Source: Candidatus Wirthbacteria bacterium
GTDB lineage: Bacteria; Patescibacteriota; CG2-30-54-11
Assembly (NCBI GenBank): GCA_903889905.1
Contig: CAISZI010000010.1
Location: 1,464 to 65,463, forward strand
Reading direction: 5' to 3'
Length of the DNA: 64,000 bases
Shown here: piece after piece, positions 1 through 64,000 of the stretch
Position numbering within the stretch: the first letter of the stretch is position 1
Layout: the number at the start of each line of letters is the position of its first letter
Notes under the pieces: model-generated
Databases searched by the model: none
Seen by the model: only the letters and a program-made list of their open reading frames with translations
What the model was told of the DNA's origin: nothing
Position numbers and translations under genes: made by a program

Positions 1-2149
1 TTCCGACGATATTTGTCGTTGTGGAGGCAGCTATACTAGCCCCCTGCATGCCGAGCAGCGTGTCCCTGATGATCAGTGCCAGCACCTTAAAAATATCAAA
101 ACAAAAGGCGCAGATAATATAGCTGGCATTGGCCAGGAAAATTTTGATGGGGAGTTCGCTCACCAGCATTTTGAGCGCATAGTTGCTGGGATTGAGCCTC
201 ATGATGATCATAAAACCGATGAAGACAATCGCCAGGACAACGGCAGCATTGGCGATATTCACGGCCATAGCCCAAATACTATAAACTTCATTGGGAGATC
301 CGAAATGGATCGCCCCCCCCTCTCCCATCTCGCGTTGTTGCAAGATCGGTTTCCCGTCACTACTGTATTGCCCGGTGGGCATAGAAATATTGACATCCAG
401 CAGGGGCAGTGCCCAGGTCTGGATGGCGCTGGCCACGCTGCAGGTGATTTGATAGACAGGGGTTAACACCAGTCCAATCAGTCCGATCGAATCCGTGGAC
501 ACAGCGTTAGCGTCGCAAATGCCGAAATCTTTATTTGTGGTGCCTGGTGTCGTGGTCGTCAGATTGGAAGAGGCGGTGCAGGCGGCATCCTTGGCAAGTG
601 CAGCAGCAATTACGTCTGGCGGGGCCGGAGGGAGTGGGATGACCACAACCGGACAGAGATAGACGCCAATCGGCGCCGGATCCTTGGTCATATCAAATGA
701 GGTGGATTTGAGCGAGGGGTCGTCTTTGTAGCCGGAGGGAGGAGGAATTTGAATGGTATAAAAAGTGGGCCAGAGTTTATCAATACCAAGGGCCGGAGCG
801 GGAAATTGGGCGATGCTATAAAGCTGAGTGCTGTTGGTGGGACTGTTAAGCAGCTGCGCGCCAGGATTCAAGGTGGCAACGGAAGTTTTTTCAGCCGGAT
901 CCACAAAGTCCATGGTTATGGTATAAGGCCCCGTAAAGGCGCCAATCGGCTGTTTGGTGTTGGCGTCATAGAGTGTTACCGAGAGTTTTGTGAATTCATC
1001 CGTTGACCCCAACACTTTTACTGTATCTGTGCGTGATACAGTAAAAGGATTTGGCAAGAGCCAGCGGCCCAAAGGCGCATTTTCAGTGACTGTGTCTACG
1101 CGGAGAACAGGGGGCGCAAACACGCCGTTATAATTAACCTGGACCTCATAAGGGATATCCGTTTGTATGGTGAAGGATCCTGCGCAAGGTTGTGGTTGGT
1201 TGTTTTTGCTAGCCTGAGGATCAAAAGGTATGGTAATGCCTTGAACGATGCTCGGCAAGCCAAATCCATATGGAATGGAGACTTTGTGCTGGTAAAAAAT
1301 CTTGTCAAAAACCAGTGGGGCACTGGCTTGTCCATTGAGTGAGGGAAAGTAAGTGCAGGTCGAAGGCGCCGTGACGGATAATTTGGTCCCGGTAAAGTCG
1401 TATTCCGGTATTCCCGGTAGGAACAAGTGCCTTCTAAACCAGACCAAAGTCAGTGCGCCATTGGTGCCGGGGATATCAAACGATTCTTGCGGAGCAAAAT
1501 TCAGACTAAAGGCTCCATTGGCACTCTTGAGCACAATGGCTTTGGTCGAAACTTCATTGTTAAAAGACGCGGTGATCTGATCCGTAATATTGGCAGAAAG
1601 AGTCAGTGGGGCTTGTATGTCGACCCAACAATAGCCGTTAAGGGCATGGCACGTGGTTGTAGTGATGGGTGAACCGTTGGGCCCTCCCCCTGCCGGATCG
1701 TTAACGGGCCCCGTGAGAGTGGATCCGAGGAAGCTTCCCCAGGTTAGTTTGTAGGTAATATAGGAACTGCTTGCTATGGATTTGTCAATATTTTTATTAA
1801 GCATGACATTGTGAATTGGTTGTGTGTAGGCGAATCCACTGTACCCCCATTGGTCTACACCGGGAGGTTGCCCAAGAGTAATGAATTGAGGTGCTTCAGA
1901 CACTCCATCGTTGACAATATCAATTTCCAATGTGGCTGGCGACTTGTCGGAAAACCAGAAAGACGATCCACCATAAGTAAATTTAGGGCTGATAAAAAAA
2001 GTTTCATCCTTTCCTGCTGCGAAAGCTTTTCCACTTGGTCCAGTGGGCAGCACAAGCAAACTTCCCAAAAGCAAAACAGCACCCAGTCCGATATTTATGA
2101 GCAATCGTTTGAGTGTGATTTGAATAGGTTTTTGTTTGGTTTTGGTCAT
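1..2149 (-). CDS. Large secreted/membrane protein, 5' end in window (ATG at 2149..2147), continues past the window start (partial). N-terminal signal/anchor MTKTKQKPIQITLKRLLINIGLGAVLLLGSLLVLPTG, ~600-aa extracytoplasmic region, C-terminal multi-TM segment. Possibly T4SS-associated (VirB6/TrbL-like role) given the adjacent pilin.
   Basis: Manual translation of the minus strand from 2149 downward gives an uninterrupted reading frame to position 1. It is absent from the ORF track because no stop lies in the window. There is an AGGA-like RBS ~8 nt upstream and no competing long ORF in 1-2160. Confidence 0.45.
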   Translation of the reverse strand, partial: MTKTKQKPIQITLKRLLINIGLGAVLLLGSLLVLPTGPSGKAFAAGKDETFFISPKFTYGGSSFWFSDKSPATLEIDIVNDGVSEAPQFITLGQPPGVDQWGYSGFAYTQPIHNVMLNKNIDKSIASSSYITYKLTWGSFLGSTLTGPVNDPAGGGPNGSPITTTTCHALNGYCWVDIQAPLTLSANITDQITASFNNEVSTKAIVLKSANGAFSLNFAPQESFDIPGTNGALTLVWFRRHLFLPGIPEYDFTGTKLSVTAPSTCTYFPSLNGQASAPLVFDKIFYQHKVSIPYGFGLPSIVQGITIPFDPQASKNNQPQPCAGSFTIQTDIPYEVQVNYNGVFAPPVLRVDTVTENAPLGRWLLPNPFTVSRTDTVKVLGSTDEFTKLSVTLYDANTKQPIGAFTGPYTITMDFVDPAEKTSVATLNPGAQLLNSPTNSTQLYSIAQFPAPALGIDKLWPTFYTIQIPPPSGYKDDPSLKSTSFDMTKDPAPIGVYLCPVVVIPLPPAPPDVIAAALAKDAACTASSNLTTTTPGTTNKDFGICDANAVSTDSIGLIGLVLTPVYQITCSVASAIQTWALPLLDVNISMPTGQYSSDGKPILQQREMGEGGAIHFGSPNEVYSIWAMAVNIANAAVVLAIVFIGFMIIMRLNPSNYALKMLVSELPIKIFLANASYIICAFCFDIFKVLALIIRDTLLGMQGASIAASTTTNIVG

Positions 2150-2163
2150 GGCCAATCGTCCTG

Positions 2164-2541
2164 TTAAAGTTTGGGAGTGGTGAGGGCGCTGCCTCCCAGT
2201 ACGTCAGCAATCAGATAAGCGACAAAGACAACCACCAGGCCCGTTACGGCAGATTGAATGATGTCCTTGGCTTCCTGGGAATCTTTGGCGTTGCCGGCAG
2301 CGGTGATATAACGAAACGCTCCGATGATAATCATCACGATGGCGGTGCCGCCTGCCAGCATATAGGCAATAGTAAGTATTTGGTTGATCAGAGCGCCCAT
2401 CGGCTGGTCCCCCGCGTTGCCACCCTTGATGCGGATCCCAAATACGGTAACCACTTCCCACGCCCGTGCTACCTGCACCTGGCACAGCCAGAAGGTAAAC
2501 AAAGCAACAGCGAGGTGAAATTTGTGCAACAACTTGGACAT
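2164..2541 (-). CDS. TrbC/VirB2-family (type IV secretion) pilin-like small membrane protein
   Basis: 125 aa with a signal-like N-terminus. The central hydrophobic helix (QILTIAYMLAGGTAIVMIIIGAFRYITAAGN), short basic loop and second hydrophobic helix (IIQSAVTGLVVVFVAYLIADVL) match VirB2/TrbC architecture. It lies immediately upstream of the large membrane protein. Confidence 0.4.
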   Translation of the reverse strand: MSKLLHKFHLAVALFTFWLCQVQVARAWEVVTVFGIRIKGGNAGDQPMGALINQILTIAYMLAGGTAIVMIIIGAFRYITAAGNAKDSQEAKDIIQSAVTGLVVVFVAYLIADVLGGSALTTPKL

Positions 2542-2670
2542 TGGTGGCGATCTGACCTTATTAAAGATATTCCCATTATTATAGCATCCTGACGTCCAAA
2601 GTGCAATCTGCGTAGGGAGGATGACAAATGGGGCTGACAGCTCTATTTTACCCCCTGCAGCGGGGTTTGA

Positions 2671-4239
2671 CTATGGCGCGGCCTTGAGTTCGTTGGTCAG
2701 AGCCGCAGCGGCCGTGGTGAGCGCTGTGTTGCCGTCGGTTTTGCCAAAAGCCACGTTGTTGATCATGGTATTGATGATGATGTTCGCCTGTTCCCAGCCG
2801 CCTTTGTAATAGGACTTGGAATAAGGCAGGCCCAGGGAAAACTGCTGCATGGTGGCATCCAGTCCGGGTTGTGCCTGCGCCGCGATCACGGCGGCGACAT
2901 CGGGTCGGGCGGGCGGAACTTTGTAGGTGGTGCTGTAGGTAGTCATGACGCTGCGGGAAGCCACGTATTTGATAAAATCCCAGGCAATGCCCGGAAACTG
3001 TGAGTTGCGGTTGACGACATGGGCCCAGTAGTACGATGGTGTGGCCCAGGTTTTGGTGTCATCGGAAAGTTGCGGGAATGGCACGACTTCGAAGTGGAGC
3101 GAGCCGGGAATCGAGCTCACCTGATACGACCGGCCAAAGGCCATCGAGACCTTGCCCGCGGCAAAGGCGGCCATGGAGGAGGGCGGCTTGCCACCCATGC
3201 TGGCCCAGATCGGATCGTTATTGTCGGCCCACATTGGGGCATACTGGGCGTATTTGGTGAGCACGTCGTAGGCGACCAGGGTTTTCTTGGGGTCAGTGAG
3301 GTCACTGGTTTGTTTGTCCGGGTTCACGACATTGATGCCGTTTTGCAAAAACATGGTGGTCAGGATGTCCTGGGCATTGTCTACGGTGGTGGCATCCCCA
3401 TAGGAACCATAGCCCATGGCTGCGCCGTAGTGGATGACCGTGGCGGGATCCACGGTGTTGACGCCGGTGGTGCTGACTTTGTGCCAGCCCTCGGAAGTGT
3501 AGACCAGGTGCTGGGCGTCACGGGCAAATTCGTTCCAGGTCATGGGTTTGTCGAGCGCGGGCGGCGTGAGCCGGTCGGTGGGGTTGGCGCTGTTGTAGTC
3601 CTGGAAATGGTTCAGGTTGACGAACAAGGACATGCCTTCAGAAGCCCAGGGAATACCCCAGAGCGCGGGGCCGAGGACTTTAGAGATGCCCTGGGCATTT
3701 TTGCCACTCACTTCTGTCGTCCATTCGGTGCGCAGCGCGGGGAAAAAGCGGGCGAGGTATTCATCCATTTCTTTGGACGTGTGCGATGTGTCAGAAACGG
3801 GGTCGAAGCCACCCGTCAGGTTGTCTTTGTTGGCAGTGATGTAATTGACTGGCATGTAGTTAATGCGCTGTTTCCAGTTTCCCAGCCAGTCGTTAAGCAG
3901 AATAAACACGTCCGGCTGCCCGGCGCCGCCATATTTGTCATTCAGCGCGGTCAAGTAGGTGGCACGATCCGGGAAACCGGTGGGTGTGATCGTGACATTG
4001 GGGTGTTGCCGTTGATAGTCAGACGCCAGCGAATCCATCAGCGCATGGTCCTCAAACAGGTACCAGACGTTGATGTTGACGCTGCGACCGGCGGGAATGG
4101 TGCTGTAGGGGTACGGCGCCGTCGTGGTGGCGGTTTTGTCGCAGGATTTGAGCGAACAGCCAGAGAGAAAGGTTGGCTCGATTCCCAACAGTGACAACAT
4201 GATCACGGCCATCAGAATTTTTTTGAAAAGTGGACGCAC
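2671..4239 (-). CDS. Extracellular solute-binding lipoprotein (ABC transporter family-1 SBP, sugar-type), orphan
   Basis: N-terminal lipoprotein signal with lipobox (LLGIEPTFLSGC), 522 aa, SBP_bac_1-like composition. No permease or ATPase genes adjacent. Confidence 0.55.
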   Translation of the reverse strand: MRPLFKKILMAVIMLSLLGIEPTFLSGCSLKSCDKTATTTAPYPYSTIPAGRSVNINVWYLFEDHALMDSLASDYQRQHPNVTITPTGFPDRATYLTALNDKYGGAGQPDVFILLNDWLGNWKQRINYMPVNYITANKDNLTGGFDPVSDTSHTSKEMDEYLARFFPALRTEWTTEVSGKNAQGISKVLGPALWGIPWASEGMSLFVNLNHFQDYNSANPTDRLTPPALDKPMTWNEFARDAQHLVYTSEGWHKVSTTGVNTVDPATVIHYGAAMGYGSYGDATTVDNAQDILTTMFLQNGINVVNPDKQTSDLTDPKKTLVAYDVLTKYAQYAPMWADNNDPIWASMGGKPPSSMAAFAAGKVSMAFGRSYQVSSIPGSLHFEVVPFPQLSDDTKTWATPSYYWAHVVNRNSQFPGIAWDFIKYVASRSVMTTYSTTYKVPPARPDVAAVIAAQAQPGLDATMQQFSLGLPYSKSYYKGGWEQANIIINTMINNVAFGKTDGNTALTTAAAALTNELKAAP

Positions 4240-4290
4240 AGGTGTGTCCCGATTTAGTAAAAAGCTAAATCCCTATCGTTGGCGCAGGCG

Positions 4291-5355
4291 TTAACTGTTA
4301 TTCATGGTGAAGTTGATCAGGCTGTGATTCCCGAGGACCACGTTTTTGAGCTGGTTGTGTGGATAAACCTTGCAATGTTCGGCCAGGATCGATTGCCATA
4401 CGAGCGCGCCTTCGCCGATATCACAATGTTCCCAGAACAATGAGCGCTCTACTTCTGCCCCGTTTTCAATGGTGGAATGCGCGCCAATCACCACATCCGG
4501 CCCGACGATCGCCCCTTCGCCGATATGGGTATGCGCCCCGATGATCACGGGCCCAATGATTTTGGCGGTGGGATGAATGTAAACGCCCTCCCCTACCCAA
4601 ACGCGAGCCGAAAGCGCTTCAAACCCATCGAGATTGGCTTTGAACCGCCCATAGAGCGGGTCAAAGTTCGAGAGCAGGTAATTCCCGGGATTGCCGACGT
4701 CGTTCCAGTAGCCAGTGTGGCGATAGGCAAACAGCGGCACCTTTTTGTCCAGCAGCACGGGAAATACCTGTTTGCCAAAATGGCAGGATTCCGGCGTTTG
4801 GGGCAGGTAGTCAAAAATATTGGGTTCAAACATGTAGATACAGGTGGCCACCTGGTCGCTGAGGGCGTCTTCTTGTTTGGGTTTTTCCTGAAAGAGGGAA
4901 ATTTGTGCGTCGCCGTCTGTGGCCACAATGCCATAGCGCGACACGTCATCGGCCTGGGTGGTGGCAATGGTTACCACGCCTTGTTTGGCCTGGTGGAAGT
5001 CCATCATGGCTTTGAGGTCAATATCGGTCAGGTTGTCACTGGCAAAAGCCAGGAAAGGTTCGTTGTTGAAATATTTTTTGACGTTGACCAGGGCGCCGGC
5101 GTTCTCCAGCAGCTGCGTTTCATGGGAGTAATGGATATCCATCCCCCATTTGGAGCCGTCGCCAAAGTAGCTGGTGATGGTGTCCGGAAAGTAATGGGTA
5201 TTAATCATGACTTCTTCAATGCCTGCATCCCGGCAGCGCAGCAGCGCGTGTTCCAGCATCGGCTTGTCGGCAACCGGCACCATGGCTTTGGGGCGAGACT
5301 CGGTAAGTGGACGCAGTCTGGTTCCCAATCCCGCTGCCCAGATCATAGCTTTCAT
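4291..5355 (-). CDS. NDP-sugar pyrophosphorylase (nucleotidyltransferase domain + C-terminal left-handed beta-helix hexapeptide domain), mannose-1-phosphate guanylyltransferase / glucose-1-phosphate thymidylyltransferase-like
   Basis: N-terminal MKAMIWAAGLGTRLRPLT (GxGTRL nucleotide-binding motif). C-terminal hexapeptide repeats (IGEGAIVGPDVVIGAHSTIENGAEV). Confidence 0.7.
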   Translation of the reverse strand: MKAMIWAAGLGTRLRPLTESRPKAMVPVADKPMLEHALLRCRDAGIEEVMINTHYFPDTITSYFGDGSKWGMDIHYSHETQLLENAGALVNVKKYFNNEPFLAFASDNLTDIDLKAMMDFHQAKQGVVTIATTQADDVSRYGIVATDGDAQISLFQEKPKQEDALSDQVATCIYMFEPNIFDYLPQTPESCHFGKQVFPVLLDKKVPLFAYRHTGYWNDVGNPGNYLLSNFDPLYGRFKANLDGFEALSARVWVGEGVYIHPTAKIIGPVIIGAHTHIGEGAIVGPDVVIGAHSTIENGAEVERSLFWEHCDIGEGALVWQSILAEHCKVYPHNQLKNVVLGNHSLINFTMNNS

Positions 5356-5563
5356 GGCGCTTCCTTCTTTATTTTAGGACAAATAACGTTACCCAGTATA
5401 AATTTTTTAGCCAGACGGGTCAAACGACGAAGACAGCGAAGAAGCCAACGAAGAAGCCAGCAAGGAGTAATTGAGCTATGAGCAAGGAGTCGTGGGGAAA
5501 AACACGTAGGGGCGGTTCATGAACCACCCTCCCCGCGATGGCGAAGCAACGCCAATAGATTTC

Positions 5564-5596
5564 AAAAAAGCCTCACTTAAACAGTGAGGCTTTTTT
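5564..5596. terminator. Rho-independent terminator downstream of hsp20 (symmetrical, A-run/T-run on both sides)
   Basis: aaaaaaGCCTCACTtaaacAGTGAGGCtttttt: 8-bp perfect stem, 5-nt loop, flanked by A6 and T6. Confidence 0.6.
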
Positions 5597-5620
5597 ACGG
5601 TTGTGGAAACAAAGGCAGAA

Positions 5621-6205
5621 TTACAGGGCGCGGACTTCCAGCTTTTTGGTGCGGGCGTTGGCGGCTTTGGGGATGGTAATGGTGAGGATACCGTTGCTGA
5701 ACGTGGCGTTAGCCTGGTCGGTGACCACCGCCACAGGCAGGATAATGGAACGGGAGAACACGCCGTAGTAGCATTCCTGACAGTAATAATCTTCGGCGGC
5801 AATGTTGTCGTCCATTTTGCGGTGGCCCTTGACCGTGACCACGTCGTCGGTGATGGCAATGTCGATCGCGTTGGGGCTGACGCCGGCAATGGGGGCCTTG
5901 ATGATGATGTCACCCAGTGTCTGATAAACGTCAACCGCGAGCTGGCCTTCGAAATTGTTTTCGTTGAACCAGGTGCCTTCTTCGTGCTGCGGGTGTTGGG
6001 GCTGCGGCATGGCGGAACTGTGGTCGACCATGGGGACAGACTGGACAGTCTGTACGGGAGGGCTTTGAAAAGTTTGAATTTGGGCAGGGTCATTGATGGG
6101 CATATTGTCGTTAACCACGTCCGGTGCGGTCGATGTGGTTGATTTGCCGAATGGCGTCCAGACCATGAGTGGTGTCTCCTTTATTTTTGGCTTTGCCAGT
6201 AACAC
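5621..6205 (-). CDS. Hsp20/alpha-crystallin family small heat-shock protein (with Pro/Gln-rich N-terminal extension)
   Basis: C-terminal alpha-crystallin domain (AVDVYQT...DDVVTVKGHRK...YYGVFSRSIILP...GILTITIPKA). Confidence 0.75.
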   Translation of the reverse strand: MLLAKPKIKETPLMVWTPFGKSTTSTAPDVVNDNMPINDPAQIQTFQSPPVQTVQSVPMVDHSSAMPQPQHPQHEEGTWFNENNFEGQLAVDVYQTLGDIIIKAPIAGVSPNAIDIAITDDVVTVKGHRKMDDNIAAEDYYCQECYYGVFSRSIILPVAVVTDQANATFSNGILTITIPKAANARTKKLEVRAL

Positions 6206-6548
6206 AAAACGCTAAACCGCCTTATCGAGGTTGAGTATATCCAAAAAAACGTCGAGTGACAATAGTCTTGTCTTGATTGCGTTTGGGTGAAATGGCATGG
6301 TGGAAAACCTGTGCAAAACTAGTCTGTGTTTAGTGGGGGAAGCCTTGCGTTAATTGCCTGCTGGGGCAACGACTGCTTCAATTTTTCCTGGCTGGAGCAA
6401 GTTGATGAAATCGTTTCAGGGCGGCGGAGCAGTCCGCGAGAGCGCTGGGCGCGAAGTTGAGGCGTTGTATTTGTTGTCTGTTTTTAGGTGAATTCAATGC
6501 GACAATTCATTTATGGCTTGTTCCCTCTGTGCCGCGCGTTGTGGATAA

Positions 6549-7889
6549 CTAGGATTGATTTTGGATGGCTTTGGTTACTTCTGTGGCTTCATTCCAGGGT
6601 GTTTCGATACCGTCAACATTCAAAGTCGGTTCGTGTCCCTTGCCCGTAAAATCGAGGATGTCGCCGGGTTGGGCAATCTGGATGGCGTACTTGATCGCTG
6701 CGCGGCGATCGGCAATGCAGATAAAACCGCTGCTTCCTGGGCCTGGGCCCTTGTCCCCGTTGCTGATTTGAACGGAGCCTGCTTCGCTCGCGTATCTGGC
6801 AATGTCTTGCAGGATGGATGTGATCGGTTCCTTCCGGTTGTCTTCGTTAGTGATGATGGCGATGTCGGCCAGTTTTGCGGCAATCTCCCCCATCCGGTGC
6901 CTGCCCTTGTCGCGCGCTCCGGCACAGCCAAATAGCACAATCAGGCGCTTGGGATGTAAGGCCCGCAACGCCTTGAGCGCGTGCTCCAAGGCTGCCGGCG
7001 TATGCGCAAAGTCAACAATGGCAGTGTAGGGCTGCCCCGCATCGATCTTTTGCATGCGCCCGGGGATTTGCGGCAAGTTGGTAAAGGCTTTCGCCATTGC
7101 TTCGCCTTTGAGCCCAAAAGCCAGGCCGACGGACGCTGCTGCCTGAGCGTTCTCCAGATTGTAGTCGCCGAGCAGAGGCAAAAAACCGTTAAATTGGGAA
7201 GAATCAATACTAAGCTTAAAACTCATTCCATTGATGTCTTGTTTTTCGAGTTTTGCAGTGAGTAAAGTTGTTTGGGAAGAATTTTGGCAAAAATCGCTAT
7301 TGTAGATGATTTTCGATGTGCAAGGTTGTTGGGAGAGCAAAGAAAATGAGGCGTCGGCGGCATTCAGGATGGCCGTTTTGGCTAGTCCTTTGTTTCTACC
7401 CTTGTGGAGAGATTGAAAGAGTTTAGCCTTGGCCCGTAAGTAGTTTTGGGCGGTGCCGTGGTAATCCAGATGGTCTTCTTTGACGTTGGTGATCACGGCG
7501 ACGTCAAAATCTATTCCCCAAACGCGATGCTGCTGCAGGCCATGCGAAGTCACTTCCAAGATGACCGTGTCAAACCCCTTGGCCAGGATTTTGCGCAATA
7601 ACGGTTGCAAATCGCGCGGACTTTGGGTGGTAACATGGGCGCCGGTTTCGACAACCTCCTCCCCTACTATTGCTTGCACCGTATTGATCAGCGCCACCTT
7701 GGCACCAGCGGTTTTGAGCAAGTGATAGGCCATGTAAGTCGTGCTGGTCTTGCCGTCCGTGCCTGTCACCCCAACGACTTTGAGCTTTTTGCCGGGGAAA
7801 TCGTAGCGCCAAGCCCACCACATAGCGTCAAACAGATGGTAAAGATTTTTGAGCCGGGATTTTAGCGATTGCTGGTTTTGATGGGTCAT
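6549..7889 (-). CDS. murE: UDP-N-acetylmuramoyl-L-alanyl-D-glutamate--2,6-diaminopimelate (or L-lysine) ligase MurE
   Basis: Mur ligase motifs VVGVTGTDGKTSTT, EVTSHGL, DHLDYHGT. The ORF-track start at 7925 is a GTG inside a palindrome; the ATG at 7889 (MTHQNQQ...) is the more likely start. Confidence 0.7.
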   Translation of the reverse strand: MTHQNQQSLKSRLKNLYHLFDAMWWAWRYDFPGKKLKVVGVTGTDGKTSTTYMAYHLLKTAGAKVALINTVQAIVGEEVVETGAHVTTQSPRDLQPLLRKILAKGFDTVILEVTSHGLQQHRVWGIDFDVAVITNVKEDHLDYHGTAQNYLRAKAKLFQSLHKGRNKGLAKTAILNAADASFSLLSQQPCTSKIIYNSDFCQNSSQTTLLTAKLEKQDINGMSFKLSIDSSQFNGFLPLLGDYNLENAQAAASVGLAFGLKGEAMAKAFTNLPQIPGRMQKIDAGQPYTAIVDFAHTPAALEHALKALRALHPKRLIVLFGCAGARDKGRHRMGEIAAKLADIAIITNEDNRKEPITSILQDIARYASEAGSVQISNGDKGPGPGSSGFICIADRRAAIKYAIQIAQPGDILDFTGKGHEPTLNVDGIETPWNEATEVTKAIQNQS

Positions 7890-7915
7890 GTGTGGTTGGC
7901 TGTAATGAAAGAAAA

Positions 7916-7987
7916 CACTTTTCACGTGAAAAGTGAGAACGGGATAGTTTTTTATTTCCTTTGTTTACGCTTTTCACGTGAAAAGTG
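7916..7987. promoter_or_regulatory. Two copies of an 18-20 bp perfect palindrome CACTTTTCACGTGAAAAGTG (centres 52 bp apart) in the murE upstream region; candidate tandem operator for a dimeric regulator
   Basis: Copy 1 is 7916-7935, a perfect 20-bp palindrome. Copy 2 is 7968-7987 (18/20). Both are centred on CACGTG and lie 27-100 bp upstream of the murE ATG. Confidence 0.5.
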
Positions 7988-8058
7988 TCTATCCTTGATT
8001 TAATGAGATTGTGTGCCGCTATCCCCCATTGTTGCATTTACTCGTTGCAAAATCATCC

Positions 8059-9075
8059 TTATAAACTATGATTCTGCTTTGATTTTGCTTTGTTGTTGAG
8101 GGGCTCGTGCAATCTCCCCAGGCTACGATAGATGAAGTGCGCTCCCCGGGAAAGGTAATAGCTGCGGCGACGGAAAAGGAATTGCCGCGCGCTTGCAGTC
8201 TTGACTGGATAAGCCATAAGCCCTGGGATCGGATCTCCAACAAGATAAGTCAAGGCACCCCGATCTTGGGCCATGGCCAAGCCTTGTTCGTGGACAAGGA
8301 GTAGGTTTGCAGGAGATTGGTTCCCCCGGGTGGACATGACAAAACACGAAGTGTCGCAAAATAATAACAAGGCGGCTGTGATGGTGGTTTTTTCCTGCCA
8401 GAGATGGATGATCTCGATCTGATTGGTCGGGGCAAAGCAGTCCAACAAGGTTTTGTAACTGTCAAAAGACTTGAGGCCGGGGACAGAAGTGGTGGGTGGA
8501 AGGTTGTAAAAGCTTTGTAAGGCATTTGGTGTAGCGTTATGCGTTAAGTGACACTGTTCCTTGGGCAGTTGAAGAGCAGCCCGGGCACGAGCAGTAAAAG
8601 CTTCTTGCAGGGTAGCTGCCGCACGGGGAACTGCCATCGCAAAGGAGGGGACGGCCGCCAACGGCTGGCTATTGGAGGTGCGCAGGGGTTTCCAGAAGAG
8701 CGGGGACTGCGGGAGCAGTGAGCTGGGTTCGATCAGCAAGCGCATGACTTTTGGGGCCTGTAGCAGGCGCCGCAGGTTTTGTAATAAAACATTGGCGTGG
8801 GGGAGACCAATGGGGGATAATACCGGTCCGTTGCTAAGCAGTGCAGTTTTGTGTCCCCAAAAAGTGGACATTTCGATAATTTGTGCCAGCCCTTCGATCT
8901 GTCCATCCACGGTCAGGGCAAAGCGCCAGAGGCGTCGGCCCAGGAGTTGCTGATAGTCACCCCAGCGCCAGGATTGCCACAAGTTGCCGGGGGAATAGGC
9001 AAAAACAAAATCGTCCCATTCGTTTGCGGCGTGGCCCTGGAATTTGAGGATCTGAATGTGCGGGGAGTCTTGCAT
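8059..9075 (-). CDS. FemAB-family-like (peptidoglycan interpeptide bridge formation / GNAT-fold aminoacyltransferase) protein, tentative
   Basis: ~340 aa, immediately upstream of and co-directional with murE. Its size and composition are consistent with FemAB/lipid II aminoacyltransferases, but I could not verify a diagnostic motif. The true start is uncertain (TTG at 9135 or ATG at 9075). Confidence 0.3.
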   Translation of the reverse strand: MQDSPHIQILKFQGHAANEWDDFVFAYSPGNLWQSWRWGDYQQLLGRRLWRFALTVDGQIEGLAQIIEMSTFWGHKTALLSNGPVLSPIGLPHANVLLQNLRRLLQAPKVMRLLIEPSSLLPQSPLFWKPLRTSNSQPLAAVPSFAMAVPRAAATLQEAFTARARAALQLPKEQCHLTHNATPNALQSFYNLPPTTSVPGLKSFDSYKTLLDCFAPTNQIEIIHLWQEKTTITAALLLFCDTSCFVMSTRGNQSPANLLLVHEQGLAMAQDRGALTYLVGDPIPGLMAYPVKTASARQFLFRRRSYYLSRGAHFIYRSLGRLHEPLNNKAKSKQNHSL

Positions 9076-9207
9076 GGGTGAAATGGCGTTAGAGGTAGGC
9101 GAAACTACTCTAGCAGTGATACAATGTAAACGCAAACGAACTCATCCCCAGCCCTTCCCCCTAAAGGGACTAAGGCCTTTGGCAAAGGGAAGGGGGCAAG
9201 AAAATAG

Positions 9208-9245
9208 GTCATTCCGAGCTTGCGAGGAATCCTTACTACAGACGA
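9208..9245. repeat. Conserved intergenic motif family B, copy 1
   Basis: GTCATTCCGAGC...GAATCCTTACTACAGAC. An inverted partner CTCAGAATGAC lies ~80 nt downstream. Located upstream of tsaD. Confidence 0.5.
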
Positions 9246-9308
9246 ACCGGCAGGCGTGTTTGCGACGACGATTGAACGCAGTGGTAGAGATTCTTCGTTT
9301 CACTCAGA

Positions 9309-10325
9309 ATGACATTGGAAGTAGTTCCTTCTAGGACTAGAAATACGGGAATTTTCTTGCTCGACAACCAACAACTTACCCTCGGGATCGAATCTTCCTG
9401 CGACGAAACGGCCGCAGCCATTGTGCGTGCGGATGGTTTGGTATTGTCAGACATCAAAGCGACCCAAATCGATATATTTAAAAATTTAGGCGGTGTGGTG
9501 CCCGAAATGGCGGCGCGCGCCCATACCGAAAAAATTCTGCCCGTGATTGACGAGGCGCTCAAAGCTGCGGCCGTGGATTGGGCTCAGATTGACCAGATCC
9601 ATGTGACCGAAGGCCCGGGCCTGATTGGTTCACTGCTGGTGGGCCACAGCGCGGCACAGGCGCTTGCTATGGCCTACAACAAACCGCTCCATTGGGTCAA
9701 CCACCTGCGCGCGCACTGCCTGGCCTGCTGGCTGTGGGAAGCAGGGGAGACTAAACCTGAAATTGTGTTCCCCTCTATTGGTTTATTGGTTTCGGGTGGC
9801 CACACACAGCTGCTGTGGATGAAGGATTACGAACATTGGGAAATCGTTGGGGAAACCATTGATGACGCGGCTGGGGAAGCGTTTGATAAGGTTGGCAAAA
9901 TGCTGGGGCTTCCTTACCCTGGCGGCCCGGAAGTCTCGAAGGCAGCCGAAAAGGGAAATCCACAAGCCTTTAAATTTCCCCGTGCACAACTGGAAAAGGG
10001 GAGTCTGGATTTTAGTTTTTCGGGCCTGAAGACGGCGGTGTTGCGGGAAATCAAAAAAGTGGAGATCGAGCAGCTAGGCGATCTGGAGAAAAAGCAGTTC
10101 GTGAGTGATGTGGCCGCGAGTTTTGAGGAAGCGGTGATCGAGGTCTTGCTTAGTAAAACCAGATGGGCTGTGTTAAAATATCAACCTTTAAGCATTCTGC
10201 TCGCCGGTGGCGTGGCGGCGAACAAAGCGCTAAGAGGACGGATGAAGGACGAATTTAGTTCCAAGTTTTATCTGCCCCAATTGAAGTTTTGTACTGACAA
10301 TGCCGCCATGGTCGGAGTCCACTAA
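9309..10325 (+). CDS. tsaD: tRNA N6-adenosine threonylcarbamoyltransferase TsaD (Kae1/Gcp family)
   Basis: LGIESSCDETAAAIV, VNHLRAH, SGGHTQL, GLPYPGGPEVSKAAE, FSFSGLKTAV, CTDNAAM. The real start is probably internal (TTG ~9358). The C-terminus ends only 4 aa after CTDNAAM. Confidence 0.8.
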   Translation: MTLEVVPSRTRNTGIFLLDNQQLTLGIESSCDETAAAIVRADGLVLSDIKATQIDIFKNLGGVVPEMAARAHTEKILPVIDEALKAAAVDWAQIDQIHVTEGPGLIGSLLVGHSAAQALAMAYNKPLHWVNHLRAHCLACWLWEAGETKPEIVFPSIGLLVSGGHTQLLWMKDYEHWEIVGETIDDAAGEAFDKVGKMLGLPYPGGPEVSKAAEKGNPQAFKFPRAQLEKGSLDFSFSGLKTAVLREIKKVEIEQLGDLEKKQFVSDVAASFEEAVIEVLLSKTRWAVLKYQPLSILLAGGVAANKALRGRMKDEFSSKFYLPQLKFCTDNAAMVGVH

Positions 10326-10375
10326 AACCAACACCAAATGCAATCCAACTCGGGATTGTTTACTTTGGAGGGTTT

Positions 10376-11593
10376 GTGGTGGCCATGGAGGGGGATCTTG
10401 TTGAATCGACAGGCACAGAAGCCCAAGTCTCAAGCCTAGCTGAACAGATCGAACGGTTTTCCATCGAACAGGCCAGAGATCCTGTGTTGGTTATTCCGCG
10501 GCTGCAAAAAACAGTCGGCTATTCCGCTGCGGCGGCACTCCGGGCCATCAGTCGTGTGTTAGGTCAGGAAGCGGGCAACGAACTGCCGTTGGATTTGCCC
10601 AAGGCGGACGCTGATAGCACCGAAGTCCAGGCGAAAGTGTTGCAGACCATGTGGGAAGATTATGACCAAAAGTTCGACGCGACCTGGAAGGGCAAGGACT
10701 TCTTGTCGAGTAAGAACATCAAAGACCGCTTTTCACTCCGGGTTGACGCCAGCGCAACCAGACTGGTCGACAAATGGCTGTATCGGATTAGTGATCACTT
10801 TTTGCAGCAGGAAGCTGATGGCGACGTGGAGAGCAATTTACTTTCTAGAATGATGGGAAAAATCTTCCCTCTGCTGAATGCGCTGAGCGATTTGCAGCAA
10901 AACCAGCATGCAGTGGCTATTTTAAACACAAAACTGAGCTTAGCCATCCGCTTGAATCGTGATGCCAATGATGATGAGGGGGCAACAGATTACAGCGCCA
11001 TCTGCAAACAAATTGCGCAAGAAAACGGTACCGACGTTAAGCAGATCTACAAAGTGGTGGGGATGCTGAAGCGTTTTGCCAAGCTGTCTTCGGTCCAGAT
11101 TTCACTATATTTAGCGATCCAGTTGGGCTTGCCGGTGGTTGTCGGCCTTTCCGGAAGTTTGTCATCAGAGATTCATGAGCATGCTGCTGACATCATGAGA
11201 GCAGAAGTGGGTGCGGCGGTTCTCATGCTAATGACCAAGGCGGTGGGCGACGCTAGTTTGTACAAGCGCGATGGCGTGACCAATGATGCATTCCAGTCAC
11301 TGCTCGTGAACCCCATGGTAATGCGAGCGTTTCGGCGGTGTCCGTTGCTGATGAAAGTATTGAAAGAAGACCCGCTTGTGCCTTTGGCTGTCGGTAATTT
11401 TATTTATGAGGTCGCACATTACATTATTCCGCAAATACCAACGTATGCTATCGCTTTAGGAATCAGTCAACAAACCGATTCTCCGTCGGTTCCTTTGGCA
11501 ACACTAACCGGAGATACGGCTTCTATCTTCATGGGAGTGTTGACAAGCATGTTGTGGTTGTTAACGAAACAAGTGCCAGAGGTCAAGAAGTAA
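10376..11593 (+). CDS. Hypothetical protein (405 aa, no recognisable domain)
   Basis: Long ORF with coding-like composition; no motif recognised. Confidence 0.45.
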   Translation: MVAMEGDLVESTGTEAQVSSLAEQIERFSIEQARDPVLVIPRLQKTVGYSAAAALRAISRVLGQEAGNELPLDLPKADADSTEVQAKVLQTMWEDYDQKFDATWKGKDFLSSKNIKDRFSLRVDASATRLVDKWLYRISDHFLQQEADGDVESNLLSRMMGKIFPLLNALSDLQQNQHAVAILNTKLSLAIRLNRDANDDEGATDYSAICKQIAQENGTDVKQIYKVVGMLKRFAKLSSVQISLYLAIQLGLPVVVGLSGSLSSEIHEHAADIMRAEVGAAVLMLMTKAVGDASLYKRDGVTNDAFQSLLVNPMVMRAFRRCPLLMKVLKEDPLVPLAVGNFIYEVAHYIIPQIPTYAIALGISQQTDSPSVPLATLTGDTASIFMGVLTSMLWLLTKQVPEVKK

Positions 11594-11859
11594 ATTAGGG
11601 GGAATGGATGGAGGGGGAGGATTGGAATATACTGCAAAGGGCGCGGGAGTTCATGACTGTTCAAACCGGGAGGGCTGTGATAAGATAGTAACCTTTTGGC
11701 AGTTTTGCTATGGGAGGAATGATCGTAAATATTTGGCATAGAAGGATAAAGCGGAATCATGCTAGAAAAGTGTTGTGATTTCATGAATGTCTTGAAAGAA
11801 AACACGGGAAGGATGAATGTAATAATTTTTCAACCTTTTGTCCTGGTTTATTATTTGAA

Positions 11860-12663
11860 GTGTATTTAATGGCAATTGCTAGATCAATTCTTGAGTTAGC
11901 AGGAGGTGAAAAGGGTAAGGATTATAATACATTTCCTGCCGTTTATTGGGATATATACCAGTGGTGGAGTAGAGAGCCAGAGATGAATAGACAGAGAAAT
12001 AAAATATTAGTGGATTATTGTAACAACGCGATACAAGGAAAAACATCAGTAACAGTTTTTGACGGGGGATGCGGTTCTGGAGTAATGGAAGAAGGGCTTT
12101 TAGTGAATAAAGATGTAAGTAAAATTATAGCCGTTGATTCCGAAGCAACAATGGTCGAAGGCACGCAGAGATTACTTGAAGGACAATTTGATTCCAGGCG
12201 ATTTCAAATTGTTCAATCAGATCTGGTTTCTATGCTAGAGTCTATGGAAGGAGTATCTATTGATTTAATAATTCTCTTGAAATCAATATTCTTTCTTCCT
12301 GTTCCTCAACGAGAGAATGCTATCAGAAATGCGGTAAGAGTTTTAAAGCCAAAAGGAAAAATATTAATTTCTGATGCAATTGATCAAAACTATGACAGAA
12401 TTTCTTTCTTGCATGATGCAATAAGACTTCAAGTGTCTAGTCAGGGGGTTTTACATGCGAGTAGGTTTATTATAAGAAACATGTCTAGAATTTCTAGATT
12501 GTTTTCTGAACTACCTACGGTTGAGAATGATAATATTGTTTTTAATCAGGCGGACGCTATAAGACTGTTGGAGGAGGCTTTTGTTTCAGTTCAAAAATTA
12601 CCTCCCGTGTTTGAGAATAGAGATTGGGTAGTTATGGGCGAGAAGAAAAATTTTGAAGATTAA
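11860..12663 (+). CDS. Class I SAM-dependent methyltransferase (small-molecule/protein type, not a DNA MTase)
   Basis: Motif I VFDGGCGSGVMEE; no (D/N)PP(Y/F) motif. AT-rich gene at the start of an AT-rich insert. Confidence 0.6.
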   Translation: MYLMAIARSILELAGGEKGKDYNTFPAVYWDIYQWWSREPEMNRQRNKILVDYCNNAIQGKTSVTVFDGGCGSGVMEEGLLVNKDVSKIIAVDSEATMVEGTQRLLEGQFDSRRFQIVQSDLVSMLESMEGVSIDLIILLKSIFFLPVPQRENAIRNAVRVLKPKGKILISDAIDQNYDRISFLHDAIRLQVSSQGVLHASRFIIRNMSRISRLFSELPTVENDNIVFNQADAIRLLEEAFVSVQKLPPVFENRDWVVMGEKKNFED

Positions 12664-12673
12664 GGGGCGTTCT

Positions 12674-13930
12674 ATGTTATCAAATCAAACAATAGGGAAC
12701 ACCTCATTTGAAGATGTTGGCGAATTGGGATTTCAATTGAAAGAGCGTCAATTATATGAAAAAGATTTATCAGGTGATCCTATAAAGACAGTTAGTGTTG
12801 TCGAAGTCGTTGACGAACTGAAAGAGGGGGACTTTTTAGATGCAATGGAGTGTTATCGACGAGGGATGCTTCGAGTAAATAGTAAATCTATTCAGATAAA
12901 ACAAGAAGTAGAGGAAAGAACAATTGAGATGATTTTTAAAGGCGAAGGACCTTTTGGATTAACCATTAAAAAAGTTATTTTTAGGGATCAATCACGTAGA
13001 ATTTCCAGCATCGCATTAATAGCAGAAGATATTCGTTCTGCTAGAGCCATTGATAGTTGGATAAGTCCTGAATATTCAACATCAAAATACCCAACATTTA
13101 ATCACTTATTCTTATTAGGATGCTTTGATCAGCAAGATTCCCTGTCTTTAGATTCTACTGCAACCTCTCAGTTTGATATCGCCCTTGAAACCATTTCAGC
13201 TGGAGTTCCAAGTAAGTTGTTCTTCGATTATTCAATTAGGATTGGATTGCCTCAATTTGGGGTGCTTGGGCACTGGATGGAAAATAAGCAAACATTAGAG
13301 GAAGGCCAGCAAAGATACTATTTCGGTAAATATAATCCATCTGAGATTACCAAGGAGGCTCTCGAAGCAAAATATTCCATTAATGATTCAACTCAAAGGT
13401 GGATTGTTGACAACAAACAGGAATTGGTTCGGTATTGTGGAATTCCTCATCCTTTAGCCGTTGTCCTCTATGAAATGTATATAAAGGCTTTCACGGGAAG
13501 TAACCAAAGGTCTTCACATAATTTTGAGACGACGGAGGGTGATTTCTTTTCACTTTTAGAGGGGAATTCCGGATTTACGTGGGTGGTCCAAGATAAGGAT
13601 ACTGCGACCCCTTCATCATTTCTCCATTCTACAACTCCAGAAAAAGTATCTTGGTTAAATCCCGAAAAAAAATGGGACAAAGAAACAAAACCCTCTCTTT
13701 ATATAAGAACAACTGTTAGCACTTCCGCAGTAGCACCATCAGTCTTTTTGACGATCTTTAAAACCCAAATACCTGATGGAGGTATTATTGCCTGTGATAT
13801 GGGCGAAAGAATTTCTGCTCCAAGGCAGACACAGGTTTTGTCTCGCCAATTCGGACTCCCGAGAGGTTCTGTAGAGATTTATGATGCCGAACAGTATTGT
13901 TCTATTGGAATACCCGTCGCCAAAGCATAA
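12674..13930 (+). CDS. Hypothetical protein (418 aa), AT-rich, unknown function
   Basis: ORF with AAGGGG RBS 6 nt upstream of the ATG at 12674. Overlaps the methyltransferase stop. No recognisable domain. Confidence 0.5.
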   Translation: MLSNQTIGNTSFEDVGELGFQLKERQLYEKDLSGDPIKTVSVVEVVDELKEGDFLDAMECYRRGMLRVNSKSIQIKQEVEERTIEMIFKGEGPFGLTIKKVIFRDQSRRISSIALIAEDIRSARAIDSWISPEYSTSKYPTFNHLFLLGCFDQQDSLSLDSTATSQFDIALETISAGVPSKLFFDYSIRIGLPQFGVLGHWMENKQTLEEGQQRYYFGKYNPSEITKEALEAKYSINDSTQRWIVDNKQELVRYCGIPHPLAVVLYEMYIKAFTGSNQRSSHNFETTEGDFFSLLEGNSGFTWVVQDKDTATPSSFLHSTTPEKVSWLNPEKKWDKETKPSLYIRTTVSTSAVAPSVFLTIFKTQIPDGGIIACDMGERISAPRQTQVLSRQFGLPRGSVEIYDAEQYCSIGIPVAKA

Positions 13931-13977
13931 AATAAATAGTATAATTAAAAGATTCTAATAATAATTAATAAAAAAAA

Positions 13978-16746
13978 ATGTTGCTTTTTGCTACATATAT
14001 TCCCATCTGGATCATGTTTTTTGGATTGGGTGGACTTGTTTTGTCTAGAGGGTTACGAAAACCTGCCAATATAACTTTTTTCCTTTTTTGTGTATCTATC
14101 TCCTTCTGGATTTTTTCACTTTTCTTGTCCGATTATTTACATGATCCTGTAAGCGTGCTTGTATGGACAAGGCTTACCTGGGTTGGGCCAATATTAGCAA
14201 GTACATTTTTTTCTGTTTTTTCATCCTGTTTTCCTAACCACACATTATCAATTCGCAAAATCTCAAAATTTTTCATTCCACCTATTTTTTTACTGATATT
14301 TACAGATACGAAGTGGAATATAGAGACTGTTTCAATAAGAGAATGGGGATCCGACTTGACGGTTGGGAAGCTTTACCCGGTATTATTCGTTTTTTTAATT
14401 GTTTATTTAATTGGAGCCCTTTTTAATTTTATTAAAGCATATAAAAGTTCGAGGACAGTCGAAAAATCCCAGATAAAATTAATTGTTATGGGCGCCTTTT
14501 TAAGTGCACTAATTGCGTTTGTTACAAATATATTGTCGAATTATTTAAATACAACAAGATGGAGCGTCTTTGGTCCATTAGCGTTTACTTTTTTTGTTGT
14601 CGCCGTTTCAATTGCAATTGTTAAGCACCGATTCCTTGATGTTCACATAATAATTCGACGAAGTCTTATTTATTTGTCTCTTGCATCAACCGTAATTATT
14701 GGTTACGCAGGCGCAGTCCTTCTTTTTCAAGGGGTTGTCTCGGGCGGAGAATTGCATCTAAGTGTCATCCAAATCTCCGGAATTGTCTTCGTCGCCCTCA
14801 CCGCCCCTTTGCTCCAGAAATGGTTTGAACGCTTGACTGACCGCTTCTTTTTCCGCAGCGCTTACAACACTCAGCACACCATTTTGGATCTGGCCAAGAA
14901 GATGAATTCGGTCAAAAGCCTGGACGAGCTGGATCAGCAGATCTTGGGGACGCTGACGGAGACGATGAAGATCAAGGGCGCGGCGATTTACCGGGAAAGC
15001 CATGAGAATGGAACCCTTTACAAACAAGTATCTGAGAAACAATTTGGCGCCACGGAGTTGTCACTCAAAAAGAACCTGACGCGACTACGTGCTTATTTCG
15101 CGACTCAGGCTGAAGTGTTGGTCACCGAAGAGGTGCTCCGCGACCGGCGGGACGATTTGGGGCATCGGGGCAATTTGATGCTAGCGTTGTGTGAGGACTT
15201 CTTTGGGCATGGCGTTGAGGTTGTAGTGCCGCTCATGGCCAAGGAACATTTGCTGGGGATGATCTTCTTGATGGGCAAGAAGTCAGGGGATGCTTACAGC
15301 GGACAGGATTTGCAGCTTCTGGAAATTCTGGCCAACAGCGCATCCGTGGCCATGGACAATGCCATGTTTTATGAGGAACTGGAACAACGTGTTCAGACCC
15401 GCACGACCGAAGTGAATGAAAAGAACCGTTACTTGATGACACTACAGCGAGTAACGACGCAGATTTTGCAGGGTGTTGACTTCAAGGAAGTCACACAGAA
15501 AATCGTCGATGCCATCCATGATGAAATGGGCCATGTGGGCGCATTCATCTTTAGCTACAAAGCGTCGACTGGCGAAACGCAGCTCACGGCTGTTTCCAAT
15601 GCCCGTCGGGTACAGGAGGCGCTTTCATTGATGGGGACGAAGGCGTTTGAGATCAAAGGCAATGTCCATGACAACAAGTTGATGCAACGGGTATTTGAGA
15701 CCAAAGAAGTTGCGATTGTGGACAAGTTGAGAGAGGTGCTGCAGCCGGCAATCTCAGGCGAGGTGGCTGACCAGATGCAACATCTGGCGCGGATCAAGGC
15801 GCTGGCGGTGGTACCGATTGTGGTGGAAGGCAAGGCGATTGGTGCGCTGACCTTTTTGATTGACCGGTACAAGGACCACATCACTACCGCCGAGCAGGAG
15901 ATCATGCATGCGCTGGCGCACCTGGTCGCGATTGTGATCCGCAACTCCCGCTATTATGATCAGGTCGAGAAAAGCAACAAACAGCTGGCGCGTGCCAATA
16001 CCCGCATCAATGACCAGGTGATCCAGCTCGAGGAAGCCAACAAACATCTGCAGCGGCTGGATAAGGCCAAGACTGAATTCCTTTCGATTGCTTCACATCA
16101 ACTGCGCACACCGCTCAGTGCCATTCGGGGTTACTTGTCGCTGCTCGAGGAAGGCGACTTTGGGGAAATGGCGGTGCAGCAGAAGACCGTGATCAAAAAA
16201 ATGCAGGACAACGTCAAACGTCTGGTTAATCTGGTCAATGATTTGCTCAGCCTGGCGCGGATCGAAGCCGGAACCGGCCCCAAAGGGCTGAATGCCGAAG
16301 AGATAGATTTCCGTATTGTGGTGGATCAGAGCGTGGACGAAGTGGCTTTGAAAGCGCAGAGCAAAGGATTATATTTACACTGGGAGCGCCCGGCGGACGA
16401 GGTTCGGATCAAGGTAGACAAGGAAAAAATCGACCAGGTGGTCATGAACCTGATCGACAATGCGGTTTACTATACACTTGAGGGCGGCGTGACGATCACC
16501 CTGACCGAAGAAAAGAAGAAGATTCGTTTTGTGGTGCAGGATACAGGCATTGGCATCAGCAAGGACAACATCCACGAGATGTTCGCCAAGTTCTACCGCG
16601 CCCAGGATGCGATGAAAGTTCGCCCCGACGGCACCGGCATTGGCCTCTACGTCGCCAAGATTATGGTGGAGTCGCATAACGGTAAGATCTGGGTGGAGAG
16701 CGAGGCAGGGAAGGGATCGAAGTTTATTGTGGAATTGCCGAAGTAG
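13978..16746 (+). CDS. Sensor histidine kinase: N-terminal polytopic (~8 TM) sensor domain, GAF domains, HisKA, HATPase_c
   Basis: TM-rich first ~230 aa (AT-rich DNA). H-box LSIASHQLRTPLSAIRGY, N-box NLIDNAVYYT, G-boxes QDTGIGI and GTGIGLYVAK. The C-terminal ~450 aa are paralogous to the next two HKs. Confidence 0.8.
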   Translation: MLLFATYIPIWIMFFGLGGLVLSRGLRKPANITFFLFCVSISFWIFSLFLSDYLHDPVSVLVWTRLTWVGPILASTFFSVFSSCFPNHTLSIRKISKFFIPPIFLLIFTDTKWNIETVSIREWGSDLTVGKLYPVLFVFLIVYLIGALFNFIKAYKSSRTVEKSQIKLIVMGAFLSALIAFVTNILSNYLNTTRWSVFGPLAFTFFVVAVSIAIVKHRFLDVHIIIRRSLIYLSLASTVIIGYAGAVLLFQGVVSGGELHLSVIQISGIVFVALTAPLLQKWFERLTDRFFFRSAYNTQHTILDLAKKMNSVKSLDELDQQILGTLTETMKIKGAAIYRESHENGTLYKQVSEKQFGATELSLKKNLTRLRAYFATQAEVLVTEEVLRDRRDDLGHRGNLMLALCEDFFGHGVEVVVPLMAKEHLLGMIFLMGKKSGDAYSGQDLQLLEILANSASVAMDNAMFYEELEQRVQTRTTEVNEKNRYLMTLQRVTTQILQGVDFKEVTQKIVDAIHDEMGHVGAFIFSYKASTGETQLTAVSNARRVQEALSLMGTKAFEIKGNVHDNKLMQRVFETKEVAIVDKLREVLQPAISGEVADQMQHLARIKALAVVPIVVEGKAIGALTFLIDRYKDHITTAEQEIMHALAHLVAIVIRNSRYYDQVEKSNKQLARANTRINDQVIQLEEANKHLQRLDKAKTEFLSIASHQLRTPLSAIRGYLSLLEEGDFGEMAVQQKTVIKKMQDNVKRLVNLVNDLLSLARIEAGTGPKGLNAEEIDFRIVVDQSVDEVALKAQSKGLYLHWERPADEVRIKVDKEKIDQVVMNLIDNAVYYTLEGGVTITLTEEKKKIRFVVQDTGIGISKDNIHEMFAKFYRAQDAMKVRPDGTGIGLYVAKIMVESHNGKIWVESEAGKGSKFIVELPK

Positions 16747-16774
16747 GGGAGTATCCAATTATAGGGAGAGTCTT

Positions 16775-17785
16775 ATGACTCCAACGCCGATTAATGTCGA
16801 GGAAAGGTTATTTTTTTATACAGACAAATTTGAAACTAAAACGACAATTCCGTTAGGTAAGTTTGTAAAAGAATTTAACGAAGTCAGGACTGCCATGTTC
16901 GGAGGATTAGATAAGCGGCAGAGTTTTTTATGGTATTGGGTGTTGATGTCACTGACAACAACAGCGCTTTGTGAGAAAGGGAAGAAAAATTCCTATAGCG
17001 AGTATGTAAATGAAGTAAAGCTGTTGGGTGTGATTTTTGATGTCTTATTGGATGATATTGCTGACCAATATGGCGACACAAAAACGGCAGCTATTTTATT
17101 GAAAGAAATCGAAAAAGCATGTTATCAAAAACCATATAATTTAAAAATGGTGACCGTTGCAGAACGAGAGTATGCATTATTTTGCGTAAAGGTCTGGGAG
17201 ACAATCTTTAAATATTTACAGCAGCTTCCAAGCTACCGTTTTTATAATGAAATGATGATGCGGAAGTATAAAAAATTGTTTGAAGTGATGACCTATTCAC
17301 TGGAAATACGTGTTGATCCTGAATCGGTAGATTATAAAAAATACCACCGCCTCCTTTCCCATAATATGCACATGATCATTAATGGTTTAATGGATTTAAT
17401 GTCCATGAAAACAAAATATGAAGGGATAGGACTAAAAAAGATTGTCCAGATTCTGTTGCTGGGGCAAAAAATGGGCAGGATCGGCAATGCGGTAACTACT
17501 TATGAGAGAGAATTGTTTGTGAAAGATTTCAGTAGTGATGTAATTGCATTTGCACTTAAAAAAGGCGTTTTAACGAAAAAAGATTTTAACGACGTGGAGA
17601 TGTTGACCGACAAAATCAAAGCAAAGCAGGAATATTTGGAAGGATTTTTTTGGAGCAAATGGTTGAGACTCAGGAATCAGTTAATCAAGCATGAAAACGA
17701 CTTCGATCATCTGGATATAAAAGGATACCGTCAAGGATTGGAGACATTAAAACAATTCCATTTGGCCAGTAGGGGAAACAAGTAG
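16775..17785 (+). CDS. All-alpha protein (336 aa) with class I terpene synthase-like motif layout (DDxxD, Arg sensor, NSE-like triad)
   Basis: ATG at 16775 with GGGAGAG RBS. DDIAD at aa 93-97, R192, and N238-x3-T242-x3-E246 (NAVTTYERE). The 141-aa spacing DDxxD-to-NSE and the 46-aa Arg-to-NSE spacing match bacterial sesquiterpene synthases. Confidence 0.4.
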   Translation: MTPTPINVEERLFFYTDKFETKTTIPLGKFVKEFNEVRTAMFGGLDKRQSFLWYWVLMSLTTTALCEKGKKNSYSEYVNEVKLLGVIFDVLLDDIADQYGDTKTAAILLKEIEKACYQKPYNLKMVTVAEREYALFCVKVWETIFKYLQQLPSYRFYNEMMMRKYKKLFEVMTYSLEIRVDPESVDYKKYHRLLSHNMHMIINGLMDLMSMKTKYEGIGLKKIVQILLLGQKMGRIGNAVTTYERELFVKDFSSDVIAFALKKGVLTKKDFNDVEMLTDKIKAKQEYLEGFFWSKWLRLRNQLIKHENDFDHLDIKGYRQGLETLKQFHLASRGNK

Positions 17786-17791
17786 TAAGAC

Positions 17792-20362
17792 ATGAATATA
17801 ATACAAAAAACAATAACAAAAATATTATTTCCGAAACTGGACGTTGACCGACTCAAAGGAAAACAGTCAGCGGATATCCCGACTACCAAAGAATTAAGAT
17901 ACCGAACGCTGCAAATAACGTTCAGCTTGTTAGCTTCGAGCATTGACTTTGATCAGATGGCGCAGGTGGTTGCTAATGCTATGGATGAACAGATGGATTA
18001 TTTCGGGGGTGTTTTTTTTATTGCAGACGATGAACATAAGCGATTAATACCTTGGGTCTACACCAGTTCACCAATAGTTGATCAAACGGTTAAATGGCTT
18101 AAAAAACCCTTCCGGGAACATGAGTATCTTTATACAGCGACTGAATCGGCGGCGGTAAAAGCCTTTCTTGAAAAGAAAATTTATGAATCCAATGATCTTA
18201 GTGAATTCTTAAGACCAGCAGTTGATGTTAGTTATGCCAAAAAAGTTATCAGGTTTGTTGGTATTAAATCGACAATAGCCTTGCCGATCTTGTTACGTGG
18301 AAAAGCGCTGGGAGTGGTTTTAATTAATTCGAGTAGAGAGAAAGCATCGGATGAAGAAATTGAGATGCTGAAGACTTTTACTGAACAGATCGCAATTGCG
18401 ATTCAGAATTCGAAACTTTTCCAACAAACCCAAAACCAAGTCAAACTCCTCGAATCCCAAAACCGCAACCTTTCCCTCCTCCAAAAAACCGAACAATTGG
18501 TTACCCATGGTTTAAATACTGACGTCAAAGAGTTGGTGCAAAAAATTCTGGATGATATTGTGGCAGCACTGCGGCCAGGTCTTGGACTGGCGTGGGTGGT
18601 GCAGGGGGATGAAAAGACGAAGGAAACACATATCGCAGCTCTTTCAAATAGTGCGGAAACCGTGGCGTTGGTGGAAAAACTTAAATTTGATCCGCTCGCG
18701 TTGGCATCGACTATGCCTCAAGACCATGCCCGTAAGGCCGGGCGCGCCAAAAAGGACAAAGTGTTTGTCTATGACGAATTTGAGCAGTTTTTGACACCGT
18801 TTGTGGGCGACAAGCCAGGACGGAAGCTGATCAAGGAGTTGGGACTGAAAAGCATGGCAGCGCTTCCTCTGGTTGCCGAAAACCAGAAACTGGGGATGCT
18901 GATGTTTGGGTTGCAACGTACGACGGCGGAAGTTACGGAGCAGGACAGACAGATGCTGGAAAGTTTTGCCAATATTGTCTCGATTGCTTTTGCCAATGCC
19001 GGCAATTTTAAACAGATCCAGGAAAAAAACCTTTACTTGTCGACGCTGCAGCGTGCCACGCAACAGATCATTCAGGGCGGCGTCAATTTCAAAGATGTGA
19101 CCCAGAAAATCGTCGATTCCATCCACGACGAAATGGGTTACCTCGGGGCCTTTATCCTGAGTTATGAGGAAGTGACCAATGAAGTGCGGCTGGCCGGGCA
19201 TTCGCGCGTTGCCATTATTGATGAACTGATGCAGAAGTTCCATCTGGATCCAGGCGTATTGCGCGGCACGGCCGACGATAGCGAATTAGGCGCGCGAGTC
19301 ATTTTAAAAAAAGAAATCGTGATTACCGACAAATTAAGCGACATCCTCGAACCGACAGTGCCGGACATGGTTTCGGATGTCTTTCAGAAGACGATTGGCA
19401 TCAAAAGCCTGGTGTCGTTCCCGATCATGACCGAAGACAAGGTGTATGGCATGCTGACGGTCGCACTGGACAAGCCCAAGGAACAGATTGGCATGAACGA
19501 GCTCGAAATGATGAAAGCGCTGACGCAAATGGACGCGATTGTGCTGCGGAACGGCCAGTTTTACAGCGAGATGCAGGAATCCAACAAAAAACTCCAGAAT
19601 GCCTACACCATGATCAACCAGCAACTCAATCAGCTGGAGGAAGCCAATAAACACCTGCAACAGCTGGACAAGGCCAAAACCGAATTCCTGTCGATTGCCT
19701 CGCATCAGCTCCGGACTCCACTCAGCGCTATCCGGGGATACCTCTCGATGCTGGATGATGGGGATTTTGGTGCGCTCTCGGTGAAGCAAAAAGAAGTTAT
19801 GAAGAAAACCCAGGATAACGTGGTGCGGCTGGCGTCGTTGGTCAAGGACCTGCTTAGCCTGGCGCGCATCGAAGCCGGCACCGGGCCCAAGGGATTGACG
19901 CTGGAATCGGTGGATATGCGCATCATGATTGACGATGTGGTGGATGAGGTGCTGCTCAAAGCCGCGGCCAAAGGACTGAACCTGGTCTGGCACCGCCCAG
20001 AGGAGGCTGTGATGCTGGAAATGGACAAGGAAAAGATTGAACAGGTGGTGACCAACATGATCGACAATGCCGTGTATTATACGCTTTCGGGCACGATTGA
20101 GGTGCATTTGCAGGACAAAGGCGCGCGTGTCATGTTTTGGGTCAAAGACAGCGGTATTGGGATTGAAAAGGAACACATCAACGATCTGTTTACCAAGTTT
20201 TATCGTAACGCCAATGCCATGAAAGTTCGCCCCGACGGCACTGGCATTGGGCTGTATGTGGCCAAAATCATGGTGGAAGCGCACCATGGGCGAATCTTTG
20301 TCGAAAGCGAAATCAATCAGGGCACAACTTTTTATGTGGAATTACCAAAACAACAAAAATGA
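17792..20362 (+). CDS. Cytoplasmic sensor histidine kinase (multiple GAF domains, HisKA, HATPase_c), paralogue 2
   Basis: No TM segments. LSIASHQLRTPLSAIRGY, MIDNAVYYT, KDSGIGI, GTGIGLYVAK. Shares the block LQRATQQIIQGGVNFKDVTQKIVDSIHDEMGYLGAFILSYEE with HK1 and HK3. Confidence 0.8.
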   Translation: MNIIQKTITKILFPKLDVDRLKGKQSADIPTTKELRYRTLQITFSLLASSIDFDQMAQVVANAMDEQMDYFGGVFFIADDEHKRLIPWVYTSSPIVDQTVKWLKKPFREHEYLYTATESAAVKAFLEKKIYESNDLSEFLRPAVDVSYAKKVIRFVGIKSTIALPILLRGKALGVVLINSSREKASDEEIEMLKTFTEQIAIAIQNSKLFQQTQNQVKLLESQNRNLSLLQKTEQLVTHGLNTDVKELVQKILDDIVAALRPGLGLAWVVQGDEKTKETHIAALSNSAETVALVEKLKFDPLALASTMPQDHARKAGRAKKDKVFVYDEFEQFLTPFVGDKPGRKLIKELGLKSMAALPLVAENQKLGMLMFGLQRTTAEVTEQDRQMLESFANIVSIAFANAGNFKQIQEKNLYLSTLQRATQQIIQGGVNFKDVTQKIVDSIHDEMGYLGAFILSYEEVTNEVRLAGHSRVAIIDELMQKFHLDPGVLRGTADDSELGARVILKKEIVITDKLSDILEPTVPDMVSDVFQKTIGIKSLVSFPIMTEDKVYGMLTVALDKPKEQIGMNELEMMKALTQMDAIVLRNGQFYSEMQESNKKLQNAYTMINQQLNQLEEANKHLQQLDKAKTEFLSIASHQLRTPLSAIRGYLSMLDDGDFGALSVKQKEVMKKTQDNVVRLASLVKDLLSLARIEAGTGPKGLTLESVDMRIMIDDVVDEVLLKAAAKGLNLVWHRPEEAVMLEMDKEKIEQVVTNMIDNAVYYTLSGTIEVHLQDKGARVMFWVKDSGIGIEKEHINDLFTKFYRNANAMKVRPDGTGIGLYVAKIMVEAHHGRIFVESEINQGTTFYVELPKQQK

Positions 20363-22386
20363 ACGACACCTCACTTCCTCATGAGCAGCCAGACGAGAGC
20401 GTTTCTGAAACAACTATCGCCAAAACCGAATGGATCATCAAAAGTCCGCATCCGCGTTCGCACCGGTCGCATTCACTGCATCAGCAATTGGAGGAGCAGG
20501 CAGCACTACTCAAAAAACAAACACAATACTTTGGGCTGTTGCAGCAGGTTGAAGCCATGCTCACCGGCAGCAATGCTGGCGAGCTGAAAGTCGTGGTGAA
20601 CGACATGCTGGACGCGATGGTCAAAGTTCTGGCGCCCGACGTAGGCCTTGCCATGGTCGTCAGAAACAATGCCGAGAGTGTTGATGCCCAGGTGTTCGCG
20701 GTTGCGAACGCCAAAGCCACGGGCGCACTGTCCTCAACGCTCAAGGCCAAACCATTTGCCTACCGTGGTAAGCTGGATTTTTTGGACGCCAAGGAAATTT
20801 TTGGCCAGCAAAAGCATATTTATGCCAATGCTGAGGTCATTGAGGGCTTTTTGGACCTGTTTGGGCCTGGCGAAGCGTCGAAACTCAACCAGCAACTGGC
20901 GTTGCAAAGCGTGGCTGTGATGCCTTTGGCGTCTGCCAAAGAACAGTTTGGATTGTTGGTGTTTGGACTTGCCAGTGATCCCAATGAGTATAATGCACCC
21001 TGGTCTAAATTGTTGTCGGCGTTGGCGTCGGCAGTGAGCGTCGCCTTTGCCAATGCCGAAAACAACCAGAAACTCAGGGAAGAGGACTTGAACCTGATGA
21101 TCCTGCAAAATGCCACCAACCAGATTGTCCAGGGTGGAGTGAACTTTGACGAAATGAGCCAGAAAATTGTCGATGTGATTTATGAAGATCTGGGGTATTT
21201 GGGTGCGTTCATCCTGAGCAACGAACCGAATGGCGACATGCGACTCGCGGGACATTCTCGCATTCCGATCATTGATAAAATCATCAAGGAATTCAGTATT
21301 AATACGACAACGTTGAAAGGCACGGTGGATGACAGCGAATTCAGTATGCGCATTATCTGGGGCAAGGAAACGATTGTCACCGACAAGCTGAGTGACGTCA
21401 TTTCGCCTTCGGTGCCGATCATGATGGCGGATGTCATGCAAAAAATGGTGGGCATGAAAAGCCTGGTGTCGATGCCGATCATGGCGGAAGAGCAAGTGTT
21501 CGGAATGCTGACCGTGGGGCTCAACAAACCAAGGGAAATGATTTCAACCAGCGAACTCGAGATGATGAAAACCATGACACACATGTATGCGATTGTGCTG
21601 AGAAACGGCCAGTATTATGAGACGATCGAACAGAACAACAAATACTTGACGCAGCTGGATAAAGCCAAAACAGAGTTTCTGTCGATTGCTTCACATCAAC
21701 TGCGCACACCGCTTACGGCGATTGATGGCTACATGACTCTGCTGGGGGTCGGTGGCTATGGCGAGATGCCTGATCAGCAAAAGGAAGTGATTGGCAAAAC
21801 CAAGGAAAACATCCGTCGGCTGGTGACACTGGTCAATGATTTGCTTGGCTTGGCAAGAATTGAAACCGGCAGTAGTCTCAAAGGCGTGCTGGCGGCTGAA
21901 ATTGACCTGCGGGTGATCATTGACCGGGTTGTGGACGAGGTGAGCATGAAAGCCCAGAAAAAGAATGTGTCACTAGAGTGGGAACGCCCGGCCGGGGAAG
22001 TGAAAGCCTTTGTCGACCAAAGCAAAATGGAACAGGTTTTCGTCAATATCATCGACAATGCCGTGGATTACACCAAACAGGGTAAAGTGGTTGTGCAGCT
22101 GGAAAACAAGCCCCAGCGTATCCTGCTCAAGGTCAGAGACACCGGGATTGGCATTGACAAAGAAAGCCTGCAGCAGTTGTTTACCAAATTCCATCGTAGC
22201 CCCAACGCCCGCATCGTGCGACCCGATGGCACCGGTATCGGTCTGTTTATTGCCAAAATTTACGTCGAAGCCCACCAGGGCAAAATCCACGTTGAATCCA
22301 AAGTTGGCAAGGGAACCACGTTTACGGTGGAACTGCCGAAGAAGGAAAAGGAAGAGGGAACAGTGGAGGAGAAGGCGGGAAAATAG
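20359..22386 (+). CDS. Cytoplasmic sensor histidine kinase (GAF domains, HisKA, HATPase_c), paralogue 3
   Basis: Overlaps the HK2 stop (ATGA). LSIASHQLRTPLTAIDGY, IIDNAVDYT, RDTGIGI, GTGIGLFIAK. Confidence 0.8.
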   Translation: MNDTSLPHEQPDESVSETTIAKTEWIIKSPHPRSHRSHSLHQQLEEQAALLKKQTQYFGLLQQVEAMLTGSNAGELKVVVNDMLDAMVKVLAPDVGLAMVVRNNAESVDAQVFAVANAKATGALSSTLKAKPFAYRGKLDFLDAKEIFGQQKHIYANAEVIEGFLDLFGPGEASKLNQQLALQSVAVMPLASAKEQFGLLVFGLASDPNEYNAPWSKLLSALASAVSVAFANAENNQKLREEDLNLMILQNATNQIVQGGVNFDEMSQKIVDVIYEDLGYLGAFILSNEPNGDMRLAGHSRIPIIDKIIKEFSINTTTLKGTVDDSEFSMRIIWGKETIVTDKLSDVISPSVPIMMADVMQKMVGMKSLVSMPIMAEEQVFGMLTVGLNKPREMISTSELEMMKTMTHMYAIVLRNGQYYETIEQNNKYLTQLDKAKTEFLSIASHQLRTPLTAIDGYMTLLGVGGYGEMPDQQKEVIGKTKENIRRLVTLVNDLLGLARIETGSSLKGVLAAEIDLRVIIDRVVDEVSMKAQKKNVSLEWERPAGEVKAFVDQSKMEQVFVNIIDNAVDYTKQGKVVVQLENKPQRILLKVRDTGIGIDKESLQQLFTKFHRSPNARIVRPDGTGIGLFIAKIYVEAHQGKIHVESKVGKGTTFTVELPKKEKEEGTVEEKAGK

Positions 22387-22485
22387 TTAAGAGGTCTAAA
22401 GTTTATCAAGTTGATAATCCTCATTCGCCAAGGCGCTTCCAACTTCGCATGGCTTCGGTGGACAGGAGTTTATTAAGCGATGGAA

Positions 22486-22516
22486 AGGGACGGAACAGTG
22501 TTCTGTCCCTTTTTAG
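22486..22516 (+). terminator. Rho-independent terminator after the histidine-kinase array
   Basis: AGGGACGGAAC-agtg-TTCTGTCCCT followed by TTTTT. Confidence 0.5.
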
Positions 22517-22612
22517 TGCTTTTGACCCCAAAATGACACTAAATTGAGCCTTACTTAAGTTGCCTTCTGTGCGTAGGCTGGAGGCGCTTAAATTCTAGGG
22601 AAAGGGAGAGGC

Positions 22613-23992
22613 ATGTCCAAGTTCCGACTAAGTCTCAAATTAAAAGCAAAACAGCTGTGGCTGATCGGGTTGGTGGGAGTGCTGTTTGGGGGAGTCATGG
22701 TAGTGGGGACCGTGTCGGTGACGCAGGCGGCGAGTACGGCGCCGTATTGGGACAAAAGCGGGACGAGCGTGTTTTATAATGATGGGAATGTGGGGATTGG
22801 GACGAATACGCCGGGAGGTAAGTTGGATGTCAATACAGGAGCGTTGACTTTTAGTAATGGTGGTTATATTGACATGAACCGCGATGGCGGTATAAATAAA
22901 AATGGTATTTCGTGGTATTCCCTGACCTATCCTAGCTGGAGTACTTATATGGCTCCTCCAGGTGTAGGGATGGGACCACATGGAGATTTAACAGCGCCTT
23001 CAGGCAGTTTTGTTACAAGCTGGGGGCTGAGAAGTTATATTGAGAATTTGCCCGGATATGGTTGGACTTTTGAATCCGCAGCTAACACAACAACCCCGGC
23101 CGTTAAATTCGAAATTAACTCAAGCGATGGACTTTTTCACTCATTTGGTAGTGGAATCATTGATGGCAATTTAGGAGTTGGAACCTCAACTCCGCAAGCC
23201 AAGCTTGAAGTTGACGGCAATATAGTAATGAATGCAAATACGAATCCCGTTATTTTTATAGGTGTTGGGGGATCTGACAATGGAAGATATTTGCAGGTTT
23301 TAAATACTCCGCAGGTACAAGTAGCATCTGGTTTAAAGACAGGGGGGCTTTTGGTCGCTGATTATTACCCCTATGCCAATCCCGGTAAAAATGATTTGAT
23401 TGTGAAAGGAAACGTTGGTATTGGGACGGCTACTCCACAATCAAGGTTGGAAGTTAATGGAGATTTAACTTTTGACTCTGGTACAAACCCAATAATTTTT
23501 ACTGGCACTGGTGGAGCAGACAATGGAAGGTATTTACAGGTATTAAACACACCACAGGTACAGGTCGCGTCTGGGTTAAAAACAGGAGGACTTTTAGTCG
23601 CAGACTATTACCCATACGCCAATCCTGGCAAGAATGATTTGATTGTGAAAGGCAATGTTGGTATCGGTACCACCAATCTCGGTGCTTACAAACTCGCCGT
23701 GAATGGCACTATCCATGCCAAAGAAATCATCGTTGACAGCAACTGGGCCGATTTTGTCTTTGACAAAAAATATGCGCTGATGCCACTTAGTGACCTTGCC
23801 AATTATGTTGCACAGAATAGCCACCTTCCGGGAATGCCAACGGCTGACGAAGTGAAGCAAAATGGCGCCAACTTGGGTGATACGCAGGTTAAATTATTGC
23901 AAAAAGTCGAAGAGCTGAGCTTGTATGCGATTGATCAGCAAAATCAGATAGATCAGCTAAAGAATGAGATTGAGGCAGGAGGAATAAAATGA
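22613..23992 (+). CDS. Secreted tail-fibre-like protein with GNVGIGT(T/A)xP beta-helix-type repeats and a conserved tail-fibre C-terminal domain
   Basis: Signal peptide. Multiple NVGIGT...KL(D/E)V repeats. The C-terminal segment NWADFVFDKKYALMPLSDLANYVAQNSHLPGMPTADEV...LLQKVEELSLYAIDQQNQIDQLKNE is typical of tail-fibre-domain-containing proteins. Confidence 0.6.
   Translation: MSKFRLSLKLKAKQLWLIGLVGVLFGGVMVVGTVSVTQAASTAPYWDKSGTSVFYNDGNVGIGTNTPGGKLDVNTGALTFSNGGYIDMNRDGGINKNGISWYSLTYPSWSTYMAPPGVGMGPHGDLTAPSGSFVTSWGLRSYIENLPGYGWTFESAANTTTPAVKFEINSSDGLFHSFGSGIIDGNLGVGTSTPQAKLEVDGNIVMNANTNPVIFIGVGGSDNGRYLQVLNTPQVQVASGLKTGGLLVADYYPYANPGKNDLIVKGNVGIGTATPQSRLEVNGDLTFDSGTNPIIFTGTGGADNGRYLQVLNTPQVQVASGLKTGGLLVADYYPYANPGKNDLIVKGNVGIGTTNLGAYKLAVNGTIHAKEIIVDSNWADFVFDKKYALMPLSDLANYVAQNSHLPGMPTADEVKQNGANLGDTQVKLLQKVEELSLYAIDQQNQIDQLKNEIEAGGIK
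23246..23672 (+). repeat. Intragenic tandem duplication (2 x ~240 bp; 80-aa units) encoding a nearly identical protein segment
   Basis: ...GRYLQVLNTPQVQVASGLKTGGLLVADYYPYANPGKNDLIVKGNVGIGT occurs twice. The nucleotide copies differ at many synonymous positions. Confidence 0.7.
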
Positions 23993-25401
23993 AAAAGCCA
24001 ACTCATCACGGATTTGTTTCGTATGGGATTTTCGGGGCACTATTATTAAGCTTTGTGTTATTTCAAACAGCATCGTCGGATATGAAAAAAGTAAATCCAA
24101 TCAGCGACGTTGTGACAACCCAAACATCTAGTCATACAATAGTCTCGAAAGACAAACAATTTGAAGACATCCCTGATGAACTACTTTCCTCAATTGAAAA
24201 TGAGATTGTCACAAATAAAGACATTGTTTTTCCGACTGATAATTATGATATCAAGTCAGTTCGGAAAAAAGGGGAAAATCTATTCCTTTCTCTTGGTTAT
24301 TTGGATGTCCCAGTAGATATCCTTCAAGCGCTCAATCGCGGGGAGATAACAAGCTGGGGGACGCCATTGCAAACTGTCTTGGCAAAACAAGATAAAAAGG
24401 GTGTTTGGAAAGTTGCATTGAGAAATACAAGCAAATTTGATGGCATGATTGATGAAATTTCAGATCAGGACATGCCTACTAAAGAAAAAAAAGCGTTCAA
24501 AAAAACGACAACGGATAAGCGGTCGGTTTTAAGTGAGTTTTTATTCCCAAGTGTCTACGCAGACGATAAAAATTACAAGTTCCCTTGGCCATCGGGTGTG
24601 AAATTTACACTTACTCAAACATGGCACTCATGTTATGCAACACAATCAAACTGTGCGCTGGATTTTGCTATATCAACAAGCAATGATGATGATCGAAGGG
24701 TATTAGCAAGTGAAGCTGGAACAATTACTGACATTTGCACAAAAGGGACTCAAACTGCCAACGTAACAATTGATCACAATGGCCAGACTTTTGATTATTT
24801 TCATATTGATAAAAGCAAACTTAATGCAGACATTAAGACAAACATGACAGTTCAGCAGGGGCAGATTTTAGGGGGATTGAAAGTTGGTGATGTTTACGAG
24901 TGGGCGCAACAAAAAATTAATGGTGTCTTACAATGGGATTCAAATCATCAACCAATTATGGAGAAAGTCTGGGATGGGTGTGGGATTGCGTTTCAACAAG
25001 GGGCACATGTCCACTTTCAATTAAGACCGTCCGAGGTAATTAATATGGATGGATGGGTATTGAACAAAACAAAAGATTACCTATACCCAGTGGGGATATC
25101 AGACGACCCCACAAAAACGGACAAAGAGGTTGGTCGGGCTGGCTTGAATAGTAAATTCACATCATCCAATAGTCCTGTCTCATCAAATATGTGTGATTCA
25201 ATTGTTCCTGACATGATCCTTTCTGGTCAAACATTTGCCCAGGGAGTAACATGCAAAGCGAATAGCACGATTACGACGGGGCCTCAACTTGTTGTAACAA
25301 GTTCTGGGAATATTACATTGATAGCTGGGGTGAAAGTGGCATTAAGTCCCGGGACTACTTTTCAATTAGGTAGCCGTGCTTTGGTAATGATTGGTCAATA
25401 A
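23989..25401 (+). CDS. Secreted protein with M23/LytM-like peptidase domain (possibly degenerate)
   Basis: Signal peptide. ...CALDFAIS...GTITD...TANVTIDHNGQTFDYFHID...MTVQQGQILGGLKVGD...GAHVHFQLR resembles the M23 HxxxD...HxH layout with an intact HxH (HVHF). The first His of HxxxD appears substituted. Confidence 0.4.
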   Translation: MKKPTHHGFVSYGIFGALLLSFVLFQTASSDMKKVNPISDVVTTQTSSHTIVSKDKQFEDIPDELLSSIENEIVTNKDIVFPTDNYDIKSVRKKGENLFLSLGYLDVPVDILQALNRGEITSWGTPLQTVLAKQDKKGVWKVALRNTSKFDGMIDEISDQDMPTKEKKAFKKTTTDKRSVLSEFLFPSVYADDKNYKFPWPSGVKFTLTQTWHSCYATQSNCALDFAISTSNDDDRRVLASEAGTITDICTKGTQTANVTIDHNGQTFDYFHIDKSKLNADIKTNMTVQQGQILGGLKVGDVYEWAQQKINGVLQWDSNHQPIMEKVWDGCGIAFQQGAHVHFQLRPSEVINMDGWVLNKTKDYLYPVGISDDPTKTDKEVGRAGLNSKFTSSNSPVSSNMCDSIVPDMILSGQTFAQGVTCKANSTITTGPQLVVTSSGNITLIAGVKVALSPGTTFQLGSRALVMIGQ

Positions 25402-25412
25402 ATGGAGACAAG

Positions 25413-26168
25413 ATGAGTAAAACATTATTTGTGATTTTATCATTATCTTTAATATTGCTATCGGCCTGTAATTCTACAACCAAAGATGAGGGGAAGTCTC
25501 CAGGTAATAACAACGAGGACAAGAAGGGGGAACAGCCATCTTCAATCCCTATCTCAATCCCCGTTCCATCGAATCAGTCAAAAGTTTTCACTTATTCCGA
25601 CTTGCCTGGTTTTAGTCTTGAATACGCATCAAATTGGGGAATAACCGTCAAAGACGCAAAAACTGCGGAACCTACTCTCGAGGTATTTCCCAACTCTGAG
25701 CGGTGTGGAACGGGTTGTTATCGCGTAATGATATCTCAAGGGAAAGTGACATTAAACTTGATGTTTAAACGGTTTGCTGGGGAATTCGTGCCACCGATTT
25801 GCTCAAATCAAGCTTCGTATATACTACTAGCAAATAATGAATGGGACAGGATAACCCATAGCAAAGGGATTTATTACTCCTCGTCAGCGCATATAACCCC
25901 AGATCAAGATACGGCCAAAGAATTTGATGATAGGTTCAAATTTGGAGCCGTTAATGATGAGTGGAGCTACCTGCCCAATACTAAATATCAGTTTTGTGAC
26001 AATCGTTATTATCTGTCTTTACCGCAATCGAAAAATGACAAGGCTGTTGTGGATATTTCTTTGGATGGGCTGATTTATCTTTATAGTCCGGTGATCATCG
26101 GGGCTCCTACTCTAGAGCAACTTACACAGATGGATAACATTGTTGCGAGTATTAAGGGGATTGAGTAG
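25413..26168 (+). CDS. Lipoprotein, unknown function
   Basis: Lipobox LLSAC at the N-terminus; AT-rich. Confidence 0.5.
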   Translation: MSKTLFVILSLSLILLSACNSTTKDEGKSPGNNNEDKKGEQPSSIPISIPVPSNQSKVFTYSDLPGFSLEYASNWGITVKDAKTAEPTLEVFPNSERCGTGCYRVMISQGKVTLNLMFKRFAGEFVPPICSNQASYILLANNEWDRITHSKGIYYSSSAHITPDQDTAKEFDDRFKFGAVNDEWSYLPNTKYQFCDNRYYLSLPQSKNDKAVVDISLDGLIYLYSPVIIGAPTLEQLTQMDNIVASIKGIE

Positions 26169-26286
26169 ACAAAAATTTTTGGTGGCCAAATCAATAAAAC
26201 AATAGACGCCTCAACAGGGGCGTCTATGCAGTTTTCGTCGGATCGTTGAGGGGGCTAGATGCTGAATCGAGTTCAGCATGACATCC

Positions 26287-27498
26287 TTACTGTGCCGTGA
26301 TCTTATGCGCATCGGCTAATTGATGCTGCGCTTGCGCGGCGATGATGGAGAGTTCTCCTGCCAGCACGGCGGCGGCGATGATTTCGGCGAGTTTGCGGGA
26401 GTTGGAGCCAGACGGGTTGCCACTGCCGGCACATCCCAGCATTTGCAAGGCTTCCTGCTGCGTTCCTAGCCGGGTGCCGCCACCTATGGTGGCGACATTC
26501 AGACTGGGGATGGTGACGGAGGCGTGCAGCGAGCCGTCGTCGTTTGCTTCCATTAGGGCAAAACCTTGGGAGGCGTCGACGACATGGGCGGGATCCTGGC
26601 CGGTGGCGATAAAGGCGGCGGCAACGGTGTTGGCAAAATGGGCGTTAAAACCGGTGCTTCCGGCATACGCAGAACCCACCAGATTTTTGCGGTAGGCGAT
26701 TTCGGCCATGCCGGCGGCGGTGGATTTGAGCACTTTGGTGATGATTTCTTTGGGAATTGTGCATTCGACATGGACGGTTTTGCCACGGCCCTGGGTGAGG
26801 TTGAGGGCGGCCGGTTTTTTGTCGGTACACATGTTGCTGGAGACGGACAGGAATTCGACTGCGGGAAGGGCGGCTGCAATCGTTTTGCCAATCTTGTCAC
26901 TGGCGCGGGTGACCATATTCATACCCATGGCGTCCCCGGTGCTGAAGGCAAAGCGCAGGAATACGTTGCGGCCGGCAATCCAGGGTTCAAAGGAAAGCAG
27001 GTCGGAATGACTGCTCACTTCGTGGGTAAGGGTTTTGAGCTGGTCAAAATGGTCTTTGACCCACTGCAGCAGTTCCTTGGCCACCTCGAGCGAGGGAACT
27101 TTGAACAAAGGCGCGCGTGTCATGGCGTCTTTCTGGATCCAGACCGAGGCGCCACCACTTAAGGTAATCGTTTTGCAACCGCGGGAGATGCTGGCGATCA
27201 GCGATTTCTCGGTGGTCGCGAGCGGCACATAGAATTGGCCCTTGGCGTGGTCACCGTTTACTTGGAGAGGTTCGGTCACGCCCAAGGGGAGCTGGGTGGC
27301 ACCAATAATATTTTCGGCATTGTATTTGACGGCAGTTGCGGCATCAAATGAAAATTGAGCCGTGTGTTTAAAATCCGCCTTGGTGGCGGCGGTGAGCAGG
27401 TCGCGGCGGGTTTGAAAAGCTTCAGGGATGGATGAGGCGTGTTTTTCTAGATCACGCACTTTGATTTGTCCAGCGCGTAATTGATCAAGCAATGCCAT
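26287..27498 (-). CDS. hmgA: 3-hydroxy-3-methylglutaryl-CoA reductase, class I (archaeal/eukaryotic-type catalytic domain)
   Basis: ENIIGATQLPLGV (class I ENVIG motif), ~400 aa, Gly-rich NAD(P)H-binding segments. Confidence 0.8.
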   Translation of the reverse strand: MALLDQLRAGQIKVRDLEKHASSIPEAFQTRRDLLTAATKADFKHTAQFSFDAATAVKYNAENIIGATQLPLGVTEPLQVNGDHAKGQFYVPLATTEKSLIASISRGCKTITLSGGASVWIQKDAMTRAPLFKVPSLEVAKELLQWVKDHFDQLKTLTHEVSSHSDLLSFEPWIAGRNVFLRFAFSTGDAMGMNMVTRASDKIGKTIAAALPAVEFLSVSSNMCTDKKPAALNLTQGRGKTVHVECTIPKEIITKVLKSTAAGMAEIAYRKNLVGSAYAGSTGFNAHFANTVAAAFIATGQDPAHVVDASQGFALMEANDDGSLHASVTIPSLNVATIGGGTRLGTQQEALQMLGCAGSGNPSGSNSRKLAEIIAAAVLAGELSIIAAQAQHQLADAHKITAQ

Positions 27499-27641
27499 AA
27501 AAAAGCGGCCGGTTTAAGAAAAAACTGTGTAAGATTAGCCAAGATAGGGTACCAAAGGGCTGTTGATTTGGCAACTTGGGGGGCAGTTTTTGGCAATAGG
27601 GGAAAGGTGTCGTTTTTCGTTGAAAGAGGAGAGAGTAAAGC

Positions 27642-28445
27642 TTAATGATGACGGATGGAGGTGCCGATAAAAGCATTGCCCAAAAGTGCGTTTTTTAAAT
27701 TGCCCGGGATTGTGCCGTCAATAATGGCGACTTCGATGCCGTTGCTGGCCATTTGCAGGCTCATGCCGACTTTGTGCAGAATACCACCAGTCACGTCGGG
27801 GACGCCGTTTGGGACCAGGGCGGATTGGATGGAAGCGACAGTCTGGGGAGTGATGAGAGGAATGGTTTGGCCGCTCCCATCATAGACGCCGGCAGTGCTG
27901 CCGACCTGGATGATTTTGAGTTCGGGAAAGCCGTTGGCCAAAAAAGTCGGGATCAGGTTGTCGAGTGAGGTTTCACCGGAAAAAATGCAGCAACCGAGGG
28001 TTTTGTCCAGGATGACGTCGCCAAAGATGACCGGGATGATGTTGTGTTTAAGCGCTTCCAGGATGGGTGCGGCAAACTGGGAGTGCAGTTGTTTGTTGTT
28101 GGCAAAAGTGTAAGACGAAGGCATGAAGCTCATGACATTGAGGCCGCAGTCGAGCAGGGTGCGGTTCACGATGCGGTTGAGGGTAATCGCGTCCTGCTGC
28201 ACCAGACAAAGGCCGCGGATGCTGTCATGGTCTCTTAGGCCGTTTGCGGTGCCGTATCGGGAAGCTGAGGTATGGGCAAAAGAACCGGCGCCGTGGGTAA
28301 TGACGATGCGCGGGTCATCAACCTGGGCCTGTTTGATCTCCTGGCCAAGTCGACAAATATTGTCCTCACGCGCCGTGTAAGGTGTGTTTTTGTCCGTGAT
28401 GATACTGCCGCCGAGTTTGATCAGGGTAAGTGTTGCCATGGGCAT
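27642..28445 (-). CDS. ipk: Isopentenyl phosphate kinase (amino-acid kinase family)
   Basis: LIKLGGSIITDK...ITHGAGSFAH; 267 aa. Adjacent to mevalonate-pathway genes. Confidence 0.7.
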   Translation of the reverse strand: MPMATLTLIKLGGSIITDKNTPYTAREDNICRLGQEIKQAQVDDPRIVITHGAGSFAHTSASRYGTANGLRDHDSIRGLCLVQQDAITLNRIVNRTLLDCGLNVMSFMPSSYTFANNKQLHSQFAAPILEALKHNIIPVIFGDVILDKTLGCCIFSGETSLDNLIPTFLANGFPELKIIQVGSTAGVYDGSGQTIPLITPQTVASIQSALVPNGVPDVTGGILHKVGMSLQMASNGIEVAIIDGTIPGNLKNALLGNAFIGTSIRHH

Positions 28446-28520
28446 CTGGTGCTAAAGAATTATACTGTTCAGACTGTAGCGCGATTTGGGCGTTCGGGGA
28501 AGGGGGAGATAGGCGTTTTG

Positions 28521-31500
28521 CTAGTCTTCATTTCCATGTTTTCTTTTATTTTGAGGAGTGGAGGGCTGTTCTGTCATTGCCGATGTCTTTGTGTCGATAT
28601 AATCCGAAGCAGTGTCGTTTAAACCATAAGAGTATCGTCCAGCAACATAAGCGGCAGCCTGTGCCCGCGTTCTGCGGTGTTTTCCTGTCTGTTTTTTTGC
28701 ATCGGCTTGTAATTCGTCAACGATTCCGGCTAAGGCTTCCAGTTTTGCGGCAAAGGTGGCGTCGGCAGCTATGTCGGTCTCGCTTTCCAGGGCATCGATC
28801 AGGCAAATGCTGGAGGGATCCTCGGAAAGTAGTTGTGTGACGGTCGATTTACGGAGAACACTGCGAAGGAGATTTGAAAGGGTTTTCTGTCCAATTTGAG
28901 TGGAGATCTCGGCCAAGGAAAAATTAAGAGGATGTCGGTCCAGAAATTGTTCAGCGCTGAATTTGTTCGGTGCGACGGCTTGGGTTAAGGTTGTTTGCAG
29001 GAGCTCCAGGAGTGTTTCAAAATCCGTATCGGCTGCGGCTTGGCGTTGTTCCGGAGTGAGCAGGGTGAGTCCTTGTAGCCAGTTTTGATAGACCAAGCTA
29101 GCTTGCGTTTGATCAAGATGCGGTTGGGTTTGTTGCCAGCGCCGGAAATCGATATCAAGCCGGGAATGCAGTTGAGTGGCTAGACGGAAGATGTCTGGTG
29201 TCAATGCCGGCGGCTCGAAGTTGTCAAAAGCATGTGCCTGACGCGGAAGCGGCAAACTGTCGAGGATGACTTGCATCGGCTGATAGGTTTGCACCATGGT
29301 TTCCCGGAGGCTGGCTAATCCGTTTTCCCGGGCAGTATAGGCGGTCAAGGGATAGATGGGAAGATCGGGCACAGGGGGATCGGCAGGCATGGATACCGAC
29401 GGTAGTGAGACGACTTGTTGTTCGTTTAAATCCAACAACTTTCGCAAAAGTGCGTCGGCCTGCGCGGCCAATGGCCGAATTCGTGTGAGTTTTTCGGCGT
29501 GACTGACCCAACGATCTGTCAGCTTGGATTCGCATGCCTGCAAGAGGCTGGTCAACTTGTCTGAGGCGGGGGAAGACGCCAGCAGTGTGACCAGGTTGCG
29601 CAGCTCGTCGGTTGAGACAGTGGGAAAGAGGGGGGCAAAAACAGCCAGTATTTGTGGTTCAAGTGTTTCGGGAATGGCGGCCACGGGGCGATCGGAGGGT
29701 GTTTCACGACGGGAAAGAGGAGCGCAAAGTGTTTCTATTCGGGTCAGCGTATGCCGCAGACGTTTCTGTTCCTGTTCAAGGACTTTAGCTGCCAGTGCCT
29801 GGTTTTCAGTGGGCAGAGGATAAGGTTGTTGCTCCTGGAGCAGGGCGCGTGCTTTGAGGGCGGAACTGTTTGCGTCGGACGGCTCGGTGACGAGAGCTAC
29901 TCCTGGAGGCAGGCGCCCCTGGTGCCGATCCTGGTTAATTGCCTGGAACAAGGGGACCGCTGCGTCCTGTTGGCCGAGCAGCATGCCATCAATGATAACT
30001 TTGGCAAAGTGCTCGGGGATGGCGGTGGAGAGGTCACGGTTTTCCCATTCGAGCACCAGCAGGGTGATGGCATGACGATAGGCGCGTTCAGCCAGTTGCT
30101 GGCGTTTTTGGTCACGGTTATGCTGTTCCTCTGCAGTGGCTTCTGCCGGTAGTTGCGGTAGACAGGTATCCGCCTCGTGCCAGAATGCCGCGTAGCTCCA
30201 GAAATCAGCGGGCAGCGTCATCTGGTGCATGATGGGGACGCCGTTGATAGACATGGTTTTGTCAAAAAGTTGCTTTTCGGCTTCGTCCCGCAATGACAAA
30301 TAAGGGAGTGGCGGAGAATCCTCTTTGTCCTGCAGTTGACTGATGTATTGCTCACGGATAGAAAAAACATGGGCAATCAAGCCGCTTCGTTTCTCGGGAT
30401 CCGCGATGATCGAAGATGGATCAACGGAGATGCGTTCATTTTCCTCGAGTATTTTGCAGTAAATGCGGATGAAAGTATTGACATCGTCATCGGTGAAGGT
30501 GCTGCCCACGGCTACCGTTTTTTGACGCAGCGCGATCACGTCCGGCCTTTTGCCCAGGGTTTCGGCTAGCAAATTGTCTAGAATGCGGGGGGAAATACAG
30601 ACCAATGTCACTTTGTAAAACAGCGCTTCCATTTTGACCGCCTGGGACAGATCCTGTTCCAGTGAGTGTGTGGTGGATGGGCCAAATTCAATCGGGGAGA
30701 GCGCATAGGGAGTCTCAGCGGTGATTTGAGCCAGGCCATAATGCTGAAGTAGGTTGCGCATGGTACTAATAAATTCTGAGCCCGCGGCATGCTGGAATTT
30801 GTTGAGCAAAAACACCTCCAGCTGGGAGGCCGTATTTTCATTCCGGTTAGCTGAAAGCGGCGTGATACCGGAACCCTGCTGTTTTAACCAGTTGGTGATC
30901 AGCTGTTCCAGGTAAAAAAAAGAGGAAAACTTTTTACCAGTTTGGATGCGGCTATTGTCCACACGATTGCGGTAAGTGTTTGTGTCGGGATAACCGGGAT
31001 TGTAAAGCGACGTAAAGACCGAGTCGCTGGACATGCAGGTTAGCGTTAGTTGGGTGGCCATGCGATCGGCAGCGCTGAGCTCAGGCCGCGGATCGTGATA
31101 AGCGTGTACTGCCTCAGGATAGAGCACGGGAGGAAACGCTGTCTCTGGCATGACACAGTTGGTTTCGACCAGGTCGTATACGATACGGGCGAGGCGTTGT
31201 TTGTCCTTTGCTGGCCAATCGTCAAAACGCGTCAGATGCCAGTAAAGGCCATTCACCAGCAAGGCAGGATTGCGGACCGGTTCACTGACTTCGTGACGAT
31301 AGTGGATCTGTTCTTCTTCAGATAGTAAATGCTGGCAGATCTGATTGATCAATTCCGCTTGGTCGAGTGCGTTGAGATCAATCTCGGGCCAGAATTCCCG
31401 AGCTACGGTGAGATACAACTGTAACAGTGAATCTGTTAGTTCCGCACTGGGAACCCCGGCTTCTCTTTTGGTCAAAGAAAAAGCGCCGCGGATAAAACTG

Positions 31501-32507
31501 TAGGTCAGGTATTCATTTTGATGTTGTAAAAATTGTACACCACAGAGGGCAACCGAGGCATGATGGAGCGCGCCCATATCGCGATGAGCCGGTCCATTTT
31601 TCATGCTCTCAGCAAAGGTTGACACGAGTGTCATCAGGGCGTCGGCATATCTACCCAAGGGGTAAGCATGGGCGAGGAAATGATTATTTTTGTCGCAGGC
31701 TGTGGCAAGTAATATTGTTTCTGCTTCCAATCCGGGCACCACTAACTCTCCGCTTTTCATCAGGGCAATGTCATCGATTCCCGCCAGGTCACTTTGGGCT
31801 TCCAGGGGCAAAGTGGTGGGAATGTCAGCCGGAAAGAGATGGTTTTGGGCCAGGAAGTCAGGTTTGCGGAGGGCGCGCAAAAATTTACTTAGCAGGTTGG
31901 CATAGCGGGTGGGATTGTCGGCGTCTTTGAGGATATCGTTCAGTGTGTCTGCGAGCGAAGAATTCGGATCTGTCGATAGCTGAATTTTTTGTAAATAGTC
32001 AATCAATTGTCTTAGGCGTGGGTCGGATTCTGTAACTGCAGCCTTAACCTCCGGCAGCGGCACGTCTTTGTTTCTGTACTTTGTGGCAAGTGCTGATCGC
32101 AATTGCTGATGAAAGTGGTGCTCCAAATAAGGCAGAAAAGAGGGCAGTAGTTTACGGATAAGGATCGTGTTTTGTTTTGTGGTCAGGGCTTCCAGCAGCG
32201 TGTCCAGGGTGGAGAGGTTGGGCTGTTCTTCCTGGAGAGAATGCCGGGCAAGTACAAAACCATGGGCTTGTAACCGGAGCGGTTCGTATTCAGCCGCGCT
32301 GCTTCGGATGACCCGATTAGGATCGAGTAAAGCTTGGCGCAGCTCCGTCAGAGCTTCAATCATCTGACTTTGTTCCCGTTCCAGCGTCGCTTCAGCGTCG
32401 GGTGGTTCCAGCAGGTCAAGCAGTTCCAGGCTTTGCAGCACATCTGCTAGTGGATTTTCGTGTTGGTTGAGTTGGTCCAGCGAAGGATGGCGAGGTTGTT
32501 TGGGCAT
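28521..32507 (-). CDS. Giant cytoplasmic protein (1328 aa) of unknown function embedded in the mevalonate operon
   Basis: Single uninterrupted ORF with no signal peptide and no recognisable catalytic motifs. Same strand, with tight spacing to ipk (76 bp) and the decarboxylase gene (95 bp). Confidence 0.6.
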   Translation of the reverse strand: MPKQPRHPSLDQLNQHENPLADVLQSLELLDLLEPPDAEATLEREQSQMIEALTELRQALLDPNRVIRSSAAEYEPLRLQAHGFVLARHSLQEEQPNLSTLDTLLEALTTKQNTILIRKLLPSFLPYLEHHFHQQLRSALATKYRNKDVPLPEVKAAVTESDPRLRQLIDYLQKIQLSTDPNSSLADTLNDILKDADNPTRYANLLSKFLRALRKPDFLAQNHLFPADIPTTLPLEAQSDLAGIDDIALMKSGELVVPGLEAETILLATACDKNNHFLAHAYPLGRYADALMTLVSTFAESMKNGPAHRDMGALHHASVALCGVQFLQHQNEYLTYSFIRGAFSLTKREAGVPSAELTDSLLQLYLTVAREFWPEIDLNALDQAELINQICQHLLSEEEQIHYRHEVSEPVRNPALLVNGLYWHLTRFDDWPAKDKQRLARIVYDLVETNCVMPETAFPPVLYPEAVHAYHDPRPELSAADRMATQLTLTCMSSDSVFTSLYNPGYPDTNTYRNRVDNSRIQTGKKFSSFFYLEQLITNWLKQQGSGITPLSANRNENTASQLEVFLLNKFQHAAGSEFISTMRNLLQHYGLAQITAETPYALSPIEFGPSTTHSLEQDLSQAVKMEALFYKVTLVCISPRILDNLLAETLGKRPDVIALRQKTVAVGSTFTDDDVNTFIRIYCKILEENERISVDPSSIIADPEKRSGLIAHVFSIREQYISQLQDKEDSPPLPYLSLRDEAEKQLFDKTMSINGVPIMHQMTLPADFWSYAAFWHEADTCLPQLPAEATAEEQHNRDQKRQQLAERAYRHAITLLVLEWENRDLSTAIPEHFAKVIIDGMLLGQQDAAVPLFQAINQDRHQGRLPPGVALVTEPSDANSSALKARALLQEQQPYPLPTENQALAAKVLEQEQKRLRHTLTRIETLCAPLSRRETPSDRPVAAIPETLEPQILAVFAPLFPTVSTDELRNLVTLLASSPASDKLTSLLQACESKLTDRWVSHAEKLTRIRPLAAQADALLRKLLDLNEQQVVSLPSVSMPADPPVPDLPIYPLTAYTARENGLASLRETMVQTYQPMQVILDSLPLPRQAHAFDNFEPPALTPDIFRLATQLHSRLDIDFRRWQQTQPHLDQTQASLVYQNWLQGLTLLTPEQRQAAADTDFETLLELLQTTLTQAVAPNKFSAEQFLDRHPLNFSLAEISTQIGQKTLSNLLRSVLRKSTVTQLLSEDPSSICLIDALESETDIAADATFAAKLEALAGIVDELQADAKKQTGKHRRTRAQAAAYVAGRYSYGLNDTASDYIDTKTSAMTEQPSTPQNKRKHGNED

Positions 32508-32602
32508 ATTGCAGTTTAATAAAATGAATGGGTTTAATTATAGCACAACAAAAAAGATCTCTGGCAGGCAGAGAGCTGGGTGGAGCGATTAGCTAAGCAA
32601 GA

Positions 32603-33646
32603 TTAAAACAAATGCTGGTCCGAGCCCTGTACACCCGGCCCCGGGTGGTTCTGGATGGTGAAGCGAACAAACGGATTGGCCTTGAGTCTTTTTTCGACTT
32701 CGGCAGCATCCTTGGCTTCGCTTACGCAGTGCACATTGGCGCCGGCATCCAGAGAAAAATACACTTGCAAACCATCCTTTTGCCGCCAGCGCATGACATC
32801 TTTGATCACGGCAATCGAACCCGGCGCCCAGTAAAAAAGCGGTGGCACCGACGTCATCATCACGGTATGCATGGAAGTGGATTCGCGTTCGATCAGCAGC
32901 CCCAGTGTTTTGATGTCGCGGGAGAGAATGGCGGCGCGTACGGTCTTGATGCGGGGCTGCATTTCCTTGAGCCGAGTTTCGAAATAAGGGCTGGTGTCGG
33001 CAAGCAGATGTCCGGCCGAAGAGGAGGCGAGTTTTGTGCCAGAGTCGACGACGGCGACGGTATCAACCAGATCCCAATGGTGTTCATCGGCAATTTGTGT
33101 GGCGATGGAAGAGTTGTGGTCATGGCCCGCAATTTGTTCGACAAAGCCGCCCAAAACCGAGCGCACGCCCGAAACCGATCCGGCCAGTCGCGTCAGGCGT
33201 GAGAGTTCGGTTTTGTCTGTCCAAATGGTGTCAAGAGCATAAGCTTTGACCAGGGCGGCGGTAAGCGCGGCAGAACCCGAAGCCGAAGACGCGATGCCGG
33301 CATCGGCCGGGAAATTGTTGACGGTGCGGAAATGGATTTTGTCCTTGGAGTTGGCCAGCATGCGGATGCGGTTGACCTGGTCGAGGATATTTTTGCCTTT
33401 GATCGTGGTGGTGTCGAGCTTGGCGAATGCTTCCTGGCCCCAGAATTTGATCTCGATCACGTCTTCGGCAAAGGTCGGGGACGCTTCAATCGTGGTCGTA
33501 GTCTGGCATTCATCCAGACACATGGAAATGCTGTTGTTGCGCGGGATGAACTGGGCGTGGTCGGCTTGGCCCCAGTATTTGATAAAGGCAAGGTTGGCGG
33601 AAGCGGTGACGGTGGCTTTCATGGGAGGCCTCTTAGTTGAAACCAA
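32603..33646 (-). CDS. mvaD: Diphosphomevalonate decarboxylase family (MVD; may act as phosphomevalonate decarboxylase given ipk)
   Basis: ASANLAFIKYWGQ (MVD N-terminal motif); GHMP fold; 347 aa. Confidence 0.75.
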   Translation of the reverse strand: MVSTKRPPMKATVTASANLAFIKYWGQADHAQFIPRNNSISMCLDECQTTTTIEASPTFAEDVIEIKFWGQEAFAKLDTTTIKGKNILDQVNRIRMLANSKDKIHFRTVNNFPADAGIASSASGSAALTAALVKAYALDTIWTDKTELSRLTRLAGSVSGVRSVLGGFVEQIAGHDHNSSIATQIADEHHWDLVDTVAVVDSGTKLASSSAGHLLADTSPYFETRLKEMQPRIKTVRAAILSRDIKTLGLLIERESTSMHTVMMTSVPPLFYWAPGSIAVIKDVMRWRQKDGLQVYFSLDAGANVHCVSEAKDAAEVEKRLKANPFVRFTIQNHPGPGVQGSDQHLF

Positions 33647-33678
33647 ACACGGTTAAGTTAATAAAACAACAGAGTGTT

Positions 33679-34809
33679 TTAATACCAGATCGAAGCGCCT
33701 TTACTGGAGATGAACACATCCAGCGGGTAGAGTCCGGCTTCTTCCCATTCCCATTCGATGTCTTCTTTGACAAAGGGGTCAAAACAAATGGCAATGCCAC
33801 AATTGAGTTTGGTACCGCCAGCGATTTTGGCGGCGCCATTGTGTTTGCGGGCAATATCGGTGAGCGCTTTCACTTTGGGGATGTCAATGGCAAAGCCCGC
33901 GAGTTCCGCCAATTTTGTCAAAGCAATCTGGTTGGCTTCAACGAGTTGTAGCATGTAGGTCTGATGTTCTTCGAGCAGAGCTTGCTGGATTTTTTCTGTG
34001 GTGGCAAAAATCATCGCGCTGAGTTGGGCATAAATGTCTGGCTGCGCGGTTTTGAAGGCCGCAATTTTGGCCTGCGCATCAACCGTCTGTAGCTCGTTCC
34101 CAAACCAGGCGGCGGTAATCTGAAACGTGGAGGGGAATTTGATCTTTTCGATTTTAAGCAGCGGCCAGGTTTCGGCCAGAATTGTTTTGAGGGGAGAATG
34201 TGCTTCGATTTTGGCTTTGAGCCAGGCGCGGTCAAAGGGAGTGTAACGAAGGAGGCCACCAAAGGTGCTGGCTGCGGTTTCGTAACCCGTGATGGTGTGA
34301 TTGGTGTACATGGCGTATGTGAGGGTAGCCAGTTTAAAAATGGTGTCGAGCGTTTTGTCGTCCGCGAGGTCATAGCCAGAAAATTTCAAAAACGCTGCCA
34401 TGATGGAAACGATCACCGCGGCGGGTGTCTCGTGGCCGATCTTGCCAATGGCGCCATCGGTCAGGGTGAGGGTGTGTTCGATGGTGTCCGTGAGCATGCT
34501 GAAATTCGGTGCAGGTTTGCTGTCTTCGGCCAGGAACTGCAGTGCGGTTTCCACCGCCAGTTTGACCACAGCGCCATCCCGGGTTCGTTCCTCAGGCAAA
34601 TCCAGCCAGTTGAAATGACCGTCTTTGTATTCCGCATGGATGTTGTTCAGTTTGAGGTCGGGCATATTGATGACAATGGCATCCGTGGCCTCAAATTCGC
34701 AGTAGGTGTAGCGATCAAAGCCAGCGACCAGCATGGAACGATCCGGATCAAGTAATGTCCACTCACCCGAAATGACCAAAGGACCAGGAACCTGGATGGT
34801 TAGTTTCAT
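33679..34809 (-). CDS. Divergent GHMP-kinase-family protein (candidate phosphomevalonate kinase or non-canonical paralogue)
   Basis: N-terminal VPGPLVISGEWTLLD resembles the PMK/MVK motif 1 (APGK..L.GE). Motif 2 is degenerate (GKIGHETPAAVIVSIMAAF in place of GxGLGSSAA). Located between mvk and mvaD. Confidence 0.35.
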   Translation of the reverse strand: MKLTIQVPGPLVISGEWTLLDPDRSMLVAGFDRYTYCEFEATDAIVINMPDLKLNNIHAEYKDGHFNWLDLPEERTRDGAVVKLAVETALQFLAEDSKPAPNFSMLTDTIEHTLTLTDGAIGKIGHETPAAVIVSIMAAFLKFSGYDLADDKTLDTIFKLATLTYAMYTNHTITGYETAASTFGGLLRYTPFDRAWLKAKIEAHSPLKTILAETWPLLKIEKIKFPSTFQITAAWFGNELQTVDAQAKIAAFKTAQPDIYAQLSAMIFATTEKIQQALLEEHQTYMLQLVEANQIALTKLAELAGFAIDIPKVKALTDIARKHNGAAKIAGGTKLNCGIAICFDPFVKEDIEWEWEEAGLYPLDVFISSKGASIWY

Positions 34810-34845
34810 AAGAAAATTTCAATTTTGATAATGAAGTCAGTCTAA

Positions 34846-35772
34846 TTATACCGCGTCGGGTGCCGAAGACGAAAGAGTGACGGGAATGATTTCCAGCGCA
34901 TGCTCAGTAAGTGACTGCGTCAGCCCGTTTTGGGAGATGACGTCATGGCAGAGGATGATGATCGAGCCACCACCCCCACCGCCCGTCAGTTTGGCTCCGA
35001 GGGCGCCAGATTGGAGGGCTGCCGTTTGCAGATTATCCAGGGCGGAGGTGGAAACGTTTAGTGCTTGCAGCAATTGGTGGTTAGCATTCATGCTTTTGCC
35101 AAGCGCGGTCAGGTCACCGGATTGGAGTTGGGCAAAGGCATTGTTGACCACGCCCAGATATTGTTGCTTCAAATTGGTAAAAGTGACCGCTTGGGTTTGG
35201 CTGAAAGCTTTGACTTGGGCCACCATGCGGGAGGTCTGGGCGGGAGTATGGCTGCGGGCGATCAACAAGTGAAGTGCCTTGGGCAGGGCAACGGGTGCAT
35301 GCTGTAAAGTTCCACTTTGGTCAAACGAAATGCCCAGTACGCCACCATAGGTGGCCGCCGTGGTGTCGATGCCCGACGAATGTCCATGCAGCACATCTTC
35401 GGCACGGGTGGCAATGGACACAAGTTGTTGGTTGTCGAGGGTAAGTTGAAAATGTTGTGTCAGCGCCCGGGTCAAGGCGACACAAAATGCGGCACCGGAA
35501 CCGAGATTTGCTTTGGGGGGAATATTGGAAGTAACGATTATTTTGAGCGCTGCGCCGGCATGGTCCATTTTTTTCAGAATAAAGTCGACGATGGCGAGGT
35601 TGTTTTGCCGTTCCTGCGCCGAACCGGTGTTATTGGATTGGAGGACAATGCCATCGGTGCCAGGAGCAACCGTCACGTGCAGTGTGCGGTCGAGCGCGCC
35701 GACAATGGCGTCAGCGTGGTAGACGACAAAATGTTCACCAAAGAGGATGATTTTGCCAAAAGCAGAAGACAT
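34846..35772 (-). CDS. mvk: Mevalonate kinase (GHMP kinase)
   Basis: KIILFGEHFVVY (motif 1), PPKANLGSGAAF (motif 2), GAKLTGGGGGGS (motif 3). Confidence 0.8.
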   Translation of the reverse strand: MSSAFGKIILFGEHFVVYHADAIVGALDRTLHVTVAPGTDGIVLQSNNTGSAQERQNNLAIVDFILKKMDHAGAALKIIVTSNIPPKANLGSGAAFCVALTRALTQHFQLTLDNQQLVSIATRAEDVLHGHSSGIDTTAATYGGVLGISFDQSGTLQHAPVALPKALHLLIARSHTPAQTSRMVAQVKAFSQTQAVTFTNLKQQYLGVVNNAFAQLQSGDLTALGKSMNANHQLLQALNVSTSALDNLQTAALQSGALGAKLTGGGGGGSIIILCHDVISQNGLTQSLTEHALEIIPVTLSSSAPDAV

Positions 35773-35812
35773 GGCAAGGCTTTAGTAAATAGTTTTTGGG
35801 TAAGCTTGGAAG

Positions 35813-36817
35813 CTATTCAAATTCATGCGATTTCGGATGATAGGCAGTACAGAATTGACTGGCTTGGTCTGCGTCCAGGGAGAGCAGGAGTGTGATTTTA
35901 CCAAGGCAAGCAGTTGTCCAGTCGTTGTTATGATAAACAGCAGGATGGGTGTCATGGACAAACTGGATAAAATCCTGCATGGCGGGAGCAGGTTCCTGTT
36001 GCTTGATGTCTTGTATCATTTGCGACAATTGGGTTGTTTCCAGAGAAGCGTGCGCATAGGTATTTGCCATTCCCGACAAGGATAAAACAATGTCTGCGCG
36101 CGAACGCAGAGAGGCTTGCGCATAATTCTTGACGAGTTTTTTGGCGACCGGCAATCCTAATTTTGACAGGTAATCACGGTCCAGAGTAACATCGGGATTT
36201 TTGCTGCGGGCGACCATGTCGATCTGACTCTGAGCAGAAAACAGGTTGAGCGTCGGCAGGGTTATTGCCAAAACAGCAATGGCGATAAAGACAATAGTAG
36301 AGGCAAGTTGAACCCGGACCAAGTGTCGACGAAGCGAAGCATCGTTTCGGTTTGTTTTCCAATATTGTAAAAGGAAAAAGATTTCAATCAGCGCAATGAA
36401 AAAAACCAGTACGCACAAAATAAGCGCGACAAGGCGGTTGGAGGTAAAAGCGTACTCCCCCACGCGCATTATCACCAGATAAAACCCTGTCAGGCAAAAC
36501 AAAAGGCTGCCCACCATTTGACCAAACAGAGTGGCAATGGTTAGTGCTTTGACCTTTGGCTGCTGAATGTTCGAAAGCAGGCTCATTTCGAACGCAACAA
36601 GGAATTGCAGGATCAGGCAGGACAACAGATATAAAGCAGCAGTGTTGTTGATTTCGAGTTGGAGCAGGTAGCGAAAAGGAAGTAACAGCAACATACAAAG
36701 CCCCAGTAGCGCTGAGCAAAGCGTGCAATAAAACCAAGCAGGCCATCCTGGTTTTGACTCATCTGTCAGGGTTGCCGGTGGCGCTTTGACAACAGGCTCA
36801 GGCATAACGTTGACCAT
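35813..36817 (-). CDS. Polytopic membrane protein, unknown function
   Basis: Multiple hydrophobic helices; upstream of and co-directional with mvk. Confidence 0.45.
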   Translation of the reverse strand: MVNVMPEPVVKAPPATLTDESKPGWPAWFYCTLCSALLGLCMLLLLPFRYLLQLEINNTAALYLLSCLILQFLVAFEMSLLSNIQQPKVKALTIATLFGQMVGSLLFCLTGFYLVIMRVGEYAFTSNRLVALILCVLVFFIALIEIFFLLQYWKTNRNDASLRRHLVRVQLASTIVFIAIAVLAITLPTLNLFSAQSQIDMVARSKNPDVTLDRDYLSKLGLPVAKKLVKNYAQASLRSRADIVLSLSGMANTYAHASLETTQLSQMIQDIKQQEPAPAMQDFIQFVHDTHPAVYHNNDWTTACLGKITLLLSLDADQASQFCTAYHPKSHEFE

Positions 36818-36999
36818 TTAATGGGTGGAGTGTTTTTGTCTAGCAAAACTATAGCATGAACTTTGTTCGCTTGGGATACTGAAAGAAAGTTGAAGCGGCT
36901 TGGGAATGGCGTTTCTTGACCCGCAGGAGGAGAAAGGGCAAAATGAGTGTGATCTACGCGGCTGGCTTTTGAGGAATCACTTATTATCAGGGATCCCGC

Positions 37000-37980
37000 A
37001 TGGAACGCCAATTTGGTCTGGACTTCATCCGGGTGACGGAATTTGCAGCACTGGCCGCAGCCCGTACTATGGGCAAAGGTGACGAGGAACTGTCAGACCG
37101 TGTTTCAACCGACACGATTCGGGCTGAGCTTAATAAATTGCCCATTCGTGGTCGTGTGGTGATCGGCGAGGGCGACGACGCTTCCAAGTCCCGCTTGTTT
37201 GTGGGCGAAGAAGTGGGCGACTGGGAAAAAATACGCAATGCTTGGGAAGTAGACATTGCCGTGGATCCGTTGGAAAACAACAAAGCGGTCGCTTTTGGCG
37301 GCAGCAGCGCAGCCGTGGTCCTGGCCGTATCGGAGCGTGGTGGAATCCTGAACGCGCCGGACGTGTATATGGACAAAATTATTGTGGGTCCCACCGCTGT
37401 GGGCAAAGTGGATATCAATGCCACGCCCACAGCGAATGTGCAGGCGATTGCCAAGGCGTTTGGCCGCGACCCAGATGACATTCTGATCGCGATTCTGGAT
37501 CGGGAGCGCAACCAGCCCTTGATTAATGAAGTCAAAACAGCGGGCGCGCGCATTCAACTGATTCGTGACGGTGATTTGACGCTCGGCATTGCTGCTGCGA
37601 TCCGTGGCACGGGCATGCACGCCGTGATGGGCATTGGCGGTGCACCCGAAGGCGTACTTGCGGCAGCAGCCTTGCGCTGCCTGGGCGGTGAAATTCAGGC
37701 CAAGTTCATGGCGCTCAATCCGGAGCACGAAAAACGCCTCAGGCAGTGGGGCATTACGGATTTGACTCGGGTTTACAAAACCAAAGACCTGGTGAGCGGC
37801 GAGCAAATTGTCTTTGCTGCCACGGCGGTGACGCGCGGTGATCTGCTCAAAGGTGTCCGCTTTTTCAGCGGCGGCGCCCGTACCGAATCGCTGTTCATGG
37901 GTTACCAGAATCGTAAAATTCGGTTTATAGATACGGTCCACGTGTTTGAACCGGATGTGATGCCAGTGCTGGTAAGATAG
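37000..37980 (+). CDS. glpX: Fructose-1,6-bisphosphatase class II (GlpX)
   Basis: MERQFGLDFIRVTEFAALAAARTMGKGD..., 326 aa; typical GlpX N-terminus and length. Confidence 0.8.
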   Translation: MERQFGLDFIRVTEFAALAAARTMGKGDEELSDRVSTDTIRAELNKLPIRGRVVIGEGDDASKSRLFVGEEVGDWEKIRNAWEVDIAVDPLENNKAVAFGGSSAAVVLAVSERGGILNAPDVYMDKIIVGPTAVGKVDINATPTANVQAIAKAFGRDPDDILIAILDRERNQPLINEVKTAGARIQLIRDGDLTLGIAAAIRGTGMHAVMGIGGAPEGVLAAAALRCLGGEIQAKFMALNPEHEKRLRQWGITDLTRVYKTKDLVSGEQIVFAATAVTRGDLLKGVRFFSGGARTESLFMGYQNRKIRFIDTVHVFEPDVMPVLVR

Positions 37981-38002
37981 AAAGTTTAGGTAAGTGTTTT
38001 CG

Positions 38003-38067
38003 TGTCATCCTGAACTTGATTCAGGATCTAATTCCACGACGAGATGCCGAATTAAGTTTGGCATGAC
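38003..38067 (+). repeat. Conserved 5'-leader element copy 1 (GTCATCCTGAAC-loop-TTCAGGAT CTAATTCCACGAC.AGATGCCGAA...AGTTTGGCATGA), ~25 nt upstream of the aminotransferase start
   Basis: Shares ~60 nt of near-identity with the copy at 61968-62087, including an 8-bp stem ATCCTGAA/TTCAGGAT. Confidence 0.6.
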
Positions 38068-38088
38068 ACCATAGAAAATGAGGTCCTG

Positions 38089-39246
38089 ATGATTTCCCAA
38101 CTCGCGCAACACATCTCTGCCAGTGCCACGGTGGCTTTGGATACCAAGGCCAAACAGCTCAAGGCAAGTGGCAAGCCTGTGATTTCTTTTGGCATTGGCC
38201 AGCCGGATTTCCCGACGCCAGACAACGTGAAGCAGGCGGCAATCGTGGCGCTGGGCCAAAACTTGACCGGTTACACGCCGACGCTGGGCGTGCCAGAATT
38301 GAGGGAAGCCATTGCCGCCAAACTGAAGCGGGAAAATGGTTTGGATTACAGCAAGGCAAACATTGCTGTCGGCAGTGGTGCCAAAGGCGTTTTGTACGAA
38401 CTTTTTCTGGCGCTGTTGGATCCGGGCGACGAAGTTTTGATTTTAAAACCCTACTGGGTGAGCTATACCGAACAGATTGCCATGGCGGGTGGGAGATCCG
38501 TGCTGGTGGGTTGCGATCCCTATACCTTTGCGCCGGATTTAGCCGAACTGGAAACCAGGATCACGCCGCGGTCCAAACTGATTGTGGTGAATTCGCCCAA
38601 CAATCCATCGGGTGTGGTTTATTCCCGTTCGCAGTTGGAAGAAATTGCCCAAATCGCGAAACAGCACAAGTTGTTGATCATCTCCGACGAAGTTTATGAG
38701 CACTTTTATTACAGTGGCGACAATCGTTCAATTGCTTCCCTGGGGGAGGACGCGTTTGCCCGCACCATTGTGGTCAATGCCGTTTCCAAAACGTACTCCA
38801 TGACCGGCTGGCGGCTCGGTTACTGCGCCGTGCCTGACAGTGAAATTGTCGGTGCATTGGATCGGTTGCAGGGTAATAACCAAGGCAATCCGACCTCGAT
38901 CGCCCAATATGCGGCGGCGGCGGCGCTTACGGGAGAGCAGTCGTCGGTGACGGTGATGCGCGATGCTTTTTTGCGCCGGCGTGATTTGATGCTGAGTTAC
39001 TTCGGGAAAATACCACAGTTTGAATGCCTGCCGCCACCGGGCGCGTTTTATTGTTTTCCGCGGGTCATGATGGAAGGTTGCGACAGCATGCAGCTGGCGG
39101 AGCAGATCCTGGAAGAAACATTCGTCGCGGTGGTGCCGGGGAAACCGTTTGGGATGGAAGGATATTTGCGGTTCAGCTATGCGACACCGGAAGACAAGAT
39201 TCGAGAGGGGATGGAGCGGGTGGTGAAGTGGTTTAAAGACAAGTGA
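38089..39246 (+). CDS. PLP-dependent class I aminotransferase (aspartate/aromatic aminotransferase family)
   Basis: NPSGVVYS...SDEVYEHF...SKTYSMTGWRLGY (PLP-lysine region); 385 aa. Confidence 0.8.
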   Translation: MISQLAQHISASATVALDTKAKQLKASGKPVISFGIGQPDFPTPDNVKQAAIVALGQNLTGYTPTLGVPELREAIAAKLKRENGLDYSKANIAVGSGAKGVLYELFLALLDPGDEVLILKPYWVSYTEQIAMAGGRSVLVGCDPYTFAPDLAELETRITPRSKLIVVNSPNNPSGVVYSRSQLEEIAQIAKQHKLLIISDEVYEHFYYSGDNRSIASLGEDAFARTIVVNAVSKTYSMTGWRLGYCAVPDSEIVGALDRLQGNNQGNPTSIAQYAAAAALTGEQSSVTVMRDAFLRRRDLMLSYFGKIPQFECLPPPGAFYCFPRVMMEGCDSMQLAEQILEETFVAVVPGKPFGMEGYLRFSYATPEDKIREGMERVVKWFKDK

Positions 39247-39261
39247 TTATGCGAAAGCCCC

Positions 39262-39283
39262 CTGCCCCCCCTTTACAAGGGGG
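39262..39283. repeat. GC-rich hairpin CCCCCCTTTACAAGGGGG (member of an intergenic hairpin family)
   Basis: C5-6 / G5 stem with loop TTTACAA, directly after the aminotransferase stop. Confidence 0.5.
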
Positions 39284-39335
39284 TAAGAAAGACAGTCATT
39301 GCGAGGAGGCTTGGCGACGTGCAATCTCTCTTTGA

Positions 39336-40193
39336 TTGAGGTTATACATGGAAAGTGGTCAGATCTTTTCTTTTTTCCGCACTATGATCCGTGAGGCTGA
39401 GCAAGAGCTTTTGTCTTTCACTCTTCATTCGCCATTCAGTAAAGAACAAAAAGCCGACAAGACTCTTGTCACCGCGTGCGACAAGCATATTGATGCCAGG
39501 TTGTCGGTAATGGCGCGAAACAATGGGTTTCAGGTTGTCTCCGAAGAAGGCGAGCAGGCACAGGCCGTTGTCCGGGCGGGAAATTACCTGACGATTGACC
39601 CGATTGATGGCACACTGGGTTATATTGAATACGTTAACCATGCGCTTGCCGCAGGAAATATCAACAATTTTGCCCACACCGATTTGGGTGCTGCAGCGGA
39701 TTTCTGTTTGCTTTTGGGCATTGTCGAAGCGGGCGATCCACGCTTTGGCGCTTGTTATAACTTTGTCACCAAAGAATTGATTTTGGTTGATGCACAGAAT
39801 CCAGAAGCGCTGATCAGAGAAAACAACATCCGGAATTACACGGGAGAATTCGCGGTCTATGTCGACCAGCGGCCGGGTGGAGCGATTGAAGCAGACATTA
39901 AACAGACAGGTGAAATTACTATTATCAAACAGGCGGCGTTGGGACTTAAGTCGCTTTATACGATTTTAAATCCCCACCAGGCAGCCATTACGAATCATGG
40001 CGTACAAGTGGCGGGATTGTGGGATGTTTTGCCGGCGGCGGTTGCGGCGAGAGCCTTTGGTGGGATGGTTTATGACGACTGGGGAGAGCCGCTGCGCCTG
40101 ACCGATTACGTTATCTTGCCGGGCCGTGGCGCAACGATTGTAAAGGGAGAGAAGTTTGGGTGGGTGGTGGAAAGATTGAGAAAGAAAGATTAA
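39336..40193 (+). CDS. Inositol monophosphatase family protein (IMPase/FBPase-type)
   Basis: LTIDPIDGT (WxDPxDGT motif), 285 aa. Confidence 0.6.
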   Translation: MRLYMESGQIFSFFRTMIREAEQELLSFTLHSPFSKEQKADKTLVTACDKHIDARLSVMARNNGFQVVSEEGEQAQAVVRAGNYLTIDPIDGTLGYIEYVNHALAAGNINNFAHTDLGAAADFCLLLGIVEAGDPRFGACYNFVTKELILVDAQNPEALIRENNIRNYTGEFAVYVDQRPGGAIEADIKQTGEITIIKQAALGLKSLYTILNPHQAAITNHGVQVAGLWDVLPAAVAARAFGGMVYDDWGEPLRLTDYVILPGRGATIVKGEKFGWVVERLRKKD

Positions 40194-40272
40194 TTCTCGT
40201 TGGAATGAGACAAAAAAGAAGGGCGTATTGCAATACGCCCCAACGAAAGAAATCCATTGGTTTTCCTAACCA

Positions 40273-41265
40273 CTACACTTCCACCCACTGTGTCGAGATA
40301 ATATTCTCACTCATCTCGCCGTTGGGGCCTTCGGTCACGGTGAAGTTTTGCTGCAGGACAATGCGTTTGTCCAGGGAGTCGATGAAAGCTAAGTGACGGG
40401 TTTGGATAACCAGATCGCCGTCCTTGAATTCGTAGGTGGTGTTGGCCTGTTCGCGGTAGTAGAGATAGAGGTTCCACATCGCGCTCCAGAGTTCGTCGGA
40501 TGGCTTCACACCATTGAGCTGCAGGTCGAAGTTGACCTCTTCGCGGTTGATAGGGTAGGCGTGCGACTGGTATTCGGAGCTGAGCAGGTTGACGATGGTG
40601 TGGATTTTCTTGGCGTCTTTGATCGGGTTGATGTGGGTTTCCAGGATCTTGCGGCTAATCAGGCGCGCCAGGCGGTAGGATTGTTCGATGGCGCCCAGAG
40701 CCAGCGGGTTGATGTATTCAAACAAGGCGGTATAAATCTCGGCAATGGCTTCGGCGGTGTAGCGGTCCTTGGCTTCGTTGCGCAGGAACGAGATGCAGTG
40801 CTTGAGATCCTGCACTGAAATCGGGATGGGGCTGCCGTCAGGGTCTTTGGGCAAGAGCGGATGCATACGGGTGGGGTCAACCGGGCTGATTTCGGACATT
40901 GGGCCCATGATCATTTCGTCGGCGCCAAGCGCAATGTGGGTCGCGGCGCTGTGGGCGCGATAGGGAATCAGCACGTTGTAGCGCTGGAAATATTCGCGGA
41001 TGATGGAAACGATTTTCCAGGGTGTTTCGGTTGTGCCACCACGGCTGTACATGAACAGATCCAGCGCTTTGGCACTACCTTTGTCCATGGAGTGGATTTG
41101 TTCATAGAGTGGCAACACGCATTCTTCGTTGATGTAAACTTTGTCGCTCATGAAAAAGGTGAGCAGCGGCAGGCGCCGAATCGACTCGATTTTGGCAATC
41201 AGTTCTTCGTTGCCCGGCAGGGGAATTTGGTATGGGGTTGATGTTGGGGTTTCCGGTCTGTCCAT
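40273..41265 (-). CDS. ClpP/crotonase-fold serine protease, SDH (serine dehydrogenase proteinase) family-like
   Basis: MYSRGGTTETPWKIV...AHSAATHIALGADEMIM parallels the ClpP SPGG...ASMGA...A pattern. Confidence 0.4.
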   Translation of the reverse strand: MDRPETPTSTPYQIPLPGNEELIAKIESIRRLPLLTFFMSDKVYINEECVLPLYEQIHSMDKGSAKALDLFMYSRGGTTETPWKIVSIIREYFQRYNVLIPYRAHSAATHIALGADEMIMGPMSEISPVDPTRMHPLLPKDPDGSPIPISVQDLKHCISFLRNEAKDRYTAEAIAEIYTALFEYINPLALGAIEQSYRLARLISRKILETHINPIKDAKKIHTIVNLLSSEYQSHAYPINREEVNFDLQLNGVKPSDELWSAMWNLYLYYREQANTTYEFKDGDLVIQTRHLAFIDSLDKRIVLQQNFTVTEGPNGEMSENIISTQWVEV

Positions 41266-41425
41266 GGGTGCCTGTTTATTTTGGTCGCATCATTCCTTAA
41301 TAGTTTACCATTGGAGGATAGGAATTGACAATGAAGAACAGTGCAAATAGACGCCCACTTCGCTGAGGGACTTTTGCTTGGCTCAAAACCGCTTTAAGGC
41401 CTTTTGATAGGGGATGACGACAGTC

Positions 41426-41458
41426 GTCATTCTGAACGAAGAATCCTTGCTACAGACA
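41426..41458. repeat. Conserved intergenic motif family B, copy 2 (GTCATTCTGAACGAAGAATCCTTGCTACAGAC), preceded by the palindrome GATGACGACAGTCGTCAT
   Basis: Near-identical to 9208-9245 (GTCATTCCGAGCTTGCGAGGAATCCTTACTACAGAC). Lies in a divergent promoter region. Confidence 0.5.
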
Positions 41459-41615
41459 AGGATAGCTAAGTGGTAAGCCAATAATGGAGTGTCGTTAGCA
41501 GTAAGGATGTTTCGGTACCCTCAACATGACAGATGTGTGGTCATTTCTCTTCCCTTGCCTTTTTGCCAATTCCGTTTAGACTTAGGCGCGGTTTGTTTTT
41601 TTATATTGGTTCTTC

Positions 41616-43097
41616 ATGTCGGCAACCAAAACAGTGGCACGGAACACATTGGTGCAGGTGGCGGGGCGGGTGTTGTACCTGGCGCTCTCGCTGCTGACGA
41701 CCAAGCTGCTCACTGGCTACCTCGGAACTGGCGGTTATGGCCAGTACAACATCATTGTTGATTACATGGGGTTCTTTGGGGTGATGGTGGACATGGGGCT
41801 TTACCTGATCGTGATCCAGCATGTGGAACATGCCAAGTCGCAGGCAGACAAGGAAAAAGCAGTGGGAAACATTGTCGGGCTGCGCATCATCAGCGCCGTG
41901 ATTATGTTTGCCGTAGCCTCGGGATTGATCTTCCTCGTACCGTCCTCGTCGTACAGCCTGACACTCAAATATTCGGCTTGCCTCGCGGCGGTCGCTTTTT
42001 TTTGCGTGTCACTGAGCCAGCTCTTTGCCGGGGTTTTTCAGGCTTACCTGCACGCCGAGTGGGCGGCGCTGTCGGAGGTTATTGGTAAAGTTGTGGTCTT
42101 GGCAACCGTGTTTGTCTGCGCCCGGGAGAACCTGGGACTGGAAGCACTTGCCGTATCACTGATCATCGGCAACGGCGCGTCATTTATCTTTTCCTTTGCC
42201 ATGGCCAAGCGTTTCGTGAATTTTAAACTGCACTTTGACTGGGCGTCGTATCGGCAAATTCTCAAAGAAGCAGCGCCGCTGGGACTGGTGCTTGCGCTTT
42301 CCTATGCTTATGTCAAACAGGACACGATCATTTTGTCGCTGCATCCGGGATTAAAAGGCATTTCGCACGACGTGGCCGTAGGTATTTATAAAGTTCCTTA
42401 TCGTCTGCTGGAGGTGATCCAGGGGTTTCCGGCGCTGTTTCTGACCGCGTTGTTTCCGTTCATGAACAAATACATTGTGGGCAAAGACAGCCGGTTGTTT
42501 TCGATGTACCAGAAAGCGTTTGATTTCCTGGTCGCGCTGGCCTTGCCGATGATCGTGGGTGTCGTCGTTTTGGCGCATGCGTTGATCCCGTTTATCACCA
42601 AAAGCGGCACACAGTGGACGCCGGCGGTGCTGACCATGCAGATCCTGATCTTTTCGGTGGCGTTTGCCTTTATTGACAATTATGCCGGGTTTATCATCAT
42701 TTCCCAAAAAAAACAGAAATACCTGATTGGCCCCAACATCATGTACCTGGTGTTTAATCTGGTGCTGAACATTATCGTCATCCCGTTTTGGTCCTACAAT
42801 GGTGCGGCGATCGTGACGGTGTGGACGGAAATGCTGGTTTGTGCCACCAATTTCATCATCATCTACAAATTGATGCACTGGTACCCGAAACTACATGCGC
42901 TGGTCAAAATCTGCGGAGCCACTGCCGTGATGGGCGTGGTGGTCTATGCCTTGGATCGGATTGGATTGTATTTCCTGCTGAATGGCGCGCTCTCGATGGC
43001 GGTGTACTTCGTGGTGCTGTCAGCGCTTGGCGGTTTGCCTGAAGGCATAACCGCACGCGCTCTGTTGGCGAAACTGGTAAATAAATCCACGGTTTAA
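41616..43097 (+). CDS. Polysaccharide biosynthesis protein / oligosaccharide flippase (MOP superfamily, Wzx-like)
   Basis: ~14 TM helices. N-terminal ...VARNTLVQVAGRVLYLALSLLTTKLLTGYLGTGGYGQYN is typical of Wzx/PST family. Confidence 0.7.
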   Translation: MSATKTVARNTLVQVAGRVLYLALSLLTTKLLTGYLGTGGYGQYNIIVDYMGFFGVMVDMGLYLIVIQHVEHAKSQADKEKAVGNIVGLRIISAVIMFAVASGLIFLVPSSSYSLTLKYSACLAAVAFFCVSLSQLFAGVFQAYLHAEWAALSEVIGKVVVLATVFVCARENLGLEALAVSLIIGNGASFIFSFAMAKRFVNFKLHFDWASYRQILKEAAPLGLVLALSYAYVKQDTIILSLHPGLKGISHDVAVGIYKVPYRLLEVIQGFPALFLTALFPFMNKYIVGKDSRLFSMYQKAFDFLVALALPMIVGVVVLAHALIPFITKSGTQWTPAVLTMQILIFSVAFAFIDNYAGFIIISQKKQKYLIGPNIMYLVFNLVLNIIVIPFWSYNGAAIVTVWTEMLVCATNFIIIYKLMHWYPKLHALVKICGATAVMGVVVYALDRIGLYFLLNGALSMAVYFVVLSALGGLPEGITARALLAKLVNKSTV

Positions 43098-43101
43098 AGG
43101 A

Positions 43102-44262
43102 ATGCCCATGCATATTGTCTTTGACGCGCGTTGGATCCGTGACCGCAAACTGGATGGCATCGGGCGGTACACATTGGAATTATTGCAACAATTTGTGCTG
43201 CTGGGCAAAGACCATCACTGGACGGTATTGGTTGACCAACAAGACACAGCCGTGTGGTTACATTCCCGCTTGGGCAAGTCGTCCGCAAGCTTGCAGTTTC
43301 AGGTGATGGAAACGTCTATTTTGCACCTCAAAGACATCTGCAAATTGCGCCAGGTTATTACCAAATTAAAACCAGATGTTGTCTTGACACCACACTATCT
43401 TAGCTACCCTTTTGTGCGAGGCGTTCCAGTCGTGATGGTAATCCATGATCTGATTCCCTATTTGCGACCCGAACTGCGCAAGACGCTCAAATGGAAACTG
43501 TTTTATCGTTTTAAGTTTCAGTTGCGTTATGTCTTCAACAAGGCGGCTCAGCTTGTGGTGGATTCCGATGCCACTCGTCATGATGTAAAAAGACTGTTCG
43601 GTATTAATGAGGACAAGATTGCGCGAGTCTATGCCGGCGTGAATGACCGTTTTTTTGAGGCAGTGGATGTGATGGAACGTCGGGCCGTCAAACTTAAATA
43701 TCATTTGCCTGAGCGTTATATCCTGTGTGTTTCCCGCCAGCAAGCTTACAAAAACCTGCTTGGCCTGGCCAAAGCATATGATCTGCTGCCGCCACAGATC
43801 AAGGAGCGATACAAGCTGGTTTTGACGGGTGAAAGGCATCGTCTATACAACGATGACTTGATGGAAAAATTGGCCCCGCTTTTGGCCAAAGGACAATTGA
43901 TGTTTACCGGGTACCTGGATGACGCCGATTTGCCCGGATTGTATCAGGATGCTTCTGTTTTTTGTCTACCGTCTTTGTCTGAAGGCTTTGGGTTGCCCGT
44001 GTTGGAAGCAATGGCGAGTGGGACACCCGTTGCCTGCTCCCGCGTTGCTTCATTACCCGAAGTGGGCGGAGCGGCGGCTGCCTATTTTGATCCGATGGAC
44101 GTGCAGGATATGCGTGACAAGCTCCTGGAATTGATCGAAGAAGGCAAGAATGCGGTGCGCGTTGAGGCGGGGAGAGAGCAGGCACGGCAATTTAGGTGGG
44201 AAACAACGGCCGGGGAGGTCTTAAAGCTACTGGAAAAAGTGGTGGCTGGGGCGGAAGGCTAA
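43102..44262 (+). CDS. Glycosyltransferase family 4 (GT-B, GT1-type)
   Basis: LPSLSEGFGLPVLEAMASGTPV (E-x7-E motif region). Confidence 0.75.
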   Translation: MPMHIVFDARWIRDRKLDGIGRYTLELLQQFVLLGKDHHWTVLVDQQDTAVWLHSRLGKSSASLQFQVMETSILHLKDICKLRQVITKLKPDVVLTPHYLSYPFVRGVPVVMVIHDLIPYLRPELRKTLKWKLFYRFKFQLRYVFNKAAQLVVDSDATRHDVKRLFGINEDKIARVYAGVNDRFFEAVDVMERRAVKLKYHLPERYILCVSRQQAYKNLLGLAKAYDLLPPQIKERYKLVLTGERHRLYNDDLMEKLAPLLAKGQLMFTGYLDDADLPGLYQDASVFCLPSLSEGFGLPVLEAMASGTPVACSRVASLPEVGGAAAAYFDPMDVQDMRDKLLELIEEGKNAVRVEAGREQARQFRWETTAGEVLKLLEKVVAGAEG

Positions 44263-45377
44263 TTTTTGGGCAGTAGATCCTGGTAGATGTTGATCATGTT
44301 TTGGATAAAGCATTGCTGACGGAAATGATCGATTACCCGTGCTCTGCCTGCCAGACCGAAGCGCAGTCTTTGTTCTGGATTCAGGACAAGTTGCAACAGC
44401 GCTACCGCTAGTGCGTTTGGGTTGTTGGGCTCAACCAGCAATCCTGATTGATCTTGAACAACAATTTCCTCCGGCCCGCCACTTCGGGCCGCGACAACGG
44501 GCAGTCCGCAGGCCATGGCTTCGATCAAGGTCAGGCCAAAGGGTTCGTGCGTGGCTGCCGAGACCAGGATGTCGTGCGTTTGATAAACGGCTTTGATGTC
44601 TGGGGTAGGAGGAGCGAGGGTTACGTGCCGCTGCAGTTGCTTGCTTGCGGCAATCTGGGCGCGGATTTGTTGTTCGTACGCTGCAGTCTCGTTATCAAAG
44701 CGACTACCTATCAGCGTGAGCTTGACGTCGAGTTGTTGTTGGAGAAGAGTCTCCATGGCTGCCAGGAGAAGATGAAAACCCTTGCTCGGGTTGAAACGAC
44801 CAATACAGAGCAACCGAATTGCGGTTCCTTTTTGCTCTGGTTGTGGCGTGGGTTGAAAATAGTCGGTGTCCACACCGGGATGGGTGAGAATGGATTGTGC
44901 TGGCGGAAAATTTTGAAAAAGCCTGTGGACAGCGTCAGACACGCAAATAAATCTAGCGACGAGGTGGCGCAACAACAGTTTTGTCGGGAAACGATTGGGG
45001 GTGTACCAGGTGCCATGCACCATCCAGACGACCCTGGCTTTTGTCCCCATGGCTGCCAGTCCGGCAAGCAGTGCCGGCCTGAAGTCGTTGGCGTGGATCA
45101 GGGCGACGTGCTCTCTCTGGATCATGTGGCGCAGGGTAAAGACAGTTGTGATGAGCTTGGTGAGTTTGTCGATGGGGCCGTGCCAGAGAAAATCCACCAG
45201 ACGGACGTCCACACCTTTGTCTCTCAACGTTTGGGGGAGAATACCCTCGTGCGGCAAAACCACGATGGCTTTGAACTGGTCGGCTGGTAATCCCAAGATA
45301 ATGTCACGCAAGAGAATTTCACCCCCGCTGAGGTCGGTGATGTCGTGGAGAAAGAGGATACGGGAAGGAATGGGCAT
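44259..45377 (-). CDS. Glycosyltransferase family 4 (GT-B)
   Basis: ATHEPFGLTLIEAMACGLPVVA. Confidence 0.75.
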   Translation of the reverse strand: MPIPSRILFLHDITDLSGGEILLRDIILGLPADQFKAIVVLPHEGILPQTLRDKGVDVRLVDFLWHGPIDKLTKLITTVFTLRHMIQREHVALIHANDFRPALLAGLAAMGTKARVVWMVHGTWYTPNRFPTKLLLRHLVARFICVSDAVHRLFQNFPPAQSILTHPGVDTDYFQPTPQPEQKGTAIRLLCIGRFNPSKGFHLLLAAMETLLQQQLDVKLTLIGSRFDNETAAYEQQIRAQIAASKQLQRHVTLAPPTPDIKAVYQTHDILVSAATHEPFGLTLIEAMACGLPVVAARSGGPEEIVVQDQSGLLVEPNNPNALAVALLQLVLNPEQRLRFGLAGRARVIDHFRQQCFIQNMINIYQDLLPKN

Positions 45378-45499
45378 AGACGGGAAATACTAATAACAAA
45401 GGTTTTAAATACTAATCACTAAATCCTAATCACCAAACGGGGGAACGCAGCAGATTAGGTAAAATCCGTGTTTGGAGGTTCGAATTTAGAATTTAGTGT

Positions 45500-46258
45500 T
45501 TATTGTTTGTTCTTATTTTTTTGGAATCTCTGTCTTACGACTTCAAACATCCCTACCGCCCCCGCCACCGACGCATTGAGCGATTCGAGCTTGCCGGGCA
45601 TGGGAATTTCGGCGAGGCGATCGCAGCGCTTTTGGGTGAGCTGCGCAATGCCCGGGCCTTCACTGCCGATGACGATCGCGGTGGGGCCGGTAAAGTCGAC
45701 GTCATATATCGTGGTATTGTCGCCGGTTTCGAGGCCGACGATCTGGATCCATTTCTCTTTGAGCTGATCAATGGCTTTGTTGATGTTGGTGACCAGCGCA
45801 ATTGGGACAAGTTCCGTGGCGCCAGCAGCGGTTTTGACCACGGCCGGAGTGACCAGGCAGGCGCGATCTTTGGGAATAATGACACCATCAGCACCCGCGA
45901 GCTCGGCCGTGCGGATCAGTGCGCCAATGTTCTGGGGATCCTGTAAGTGATCCAGAATCAGAAAGAGCACGTTTTTGCCGTCGGTTTTGGCGAGCAGGTC
46001 GTCGAGTTCGGTGTAGGGAAAATCTCCAGCCACGGCCACCACGCCCTGGTGCGGTTTGCCGCTCTGGCTGAATTTGCGTTCAAGTTCGAGCTTGTCCATA
46101 AATTTGATCGGGAGCCGGCGCTTTTGGGCCTGCTGGTAGATTTGGTCGAGGATCTCGGCCTGCGGCAGGTCTTTTTGGATGGCCACAGATTCGAACTGAC
46201 GCTTGGGATTACAGAGGGCGCGGTAGACAGGGTGGCGGCCGTAGAGGAAGTCAGACAT
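45500..46258 (-). CDS. rlmB: TrmH/SpoU-family RNA 2'-O-methyltransferase (RlmB-like)
   Basis: N-terminal YGRHPVYRAL substrate-binding domain + SPOUT domain (QDPQNIGALIRTAELAGADGVI). Confidence 0.7.
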   Translation of the reverse strand: MSDFLYGRHPVYRALCNPKRQFESVAIQKDLPQAEILDQIYQQAQKRRLPIKFMDKLELERKFSQSGKPHQGVVAVAGDFPYTELDDLLAKTDGKNVLFLILDHLQDPQNIGALIRTAELAGADGVIIPKDRACLVTPAVVKTAAGATELVPIALVTNINKAIDQLKEKWIQIVGLETGDNTTIYDVDFTGPTAIVIGSEGPGIAQLTQKRCDRLAEIPMPGKLESLNASVAGAVGMFEVVRQRFQKNKNKQ

Positions 46259-46293
46259 ACTTTTAGTTCCTAAAGTTTATAAAGAGGATTAAA

Positions 46294-46400
46294 GGGGAGA
46301 ATCCCCCTACCCCCTTTGCAAGGGGGAAAGAAATAAAGATTTCATACCCCCTTGTAAAGGGGGCGCAGGGGGATTTGGGTTCATTGCCCCTTTACAAAAT
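46294..46400. repeat. Cluster of 3-4 GC-rich palindromic hairpins (GGGGAGAATCCCCC; CCCCCTTTGCAAGGGGG; CCCCCTTGTAAAGGGGG; GCCCCTTTACAA) upstream of rpsP
   Basis: Direct reading of the sequence; same motif family as 39262 and 61030-61110. Confidence 0.6.
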
Positions 46401-46453
46401 CGATATCTGCCAGTATCCTTTTAACGTTATCTATTTATCAATAGTGAGTGATT

Positions 46454-46807
46454 ATGGCAGTTGCAATTCGCCTCGCCCGGCGCGGAAAAAGGACACAACC
46501 GCATTATAACATCATCGTGCAGGACAAAGAAAAGTCCCCCAAAGGTGGTTATATCGAAAAACTGGGATATTTTGAACCCTATACCAATCCTTCGACGCTT
46601 GTCCTGGATGGCGCCAAAACGCAGGAATGGATCAAGAACGGCGCACAGCCTAGCGAACGGGTTGCCAAATTGATCGTGCTTGCCGGTGGCAAAAAAATCG
46701 AACCCAAAGTCCGCAAAGCCAAGAAAAACTTTGGCGGCAAGTTCGTCAAAGCTGCTCCTGTTGAAGCTCCCAAAGCCGAAGTCAAAGCCGAAGCACCCAA
46801 GAGCTAA
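46454..46807 (+). CDS. rpsP: 30S ribosomal protein S16 with Lys/Ala-rich C-terminal extension
   Basis: MAVAIRLARRGKRTQPHYNIIV... The ORF-track start at 46448 is a GTG 2 codons upstream. C-terminal tail KVRKAKKNFGGKFVKAAPVEAPKAEVKAEAPKS. Confidence 0.85.
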   Translation: MAVAIRLARRGKRTQPHYNIIVQDKEKSPKGGYIEKLGYFEPYTNPSTLVLDGAKTQEWIKNGAQPSERVAKLIVLAGGKKIEPKVRKAKKNFGGKFVKAAPVEAPKAEVKAEAPKS

Positions 46808-46836
46808 GCCTAATCCCCGCTAATCGTGAGGAACGC

Positions 46837-47097
46837 ATGGAAAAAGCGATAGCTCTGCTGCAATATTTGGTGCAAGCCCTCGTCGATCATCCTGAAGTGG
46901 TGAGCGTGACTTCGGGTGTGCAGGAAAATGGCCTGGTGCTCAAAGTAACCGTTGACCCCCGGGATGCCGGCATGGTGATTGGCAAAAAAGGCTACGTCAT
47001 CCGTGCCATCCGTCAGCTGGTCAATGTCATCGGCAGCCGTGAACGAGAACGCGTCATGGTGGATATTATCCCGATCGAAGCAGCTCAGACCGCCTGA
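46837..47097 (+). CDS. KH-domain RNA-binding protein (YlqC/UPF0109 family)
   Basis: GMVIGKKGYVIRAIRQLV (GxxG KH motif). Conserved rpsP-ylqC-trmD neighbourhood. Confidence 0.75.
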   Translation: MEKAIALLQYLVQALVDHPEVVSVTSGVQENGLVLKVTVDPRDAGMVIGKKGYVIRAIRQLVNVIGSRERERVMVDIIPIEAAQTA

Positions 47098-47104
47098 TTT
47101 TTTC

Positions 47105-47140
47105 AAATCCCCGCAAGGGGATTTTTCATATCCTGTTTTT
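47105..47140 (+). terminator. Hairpin AAATCCCCGCAAGGGGATTT followed by T-rich tract between the KH gene and trmD (terminator/attenuator-like)
   Basis: 8-bp stem, 4-nt loop, then TTTCATATCCTGTTTTTT. Confidence 0.4.
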
Positions 47141-47158
47141 TACGCGGTCGTTGCAGTT

Positions 47159-47869
47159 ATGCAAATTGAAATTGTTACGCTTTTTCCCAAGATGTTTGAC
47201 GGCATTCTGGCCGAAAGCATGGTTAAACGTGGGGTAGAAGCTGGGGTGATTGGTGTCGGTTTTGTTGATCTGCGGCAGTTTGGGTCGGGCAAACACCAGG
47301 TCGTTGATGATCGTCCGTATGGCGGCGGCCCGGGCATGCTGCTCAAAGCCAAGCCACTGGTGGAAGCGATCGAAGCCGCGCAGGATAAATTATTGCTTAA
47401 AACCGGACTTGCGCTGCAGCAACAGGAAATTATCTACCTGTGTCCGCAGGGGCGACCTTATGTCCAGAGGGATGCCAAAGAGTTGTCCCAGAGCAAAGGC
47501 TTTGTCCTGGTTTGCGGGCACTATGAAGGGATTGACGAACGGGTCAGGGAACTCAAGATCACGCGGGAGATTTCCATGGGGGACTTTGTCCTTTCCGGCG
47601 GGGAGATCGCAGCGATGGCCGTCGTCGATAGCGTGGCGCGCCTGATTCCCGGGGTGCTGGGTGACCTGGAATCCACCCGCGAAGAAACTTTTGAAGACAA
47701 TCTGCTGGAATATCCGCAATACACTAGACCGCTGGAATACCGTGGGCTCAAAGTGCCAGACGTGTTGCTCTCTGGCCATCACGGGCAGGTCGAGGCATGG
47801 CGTACACAAGCGCGGTACGAGCGGACGGAGCAACGACGACCGGATCTGCTCCAAAAACGCCCCCAATAA
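47159..47869 (+). CDS. trmD: tRNA (guanine37-N1)-methyltransferase TrmD
   Basis: MQIEIVTLFPKMFDG..., DDRPYGGGPGM, VCGHYEGIDERV; SPOUT trefoil-knot family motifs. Confidence 0.85.
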   Translation: MQIEIVTLFPKMFDGILAESMVKRGVEAGVIGVGFVDLRQFGSGKHQVVDDRPYGGGPGMLLKAKPLVEAIEAAQDKLLLKTGLALQQQEIIYLCPQGRPYVQRDAKELSQSKGFVLVCGHYEGIDERVRELKITREISMGDFVLSGGEIAAMAVVDSVARLIPGVLGDLESTREETFEDNLLEYPQYTRPLEYRGLKVPDVLLSGHHGQVEAWRTQARYERTEQRRPDLLQKRPQ

Positions 47870-47947
47870 ACCGTCCCGCACAAACGACAATCCTTGGGAT
47901 TGCTGGATGATATCTGCTATAATTGATGCCAGCAGGCGCGTACTTAA

Positions 47948-49942
47948 TTGTGGCGACTAAAGGCAGTCATGCTTAGACAAAACAAAGATCAACATCCCGG
48001 GCAAATTATTCTCCTCTTGTTGCTGATTGTGGCACTGGGGTTGGTAATTGCTTTGTCGCTGATCCAAATCAGCTTGACGCAACAACAAACTGTGCGTTAT
48101 GACGACTTTGGTGTGCGTGCCTATTATGCGGCTGAAGCCGGCATTGAGGACGTCGTGCCCAAACTCAAGGACGCCGCCGATCTCAATGGCCAGGCCCTGG
48201 ACAATTTTCTCGCCAGTACCACCAATGGCATCTCCATCGCCACGGCGCAGCCGATTGATAGCAATATCAGCGGGGCGCCAACCTTTGTGCGCACCGTGAA
48301 GCGCAGCGATCCGGCGCTGGTGGTGACGCGTACCCTGGCCAACAATGCCGTCACGCAGATGGATTTGTCGGATGGCAACGGACTGGCGCTGGAAGACAAA
48401 AAACTACAGGTCGGCTGGCAGGATACCACTTGCAATCCCACCTCGGGTGGCTGTGACTGTGGTGCCGGCCAGTGTACGGCGCTGGTTGAGGTGACCGTAC
48501 TTTCCCAGCTGGCCAATACGACCAATCTGGTTGTCAATCCCAGCTTTGAAGCGCCCACCACGGGTGCCGCCGAAACAGCAGGTACCGCCACTGGCTGGAG
48601 CGTGATTGATGCCAGTTTGTCGGGTTCGCCCATTGCTTATATCGAGCACGAAACAACGCAAAATCTTACCCGTTACGGCACCGGTTCAGGGGCCACCTAT
48701 GCGGGACAGTCCCAAAAAATTACTTTGCTCAGTTACCCGGGCGTCGGTCAACCAGCCTGCAGCTGGGTCAAAAGTGATGGGACAGCGGTGCCGTCAGCCA
48801 ACCAGAGCAGTAGTCTCGTGGCGTACTACGGAACAGCGCCGGCTGCTGGCGTCTGCAACAGTACCGTACTGGGTTATGGCAAAAGTGCATTCGCTTGTTC
48901 CACTGCCGGCAGCGGCAGTTGTTACGATGTCGAAAACAGTTTTAGTAAAATACCTGTCGCGTCTCAGAACCAGACTCCCGGTAGTGCCGGGTCTTGCCTC
49001 AGCATGACGCCAGTGGCGGCGACACTTTTCAGTACAGCAACACCACTAGCCTGGAAATGCAATGCGCAACTCGGCAGCACCACCTCTCGGGTGGGCATCA
49101 GCCGGGCGGGAAACCTGATCAGTTTGGGTACTTTACCCGCGGCAGCCAATACGACCTTTACTCTGTCTGCCTATGTGCAGGTGCAGTCGCTCAACGCCGG
49201 ACAGGTACAGCTCGCGGTGGACGCTTATGATGCCGGCAATGTCTTAATTGCGAGTAGTCACCAGACGGTGGAAAGTTCCCATTTTGCCAGCAATGCCACC
49301 AGTGGCAGTAACTGGGAACGGATCTACCTGACCTTTCACTACAATGTGGCCATGACCAAAATCAACCCTTATATTTTTATGACACCTGGAGCAACCGGGA
49401 CTTTTTATGTAGATGGCGTGCAACTGGAGCAAGGCGTGACCGCGACCGAATATTGTGACAGCTCCCAGACATACAGCTCGGGCGGGATAACCTATGGCCA
49501 GTGCTATGCGAATGGGGACGGGACCAGTTACCGCAGCAACGTTTATTACATGGACAAATATTTTTATAATCCGCGGCCGGCGCTTTCGATCAATGCGACA
49601 CCATCGTCCTACAATGCGATCGATTACAACACGACGACCAAAACGATTGCCGAATTTATTCCCATTGTGCATGCCTCCAGCAACCGGCTGGTACGTATCC
49701 AGACCTACATGGGGACGGTTAGCCTGACCGTGTCAGCCATTGATCCCGCTAATGCCAATGCCTCCTACAATCTGCCAGGGCAGGATATTCAGATTATTTC
49801 CACAGGCAGTTATCAGGATACGAAGCAGACAGTTTCGCTGACACGCGGGCTACCGACATTACTTCCCCAATTTCAATTTGTTCTAAACAATCACGGCTGC
49901 GCCGAGGGCGGCGGATGCGTGGCCAAGGATTTGATTAAATAA
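47948..49942 (+). CDS. Large secreted protein with PilX-like N-terminal domain (type IV pilus-associated minor-pilin-like), Cys-rich
   Basis: N-terminus GQIILLLLLIVALGLVIALSLIQISLTQQQTVRYDDFGVRAYYAAEAGIE matches the PilX N-terminal domain pattern (hydrophobic helix ... QA..AAEAG.E). Confidence 0.4.
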   Translation: MWRLKAVMLRQNKDQHPGQIILLLLLIVALGLVIALSLIQISLTQQQTVRYDDFGVRAYYAAEAGIEDVVPKLKDAADLNGQALDNFLASTTNGISIATAQPIDSNISGAPTFVRTVKRSDPALVVTRTLANNAVTQMDLSDGNGLALEDKKLQVGWQDTTCNPTSGGCDCGAGQCTALVEVTVLSQLANTTNLVVNPSFEAPTTGAAETAGTATGWSVIDASLSGSPIAYIEHETTQNLTRYGTGSGATYAGQSQKITLLSYPGVGQPACSWVKSDGTAVPSANQSSSLVAYYGTAPAAGVCNSTVLGYGKSAFACSTAGSGSCYDVENSFSKIPVASQNQTPGSAGSCLSMTPVAATLFSTATPLAWKCNAQLGSTTSRVGISRAGNLISLGTLPAAANTTFTLSAYVQVQSLNAGQVQLAVDAYDAGNVLIASSHQTVESSHFASNATSGSNWERIYLTFHYNVAMTKINPYIFMTPGATGTFYVDGVQLEQGVTATEYCDSSQTYSSGGITYGQCYANGDGTSYRSNVYYMDKYFYNPRPALSINATPSSYNAIDYNTTTKTIAEFIPIVHASSNRLVRIQTYMGTVSLTVSAIDPANANASYNLPGQDIQIISTGSYQDTKQTVSLTRGLPTLLPQFQFVLNNHGCAEGGGCVAKDLIK

Positions 49943-49966
49943 AATTTCTTGTTAAAGGGTTACGCC

Positions 49967-52900
49967 ATGAGAAACATCTCTGCTTTTAGCCTAAAAAAAA
50001 TCTTCGTCCCTGTCGTGTTGCTCGCCGGCGTGCTGGCAGCAAGCGGATGGTTCGTCGCCAGCCAGGCCAGCGCGGCCACGAGCTTGACTGGACGCACCAT
50101 CAATTATCAGGGCCGGCTAAGGGACAAAAGCACGGGAGAATTGCTGACTGGGTCGAAGTGGATGTATTTTGAAATCAAAAATGTCGCAACGGGTACGGTT
50201 ACCGATCGTGATCCCAGTCCTTCTGGAGCGAAAGCGATCACGCTCGCCAATGGGGTTTTTGCCGAGCAGATTCCGATCAATATTACCGATCCGACCAATA
50301 CCGCGACAGACACTTACTTTGGGTTGGATACGGGTTCTACCTGGACGATTACGGTGTATGTCTGTACGGATGCAACGGCTGCCAGTTGCGATGCTTTTCC
50401 GCCACAGTCAGTGAGTGGAACGGCGTATGCACTCAATTCCGACATGCTCGATGGTCATCACTGGAGTGATGTTGTGGCGGCGTCGGGAAGTTATATCATG
50501 AACCAGACTGTCATCCAGACAGGAGCTAATTTTTATGTGGGTAATTCCGGCCGTATCGGCACGACGTTGACCGTAGATCAGAGTGCCAGTATCGGGACCA
50601 ATTTGACCGTCACCGGGAGTGTCGGGATTGGGACGGGTAGTCCTGCCGCTAAGTTGCAGATCACTGGTGGTAACGCCATCATCGAAAACACCAATGGGAC
50701 CAACAATCTGTTGACCCTCAGGAATATGGCCAATGCGGACCAGCTGCTGGCCGTGGGGATGAGTGGGGTGGGTGGCAGCATTCAAGGGCAATACGGGTTG
50801 GATTTGAGAAGTATTGCCAATAACGCGGGCTATTTTGTTGCACTGGGCACGGCCAATACGGAACGTATGCGCATTGATAATAGTGGCAATATTGGCATGG
50901 GAATGACAAGTCCGGGAACCAGGCTGGATGTCAAAGGGGGTGCGATTAGAGTCAACCAGCAAGCTGCCAACAGTGTCCGCGGTTCAGGTTTGGATGTCGG
51001 TTGGACAGGGACGGGTAATGCGGACATTTATTTTGGCGACTACACCAATGGTTGGGCTTTGGGGGAAAACGTGGATGCTTCCATGCGTATTTCTAAGACA
51101 TCCGGAACGATCCTTACCGACCTGGTGACGATTCAGAATGGCGGCAATGTCGGCATCGGGATCACGAATCCTGGCGCCAAACTGGATGTGAATGGGTCTT
51201 TGTATGTCGAAGGTCCCAATTCAACCATTGATTTCCGTTCTGGCGGCAATGCTCTGACCACGATCCGCGAAGCCAATGGCCTGACCCTTAATGGCAACAC
51301 CACACACCCGGTGCAAATTCCCAATGCCGGACTGATGGTGGGATATACTTTGGGGTCAACGTTTAACAGTGGCAACCTGGCGGTGCTCAACTGGGTTGGG
51401 ATTGGGACCACGGCACCGCGCACACAGCTGCATGTCGATACCACACCTTTTGCCAACACGACAGCGTCGGCGCAGTTTACGACGGGAGGTACGAGCGATG
51501 CCGCAACCGATGGTTTGTTGATCGGTTACGACGATAGTATCCCGGGTGCCAAAATCATGAACCAGGAAGCGGCGAACCTGGTGCTTGGGACAAACAATAC
51601 GGAACGGATGCGCATTAACACTGCTGGTAATGTTGGGATTGGGACAACCAGTCCCAAAAGCACATTGGATGTCAACGGATCGCTGGCTGTTGGTACTTAT
51701 GCTGGGACATCGGCTGCACCCACCAATGGGTTGATCGTTTCGGGTAATGTCGGTATCGGCACGACTAATCCGCTGGGTAAATTCCAGGCGATTTTGCCGG
51801 CGTGGACGAGCTGGGACACCGATGCCCAGCAGGCCATTTTTGGGTCCGGGACTTCGGGTTATGGCGTCCGGATTGGATACAATGACGCCAATAACCTGGG
51901 AGTTATCAATGTCCTCAAGCCGGGGGTAGCGTGGGGGAATCTGAGTCTGCAGGCGGGTTTTGGCAATGTCGGTATCGGGACAACGAGTCCAACCCAGAAA
52001 CTGGAAGTGAACGGCACAACCAAAACGACGACTTTGCAAATCGCCAGCCTCACGGTGCCTTGCAGCAATGGGCTGATCACCACGGATACCAATGGTACGG
52101 TGGCCTGCAGCGCCACGAGTTACGTCAAAGGTTCCGGTACCCAAAACTACGTGCCCAAATTCAACACACCAGCGGGAGATACCATTGGCAACTCGCTGAT
52201 TTTTGACAATGGCACGAATGTCGGGATCGGGACCACTGCGCCGGGTCAGAAGTTGGACGTGATCGGGAAGATCAGAGCACTCAATGCTTCAGGGTCAGGA
52301 GTGAAACTTGTTCCTGATGGTGCAGCGGGCAATAATTATAGTTCTGCCGGCATTTATACCGTTGATTTTGCCAATGCCGCCACTTATGGACTCCTCAATC
52401 CGGGGCCCGAAGCCAACATGATGTTCCGTACTGATAACTGGAATTCCACTTTTGTCTTTGGTAATACAAAGTCACCAGGTACGACGTCGGATTTTCAAGA
52501 AAAAATGCGGTTGGATGTGAATGGCAACCTTGGCCTTGGGACCACGAATCCGCAGTCGTCACTTCACGTCTATGCGGCCAACCCTAGCGGCAACAGCCGG
52601 ATCATGGAAACACTGGAAAGTGGGGATTCGGGGGGCAGTGCGCTTATCGGACTCACGCTCAAAACAGCAACCGCGAATTCCTCTGGTGGGATCAATGTCT
52701 ACGATGCGGGCTATACTGCGACCGTCGGTTTTGCCGGCACGACAGCGCTTTACTCCAACGACACGGGCGGGGTGATGTTGGCTGCCGCCAATGCAGCAGG
52801 GGATATCTCCTTCCTGACCGGCGGACTCACGGTGCCTGCCAATCAGCGCATGGTGATCAATCCGACGGGCAAAGTCGGGATCGGTATCACCAATCCGACG

Positions 52901-55444
52901 AATGCCTATACTTTGACCGTCCAGAATGGGACCTATTTTACAGGATACACTGCTGGCATTAACCAGCTAAATTATGTTTCACCCTGGGTAACTTTTGCCG
53001 GGAATACAGCCACAACGCTGGATGGTCTATTCCATCCTCCGGGTTTGACGACCGATGGTGCCGGGAATATGAAGTCGGTCAATAATTATGGGCTCAGCAT
53101 TGGTTGGAACGCTGGTTCGGGCAGTGGCACGAGCAATATCGTTTTTTCCAATACCGAGTCTCAACCTGCCTGTGATGGCTCAAGAACGCCACCTGTTTGT
53201 TACTACCCCAGTATCACGACTCCTCCACCCAATGGTACTTATCCGTTCACTTATACCGACCCCACAGGTGATTCATTAAATAACCCCGCCGATGTCTATC
53301 CTTACCGTTATCGCTACAACCCGGTCAATTCTGACAGCTGGTATTATACCGGGCAGGATGCTGTTACTGGTAAACCATCCGTTAGTTTTCCCGCAACAGT
53401 AGGATTCTCTGGCTGGACCAAGGGACTGGATATCGCCTCCTATGATGGCAGCCCGCTCAGTACCAGTCAGAGCAATAATGGTTATCATTCCCGTATGTAT
53501 TTTGATGCCTATCGTCCCTATATCGGGTTGAATATGGGCTCTGGACCGAGCTTGTGGACTATGCCTAATGCCAACCTTGATATTCGCGGGACGTCGCTGC
53601 GGTTTGGCCTGAATGGTGATCCCTTCATGAATATCCCCACGAAGGCAACCGACGCTTCCGATACCCTGGGATTGATTGCCGTGGCGAATACGATTAATAA
53701 TACCGATTATCGTTACTATGTTGAAGACGACGCCACGGATTCGATTTCGTTCTGGGGCAATAGTTGCGGCGGTGGGGCTTGCTTTGATTTGAGTAAATCA
53801 TCGAATATCATGACGATTATGGGCGGAGGCAACGTGGGGATTGGGACGACCGATCCGTGGGCTAAACTGGAAACCACCGTATCGGGAATCTGGTCAAATG
53901 CTGAATGGGCGAAAAATGGCTTGCAAACATCAACTGGTCACACCAACAGTGATTATTCCCTGTATATGGGTGCAGATGCCACCAATCATCTTTCCTATAT
54001 CCAATCAGTTAACGCGCTTGTTGGCATGGCAAATTTGGTGTTGAATGCTAGAGGTGGGAACGTGGGGATTGGGACGACGAATCCGCAAGCGAATTTGCAT
54101 GTTTTTAACACCACAACCTCTTCACCTCGCAATCTCGTCTTGGAACAAAATAATGCCGGCGCGGACGCGGTGCAAATTGTGACGCAAAAAAGTCATGGCA
54201 CAGGGACAACCCTGGCAGCGGTGCAGGCCAACGACAAATTGGTTAATGTGGCATTTCAGGGGTATGACGGAACGGGCTATCATTCGGGTGCCAATATCAT
54301 TGCCTATGCCGAAACGGCTTTTGCGGCCAATTCTTGGAACAGTAATTTGACATTCAGCACCACCAGTGCAGCCAGCTCCATTGAAAGAATGAGAATTACT
54401 TCAGTGGGCAATGTCGGCATTGGGACGACCAATCCGTTAGTGCCTTTGGACGTCAACGGAGTCATCCGCCAAAAAGGCTGCGTCAACTCCGACTGTTATG
54501 CTGATGGCAATGGGCAGTTTACCAATTTTTCGGATGAGAGATTAAAAGACATTCATGGCATGTACCAGGGCGGATTGAGTGAACTTACGCAAATCAATCC
54601 AATTATCTTTAACCTCAAGGGCGAAGGGTACACCCACGTCGGGTTTTCCGCACAGAATGTTCAAAAGGTACTTCCCGAAGCAACTCCGCTTCAAGCTGAT
54701 GGATATCTTGGATTAGATAGCAGGGCTGTTCTGGCGCTGACGGTGAATTCTGTCAAAGAACTGCAAGCCGAAATCTCGACTTTGCAAACAAAAGGAACGA
54801 CCATCAATATTGGCGATTACCAGCTGCTCGGAAATGTCAATAATAATTATGAGACCGTCAATACCCAGGGCAAAGTCATCACCAATGTCGACGTCTTCTC
54901 CAAAGCCATGGTTGCCGACCTGCAGGCCGGAACGATCACGGCTAAGTCCATCCAGACCGACAATCTCACTATTGGCAACAAGTCGCTTAAGGATTACATC
55001 ACCACTATTGTTGATCAGGAAATTGCTACCAAACTGGCGGGTTCAAGTGGTAATGGTGCAACGCAGCAAATCACCACCACCGGCAGTTTTGCGCCTGGTG
55101 ACGTGGTGGCCATTGATGCCGCCAATCCCGGCCAATTGCGTCTGAGTCAAACCGCCTATGAGTCTGCGGTGGCGGGCGTTGTGGCTGACCATGCGGCCGG
55201 AGCCAGTCAGGTACAGATCGATAAGGCAACCGTGGTACTGGCGGGGCGGACGCTGGTCAAGGTGACGACAGAAAACGGCCCGATTCATGCGGGAGATCTG
55301 CTGGTAACTGCCAGCAAACCCGGTTATGCCATGAAGGGTGACAAGATGAAAATTATCTTGAATCCCGGCGTTGTCCTCGGTAAAGCCATGGCTAATCTGG
55401 CTAGTGGCGAGGGCAGTCTGTTGGTGCTGGTCAATTTACAATAA
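49967..55444 (+). CDS. Giant secreted tail-fibre-like protein (~1825 aa) with many NVGIGTT(N/S)P..KL(D/E)V repeats, an internal Peptidase_S74 intramolecular-chaperone domain, and a C-terminal domain shared with the downstream paralogue
   Basis: Signal peptide MRNISAFSLKKIFVPVVLLAGVLAASGWFVASQASA (ATG 49967 with AAGGG RBS). S74 domain motifs SDERLKDIHGM, LSELTQINPIIFNLK, VGFSAQNVQKVLPEA, LGLDSRAVLALTVNSVKELQAEISTLQ at ~54.5-54.8 kb. Confidence 0.65.
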   Translation: MRNISAFSLKKIFVPVVLLAGVLAASGWFVASQASAATSLTGRTINYQGRLRDKSTGELLTGSKWMYFEIKNVATGTVTDRDPSPSGAKAITLANGVFAEQIPINITDPTNTATDTYFGLDTGSTWTITVYVCTDATAASCDAFPPQSVSGTAYALNSDMLDGHHWSDVVAASGSYIMNQTVIQTGANFYVGNSGRIGTTLTVDQSASIGTNLTVTGSVGIGTGSPAAKLQITGGNAIIENTNGTNNLLTLRNMANADQLLAVGMSGVGGSIQGQYGLDLRSIANNAGYFVALGTANTERMRIDNSGNIGMGMTSPGTRLDVKGGAIRVNQQAANSVRGSGLDVGWTGTGNADIYFGDYTNGWALGENVDASMRISKTSGTILTDLVTIQNGGNVGIGITNPGAKLDVNGSLYVEGPNSTIDFRSGGNALTTIREANGLTLNGNTTHPVQIPNAGLMVGYTLGSTFNSGNLAVLNWVGIGTTAPRTQLHVDTTPFANTTASAQFTTGGTSDAATDGLLIGYDDSIPGAKIMNQEAANLVLGTNNTERMRINTAGNVGIGTTSPKSTLDVNGSLAVGTYAGTSAAPTNGLIVSGNVGIGTTNPLGKFQAILPAWTSWDTDAQQAIFGSGTSGYGVRIGYNDANNLGVINVLKPGVAWGNLSLQAGFGNVGIGTTSPTQKLEVNGTTKTTTLQIASLTVPCSNGLITTDTNGTVACSATSYVKGSGTQNYVPKFNTPAGDTIGNSLIFDNGTNVGIGTTAPGQKLDVIGKIRALNASGSGVKLVPDGAAGNNYSSAGIYTVDFANAATYGLLNPGPEANMMFRTDNWNSTFVFGNTKSPGTTSDFQEKMRLDVNGNLGLGTTNPQSSLHVYAANPSGNSRIMETLESGDSGGSALIGLTLKTATANSSGGINVYDAGYTATVGFAGTTALYSNDTGGVMLAAANAAGDISFLTGGLTVPANQRMVINPTGKVGIGITNPTNAYTLTVQNGTYFTGYTAGINQLNYVSPWVTFAGNTATTLDGLFHPPGLTTDGAGNMKSVNNYGLSIGWNAGSGSGTSNIVFSNTESQPACDGSRTPPVCYYPSITTPPPNGTYPFTYTDPTGDSLNNPADVYPYRYRYNPVNSDSWYYTGQDAVTGKPSVSFPATVGFSGWTKGLDIASYDGSPLSTSQSNNGYHSRMYFDAYRPYIGLNMGSGPSLWTMPNANLDIRGTSLRFGLNGDPFMNIPTKATDASDTLGLIAVANTINNTDYRYYVEDDATDSISFWGNSCGGGACFDLSKSSNIMTIMGGGNVGIGTTDPWAKLETTVSGIWSNAEWAKNGLQTSTGHTNSDYSLYMGADATNHLSYIQSVNALVGMANLVLNARGGNVGIGTTNPQANLHVFNTTTSSPRNLVLEQNNAGADAVQIVTQKSHGTGTTLAAVQANDKLVNVAFQGYDGTGYHSGANIIAYAETAFAANSWNSNLTFSTTSAASSIERMRITSVGNVGIGTTNPLVPLDVNGVIRQKGCVNSDCYADGNGQFTNFSDERLKDIHGMYQGGLSELTQINPIIFNLKGEGYTHVGFSAQNVQKVLPEATPLQADGYLGLDSRAVLALTVNSVKELQAEISTLQTKGTTINIGDYQLLGNVNNNYETVNTQGKVITNVDVFSKAMVADLQAGTITAKSIQTDNLTIGNKSLKDYITTIVDQEIATKLAGSSGNGATQQITTTGSFAPGDVVAIDAANPGQLRLSQTAYESAVAGVVADHAAGASQVQIDKATVVLAGRTLVKVTTENGPIHAGDLLVTASKPGYAMKGDKMKIILNPGVVLGKAMANLASGEGSLLVLVNLQ

Positions 55445-55459
55445 AGTCAGGCGATATTC

Positions 55460-57406
55460 ATGAAGCTTTCCCTTCGGTTTAAAACAGTCCAACCCATTGG
55501 GACCATCAGCCTGCTTTTGTTGCTGGTGATTGGAGTGTTGACTCTGGCAGCGTTGCAAGCCAGTGCGGCAGCTCCCGTGGGCAACCAGCGTCTGATCAAT
55601 TATCAGGGTCGGCTGCGAGATAAAGCAACCGGGGAGCTTGTCAGTGGCTCCAGGTTTATGATCTTTTCCGTCTACAAAAATGGATCCGGGACCGCCATCG
55701 AAAAATATCCTGCCATTGGTGCCATCGCCGTTACGGTCAACAACGGCGTGTTTGGCGTGGCCATTCCGATCAGTAATTTGAACGAGCCAGCAAGTGTAAT
55801 ATCGGATACCAATTTTGACTGGTCAGCGACCTGGGGTATCGGGGTGGCGGTCTGCACCACGGTAGCGGCTACGTCGTGTGATACGTTTCCAACGCAATCG
55901 TTGGCGTCGGTGCCAACGTCACTGAATGCCGACATGCTGGATGGGCACCACTGGAGTGAAGTGGCGGCGCTCGCGGGCGGGAATTTTATCCAAAATCAAA
56001 ATGCAGCAGAGCAGACCGCGAATTTCTGGATCAGCGGGGATGGCCATGCCGGCAGTTTGACCGTAGATGGGACCGGCGCTAACTGGATTTTGAGCAATAC
56101 GGCCTGGGGAGGGAGTGGTCCGGGGTTGGTGTTTGGCGGCGGTGATGGCACTTTTGGCATCGGGGCCGCTACCGGACGCATGAATCTGCTGATTGATGGT
56201 GCTTTTAGGCAGAATGAGGTGGCGAGCACACCCAACTGGTTTTATGACAGCGTTGGTGTTGGGACGACCAATCCTCTGGCCAAGCTCGATGTGGTGGGGA
56301 CGCTGGCGCTTGGGACCGGGGCGACGGTTGCCCCCACCATGGGGACTAACGCCATCACCATTCGTGGCAGTACCAGCAATTACAATTTGAATGTGCAAGA
56401 CGGCGCGGGGCGGGTCAATTATCTCTGGAATGCCTCGGCTGGCAATGGCACCTACCTGGTTGCCAATGAACCGGCGACGCGTTTTGTCGAAGGGGTGAAC
56501 GCGGTCGGGGCAACGTTTGATTTTTATGGCGCGGCAGCGGGAACGGCGGGAGCTGCAATTGCCTGGACACAGATGGGACATATCAGCAGCAACGATCAGA
56601 TTTGGTTCAGCCCGCGTGGTACCAGTTCGGATTTGTTTGTTGCCAATACCGGCAATGTCGGCATCGGAACGACGGCACCGACAACCAAACTTGAAGTGCA
56701 TGCGGTTAACACACAGGCGATCAGTATCCTCAGTGACGGCGCCACTAACTGGGCCAGTCTGGCCCTGGGGCGGACTGGAGTGGAAGCCGAAATGGGCGTT
56801 GCCGGGGGTGCGGGTTATTTTAGTAATGGGGCGGTGGCCACGGATCTGGTGATCCGAAACAATACGACCACGGGCCGGATTATTTTTACGACCAATGCGG
56901 GAGCTGTGACGCCGCGTGCCCGGATCGAAACCAATGGCGATTTTCATATTGCCGGTACGTATTTCTGCAATGGCGCCGACCTGGCCGAAGGCACACCCGC
57001 CGTGGAAAAACTGCTGGCCGGCGACGTGGTTTCACTGGATGAGGTGCAGGAAGGCAAATTGCGTCGCAGCCAAAGTGCTTATGAAACCAATGTGGCTGGC
57101 GTTGTTTCCACGGACCCGGGGATGAAGCTGGGCGAAAATGCTGTGCAAGGGAATGTTGATTCCACCAGTCAAATTCAAATCGACGGCGTTTACCTGGCTT
57201 TGGCTGGACGTGTGCCAGTCAAGGCCACCACCGCAAACGGGCCGATCAAAGTTGGGGATTTGCTGGTGACCTCGGGCAAAGCGGGTTATGCCATGCGTGG
57301 CGATCGGCTCAAAATTGCGCTGACCCCTGGCGTGGTGCTGGGCAAGGCCATGCAGAGCTTGAAGTCTGGTGAGGGCACAGTATTAATGCTGGTGAATTTA
57401 CGTTAA
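55460..57406 (+). CDS. Secreted fibre-like protein (648 aa), modular paralogue of the giant protein (shared N-terminal ~200 aa and C-terminal ~130 aa, different middle)
   Basis: NYQGRLRDKATGEL..., DMLDGHHWSEV..., NVGIGTTAP, C-terminal LRRSQSAYETNVAGVV...GDLLVTSGKAGYAMRGDRLKIALTPGVVLGKAM...GEGTVLMLVNL aligned to the giant's C-terminus. Confidence 0.6.
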   Translation: MKLSLRFKTVQPIGTISLLLLLVIGVLTLAALQASAAAPVGNQRLINYQGRLRDKATGELVSGSRFMIFSVYKNGSGTAIEKYPAIGAIAVTVNNGVFGVAIPISNLNEPASVISDTNFDWSATWGIGVAVCTTVAATSCDTFPTQSLASVPTSLNADMLDGHHWSEVAALAGGNFIQNQNAAEQTANFWISGDGHAGSLTVDGTGANWILSNTAWGGSGPGLVFGGGDGTFGIGAATGRMNLLIDGAFRQNEVASTPNWFYDSVGVGTTNPLAKLDVVGTLALGTGATVAPTMGTNAITIRGSTSNYNLNVQDGAGRVNYLWNASAGNGTYLVANEPATRFVEGVNAVGATFDFYGAAAGTAGAAIAWTQMGHISSNDQIWFSPRGTSSDLFVANTGNVGIGTTAPTTKLEVHAVNTQAISILSDGATNWASLALGRTGVEAEMGVAGGAGYFSNGAVATDLVIRNNTTTGRIIFTTNAGAVTPRARIETNGDFHIAGTYFCNGADLAEGTPAVEKLLAGDVVSLDEVQEGKLRRSQSAYETNVAGVVSTDPGMKLGENAVQGNVDSTSQIQIDGVYLALAGRVPVKATTANGPIKVGDLLVTSGKAGYAMRGDRLKIALTPGVVLGKAMQSLKSGEGTVLMLVNLR

Positions 57407-59214
57407 TGGTCAAATCTATGCTTAACAAAAAAATTGGTCAAATGGGTGGCGTGTTGATGGTGGCGATGTTGATCGCGGCACCCGTGCTGGCAGCCACTTC
57501 AACCCCTGGCAATAAATATGTGCTGGACGACTCCAGCACCAGCGTCGATGGCGGGGGCAGTCAGATCCTGGCGCCAGATCCGTTCACCGGTCTGCAACAA
57601 GGTGGTTACGGACAGGCAGCATTGGGGCAGACCCGCTCGGATGCAGCAACCAGCGCCGCTAACAAATACGAACTTGATAGCGGTTATCTGTATTTTGATG
57701 ATCAGGCGCCGATTTTTCCAACCGCCATCACCTCCACCCCGACCTTCATGTATTGGGTGCAGAATGCCAGTTCCACGGCGGGTGTGTTTTATATGAACGT
57801 CAAAGAAGATGTTTTGCCACTTGCCGCGACGGAAACCGCTTATCAGCTTCGTTCCGGGCTGGATTTGACCAAAATTTATTACCGTATTTCTCCTGGACTT
57901 TCGGGCCTGTCTGGTGCAGAAGGTTGTACGGGTGATGGTCGCGACAATACCTGGGGTTATTCGACGGGGACAGCGTGGAACAGTCTTCCCAGCAGCTGTC
58001 AAACCAATCCATTGGCCTGGCAACCGGTTGCACCTGGGCCTACACCCAACAATTACACCAGAGGGTCTTTGGCTTTATGTAATGCGTCGGGTCTAAACAG
58101 TTGTATCACCGAGACGGATAGTACCAAAGGCGATCTCATCAGCTATGCCGGGGATGCCAATGCACCATCGAACAGCCCCAATGCCGAAACGATTCGAATC
58201 AATGCCGACTTTAGTCGTTTTTCCCGTTTGGGCGCGGTGCCGGCCGGGACCATCGATGCCACGCTGAACAAAATGACCGGCAATTCCGTGGTGCAGTTCA
58301 AAGCCGTGGACAAAGCTGGCAATGTGACTTTCAGTACGGTGGTCAAAACCACGCCCTGGCTCAAAACCGAACAAGGGGATGTCAATTCTGACAATGGCGT
58401 GATTATGTTTGGTGCCACCAATGGCAACCACAATGTGGCTTACGTGCTTGCTGCCGGCGGCCCGATTTCCAACTTTGACAGCAACAGCAACTGGGTGCTG
58501 CAAAACATGAGCAGCGACCTCAGTTACCCCAATCCCAGTTCGCTCGTACCCAATCCAGCGTTTATCGCGGCCGTGCCGTGGCGGGATGTGGATTATGCAA
58601 CACTGATAGCCAAAGCGCAGACGACCAACCTGGGTGGTTTTTTAAACAACTTTGAAACGTCGGCCGGTTCGCCCCAGACTTTTGTCGCCGACGGGGTTTA
58701 TTACGCGCCGACAGGGTTGACCATCAATGCCTCACCGTCGGGTTACTACACCGGGGTGCAAAATCAGCAAAGCGCGACGATTGTAGTGGATGGGGATCTC
58801 AACGTACTGGGTAACTTTGTGTTGCAAAACGGCGGCTATCTTGCCTTTCTGGTGCGCGGCAACATTACCATCGCCGGTACGGTGAACAAGATGAACGGCA
58901 CCTACCTTGCGGATTACAAAAGCGGGTATTTTGGTACCAGTGACCAGATCCAAAAAAATGCTGCCATGGCCAATACCGGCGTCATCAATACCGGGGATGA
59001 TTCTGGCAGCCCGACGCAACTGGTTGTGTTGGGTCAGTTGATTGCCCGCGCCGGATTTGTCTTTAATCGTGTCTTTATTTATGATCCTGTTTCTGGCACC
59101 AATGGGCCGGCCGAACGGATTGTGTTTGATCCGCAGATTGTGCTGAATACGCCGCCAGGGCTCAAGGATGTGCCAGGGCTGGGTGCCTGGACCGAAGTCC
59201 GTCCCGGCCAATAA
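57406..59214 (+). CDS. Secreted protein (602 aa), unknown function, translationally coupled (TAATG) to the preceding gene
   Basis: Signal peptide MVKSMLNKKIGQMGGVLMVAMLIAAPVLAAT; no recognised domain. Confidence 0.5.
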   Translation: MVKSMLNKKIGQMGGVLMVAMLIAAPVLAATSTPGNKYVLDDSSTSVDGGGSQILAPDPFTGLQQGGYGQAALGQTRSDAATSAANKYELDSGYLYFDDQAPIFPTAITSTPTFMYWVQNASSTAGVFYMNVKEDVLPLAATETAYQLRSGLDLTKIYYRISPGLSGLSGAEGCTGDGRDNTWGYSTGTAWNSLPSSCQTNPLAWQPVAPGPTPNNYTRGSLALCNASGLNSCITETDSTKGDLISYAGDANAPSNSPNAETIRINADFSRFSRLGAVPAGTIDATLNKMTGNSVVQFKAVDKAGNVTFSTVVKTTPWLKTEQGDVNSDNGVIMFGATNGNHNVAYVLAAGGPISNFDSNSNWVLQNMSSDLSYPNPSSLVPNPAFIAAVPWRDVDYATLIAKAQTTNLGGFLNNFETSAGSPQTFVADGVYYAPTGLTINASPSGYYTGVQNQQSATIVVDGDLNVLGNFVLQNGGYLAFLVRGNITIAGTVNKMNGTYLADYKSGYFGTSDQIQKNAAMANTGVINTGDDSGSPTQLVVLGQLIARAGFVFNRVFIYDPVSGTNGPAERIVFDPQIVLNTPPGLKDVPGLGAWTEVRPGQ

Positions 59215-59238
59215 TTATTTTGATCTTGAGGAGAACGC

Positions 59239-59916
59239 ATGGCTGTACCCAAATCCGTTGAGAGGAGTCCTGTGCCAAAACCAAAGTTTCACCACCGCGT
59301 CAGATACTGTGTCGTGGCGATGTTATTCCCCTGTCTTGTTTTTGTCTGTGGTTTTTTGGCCGGACATTTTTCGACTTCGACCGTGAAGGGATCGCCACTT
59401 GGGCTGATCGACTCTGCGGTTTACTCCTCGGCCAACGCCGTGCTGCAGGGAAGCGTCAAGTCGATTGCGGGAAACACATTGGTGCTGACACGTGCCAATC
59501 AGGAATTGCAGTTAACTTTGTCGGCTGAAGAAACCAAAAAGATTGTCTTAAATGCCCGCGTTATGGCCAGCGCCACGGATCAGAAAACCTGGACCGATTA
59601 TCAGCAGGCTGTGACCGACTACAACCTGGCCATGAACACATACCTGGCCCAACAGAAACCAACTGACGCCTTTGCCAAAACGGTTGGCGTTGCCCCAACA
59701 CCGCCGGTTGTGCCTGCCTTTACGATCGAGACGATCAGCGACGCCAGCCAGAATGCCATCAGTCCCAAGATCAAAGTAATCAAGGCCAGCACGCGCGTGG
59801 TGGGCCTGAGTGAGGTGAGAGCTGGGGACAGCTTACAAATTTCCCTGTCCAAAAGTGCGACCGGAACGGGACTGGGTATCGACCAGATGATCGTGACCAG
59901 GGATACGACGGAATAG
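59239..59916 (+). CDS. Membrane-anchored protein (225 aa), unknown function
   Basis: One N-terminal TM helix (YCVVAMLFPCLVFVCGFLAGHF); follows the secreted-protein genes. Confidence 0.45.
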   Translation: MAVPKSVERSPVPKPKFHHRVRYCVVAMLFPCLVFVCGFLAGHFSTSTVKGSPLGLIDSAVYSSANAVLQGSVKSIAGNTLVLTRANQELQLTLSAEETKKIVLNARVMASATDQKTWTDYQQAVTDYNLAMNTYLAQQKPTDAFAKTVGVAPTPPVVPAFTIETISDASQNAISPKIKVIKASTRVVGLSEVRAGDSLQISLSKSATGTGLGIDQMIVTRDTTE

Positions 59917-59979
59917 CGCTACTTTGCGTCCACGCGGGATTTCGCCTATCATAGTGACACTATTTCTAAGCGAGGCCGC

Positions 59980-61014
59980 ATGGACGTGATTGCATTGGAA
60001 GCGTGGTTCAAAAGTCACAAGCTTCCTCCGTTTCGACTCAAACAGGTTAATGACTGGGTGTACAGGGCTGGCGTGACGGATTTTGCGCTGATGAGTAATT
60101 TGCCGCAGGAACACCGTGACCAGCTTGCCAAAGAATTTTCAATTCTCAGTTTTGTGCCAGGCAAAAACCAGGACAGCAAAGACAACCAGACGACCAAAAT
60201 TGCCCTCAAGCTCCGCGATGGTGCGCTGATTGAAATGGTGCTGATGCGTCATCTCACGGGCCGCAAGTCCGTTTGCATCTCATCACAGACGGGCTGTTCG
60301 ATCGGTTGTGCGTTTTGCGCCACTGGTCAGAAGATCGGTAATGGCCGCAATCTCACAGCCGAAGAAATGGTGGATCAGGTGGTGTGGGCGAGACACCTAT
60401 TGATGCTGGAAAATCCCGGGAGTATCGAACCTTACCCCAACAATGTGGTGATGATGGGCATGGGCGAGCCGTTTGTCAATTACGACAACGTCATGCAGGC
60501 GATCAAGACGATTCAGGATCGCATGCAAATCGGCGGGCGGCGACTGACGGTTTCGACGTCTGGCGTGGCGCCGCGGATTGTGGATTTCGCCAAAGCTGAC
60601 ATGCAGGTCAACCTGGCCGTTTCTTTGCACGCAGCCACTGACAAAATGCGCGACCTGCTGGTGCCGCTCAATCAGCACTATCCGCTCGCAGCCCTCAAAC
60701 TGGCGGTGCTGGAGTATATGCGACTCGTGAAACGTAAAGTTTTCTTCGAATATGTCATGCTGGATGGCATCAACGATACCGAGGAAGCTCTGGCTGATTT
60801 GATCAAATGGTTGCCACATACCCTGTCGCATGTCAATTTGATTCCCTACAACGAAGTCTCGGGTACGCCTTTCCGTCCCTCGCGCGAGGCACAATTGCAG
60901 TATTTTCATGACGCCTTGGAAAAAGCTGGAGTGCCAGTCACTGTTCGCCATACCATGGGCGACGATGTGCAGGCCGCCTGCGGACAGCTTGCGGCGGGTG
61001 CGCGGCGACGCTAA
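59980..61014 (+). CDS. rlmN: 23S rRNA (adenine2503-C2)-methyltransferase RlmN (radical SAM)
   Basis: CISSQTGCSIGCAFCATG (CxxxCxxC radical-SAM cluster), MGMGEP, typical RlmN N- and C-termini. Confidence 0.85.
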   Translation: MDVIALEAWFKSHKLPPFRLKQVNDWVYRAGVTDFALMSNLPQEHRDQLAKEFSILSFVPGKNQDSKDNQTTKIALKLRDGALIEMVLMRHLTGRKSVCISSQTGCSIGCAFCATGQKIGNGRNLTAEEMVDQVVWARHLLMLENPGSIEPYPNNVVMMGMGEPFVNYDNVMQAIKTIQDRMQIGGRRLTVSTSGVAPRIVDFAKADMQVNLAVSLHAATDKMRDLLVPLNQHYPLAALKLAVLEYMRLVKRKVFFEYVMLDGINDTEEALADLIKWLPHTLSHVNLIPYNEVSGTPFRPSREAQLQYFHDALEKAGVPVTVRHTMGDDVQAACGQLAAGARRR

Positions 61015-61029
61015 TTACCCCCTACATAT

Positions 61030-61110
61030 TCATCCCCCCGCTAAGGCAGGGGGATGAATAGGATTTTCCCTCCCCTGTGTTTCACGGGGGAGGGCTGGGT
61101 GGGGGTAAAT
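61030..61110. repeat. Two GC-rich hairpins (ATTCATCCCCC-cgctaaggca-GGGGGATGAAT and CCCTCCCC-tgtgtttcac-GGGGAGGG) between rlmN and the nucleotidyltransferase gene; the first may terminate rlmN
   Basis: Perfect 10-bp and 8-bp stems read directly; the first is followed by a TTTT run. Confidence 0.5.
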
Positions 61111-61136
61111 CCCAGAATTATATCTGAGGTTTCTTC

Positions 61137-61934
61137 ATGTCCGAACCAAAGTTGTTTACTTCGTATTCCGATCTTGACGTATTCCTGCGGCTTTTTGTTG
61201 ATCGGGTCCGGGTGCTTCTGGGCGAATGCCTTGTGGGCATTTACCTGCATGGGTCGCTCGCGTTGGGGGATTTTGAGGCGCAAACAAGTGATATTGATTT
61301 TGTCGTGGTGACGAAGGAAGAGCTTTCGGCAGCGGATTATTTAAAAATGCAAAGCATGCATGCCGCGCTTTTGCGGTATCCCTCTCCTTGGGCCACGAAG
61401 CTAGAAGGTGCGTATATTCCCAAAGACGCTTTCCGTCGGCATGACTCCAAACATGCCACTCATCCCTGGCTCGGGTCAGATGGGCATTTTGCAGTAGAAC
61501 ACCTCTCTAGCGACTGGGTTTTGCAACGGCATGTCCTGCGAACCAAAGGGATTGTTTTGGTTGGACCACCTTTGTCTGATTTGATTGATGTGGTGACAAT
61601 GAATGACATTAAACAGGCTTGTCGGGATTTGATGCGATCATGGTGGACGCCACCGTTTGCTTCGCCGGAGCGGTTTGAGGCTGCAGCTTATCAACGGTAT
61701 ACGGTGCTGACCATGTGTCGGATGCTGGTGACCCAGGCCACAGGGGAAGTCGTCTCCAAACCGGTCGCCGCCAGGTGGTGTCTGGAGCACGCGGACAAAC
61801 AATGGCAAGCACTGATTGGTTGGGCGGTTGCCAAAGAGTTTGATGCGAGCAAGGACCGAAAAAAAGAGGCATTGGATTTTATCCGGTTTGTGGCAGCACG
61901 CATGAATTTGGACAAAATAATTGCGGTGTCGTGA
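61137..61934 (+). CDS. AadA-like nucleotidyltransferase (ANT(3'')/ANT(9) aminoglycoside adenylyltransferase family; NTase domain + DUF4111-like C-terminal domain)
   Basis: LVGIYLHGSLALGDFEAQTSDIDFVVV aligns to the AadA segment LLAVHLYGSAVDGGLKPHSDIDLLVTV. The C-terminal QRYTVLTMCRMLVTQATGEVVSKPVAARW aligns to the AadA segment NVVLTLSRIWYSAVTGKIAPKDVAADW. Confidence 0.6.
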   Translation: MSEPKLFTSYSDLDVFLRLFVDRVRVLLGECLVGIYLHGSLALGDFEAQTSDIDFVVVTKEELSAADYLKMQSMHAALLRYPSPWATKLEGAYIPKDAFRRHDSKHATHPWLGSDGHFAVEHLSSDWVLQRHVLRTKGIVLVGPPLSDLIDVVTMNDIKQACRDLMRSWWTPPFASPERFEAAAYQRYTVLTMCRMLVTQATGEVVSKPVAARWCLEHADKQWQALIGWAVAKEFDASKDRKKEALDFIRFVAARMNLDKIIAVS

Positions 61935-61967
61935 GATTGCGATAGAATAGGGATGGTTCGTATTTTT

Positions 61968-64000
<2,033 letters not shown>

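What the first reader, a model, noticed from the sequence alone, without database searches (positions are those of the whole stretch)
16775..17785. Terpene-synthase-like protein inserted between the histidine kinases
The 336-aa all-alpha protein carries DDIAD (aa 93-97), a candidate NSE/DTE triad N238-T242-E246 exactly 141 residues downstream, and R192 46 residues before the triad. This spacing reproduces the DDxxD...R...(N/D)Dxx(S/T)xxxE geometry of bacterial class I sesquiterpene/monoterpene cyclases (~330 aa). No terpene synthase would be expected from a small-genome uncultivated lineage. It sits 9 kb from a complete IPP-producing mevalonate operon and 3 kb from an unusual SAM methyltransferase. 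If genuine, it indicates volatile or specialised terpenoid production. The protein may be mis-annotated in databases because the ORF-track start (16640) overlaps the kinase.
Basis: inference. Interest (0 to 1): 0.65.

Follow-up and report, generated by a model that had tools for sequence, protein, structure and literature searches.

The report
Terpene synthase paired with sensor kinase
The gene encodes a real but very divergent terpene-synthase-type protein, and its relatives in many uncultivated bacteria and archaea are either encoded next to a sensor kinase or fused to signalling domains or isoprenoid-precursor enzymes, which points to signal-linked terpenoid chemistry.

Summary
ORF 16775-17785 (+) encodes 336 aa with DDIAD (93-97) and N238/T242/E246. 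It has no Pfam, NCBIfam or PDB sequence hit, yet it belongs to a large family of 482 clusters at 50% identity. In that family the Asp-rich motif and the N/T/E triad are 97-99% conserved (third Asp: D 88%, E 11%). R192 is not conserved.

An AlphaFold model (pLDDT 93) matches only class I terpene synthases and prenyl synthases. A preprint's archaeal beta-bisabolol synthase has the same motif pattern.

The gene is not an insertion. It forms a conserved pair with the kinase immediately downstream (HK2). Eleven of 13 related loci have a co-oriented histidine kinase directly after the gene, and HK2's sensor region is colinear with those kinases from residue 1.

Relatives sit beside polyprenyl synthase, HMG-CoA reductase or geranylgeranyl reductase genes. 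Other family members are fused to DXS, PilZ, cNMP-binding or receiver domains.

Best reading: a Mg-dependent prenyl-diphosphate-ionising enzyme fed by the nearby mevalonate genes and functionally coupled to kinase signalling. The direction of that coupling is unknown.

Several side claims fail: the database start is already 16775, the methyltransferase link has no support, and the mevalonate operon is not shown to be complete.

The parts
13917..13945 (+). sigma-70-like promoter match (TCGCCA-17-TATAAT) just upstream of HK1; possible operon start
   Evidence: This is a consensus match only, and the number of matches in the region is no higher than in shuffled sequence.
13978..16746 (+). HK1: 7TM region, two GAF domains, HisKA and HATPase_c histidine kinase; a paralogue of HK2
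   Evidence: Pfam, about 8 hydrophobic segments, 53% identity to HK2 over the C-terminal 507 aa.
16764..16768 (+). Shine-Dalgarno-like GGGAG, 6 nt before the ATG
   Evidence: sequence read
16775..17785 (+). Terpene-synthase-like protein, 336 aa (P0001), class I alpha fold
17051..17065 (+). codons for D93-D-I-A-D97, the Asp-rich metal-binding motif at the end of helix 75-98
   Evidence: The family profile aligns this motif to VVDDTYD of AtTPS18.
17486..17512 (+). codons for N238-AVT-T242-YER-E246, the NSE/DTE-type triad at the end of helix 217-248. The family signature is N-x-x-x-T-W-x-R-E.
   Evidence: The family profile aligns this motif to NDVGTYETE of AtTPS18.
17792..20362 (+). HK2: soluble kinase with GAF domains, HisKA and HATPase_c, starting 6 nt after the TS-like stop codon. 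It is the conserved partner gene.
   Evidence: Pfam. Residues 1-430 are colinear from residue 1 with the kinases directly downstream of the closest TS-like homologues, at 30-37% identity (loci).
20359..22386 (+). HK3: GAF, HisKA and HATPase_c kinase; overlaps the HK2 stop by 4 nt; paralogue of HK2 (47% identity)
22481..22515 (+). terminator-like hairpin with a 16-pair stem followed by a T-run; probable end of the HK1/TS/HK2/HK3 unit
26287..27498 (-). HMG-CoA reductase (precursor supply)
   Evidence: Pfam PF00368, E 9e-122
27642..28445 (-). isopentenyl phosphate kinase
   Evidence: NCBIfam NF040647, 176 bits, above the 120-bit cutoff
32603..35772 (-). diphosphomevalonate decarboxylase (32603-33646), phosphomevalonate-kinase-like gene (33679-34809) and mevalonate kinase (34846-35772)
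   Evidence: The PMK-like hit scores 147 bits, below its 166-bit cutoff.

Best explanation
The 336-aa protein is a genuine member of a deep, poorly annotated clade of class I (ionisation-dependent) terpene-synthase-fold proteins.

Shown here:
- The alpha-helical terpenoid-synthase fold.
- An intact, family-wide conserved DDxx(D/E) motif on one helix and an N/T/E triad on another. These are the two elements that hold the Mg2+ cluster and diphosphate in known terpene synthases.
- A break in the helix preceding the triad (residues 198-199, at the conserved H-N-M).
- A conserved pairing with the histidine kinase encoded immediately downstream.

Inferred mechanism:
- The protein binds a short-chain prenyl diphosphate, most likely FPP or GGPP, built from IPP supplied by the mevalonate genes 8.5 kb away.
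- It ionises that substrate and releases a sesqui- or diterpene. The product may be an alcohol, because D89 sits one turn before D93, like the Asp proposed to activate water in an archaeal beta-bisabolol synthase with the same motif pattern.

Inferred coupling to signalling:
- In this clade and in the CPR clade the gene sits directly upstream of a GAF or 7TM histidine kinase.
- In other clades the same domain is the C-terminal part of proteins whose N-terminus is a PilZ, cNMP-binding or receiver domain.
- The most economical reading is a synthase/sensor pair in which the kinase senses the product, or a kinase that gates the synthase. The direction is not resolved.
For: Fold:
- AF2 model has pLDDT 93.1 and pTM 0.92.
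- The Foldseek PDB top 50 are all terpene synthases or prenyl synthases, with TM 0.5-0.62 and probability 1.00.
- The family profile hits AtTPS18 (E 0.002), and both motifs align to the canonical ones.
- 27 of 52 relatives give weak PF19086 hits, best 2.3e-7.

Conservation: motif residues are 97-99% conserved (third Asp D 88% / E 11%) over 158 sequences.

Activity in a probable relative:
- bioRxiv 10.1101/2024.01.29.577750 shows that archaeal A0A5E4I9B1 makes beta-bisabolol from FPP. It has R24, D63, 67-DDXXD and 221-NTLNTWPRE.
- This family has R48, D89, 93-DDIAD and N-x-x-x-T-W-x-R-E. A Thermoplasmata member reads NMLNTYPRE with D56, D60 and R16.
- Haloarchaeal family members are in that paper's TPS list.

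Isoprenoid linkage:
- Fusions to DXS (about 34 of 84 long representatives), HMG-CoA reductase, geranylgeranyl reductase and DHBP synthase.
- Polyprenyl synthase next to the gene in L022, L023, L025, L026, L031, L032 and L033.
- HMGR/NUDIX/GHMP kinase genes next to it in L028 and L030.

Signalling linkage:
- A co-oriented kinase directly downstream in the window and in L019, L022, L023, L025, L026, L031, L032, L033, L034 and L036.
- HK2's sensor region is orthologous to those kinases.
- Fusions to PilZ (about 21), cNMP-binding (4) and receiver (3) domains.
Against: - No activity has been measured for this protein or any close relative.
- The sequence of A0A5E4I9B1 could not be retrieved, so its membership rests on motif pattern only.
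- The protein fails Pfam and NCBIfam thresholds.
- Structural matches are moderate (TM 0.5-0.62, E about 1e-3).
- The canonical diphosphate-sensor Arg and the C-terminal RY pair are not family features.
- No polyprenyl synthase lies in this 64-kb window.
- Strong conservation of many other residues across archaea and bacteria (W53, W55, Y174, W296, HNM) is unusual for product-diversifying secondary-metabolite synthases. It would equally fit a conserved binding or sensing role.
- No response regulator is present in the window, so the kinase output is unknown.
Confidence: 0.55

Rival explanations
1. The domain is a non-catalytic, or only weakly catalytic, prenyl-diphosphate sensor. It would bind IPP, DMAPP, FPP or GGPP through the Mg/diphosphate site and report isoprenoid status. 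The readout would go to the adjacent kinase (transcriptional feedback) or directly to a fused DXS or HMG-CoA reductase (allosteric feedback).
For: - The association is with the flux-controlling enzymes of both precursor pathways (DXS, HMGR) rather than with tailoring enzymes.
- Pairing with kinases is conserved.
- Many non-motif residues are unusually conserved across domains of life.
- No response regulator is nearby.
Against: - In the PilZ, cNMP-binding and receiver fusions the domain sits C-terminal, where output or effector modules usually lie. Two sensor domains with no output would be odd.
- Dedicated polyprenyl synthase and geranylgeranyl reductase neighbours look like a biosynthetic pathway.
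- A probable family member is catalytically active.
Confidence: 0.2
2. It is an ordinary stand-alone terpene synthase making a specialised or volatile metabolite. The flanking kinases would be merely co-transcribed or neighbouring genes with no direct functional link.
For: Fold and motifs. Histidine kinases are common genes in some of the phyla concerned, and several non-adjacent kinase hits within 8 kb could be chance.
Against: - A co-oriented kinase sits at position +1, with a gap or overlap of about 0-30 nt, in 11 of 13 loci with enough flank. These loci fall in two separate clades whose TS-like proteins are only 25-38% identical, and they include small CPR genomes.
- The sensor region of the kinase is conserved along with the gene.
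- Independent fusions to three kinds of signalling receiver domains exist.
Confidence: 0.15
3. It is a ComQ-like prenyl-transferring enzyme. It would ionise a prenyl diphosphate but transfer the prenyl group to an acceptor (peptide, protein or small molecule) that the neighbouring kinase then senses, as in ComQ/ComX/ComP of Bacillus.
For: System-level resemblance: an isoprenoid-synthase-fold enzyme next to a multi-TM or sensor kinase, with a polyprenyl synthase nearby. The ComQXPA comparison rests on my own knowledge and was not tested.
Against: - No small ComX-like ORF fits between the TS-like gene and the kinases; the gaps are 28 and 6 nt.
- The second motif is of the NSE/DTE type typical of synthases or cyclases, not a second Asp-rich motif.
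- The best structural matches are cyclases.
Confidence: 0.07
4. It is not a functional gene, and the motifs are chance matches in a helical protein.
For: No Pfam, NCBIfam or PDB sequence hit for the protein itself. The gene's G+C (36%) differs from its neighbours.
Against: - 482 representative homologues exist, 297 of them below E 1e-10.
- Motif residues are near-invariant.
- The model is high-confidence.
- Synteny is conserved.
Confidence: 0.01

Closest known systems
Canonical bacterial class I terpene synthases (Pfam PF19086 Terpene_syn_C_2; for example epi-isozizaene, pentalenene and selinadiene synthases)
   Same: - Single alpha-domain of about 330 aa.
- DDxxD at the end of one helix and an N-x-x-x-(S/T)-x-x-(K/R)-E triad at the end of another, about 141-145 residues later.
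- A broken helix before the triad.
- Best structural matches.
   Different: - Below Pfam threshold.
- The second triad position is not Asp. The triad reads N-x-x-x-T-W/Y-x-R-E.
- The Arg 46 residues upstream and the RY pair are not conserved.
- Family-specific invariants are present instead: R48, FLWxW (residues 51-55), K82, HNM, D207, Q231, GRIGN, D251, W296 and a C-terminal SRGxK.
- Genomic partners are kinases, second-messenger receivers and precursor enzymes rather than P450s or tailoring genes.
Archaeal terpene synthase A0A5E4I9B1 (beta-bisabolol synthase) and the predicted archaeal TPSs of bioRxiv 10.1101/2024.01.29.577750
   Same: - Single alpha-domain with no Pfam hit at default thresholds.
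- An N-terminal Arg about 44-46 residues before the second Asp.
- An extra Asp one turn before DDxxD.
- Triad NTLNTWPRE, against the family's N-x-x-x-T-W-x-R-E and NMLNTYPRE in a Thermoplasmata member.
- Haloarchaeal family members are listed among that paper's TPS sequences.
   Different: - The sequence of A0A5E4I9B1 was not available, so homology was not scored.
- Its DDxxD-to-triad spacing is 154 residues, against 141-145 here.
- The preprint does not discuss kinase pairing or DXS, PilZ or receiver fusions: a search of its text for 'DXS' and 'fusion' gave no occurrences.
trans-Isoprenyl diphosphate synthases (Pfam PF00348, FPP/GGPP synthases)
   Same: Same superfold and a first Asp-rich motif. 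They appear lower in the structural hit list.
   Different: - No second Asp-rich motif; an N/T/E triad is present instead.
- No PF00348 hit.
- True PF00348 genes lie next to the family's genes as separate proteins.
ComQ/ComX/ComP/ComA quorum sensing of Bacillus (own knowledge, not tested)
   Same: An isoprenoid-synthase-fold enzyme encoded directly upstream of a sensor histidine kinase that detects the isoprenoid-bearing product.
   Different: - No ComX-like peptide gene and no response regulator here.
- The enzyme is of the terpene-synthase type, not the prenyl-synthase type.
- HK2 is soluble with GAF domains.
2-Methylisoborneol and geosmin synthase operons flanked by cyclic-nucleotide-binding protein genes in cyanobacteria and actinomycetes (own knowledge)
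   Same: A terpene synthase genetically associated with cNMP-binding signalling proteins.
   Different: There the association is by neighbouring genes and involves canonical synthases. Here the cNMP-binding, PilZ or receiver domain is fused to the synthase-like domain, or a histidine kinase is the conserved neighbour.

Membership tests
Class I terpene synthase (alpha-domain, ionisation-dependent) | Alpha-helical class I terpenoid-synthase fold | tested here: met
   AF2 model pLDDT 93.1 and pTM 0.92 with 15 helices. All top 50 PDB Foldseek hits are terpene or prenyl synthases, with TM 0.5-0.62.
Class I terpene synthase (alpha-domain, ionisation-dependent) | Asp-rich DDxx(D/E) motif at the C-terminal end of a helix (helix D) | tested here: met
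   D93-D-I-A-D97 lies at the end of helix 75-98. Conservation is 97%, 99% and 88% D + 11% E. It aligns to the DDTYD of AtTPS18.
Class I terpene synthase (alpha-domain, ionisation-dependent) | NSE/DTE triad (N/D)Dxx(S/T)xxxE on helix H | tested here: met
   N238, T242 and E246 lie at the end of helix 217-248 and are 99%, 97% and 99% conserved. R245 matches the usual K/R before the Glu. The second position is A/L/W, not D. The motif aligns to NDVGTYETE of AtTPS18.
Class I terpene synthase (alpha-domain, ionisation-dependent) | Diphosphate-sensor Arg about 46 residues upstream of the triad (bacterial enzymes) | tested here: not met
   R192 is present in this protein at that spacing, but the column is Leu in 44% of the family and is not conserved. 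Other invariant basic residues (R48, K82, R235, R245) may substitute; this is inference.
Class I terpene synthase (alpha-domain, ionisation-dependent) | Break in helix G (effector site) before the triad | tested here: met
   DSSP on the model shows helices 187-197 and 200-209 separated at residues 198-199, inside the conserved H196-N197-M198. This is from a predicted structure only.
Class I terpene synthase (alpha-domain, ionisation-dependent) | C-terminal RY pair (bacterial and fungal enzymes) | tested here: inconclusive
   No RY pair. A conserved C-terminal S-R-G-x-K (R333 68%, G334 96%, K336 100% where present) lies about 95 residues after N238. Its role is unknown.
Class I terpene synthase (alpha-domain, ionisation-dependent) | Match to Pfam PF19086 or PF03936 at the gathering threshold | tested here: not met
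   The query gives no hit even at E 10. Of 52 relatives, 27 give sub-threshold or weak PF19086 hits and 6 give PF03936 hits.
Class I terpene synthase (alpha-domain, ionisation-dependent) | Mg2+-dependent conversion of a prenyl diphosphate to a terpene | not testable with these tools
   Only indirect evidence: an archaeal enzyme with the same motif pattern makes beta-bisabolol from FPP.
Clade of archaeal TPS A0A5E4I9B1 (EnzymeExplorer preprint) | Sequence homology to A0A5E4I9B1 | tested here: inconclusive
   The accession is absent from the held supplements. The motif pattern matches, and haloarchaeal sequences from the paper's file 3 align to P0001 at 27% identity, E 6e-32.
trans-Isoprenyl diphosphate synthase (PF00348) | Two Asp-rich motifs (FARM and SARM) and a PF00348 match | tested here: not met
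   There is a single DDxxD and no PF00348 hit. Genuine PF00348 proteins are separate neighbours in related loci.

The most novel reading that the evidence does not exclude
The TS-like gene and the kinase after it form a terpenoid synthase/receptor signalling pair. The kinase would sense the product through GAF domains (this clade) or a 7TM region (CPR), making it a quorum- or partner-sensing system built on a terpene. It would be present in uncultivated bacteria, including small-genome CPR lineages. The PilZ-, cNMP- and receiver-fused relatives would be second-messenger- or phosphorylation-gated terpene synthases.
Probability: 0.25. Interest if true: 0.85.

Novelty: new variant of a known kind. 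Interest (0 to 1): 0.68.

Why it matters
Terpene synthases in bacteria are usually viewed as secondary-metabolite enzymes of large-genome actinomycetes, myxobacteria and cyanobacteria. Here a separate clade is mostly annotated as hypothetical protein, or as DXS when fused.

- It spans CPR bacteria, Planctomycetota, Verrucomicrobiota, Myxococcota, Chloroflexota and archaea.
- It is wired to signal transduction through conserved kinase partners and PilZ, cNMP-binding or receiver fusions.
- It is also wired to the flux-controlling enzymes of both isoprenoid pathways.

If the domain is catalytic, these would be the first c-di-GMP-, cNMP- or phosphorylation-gated terpene synthases, and a candidate terpene-based sensing system. 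If it is a sensor, it would be a new feedback device for isoprenoid biosynthesis.

Either way the family gives directly testable candidates: small soluble proteins with cheap substrates.

Tried and rejected
- Direct Pfam, NCBIfam and PDB sequence searches of the protein gave nothing.
- The word-indexed homologue search found only 3 and then 10 proteins. The exhaustive representative search was needed.
- The look-up of encoding contigs has no record for P0001 itself.
- Taxonomy: TsaD best hits are 58-61% identical and unnamed. Named hits at about 51% are mixed (Doudnabacteria, Oceanobacillus and others), so the lineage stays unresolved. Rfam found no RNA gene in the window.
- The sequence of A0A5E4I9B1 is not in the held supplements.
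- Literature searches for terpene synthase with PilZ or c-di-GMP, with DXS fusion, or with a sensor kinase found nothing relevant.
- The 'REC' labels in the tree are invalid, because my seed overlapped the TS-like domain. Only the Pfam-based counts are used.
- The methyltransferase at 11860-12663 was considered as a terpenoid C-methyltransferase and rejected. It gives only generic class I hits far below cutoffs, and no related locus has it.
- The idea that the gene was inserted between duplicated kinases was rejected, because the TS-like/HK2 pair is orthologous to pairs elsewhere.
Full report
**1. Observation**

The ORF at 16775-17785 (+) translates to 336 residues plus a stop. A script confirmed D93-D-I-A-D97, R192 and N238/T242/E246 within NAVTTYERE. 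The ATG is preceded by GGGAG at 16764-16768, and the upstream kinase stops at 16746. The longer TTG-16640 reading overlaps that kinase out of frame. Public databases already hold exactly the 336-aa product, P0001, so the suspected mis-annotation does not exist. The protein itself has no Pfam, NCBIfam or PDB sequence match even at E = 10.

**2. A large family**

An exhaustive HMMER search of 1.84 billion cluster representatives found 482 relatives at E <= 1e-3, 297 of them at E <= 1e-10. I aligned 158 of them to a family HMM.

| Residue | Conservation |
|---|---|
| D93 | 97% |
| D94 | 99% |
| D97 | D 88%, E 11% |
| N238 | 99% |
| T242 | 97% |
| E246 | 99% |
| R245 | 96% |
| R192 | not conserved (Leu 44%) |

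- R245 corresponds to the K/R that precedes the Glu in canonical triads.
- The family has its own invariants: R48, W53, W55, K82, P152, Y174, H196-N197-M198, D207, Q231, R235, D251, W296 and a C-terminal S-R-G-x-K.
- The triad reads N-x-x-x-T-W-x-R-E in nearly all members.

**3. Fold**

AlphaFold2 with a 52-sequence family alignment gave pLDDT 93.1 and pTM 0.92, with fifteen helices. DDIAD sits at the C-terminal end of helix 75-98 and the triad at the end of helix 217-248. There is a helix break at residues 198-199.

Foldseek against the PDB returned only class I terpene synthases and a few prenyl diphosphate synthases among the best 50. They include aristolochene synthase, AtTPS18, tolypothrichol synthase, VenA, epi-isozizaene synthase and T-muurolol synthase (TM 0.5-0.62, E from 7e-4, probability 1.00).

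**4. Link to proven activity**

A preprint (bioRxiv 10.1101/2024.01.29.577750) reports three active archaeal terpene synthases that lack InterPro signatures. One of them, A0A5E4I9B1, makes beta-bisabolol from FPP in yeast and in vitro. It has R24 contacting D68, an unusual D63 one turn before 67-DDXXD, and 221-NTLNTWPRE.

The present family shows the same pattern:
- R48, D89 and 93-DDIAD in this protein.
- The TW-x-RE signature across the family.
- A Thermoplasmata member (L027) reads NMLNTYPRE with D56, D60 and R16.

Haloarchaeal sequences in that paper's supplementary TPS list are clear family members, at 27% identity to P0001 and E 6e-32. The accession's own sequence was not in the held files. 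Membership is therefore inferred, which I rate at about 85% likely.

**5. Isoprenoid context**

In the window:
- HMG-CoA reductase (26287-27498), isopentenyl phosphate kinase, diphosphomevalonate decarboxylase, a PMK-like gene and mevalonate kinase lie on the minus strand from 8.5 kb downstream.
- No HMG-CoA synthase, thiolase, IDI or polyprenyl synthase was found.
- 'Complete operon' is thus not shown.

In relatives the link is much tighter:

| Locus or protein | Isoprenoid neighbour or fusion |
|---|---|
| L031, L032, L033 (closest clade) | polyprenyl synthase, divergent |
| L022, L023, L025, L026 (CPR) | polyprenyl synthase directly upstream |
| L028 | HMG-CoA reductase, divergent |
| L030 | NUDIX-HMGR-GHMP kinase operon, divergent |
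| L037 | geranylgeranyl reductase upstream |
| P0081 | geranylgeranyl reductase, fused |

Among 84 long representatives, about 34 carry an N-terminal DXS or transketolase-like region. P0015 and L012 are full-length; NCBI names P0015's cluster simply as DXS. One representative carries HMG-CoA reductase and one DHBP synthase.

The Tyr at position -5 of the first Asp-rich motif in most neighbouring polyprenyl synthases suggests C15/C20 products. This is a heuristic from established chain-length rules.

**6. Signalling context, the unexpected part**

The gene is flanked by three paralogous kinases:
- HK1 has a 7TM region and two GAF domains.
- HK2 and HK3 are soluble GAF kinases.
- HK2 is 53% identical to HK1 and 47% to HK3.
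- Gaps are 28 nt before the gene and 6 nt after it, and HK2 and HK3 overlap by 4 nt.
- A promoter-like site (13917-13945) and a 16-pair terminator-like hairpin (22481-22515) bracket HK1-TS-HK2-HK3.
- No receiver domain is detectable anywhere in the 64 kb.

This is not a local accident. A co-oriented histidine kinase starts 0-30 nt after the TS-like gene in several groups:
- L031, L032, L033, L034 and L036, which belong to the closest clade (P0006-P0009, P0016).
- All five CPR loci: L019, L022, L023, L025 and L026, from Nealsonbacteria, Saccharibacteria and CPR2.

Together with the window that makes 11 of 13 loci with enough flank. A twelfth locus (L028) has a convergent HATPase gene.

HK2 residues 1-430, its sensor region, align colinearly from residue 1 with the downstream kinases of L031-L034 at 30-37% identity. 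That is about the same divergence as the TS-like proteins themselves, 33-38%. The pair is therefore orthologous, and HK1 and HK3 are local duplicates. The CPR partners are 7TM kinases.

Elsewhere in the family the same domain forms the C-terminus of PilZ fusions (about 21 representatives), cNMP-binding fusions (4) and receiver or receiver-HalX fusions (3). A crude NJ tree puts P0001 with stand-alone proteins in a basal clade, the CPR proteins in another, and the DXS and PilZ fusions in derived clades (its 'REC' labels are invalid).

**7. Mechanism**

Shown: the fold, the two metal/diphosphate-binding motifs, family-wide constraint, isoprenoid-gene linkage and kinase/receiver linkage.

Inferred:
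- The protein binds a prenyl diphosphate with three Mg2+ ions through D93/D97 and N238/T242/E246.
- It ionises the substrate and releases a sesqui- or diterpenoid. D89 may favour water capture, as proposed for the archaeal enzyme.
- The N-terminal position of PilZ, cNMP-binding and receiver domains argues that the TS-like domain is the regulated output.
- For the kinase pairs, either the kinase senses the product (a synthase/receptor pair, comparable at system level to ComQXP or CqsA/CqsS; my own knowledge) or it controls the synthase.

The main rival is a non-catalytic prenyl-diphosphate sensor that feeds back on kinases, DXS or HMGR. It explains the preference for flux-controlling enzymes and the unusually strong conservation of many residues. 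It fits the fusion order and the biosynthetic neighbours less well.

**8. Comparison and novelty**

The protein works like a class I terpene synthase and meets the fold, Asp-rich motif, triad and helix-break criteria. It fails the Pfam threshold. It lacks the conserved sensor Arg and the RY pair as family features. It is not a prenyl diphosphate synthase, because it has no second Asp-rich motif.

I found no paper in the held library describing terpene synthases fused to PilZ or DXS, or paired with histidine kinases. The archaeal preprint covers activity of probable relatives but not this wiring.

I therefore rate it a new variant of a known kind. The lineage of the window remains unresolved, so the 'small-genome lineage' premise is untested. 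The family does occur in CPR genomes.

**9. Open oddities**

- The TS-like gene has 36% G+C (GC3 41%), against 47-51% (GC3 56-63%) for the kinases on either side, although the pair is ancestral.
- Many DXS-like N-termini in the fusions are so divergent that Pfam sees only the transketolase C-domain or nothing.

Noticed in passing
window 16775-17785 versus 13978-16746 and 17792-22386: The TS-like gene has 36.2% G+C (GC3 0.41), while the kinases on both sides have 47.5-50.6% (GC3 0.56-0.63) and the window averages 50.6%. This is odd for a gene whose pairing with HK2 is ancestral.
   Followed up: partly
window 11860-13930 and 22613-26168: Other low-G+C genes flank the kinase unit: a methyltransferase (35.9%), an unknown 425-aa protein (38.7%), an unknown 459-aa protein (44.9%), an M23-like 470-aa protein (39.6%) and an unknown 251-aa protein (40.9%). 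Four of the five have no Pfam or NCBIfam family. This may be a compositionally distinct island.
   Followed up: partly
window 1-64000: There are three paralogous histidine kinases in a row, but no receiver-domain gene was detectable in the whole 64 kb (tblastn with three REC seeds at E <= 1). These are orphan kinases.
   Followed up: partly
L012 6102-8966 (Planctomycetota); P0015/P0159 (Phycisphaerae, named DXS by NCBI): These are full-length DXS proteins (DXP_synthase_N, Transket_pyr and Transketolase_C domains in P0015) with the TS-like domain as a C-terminal extension of about 290 aa. In many other 850-935-aa relatives the N-terminus is so divergent that Pfam detects only the transketolase C-domain or nothing (for example P0022, P0024, P0059).
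   Followed up: partly
L001 10001-11410 (P0002); P0153-P0155; P0156: PilZ plus TS-like fusions (about 21 representatives), cNMP-binding plus TS-like fusions (4) and a haloarchaeal-looking receiver-HalX-TS-like protein (P0156). I found no literature on any of these architectures.
   Followed up: partly
window 28521-32507 (-): A 1328-aa ORF with no Pfam hit sits inside the mevalonate gene cluster, between the isopentenyl phosphate kinase and the decarboxylase.
   Followed up: no
window 27642-28445 and 32603-34809 (-): The cluster encodes both an isopentenyl phosphate kinase (alternative mevalonate route) and a decarboxylase scoring best as diphosphomevalonate decarboxylase plus a PMK-like gene (classical route). 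Which route operates is unclear.
   Followed up: no
P0081; L037 81-2209: Geranylgeranyl reductase is fused to the TS-like domain in P0081 and encoded directly upstream of it in L037. An FAD amine-oxidase-like gene precedes the polyprenyl synthase in the Saccharibacteria locus L022.
   Followed up: no
L021 1838-2932: The Anaerolineae TS-like protein begins with a perfect (NGHS)x7 tandem peptide repeat before the conserved domain.
   Followed up: no
L031 and L033: In two close relatives the polyprenyl synthase / TS-like / kinase module lies next to rpmH-rnpA-yidD (followed by yidC in L031). In L031, dnaA and dnaN lie upstream, so the module sits at the chromosomal origin region.
   Followed up: no
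window 49949-55444 (+): An 1831-aa ORF that was not analysed.
   Followed up: no

What the first reader, a model, noticed from the sequence alone, without database searches (positions are those of the whole stretch)
47948..59916. 11-kb surface-fibre locus: PilX-like protein, a 1831-aa tail-fibre-like giant, a modular paralogue, and two further secreted/membrane proteins
Five consecutive co-directional genes all encode exported or membrane proteins. The giant and its 648-aa neighbour share an N-terminal ~200-aa module (NYQGRLRDK(S/A)TGEL...DMLDGHHW(S)(D/E)V) and a C-terminal ~130-aa module (LR(L/R)SQ(T/S)AYE...GDLLVT..K.GYAM(K/R)GD..KI.L.PGVVLGKAM..L.SGEG..L.LVNL). Their central regions, built from NVGIGTT.P repeats, are different. 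A similar repeat type recurs in the 22.6 kb protein. The first gene has a PilX-like N-terminus, which links the locus to type IV pili. This architecture (constant termini, variable repeat-rich middles, tail-fibre chaperone domain) suggests a diversifying family of adhesive fibres or tip adhesins. In a CPR-like episymbiont these would be prime candidates for host attachment. The shared C-terminal module could be a novel sorting/anchoring domain.
Basis: partly seen in the sequence, partly recalled or inferred. Interest (0 to 1): 0.7.

Follow-up and report, generated by a model that had tools for sequence, protein, structure and literature searches.

The report
Self-chaperoned phage-like surface fibre genes
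Two neighbouring genes encode long, secreted, phage-tail-fibre-like proteins of the kind Bdellovibrio uses to grip prey, and the C-terminal block they share is a disposable self-folding (chaperone) domain of the phage phi29 type, not a new anchoring signal.

The parts
47894..47923 (+). promoter-like site (TTGGGA-18-TGnTATAAT) just upstream of gene 1
   Evidence: It matches 10 of 12 consensus positions and has an extended -10. The scan as a whole is not enriched over shuffles, so this is only suggestive.
47948..49942 (+). gene 1: 664-aa membrane-anchored protein. It has a PilX_N-like N-terminus (aa 21-67) and a tail-protein/CBM-like beta domain (aa ~390-511).
   Evidence: Pfam PilX_N E=7e-6 and weak CBM_4_9. 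NCBIfam GTA_spike_fiber E=2.5e-7, below its cut-off. PHROG 1330 tail protein E=6e-6. One hydrophobic segment at aa 15-46. No relatives found.
49949..55444 (+). gene 2: giant fibre protein (1831 aa from TTG; 1825 aa from the publicly annotated ATG at 49967)
49949..50077 (+). giant: signal peptide (…VASQASA|ATS)
   Evidence: Hydrophobic segment at aa 10-40 and an A-x-A site.
50081..50590 (+). giant: shared N-module (aa ~45-214), a beta-sandwich 'base' domain containing INYQGRL…DMLDGHHW
50621..54493 (+). giant: fibre shaft with 13 NVGIGTTxP capping loops. It is interrupted by a repeat-free, aromatic-rich insert at aa ~976-1296 (nt ~52874-53836).
   Evidence: Loop positions. Homology to Bd1334, Bd2439, Bd2133 and Bd3182 crystal structures at E=2e-15 to 4e-4. 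PHROG tail-fibre families at E=4e-46 and 7e-33.
54530..54790 (+). giant: Peptidase_S74 intramolecular chaperone/protease. The catalytic motif is S1528-D-E-R-L-K1533, and the predicted cut releases the last 304 aa.
   Evidence: Pfam PF13884, 38.6 bits against a cut-off of 22. Motif and position. Local S74 profile hit.
55025..55441 (+). giant: shared C-module (aa ~1693-1831), G2-type auto-chaperone fold WITHOUT the D-x-A-E site
55460..57406 (+). gene 3: 648-aa fibre paralogue (identical to public protein P0001)
55565..56092 (+). p648: shared N-module (aa ~36-211), following the signal peptide (…LQASA|AAP)
56093..56977 (+). p648: short fibre shaft with two VGxGTTxP loops. The block at aa ~260-450 is shared at up to 50% identity with unrelated-context proteins (P0005, P0009).
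56978..56989 (+). p648: D507-L-A-E510, the predicted G2 autocleavage site (cut A506|D507)
   Evidence: It aligns with phi29 gp12 S691|D692-F-A-E695. The motif is conserved in 84-91 of 100 modules.
56978..57403 (+). p648: shared C-module (aa 507-648), phi29-gp12-type auto-chaperone
57406..59214 (+). gene 4: 602-aa secreted protein of unknown family. Its start codon overlaps the stop codon of gene 3.
   Evidence: Signal peptide …APVLA|ATS. No hit in Pfam, NCBIfam, PHROGs, PADLOC or PDB.
59239..59916 (+). gene 5: 225-aa protein with one N-terminal transmembrane anchor, unknown family

Best explanation
Genes 2 and 3 encode Sec-exported, homotrimeric, phage-tail-fibre-like surface fibres of the kind described as MAT (mosaic adhesive trimer) fibres in Bdellovibrio. 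Each protein is built from five kinds of part. (i) A signal peptide. (ii) A conserved beta-sandwich N-module that probably fixes the fibre base to the cell envelope. (iii) A beta-helical shaft of ~80-120-aa units closed by NVGIGTTxP capping loops. The shaft is 1300 aa in the giant and 290 aa in p648, which by scaling from Bd3182 gives roughly 100 nm and 30 nm. (iv) A distal tip that would carry binding specificity. (v) A C-terminal intramolecular chaperone that nucleates and registers the trimer and is then removed by autoproteolysis. In p648 the chaperone is a phi29-gp12 (peptidase G2) type domain, cut at A506|D507 (D-L-A-E). In the giant the cut is made by an S74 Ser-Lys protease at S1528, and a G2-type module that has lost its own cleavage site rides behind it and leaves with it. 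The 'constant C-terminus' is therefore folding scaffolding that is absent from the mature fibre. Shown: the module homologies, the folds, the motifs and the gene arrangement. Inferred: trimerisation, cleavage, surface location and adhesion. Genes 1, 4 and 5 are co-transcribed envelope proteins whose role (base attachment, assembly or unrelated) is unknown.
Against: Neither window protein itself reaches any Pfam Peptidase_G2 score. The profile-to-gp12 sequence match is weak (7 bits in a one-sequence search), so the G2 assignment rests mainly on fold and motif. Only monomer models could be made, so trimerisation was not tested. phi29 gp12 D4 is reported to have an ATP-binding pocket (PMC13317679). 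A Sec-exported protein would fold where ATP is absent, so either ATP is dispensable here or processing differs. Homology of the N-module to the Bdellovibrio MAT N-domain could not be tested. The cell-envelope type of the organism is unknown. No experimental data exist.
Confidence: 0.72

Rival explanations
1. The shared C-terminal module is a sorting, anchoring or secretion signal. It would stay on the mature protein and tether it to the envelope or target it to a dedicated exporter.
For: The module is at the extreme C-terminus and ends in a strongly conserved, partly hydrophobic tail (…GKAM..L..G.G..LVLVNLQ) in over 100 proteins. That superficially resembles C-terminal sorting tags. The giant's copy has no cleavage motif of its own.
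Against: The module is a ~140-aa globular beta domain with the gp12 auto-chaperone / capsid-cement fold. It gives no significant hit to a sorting-domain family in Pfam or NCBIfam. It is preceded by the G2 cleavage motif in ~90% of cases. In the giant it lies downstream of an intact S74 self-cleavage site. Some proteins carry two copies, some of them internal.
Confidence: 0.05
2. The locus is a type IV pilus accessory module. The PilX-like protein is a tip minor pilin, and the fibres and other proteins are pilus-associated adhesins.
For: PilX_N hit above the Pfam threshold (26.4 against 25.5 bits). The N-terminus (…HPG|QIILLLLLIVALGLV…) resembles the leader and hydrophobic stem of PilX/GspK-type minor pilins, which also lack Glu5 (my own knowledge). 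The gene is first in the operon. The MAT paper notes a possible interplay between fibres and type IV pili.
Against: No pilin, prepilin peptidase, PilB/C/T or PilM-Q family appears among the larger window ORFs that were scanned. No PilX_N or pilus family is listed for the genes around five related fibre loci. The fibres have Sec signal peptides and not prepilin leaders. No relatives of the PilX-like protein were found with which to test co-occurrence.
Confidence: 0.1
3. The genes are remnants of a prophage, tailocin or contractile injection system: tail fibres that are not cell-surface structures of the bacterium itself.
For: Strong matches to phage tail-fibre PHROGs, and both chaperone types are classically phage domains. 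Weak tblastn hits of the C-module to jumbo-phage virion proteins.
Against: The proteins carry Sec signal peptides, which virion proteins assembled in the cytoplasm would not be expected to have. No other phage-type family (capsid, portal, terminase, sheath, baseplate, integrase) appeared among the window ORFs scanned with Pfam. The locus lies between trmD and rlmN. GC content equals that of the flanks. The N-module has no significant match in viral structure predictions. Related genes form tandem arrays in cellular contexts.
Confidence: 0.08

Closest known systems
Bdellovibrio bacteriovorus MAT (mosaic adhesive trimer) fibres, e.g. Bd3182, Bd2133, Bd1334, Bd2439 (Caulton et al. 2024, PMC10769870)
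   Same: Signal peptide, then a conserved beta-rich N-terminal domain. Long shaft of beta-helical units with V-G-x-G-x-x-P-x-x-x-L capping loops, with direct sequence homology at E=2e-15. An S74 chaperone-protease with SDxxxK at the end of some members and other ends in the rest. Several paralogues per genome with swapped parts.
   Different: Homology of the N-domain to the Bdellovibrio one was not tested. The non-S74 member here ends in a cleavable G2-type chaperone and not in a permanent tip domain. The giant couples S74 to a second chaperone-type module. The organism shows no sign of being a Bdellovibrio-like predator. No localisation or function data exist.
Bacillus phage phi29 gp12 pre-neck appendage, C-terminal auto-chaperone D4 (peptidase family G2, Pfam PF11962; PDB 3gqh/3suc)
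   Different: Here the protein has a signal peptide and a cellular context. Sequence similarity is too low for Pfam to call it in the window proteins. The giant's copy lacks the cleavage motif. The ATP-binding pocket reported for gp12 was not examined here.
S74 intramolecular chaperones of phage K1F endosialidase, T5 pb1 and GA-1 gp12 (Pfam PF13884)
   Same: The giant has the domain above threshold with the Ser-Lys motif directly after the last shaft unit, as in S74-type MAT fibres and phage fibres.
   Different: The S74 domain is not terminal. About 220 further residues follow, including the G2-type module. This arrangement was seen in 9 of the 149 top representatives.
Trimeric phage capsid cement/decoration proteins (HFTV1 gp, Sf11 gp40, XM1 gp53, Pam3 gp6, lambda gpD; Pfam PF23982, PF09956, PF22758)
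   Different: They are free-standing capsid proteins with no link to fibres and no cleavage motif.
PilX/GspK-type minor pilins
   Same: Gene 1 has the PilX_N N-terminal helix (marginal hit) and a large C-terminal part.
   Different: No partner minor pilins or pilus machinery nearby. The rest of the protein resembles carbohydrate-binding or phage spike beta domains.

Membership tests
MAT fibre family (Caulton et al. 2024) | N-terminal signal peptide | tested here: met
   Hydrophobic segment plus an A-x-A site in the giant and in p648. Judged by inspection only, without a dedicated predictor.
MAT fibre family (Caulton et al. 2024) | Conserved beta-rich N-terminal domain of ~130 aa directly after the signal peptide, homologous to that of the Bdellovibrio proteins | not testable with these tools
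   A conserved beta-sandwich domain is present in that position. Like the MAT N-domain, it has no PDB homologue. No Bdellovibrio N-domain sequence was available, and the AFDB library was offline.
MAT fibre family (Caulton et al. 2024) | Shaft of beta-helical units with V-G-G/N-pi-x-x-P-x-x-x-L capping loops, homologous to solved MAT segments | tested here: met
   13 loops in the giant. phmmer E=2e-15 (8oml), 3e-11 (8ol4), 5.5e-7 (8on4) and 1.3e-6 (8ond) over ~100-130 aa. p648 reaches the PDB entries only indirectly, through the giant.
MAT fibre family (Caulton et al. 2024) | Homotrimeric fibre on the cell surface with an adhesive tip | not testable with these tools
   Only monomer predictions were possible, and there are no experimental data.
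Peptidase_G2 / phi29 gp12 intramolecular chaperone (PF11962) | Fold of the gp12 C-terminal auto-chaperone | tested here: met
Peptidase_G2 / phi29 gp12 intramolecular chaperone (PF11962) | Asp…Glu (D-x-A-E) cleavage motif at the start of the domain | tested here: met
   p648 D507-L-A-E510 aligns with gp12 D692-F-A-E695. NOT met in the giant, which has 'SGNGATQQIT' at that place.
Peptidase_G2 / phi29 gp12 intramolecular chaperone (PF11962) | Score above the Pfam gathering threshold | tested here: not met
   No PF11962 hit for either window protein at E<=0.1. Among homologues, hits are of 24-32 bits around the 25-bit cut-off, and 5 of 29 module segments hit. The window proteins are therefore best called distant relatives recognised by fold.
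Peptidase_G2 / phi29 gp12 intramolecular chaperone (PF11962) | Autoproteolytic release after trimer folding | not testable with these tools
   Needs expression of wild type and D507A/E510A mutants.
Peptidase_S74 chaperone of endosialidase (PF13884) | Domain score above threshold and the Ser…Lys (SDxxxK) catalytic motif | tested here: met
   38.6 bits against a cut-off of 22. S1528-DERL-K1533.
Type IV pilus minor pilin PilX | PilX_N domain | tested here: met
   26.4 bits against a cut-off of 25.5, E=7e-6. This is marginal.
Type IV pilus minor pilin PilX | Genomic association with other minor pilins or pilus assembly genes | tested here: not met
   No such family among the window ORFs scanned. 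The rest of the genome was not available.
Known C-terminal sorting signals (LPXTG, T9SS CTD, PEP-CTERM and the like) | Match of the C-terminal module to a sorting-domain model | tested here: not met
   No significant hit to such a family in Pfam or NCBIfam for the proteins or for 29 module segments. There is no LPXTG-type motif, and the module is a 140-aa globular domain.

The most novel reading that the evidence does not exclude
The N-module marks a very widespread, so far undescribed class of cellular 'base-anchored' fibres. It is found in CPR/Patescibacteria, Acidobacteriota, Omnitrophota and this lineage. These fibres would be exported by Sec, would fold outside the cytoplasm with phage-derived disposable chaperones (S74, G2, or both in tandem), and would serve cell-cell attachment such as episymbiont-host or predator-prey contact. 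Two things would be new. G2-type autoprocessing would work without ATP in the extracytoplasmic space. The cleavage-dead G2 module behind S74 would have a second role, for example as a trimer clamp during export or as a handle for the co-transcribed proteins of genes 1, 4 and 5.
Probability: 0.2. Interest if true: 0.6.

Novelty: new variant of a known kind. Interest (0 to 1): 0.4.

Why it matters
This corrects a tempting mis-annotation. A strongly conserved C-terminal block on secreted giant proteins turns out to be a throw-away folding device and not an anchor. The module is missed by Pfam in the window proteins, and only about a tenth of the listed relatives carry PF11962. The exhaustive search, run with a query that also contained the S74 domain, returned about 20,000 representative clusters. 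Among its top 149 hits, 95 carried the module. This suggests thousands of environmental proteins are affected. The result also extends the Bdellovibrio MAT fibre concept (constant base, swappable shaft and tip, self-cleaving chaperone) to unrelated and uncultivated lineages, including CPR genomes. There such fibres are plausible host-attachment candidates. It gives precise, cheap experiments: two point mutants per protein. It is not a new kind of system.

Tried and rejected
(1) Genome-wide scan with the 29-sequence C-module alignment.

(2) TrmD scan of reference genomes, meant to name the organism and test synteny. The best hits were only ~50% identical and spread over many phyla, with no syntenic relative.

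(3) Exact look-ups of P0001 and of housekeeping proteins.

(4) Single-sequence N-module search. It returned nothing, not even the parent protein, so I treat it as a tool artefact. The profile search then gave 309 hits.

(6) Profile searches of the PDB with the C- and N-modules. No significant sequence hit, so only fold comparison found gp12.

(7) PilX-like protein, p602 and p225. There were no significant matches in the PDB (p225 was not searched there), PADLOC or the fetched loci. The PilX-like protein had none in JGI metagenomes. p602 and p225 had none in Pfam, NCBIfam or PHROGs either.

(8) Active diversification. DNA repeats are only 60-80% identical copies of the loop-coding motif, and there is no significant tandem array. 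No reverse-transcriptase family appeared among the ORFs scanned. The idea of an active diversifying mechanism is therefore rejected. The mosaicism is evolutionary.

(9) The primary phi29 gp12 paper (PMC2692858). It is not held. Its ATP-site and cleavage details were taken from citing papers.
Full report
OBSERVATION. The intergenic distances are 6, 15, -1 and 24 nt. The locus lies between rpsP-trmD (46448-47869) and rlmN (59980-61014). Its GC content is the same as that of the flanks. A promoter-like site with an extended -10 lies at 47894-47923, but it is only suggestive. BLASTP of the giant against the 648-aa protein confirms the two shared modules: the N-terminal at 81/164 identities (E=3e-42) and the C-terminal at 70/128 (E=2e-35). 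The middles are only weakly related. Each of the five proteins has a single N-terminal hydrophobic segment. The giant, p648 and p602 have A-x-A signal-peptidase sites, while gene 1 and gene 5 look like signal anchors. Pfam finds PilX_N in gene 1 (26.4 bits, cut-off 25.5) and Peptidase_S74 in the giant (38.6 bits, cut-off 22).

THE SHAFTS. A sequence search of the PDB with the giant hits only the crystallised Bdellovibrio bacteriovorus fibre fragments. With the last shaft units as query, the matches are 8oml (Bd1334) at E=2e-15, 8ol4 (Bd2439) at 3e-11, 8on4 (Bd1334) at 5.5e-7 and 8ond (Bd2133) at 1.3e-6. The alignments run over 100-130 residues, for example ERMRITSVGNVGIGTTNPLVPLDVNG against ERMRITGSGLVGIGTPAPAVPLQVA (PDB-to-protein mapping). 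Caulton et al. (PMC10769870) define these MAT fibres by four features: a signal peptide; a conserved beta-rich N-domain of ~130 aa; a trimeric beta-helix whose units are closed by capping loops of consensus V-G-G/N-pi-x-x-P-x-x-x-L; and either an S74 chaperone-protease (SDxxxK) or another terminal domain. The giant has 13 of them, ~40-120 aa apart, with one 320-aa repeat-free insert. PHROGs independently assigns the giant to two 'tail fiber protein' families (E=4e-46 and 7e-33). p648 matches the same two families weakly.

THE GIANT'S C-TERMINUS. The giant has S1528-D-E-R-L-K1533 directly after its last shaft unit. This is the S74 catalytic motif that was shown to cut Bd3182. Cleavage there would release 304 residues, which comprise the S74 chaperone, a ~80-aa linker and the G2-type module. 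An exhaustive HMMER search of 1.84 billion representatives with these 317 residues found 19,950 proteins at E<=1e-3 and 5,482 at E<=1e-10. Of the top 149 besides the query's own match, 54 carry S74 only, 86 the G2-type module only and 9 both. Of 100 modules, 84 have D-x-[AS]-E and 7 more have GD(L/I)(V/I)E. The exceptions are mostly modules that follow an S74 domain. So 'S74 followed by a cleavage-site-less G2-type module' is a recurrent minority architecture. Why a second chaperone-type domain is kept is not explained. In both paralogues the shared C-terminal block should be absent from the mature fibre.

THE OTHER THREE GENES AND THE PILUS IDEA. Gene 1 combines a marginal PilX_N helix with a beta domain (aa ~390-511). 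That domain resembles phage head-spike or tail and carbohydrate-binding domains. p602 and p225 match nothing in Pfam, NCBIfam, PHROGs or PADLOC, and p602 matches nothing in the PDB. None of the three has a relative in any fetched locus, and the PilX-like protein has none in JGI metagenomes. Pfam scans of some 45 of the larger window ORFs found no pilin or pilus-assembly family. The Pfam families listed for genes around five independent neighbourhoods of related fibres include none either. Those neighbourhoods contain polysaccharide, RHS-toxin or regulatory genes instead. The type IV pilus link is therefore weak.

ORGANISM. No name is on record. Housekeeping proteins are singleton clusters. TrmD is ~50% identical to proteins from Bacillota, Ktedonobacteraceae, Omnitrophota and Armatimonadota, and no Patescibacteria are among the best 80. 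The window holds three GAF histidine kinases, FemAB, a Mur ligase and mevalonate-pathway genes next to an amino-acid-kinase-family gene. The closest relatives of the N-module in JGI metagenomes are only ~31% identical. 'CPR-like episymbiont' is not supported, and the lineage is isolated.

DIVERSIFICATION. DNA repeats within and between the two genes are 60-80% identical copies of the loop-coding motif. There are no long identical tracts and no significant tandem arrays. The mosaicism is evolutionary, and no active mechanism is indicated.

MECHANISM (best explanation, confidence ~0.7). The order of events would be as follows: Sec export; C-terminal chaperone domains trimerise and register the three chains; the beta-helical shaft zips up towards the N-terminus; autoproteolysis at D507 (p648) or S1528 (giant) removes the chaperone and exposes the distal tip; the N-module holds the base at the envelope. 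The homologies, folds, motifs and arrangement are shown. Trimerisation, cleavage, location and adhesion are inferred. The main caveat is that the phi29 domain is reported to have an ATP-binding pocket, whereas these proteins would fold outside the cytoplasm.

VERDICT. This is a real and well-described locus. Its centrepiece is a pair of MAT-like, phage-derived surface fibres with disposable intramolecular chaperones. What remains new is modest: a G2-type chaperone on Sec-exported cellular fibres, which Pfam detects in only a minority of relatives; the S74+G2 tandem; and the wide distribution of the N-terminal base module. I rate this a new variant of a known kind, with interest 0.4.

Noticed in passing
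window 22613-23992 (+): A third fibre-type gene (459 aa). It has a Sec signal peptide and four GNVGIGTxxP loops, and scores E=1.9e-12 to the giant. It has neither shared module. It contains a near-exact internal ~60-aa duplication and ends in a helical LLQKVEELSLYAIDQQNQIDQLKNE tail. An M23-peptidase-like ORF follows at 23989-25401.
   Followed up: partly
window 13978-22386 (+): Three GAF + HisKA + HATPase histidine kinases of 922, 856 and 675 aa, with an unannotated 381-aa ORF between the first two. The first has a 7TM sensor region. They lie in a stretch of lower GC (0.37-0.49, against ~0.52 elsewhere).
   Followed up: no
window 26287-36817 (-): Mevalonate-pathway genes (HMG-CoA reductase, an amino-acid-kinase-family gene, MVD-like, GHMP kinase) are interrupted by a 1328-aa Leu-rich ORF (28521-32507). 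That ORF has no Pfam or NCBIfam match and no signal peptide.
   Followed up: no
window ~52874-53836 (giant aa ~976-1296): A 320-aa repeat-free, aromatic-rich insert in the middle of the shaft (…YPFTYTDPTGDSLNNPADVYPYRYRYNPVNSDSWYY…) with no family match. It could be a lateral binding domain.
   Followed up: no
proteins P0244, P0276, P0325, P0391: Some representatives carry two copies of the G2-type module, some of them internal and far from the C-terminus. The module is therefore not strictly a terminal element.
   Followed up: no
L087 11567-18051; L088 13007-16879: In two unrelated metagenomic contigs the fibre genes lie within 5 kb upstream of RHS/YD-shell (and SpvB/TcdB) toxin genes. This hints at a link between such fibres and contact-dependent antagonism.
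   Followed up: no
L086 (Candidatus Vogelbacteria, GCA_016188295.1) 8001-13903: A CPR genome has a tandem array of an N-module gene (264 aa), a 580-aa gene and a 1172-aa S74-terminated gene. The called genes overlap by ~77 nt, so they may be one mis-split fibre gene. The array lies a few kb from Wzx/Wzy genes. In this window, a Wzx-like flippase and GT4 genes lie 2.5-6 kb upstream of the locus.
   Followed up: partly
window 46979-47869 (+): The longest trmD ORF starts at a TTG 87 codons before the Pfam domain begins. The true start is probably further downstream.
   Followed up: no
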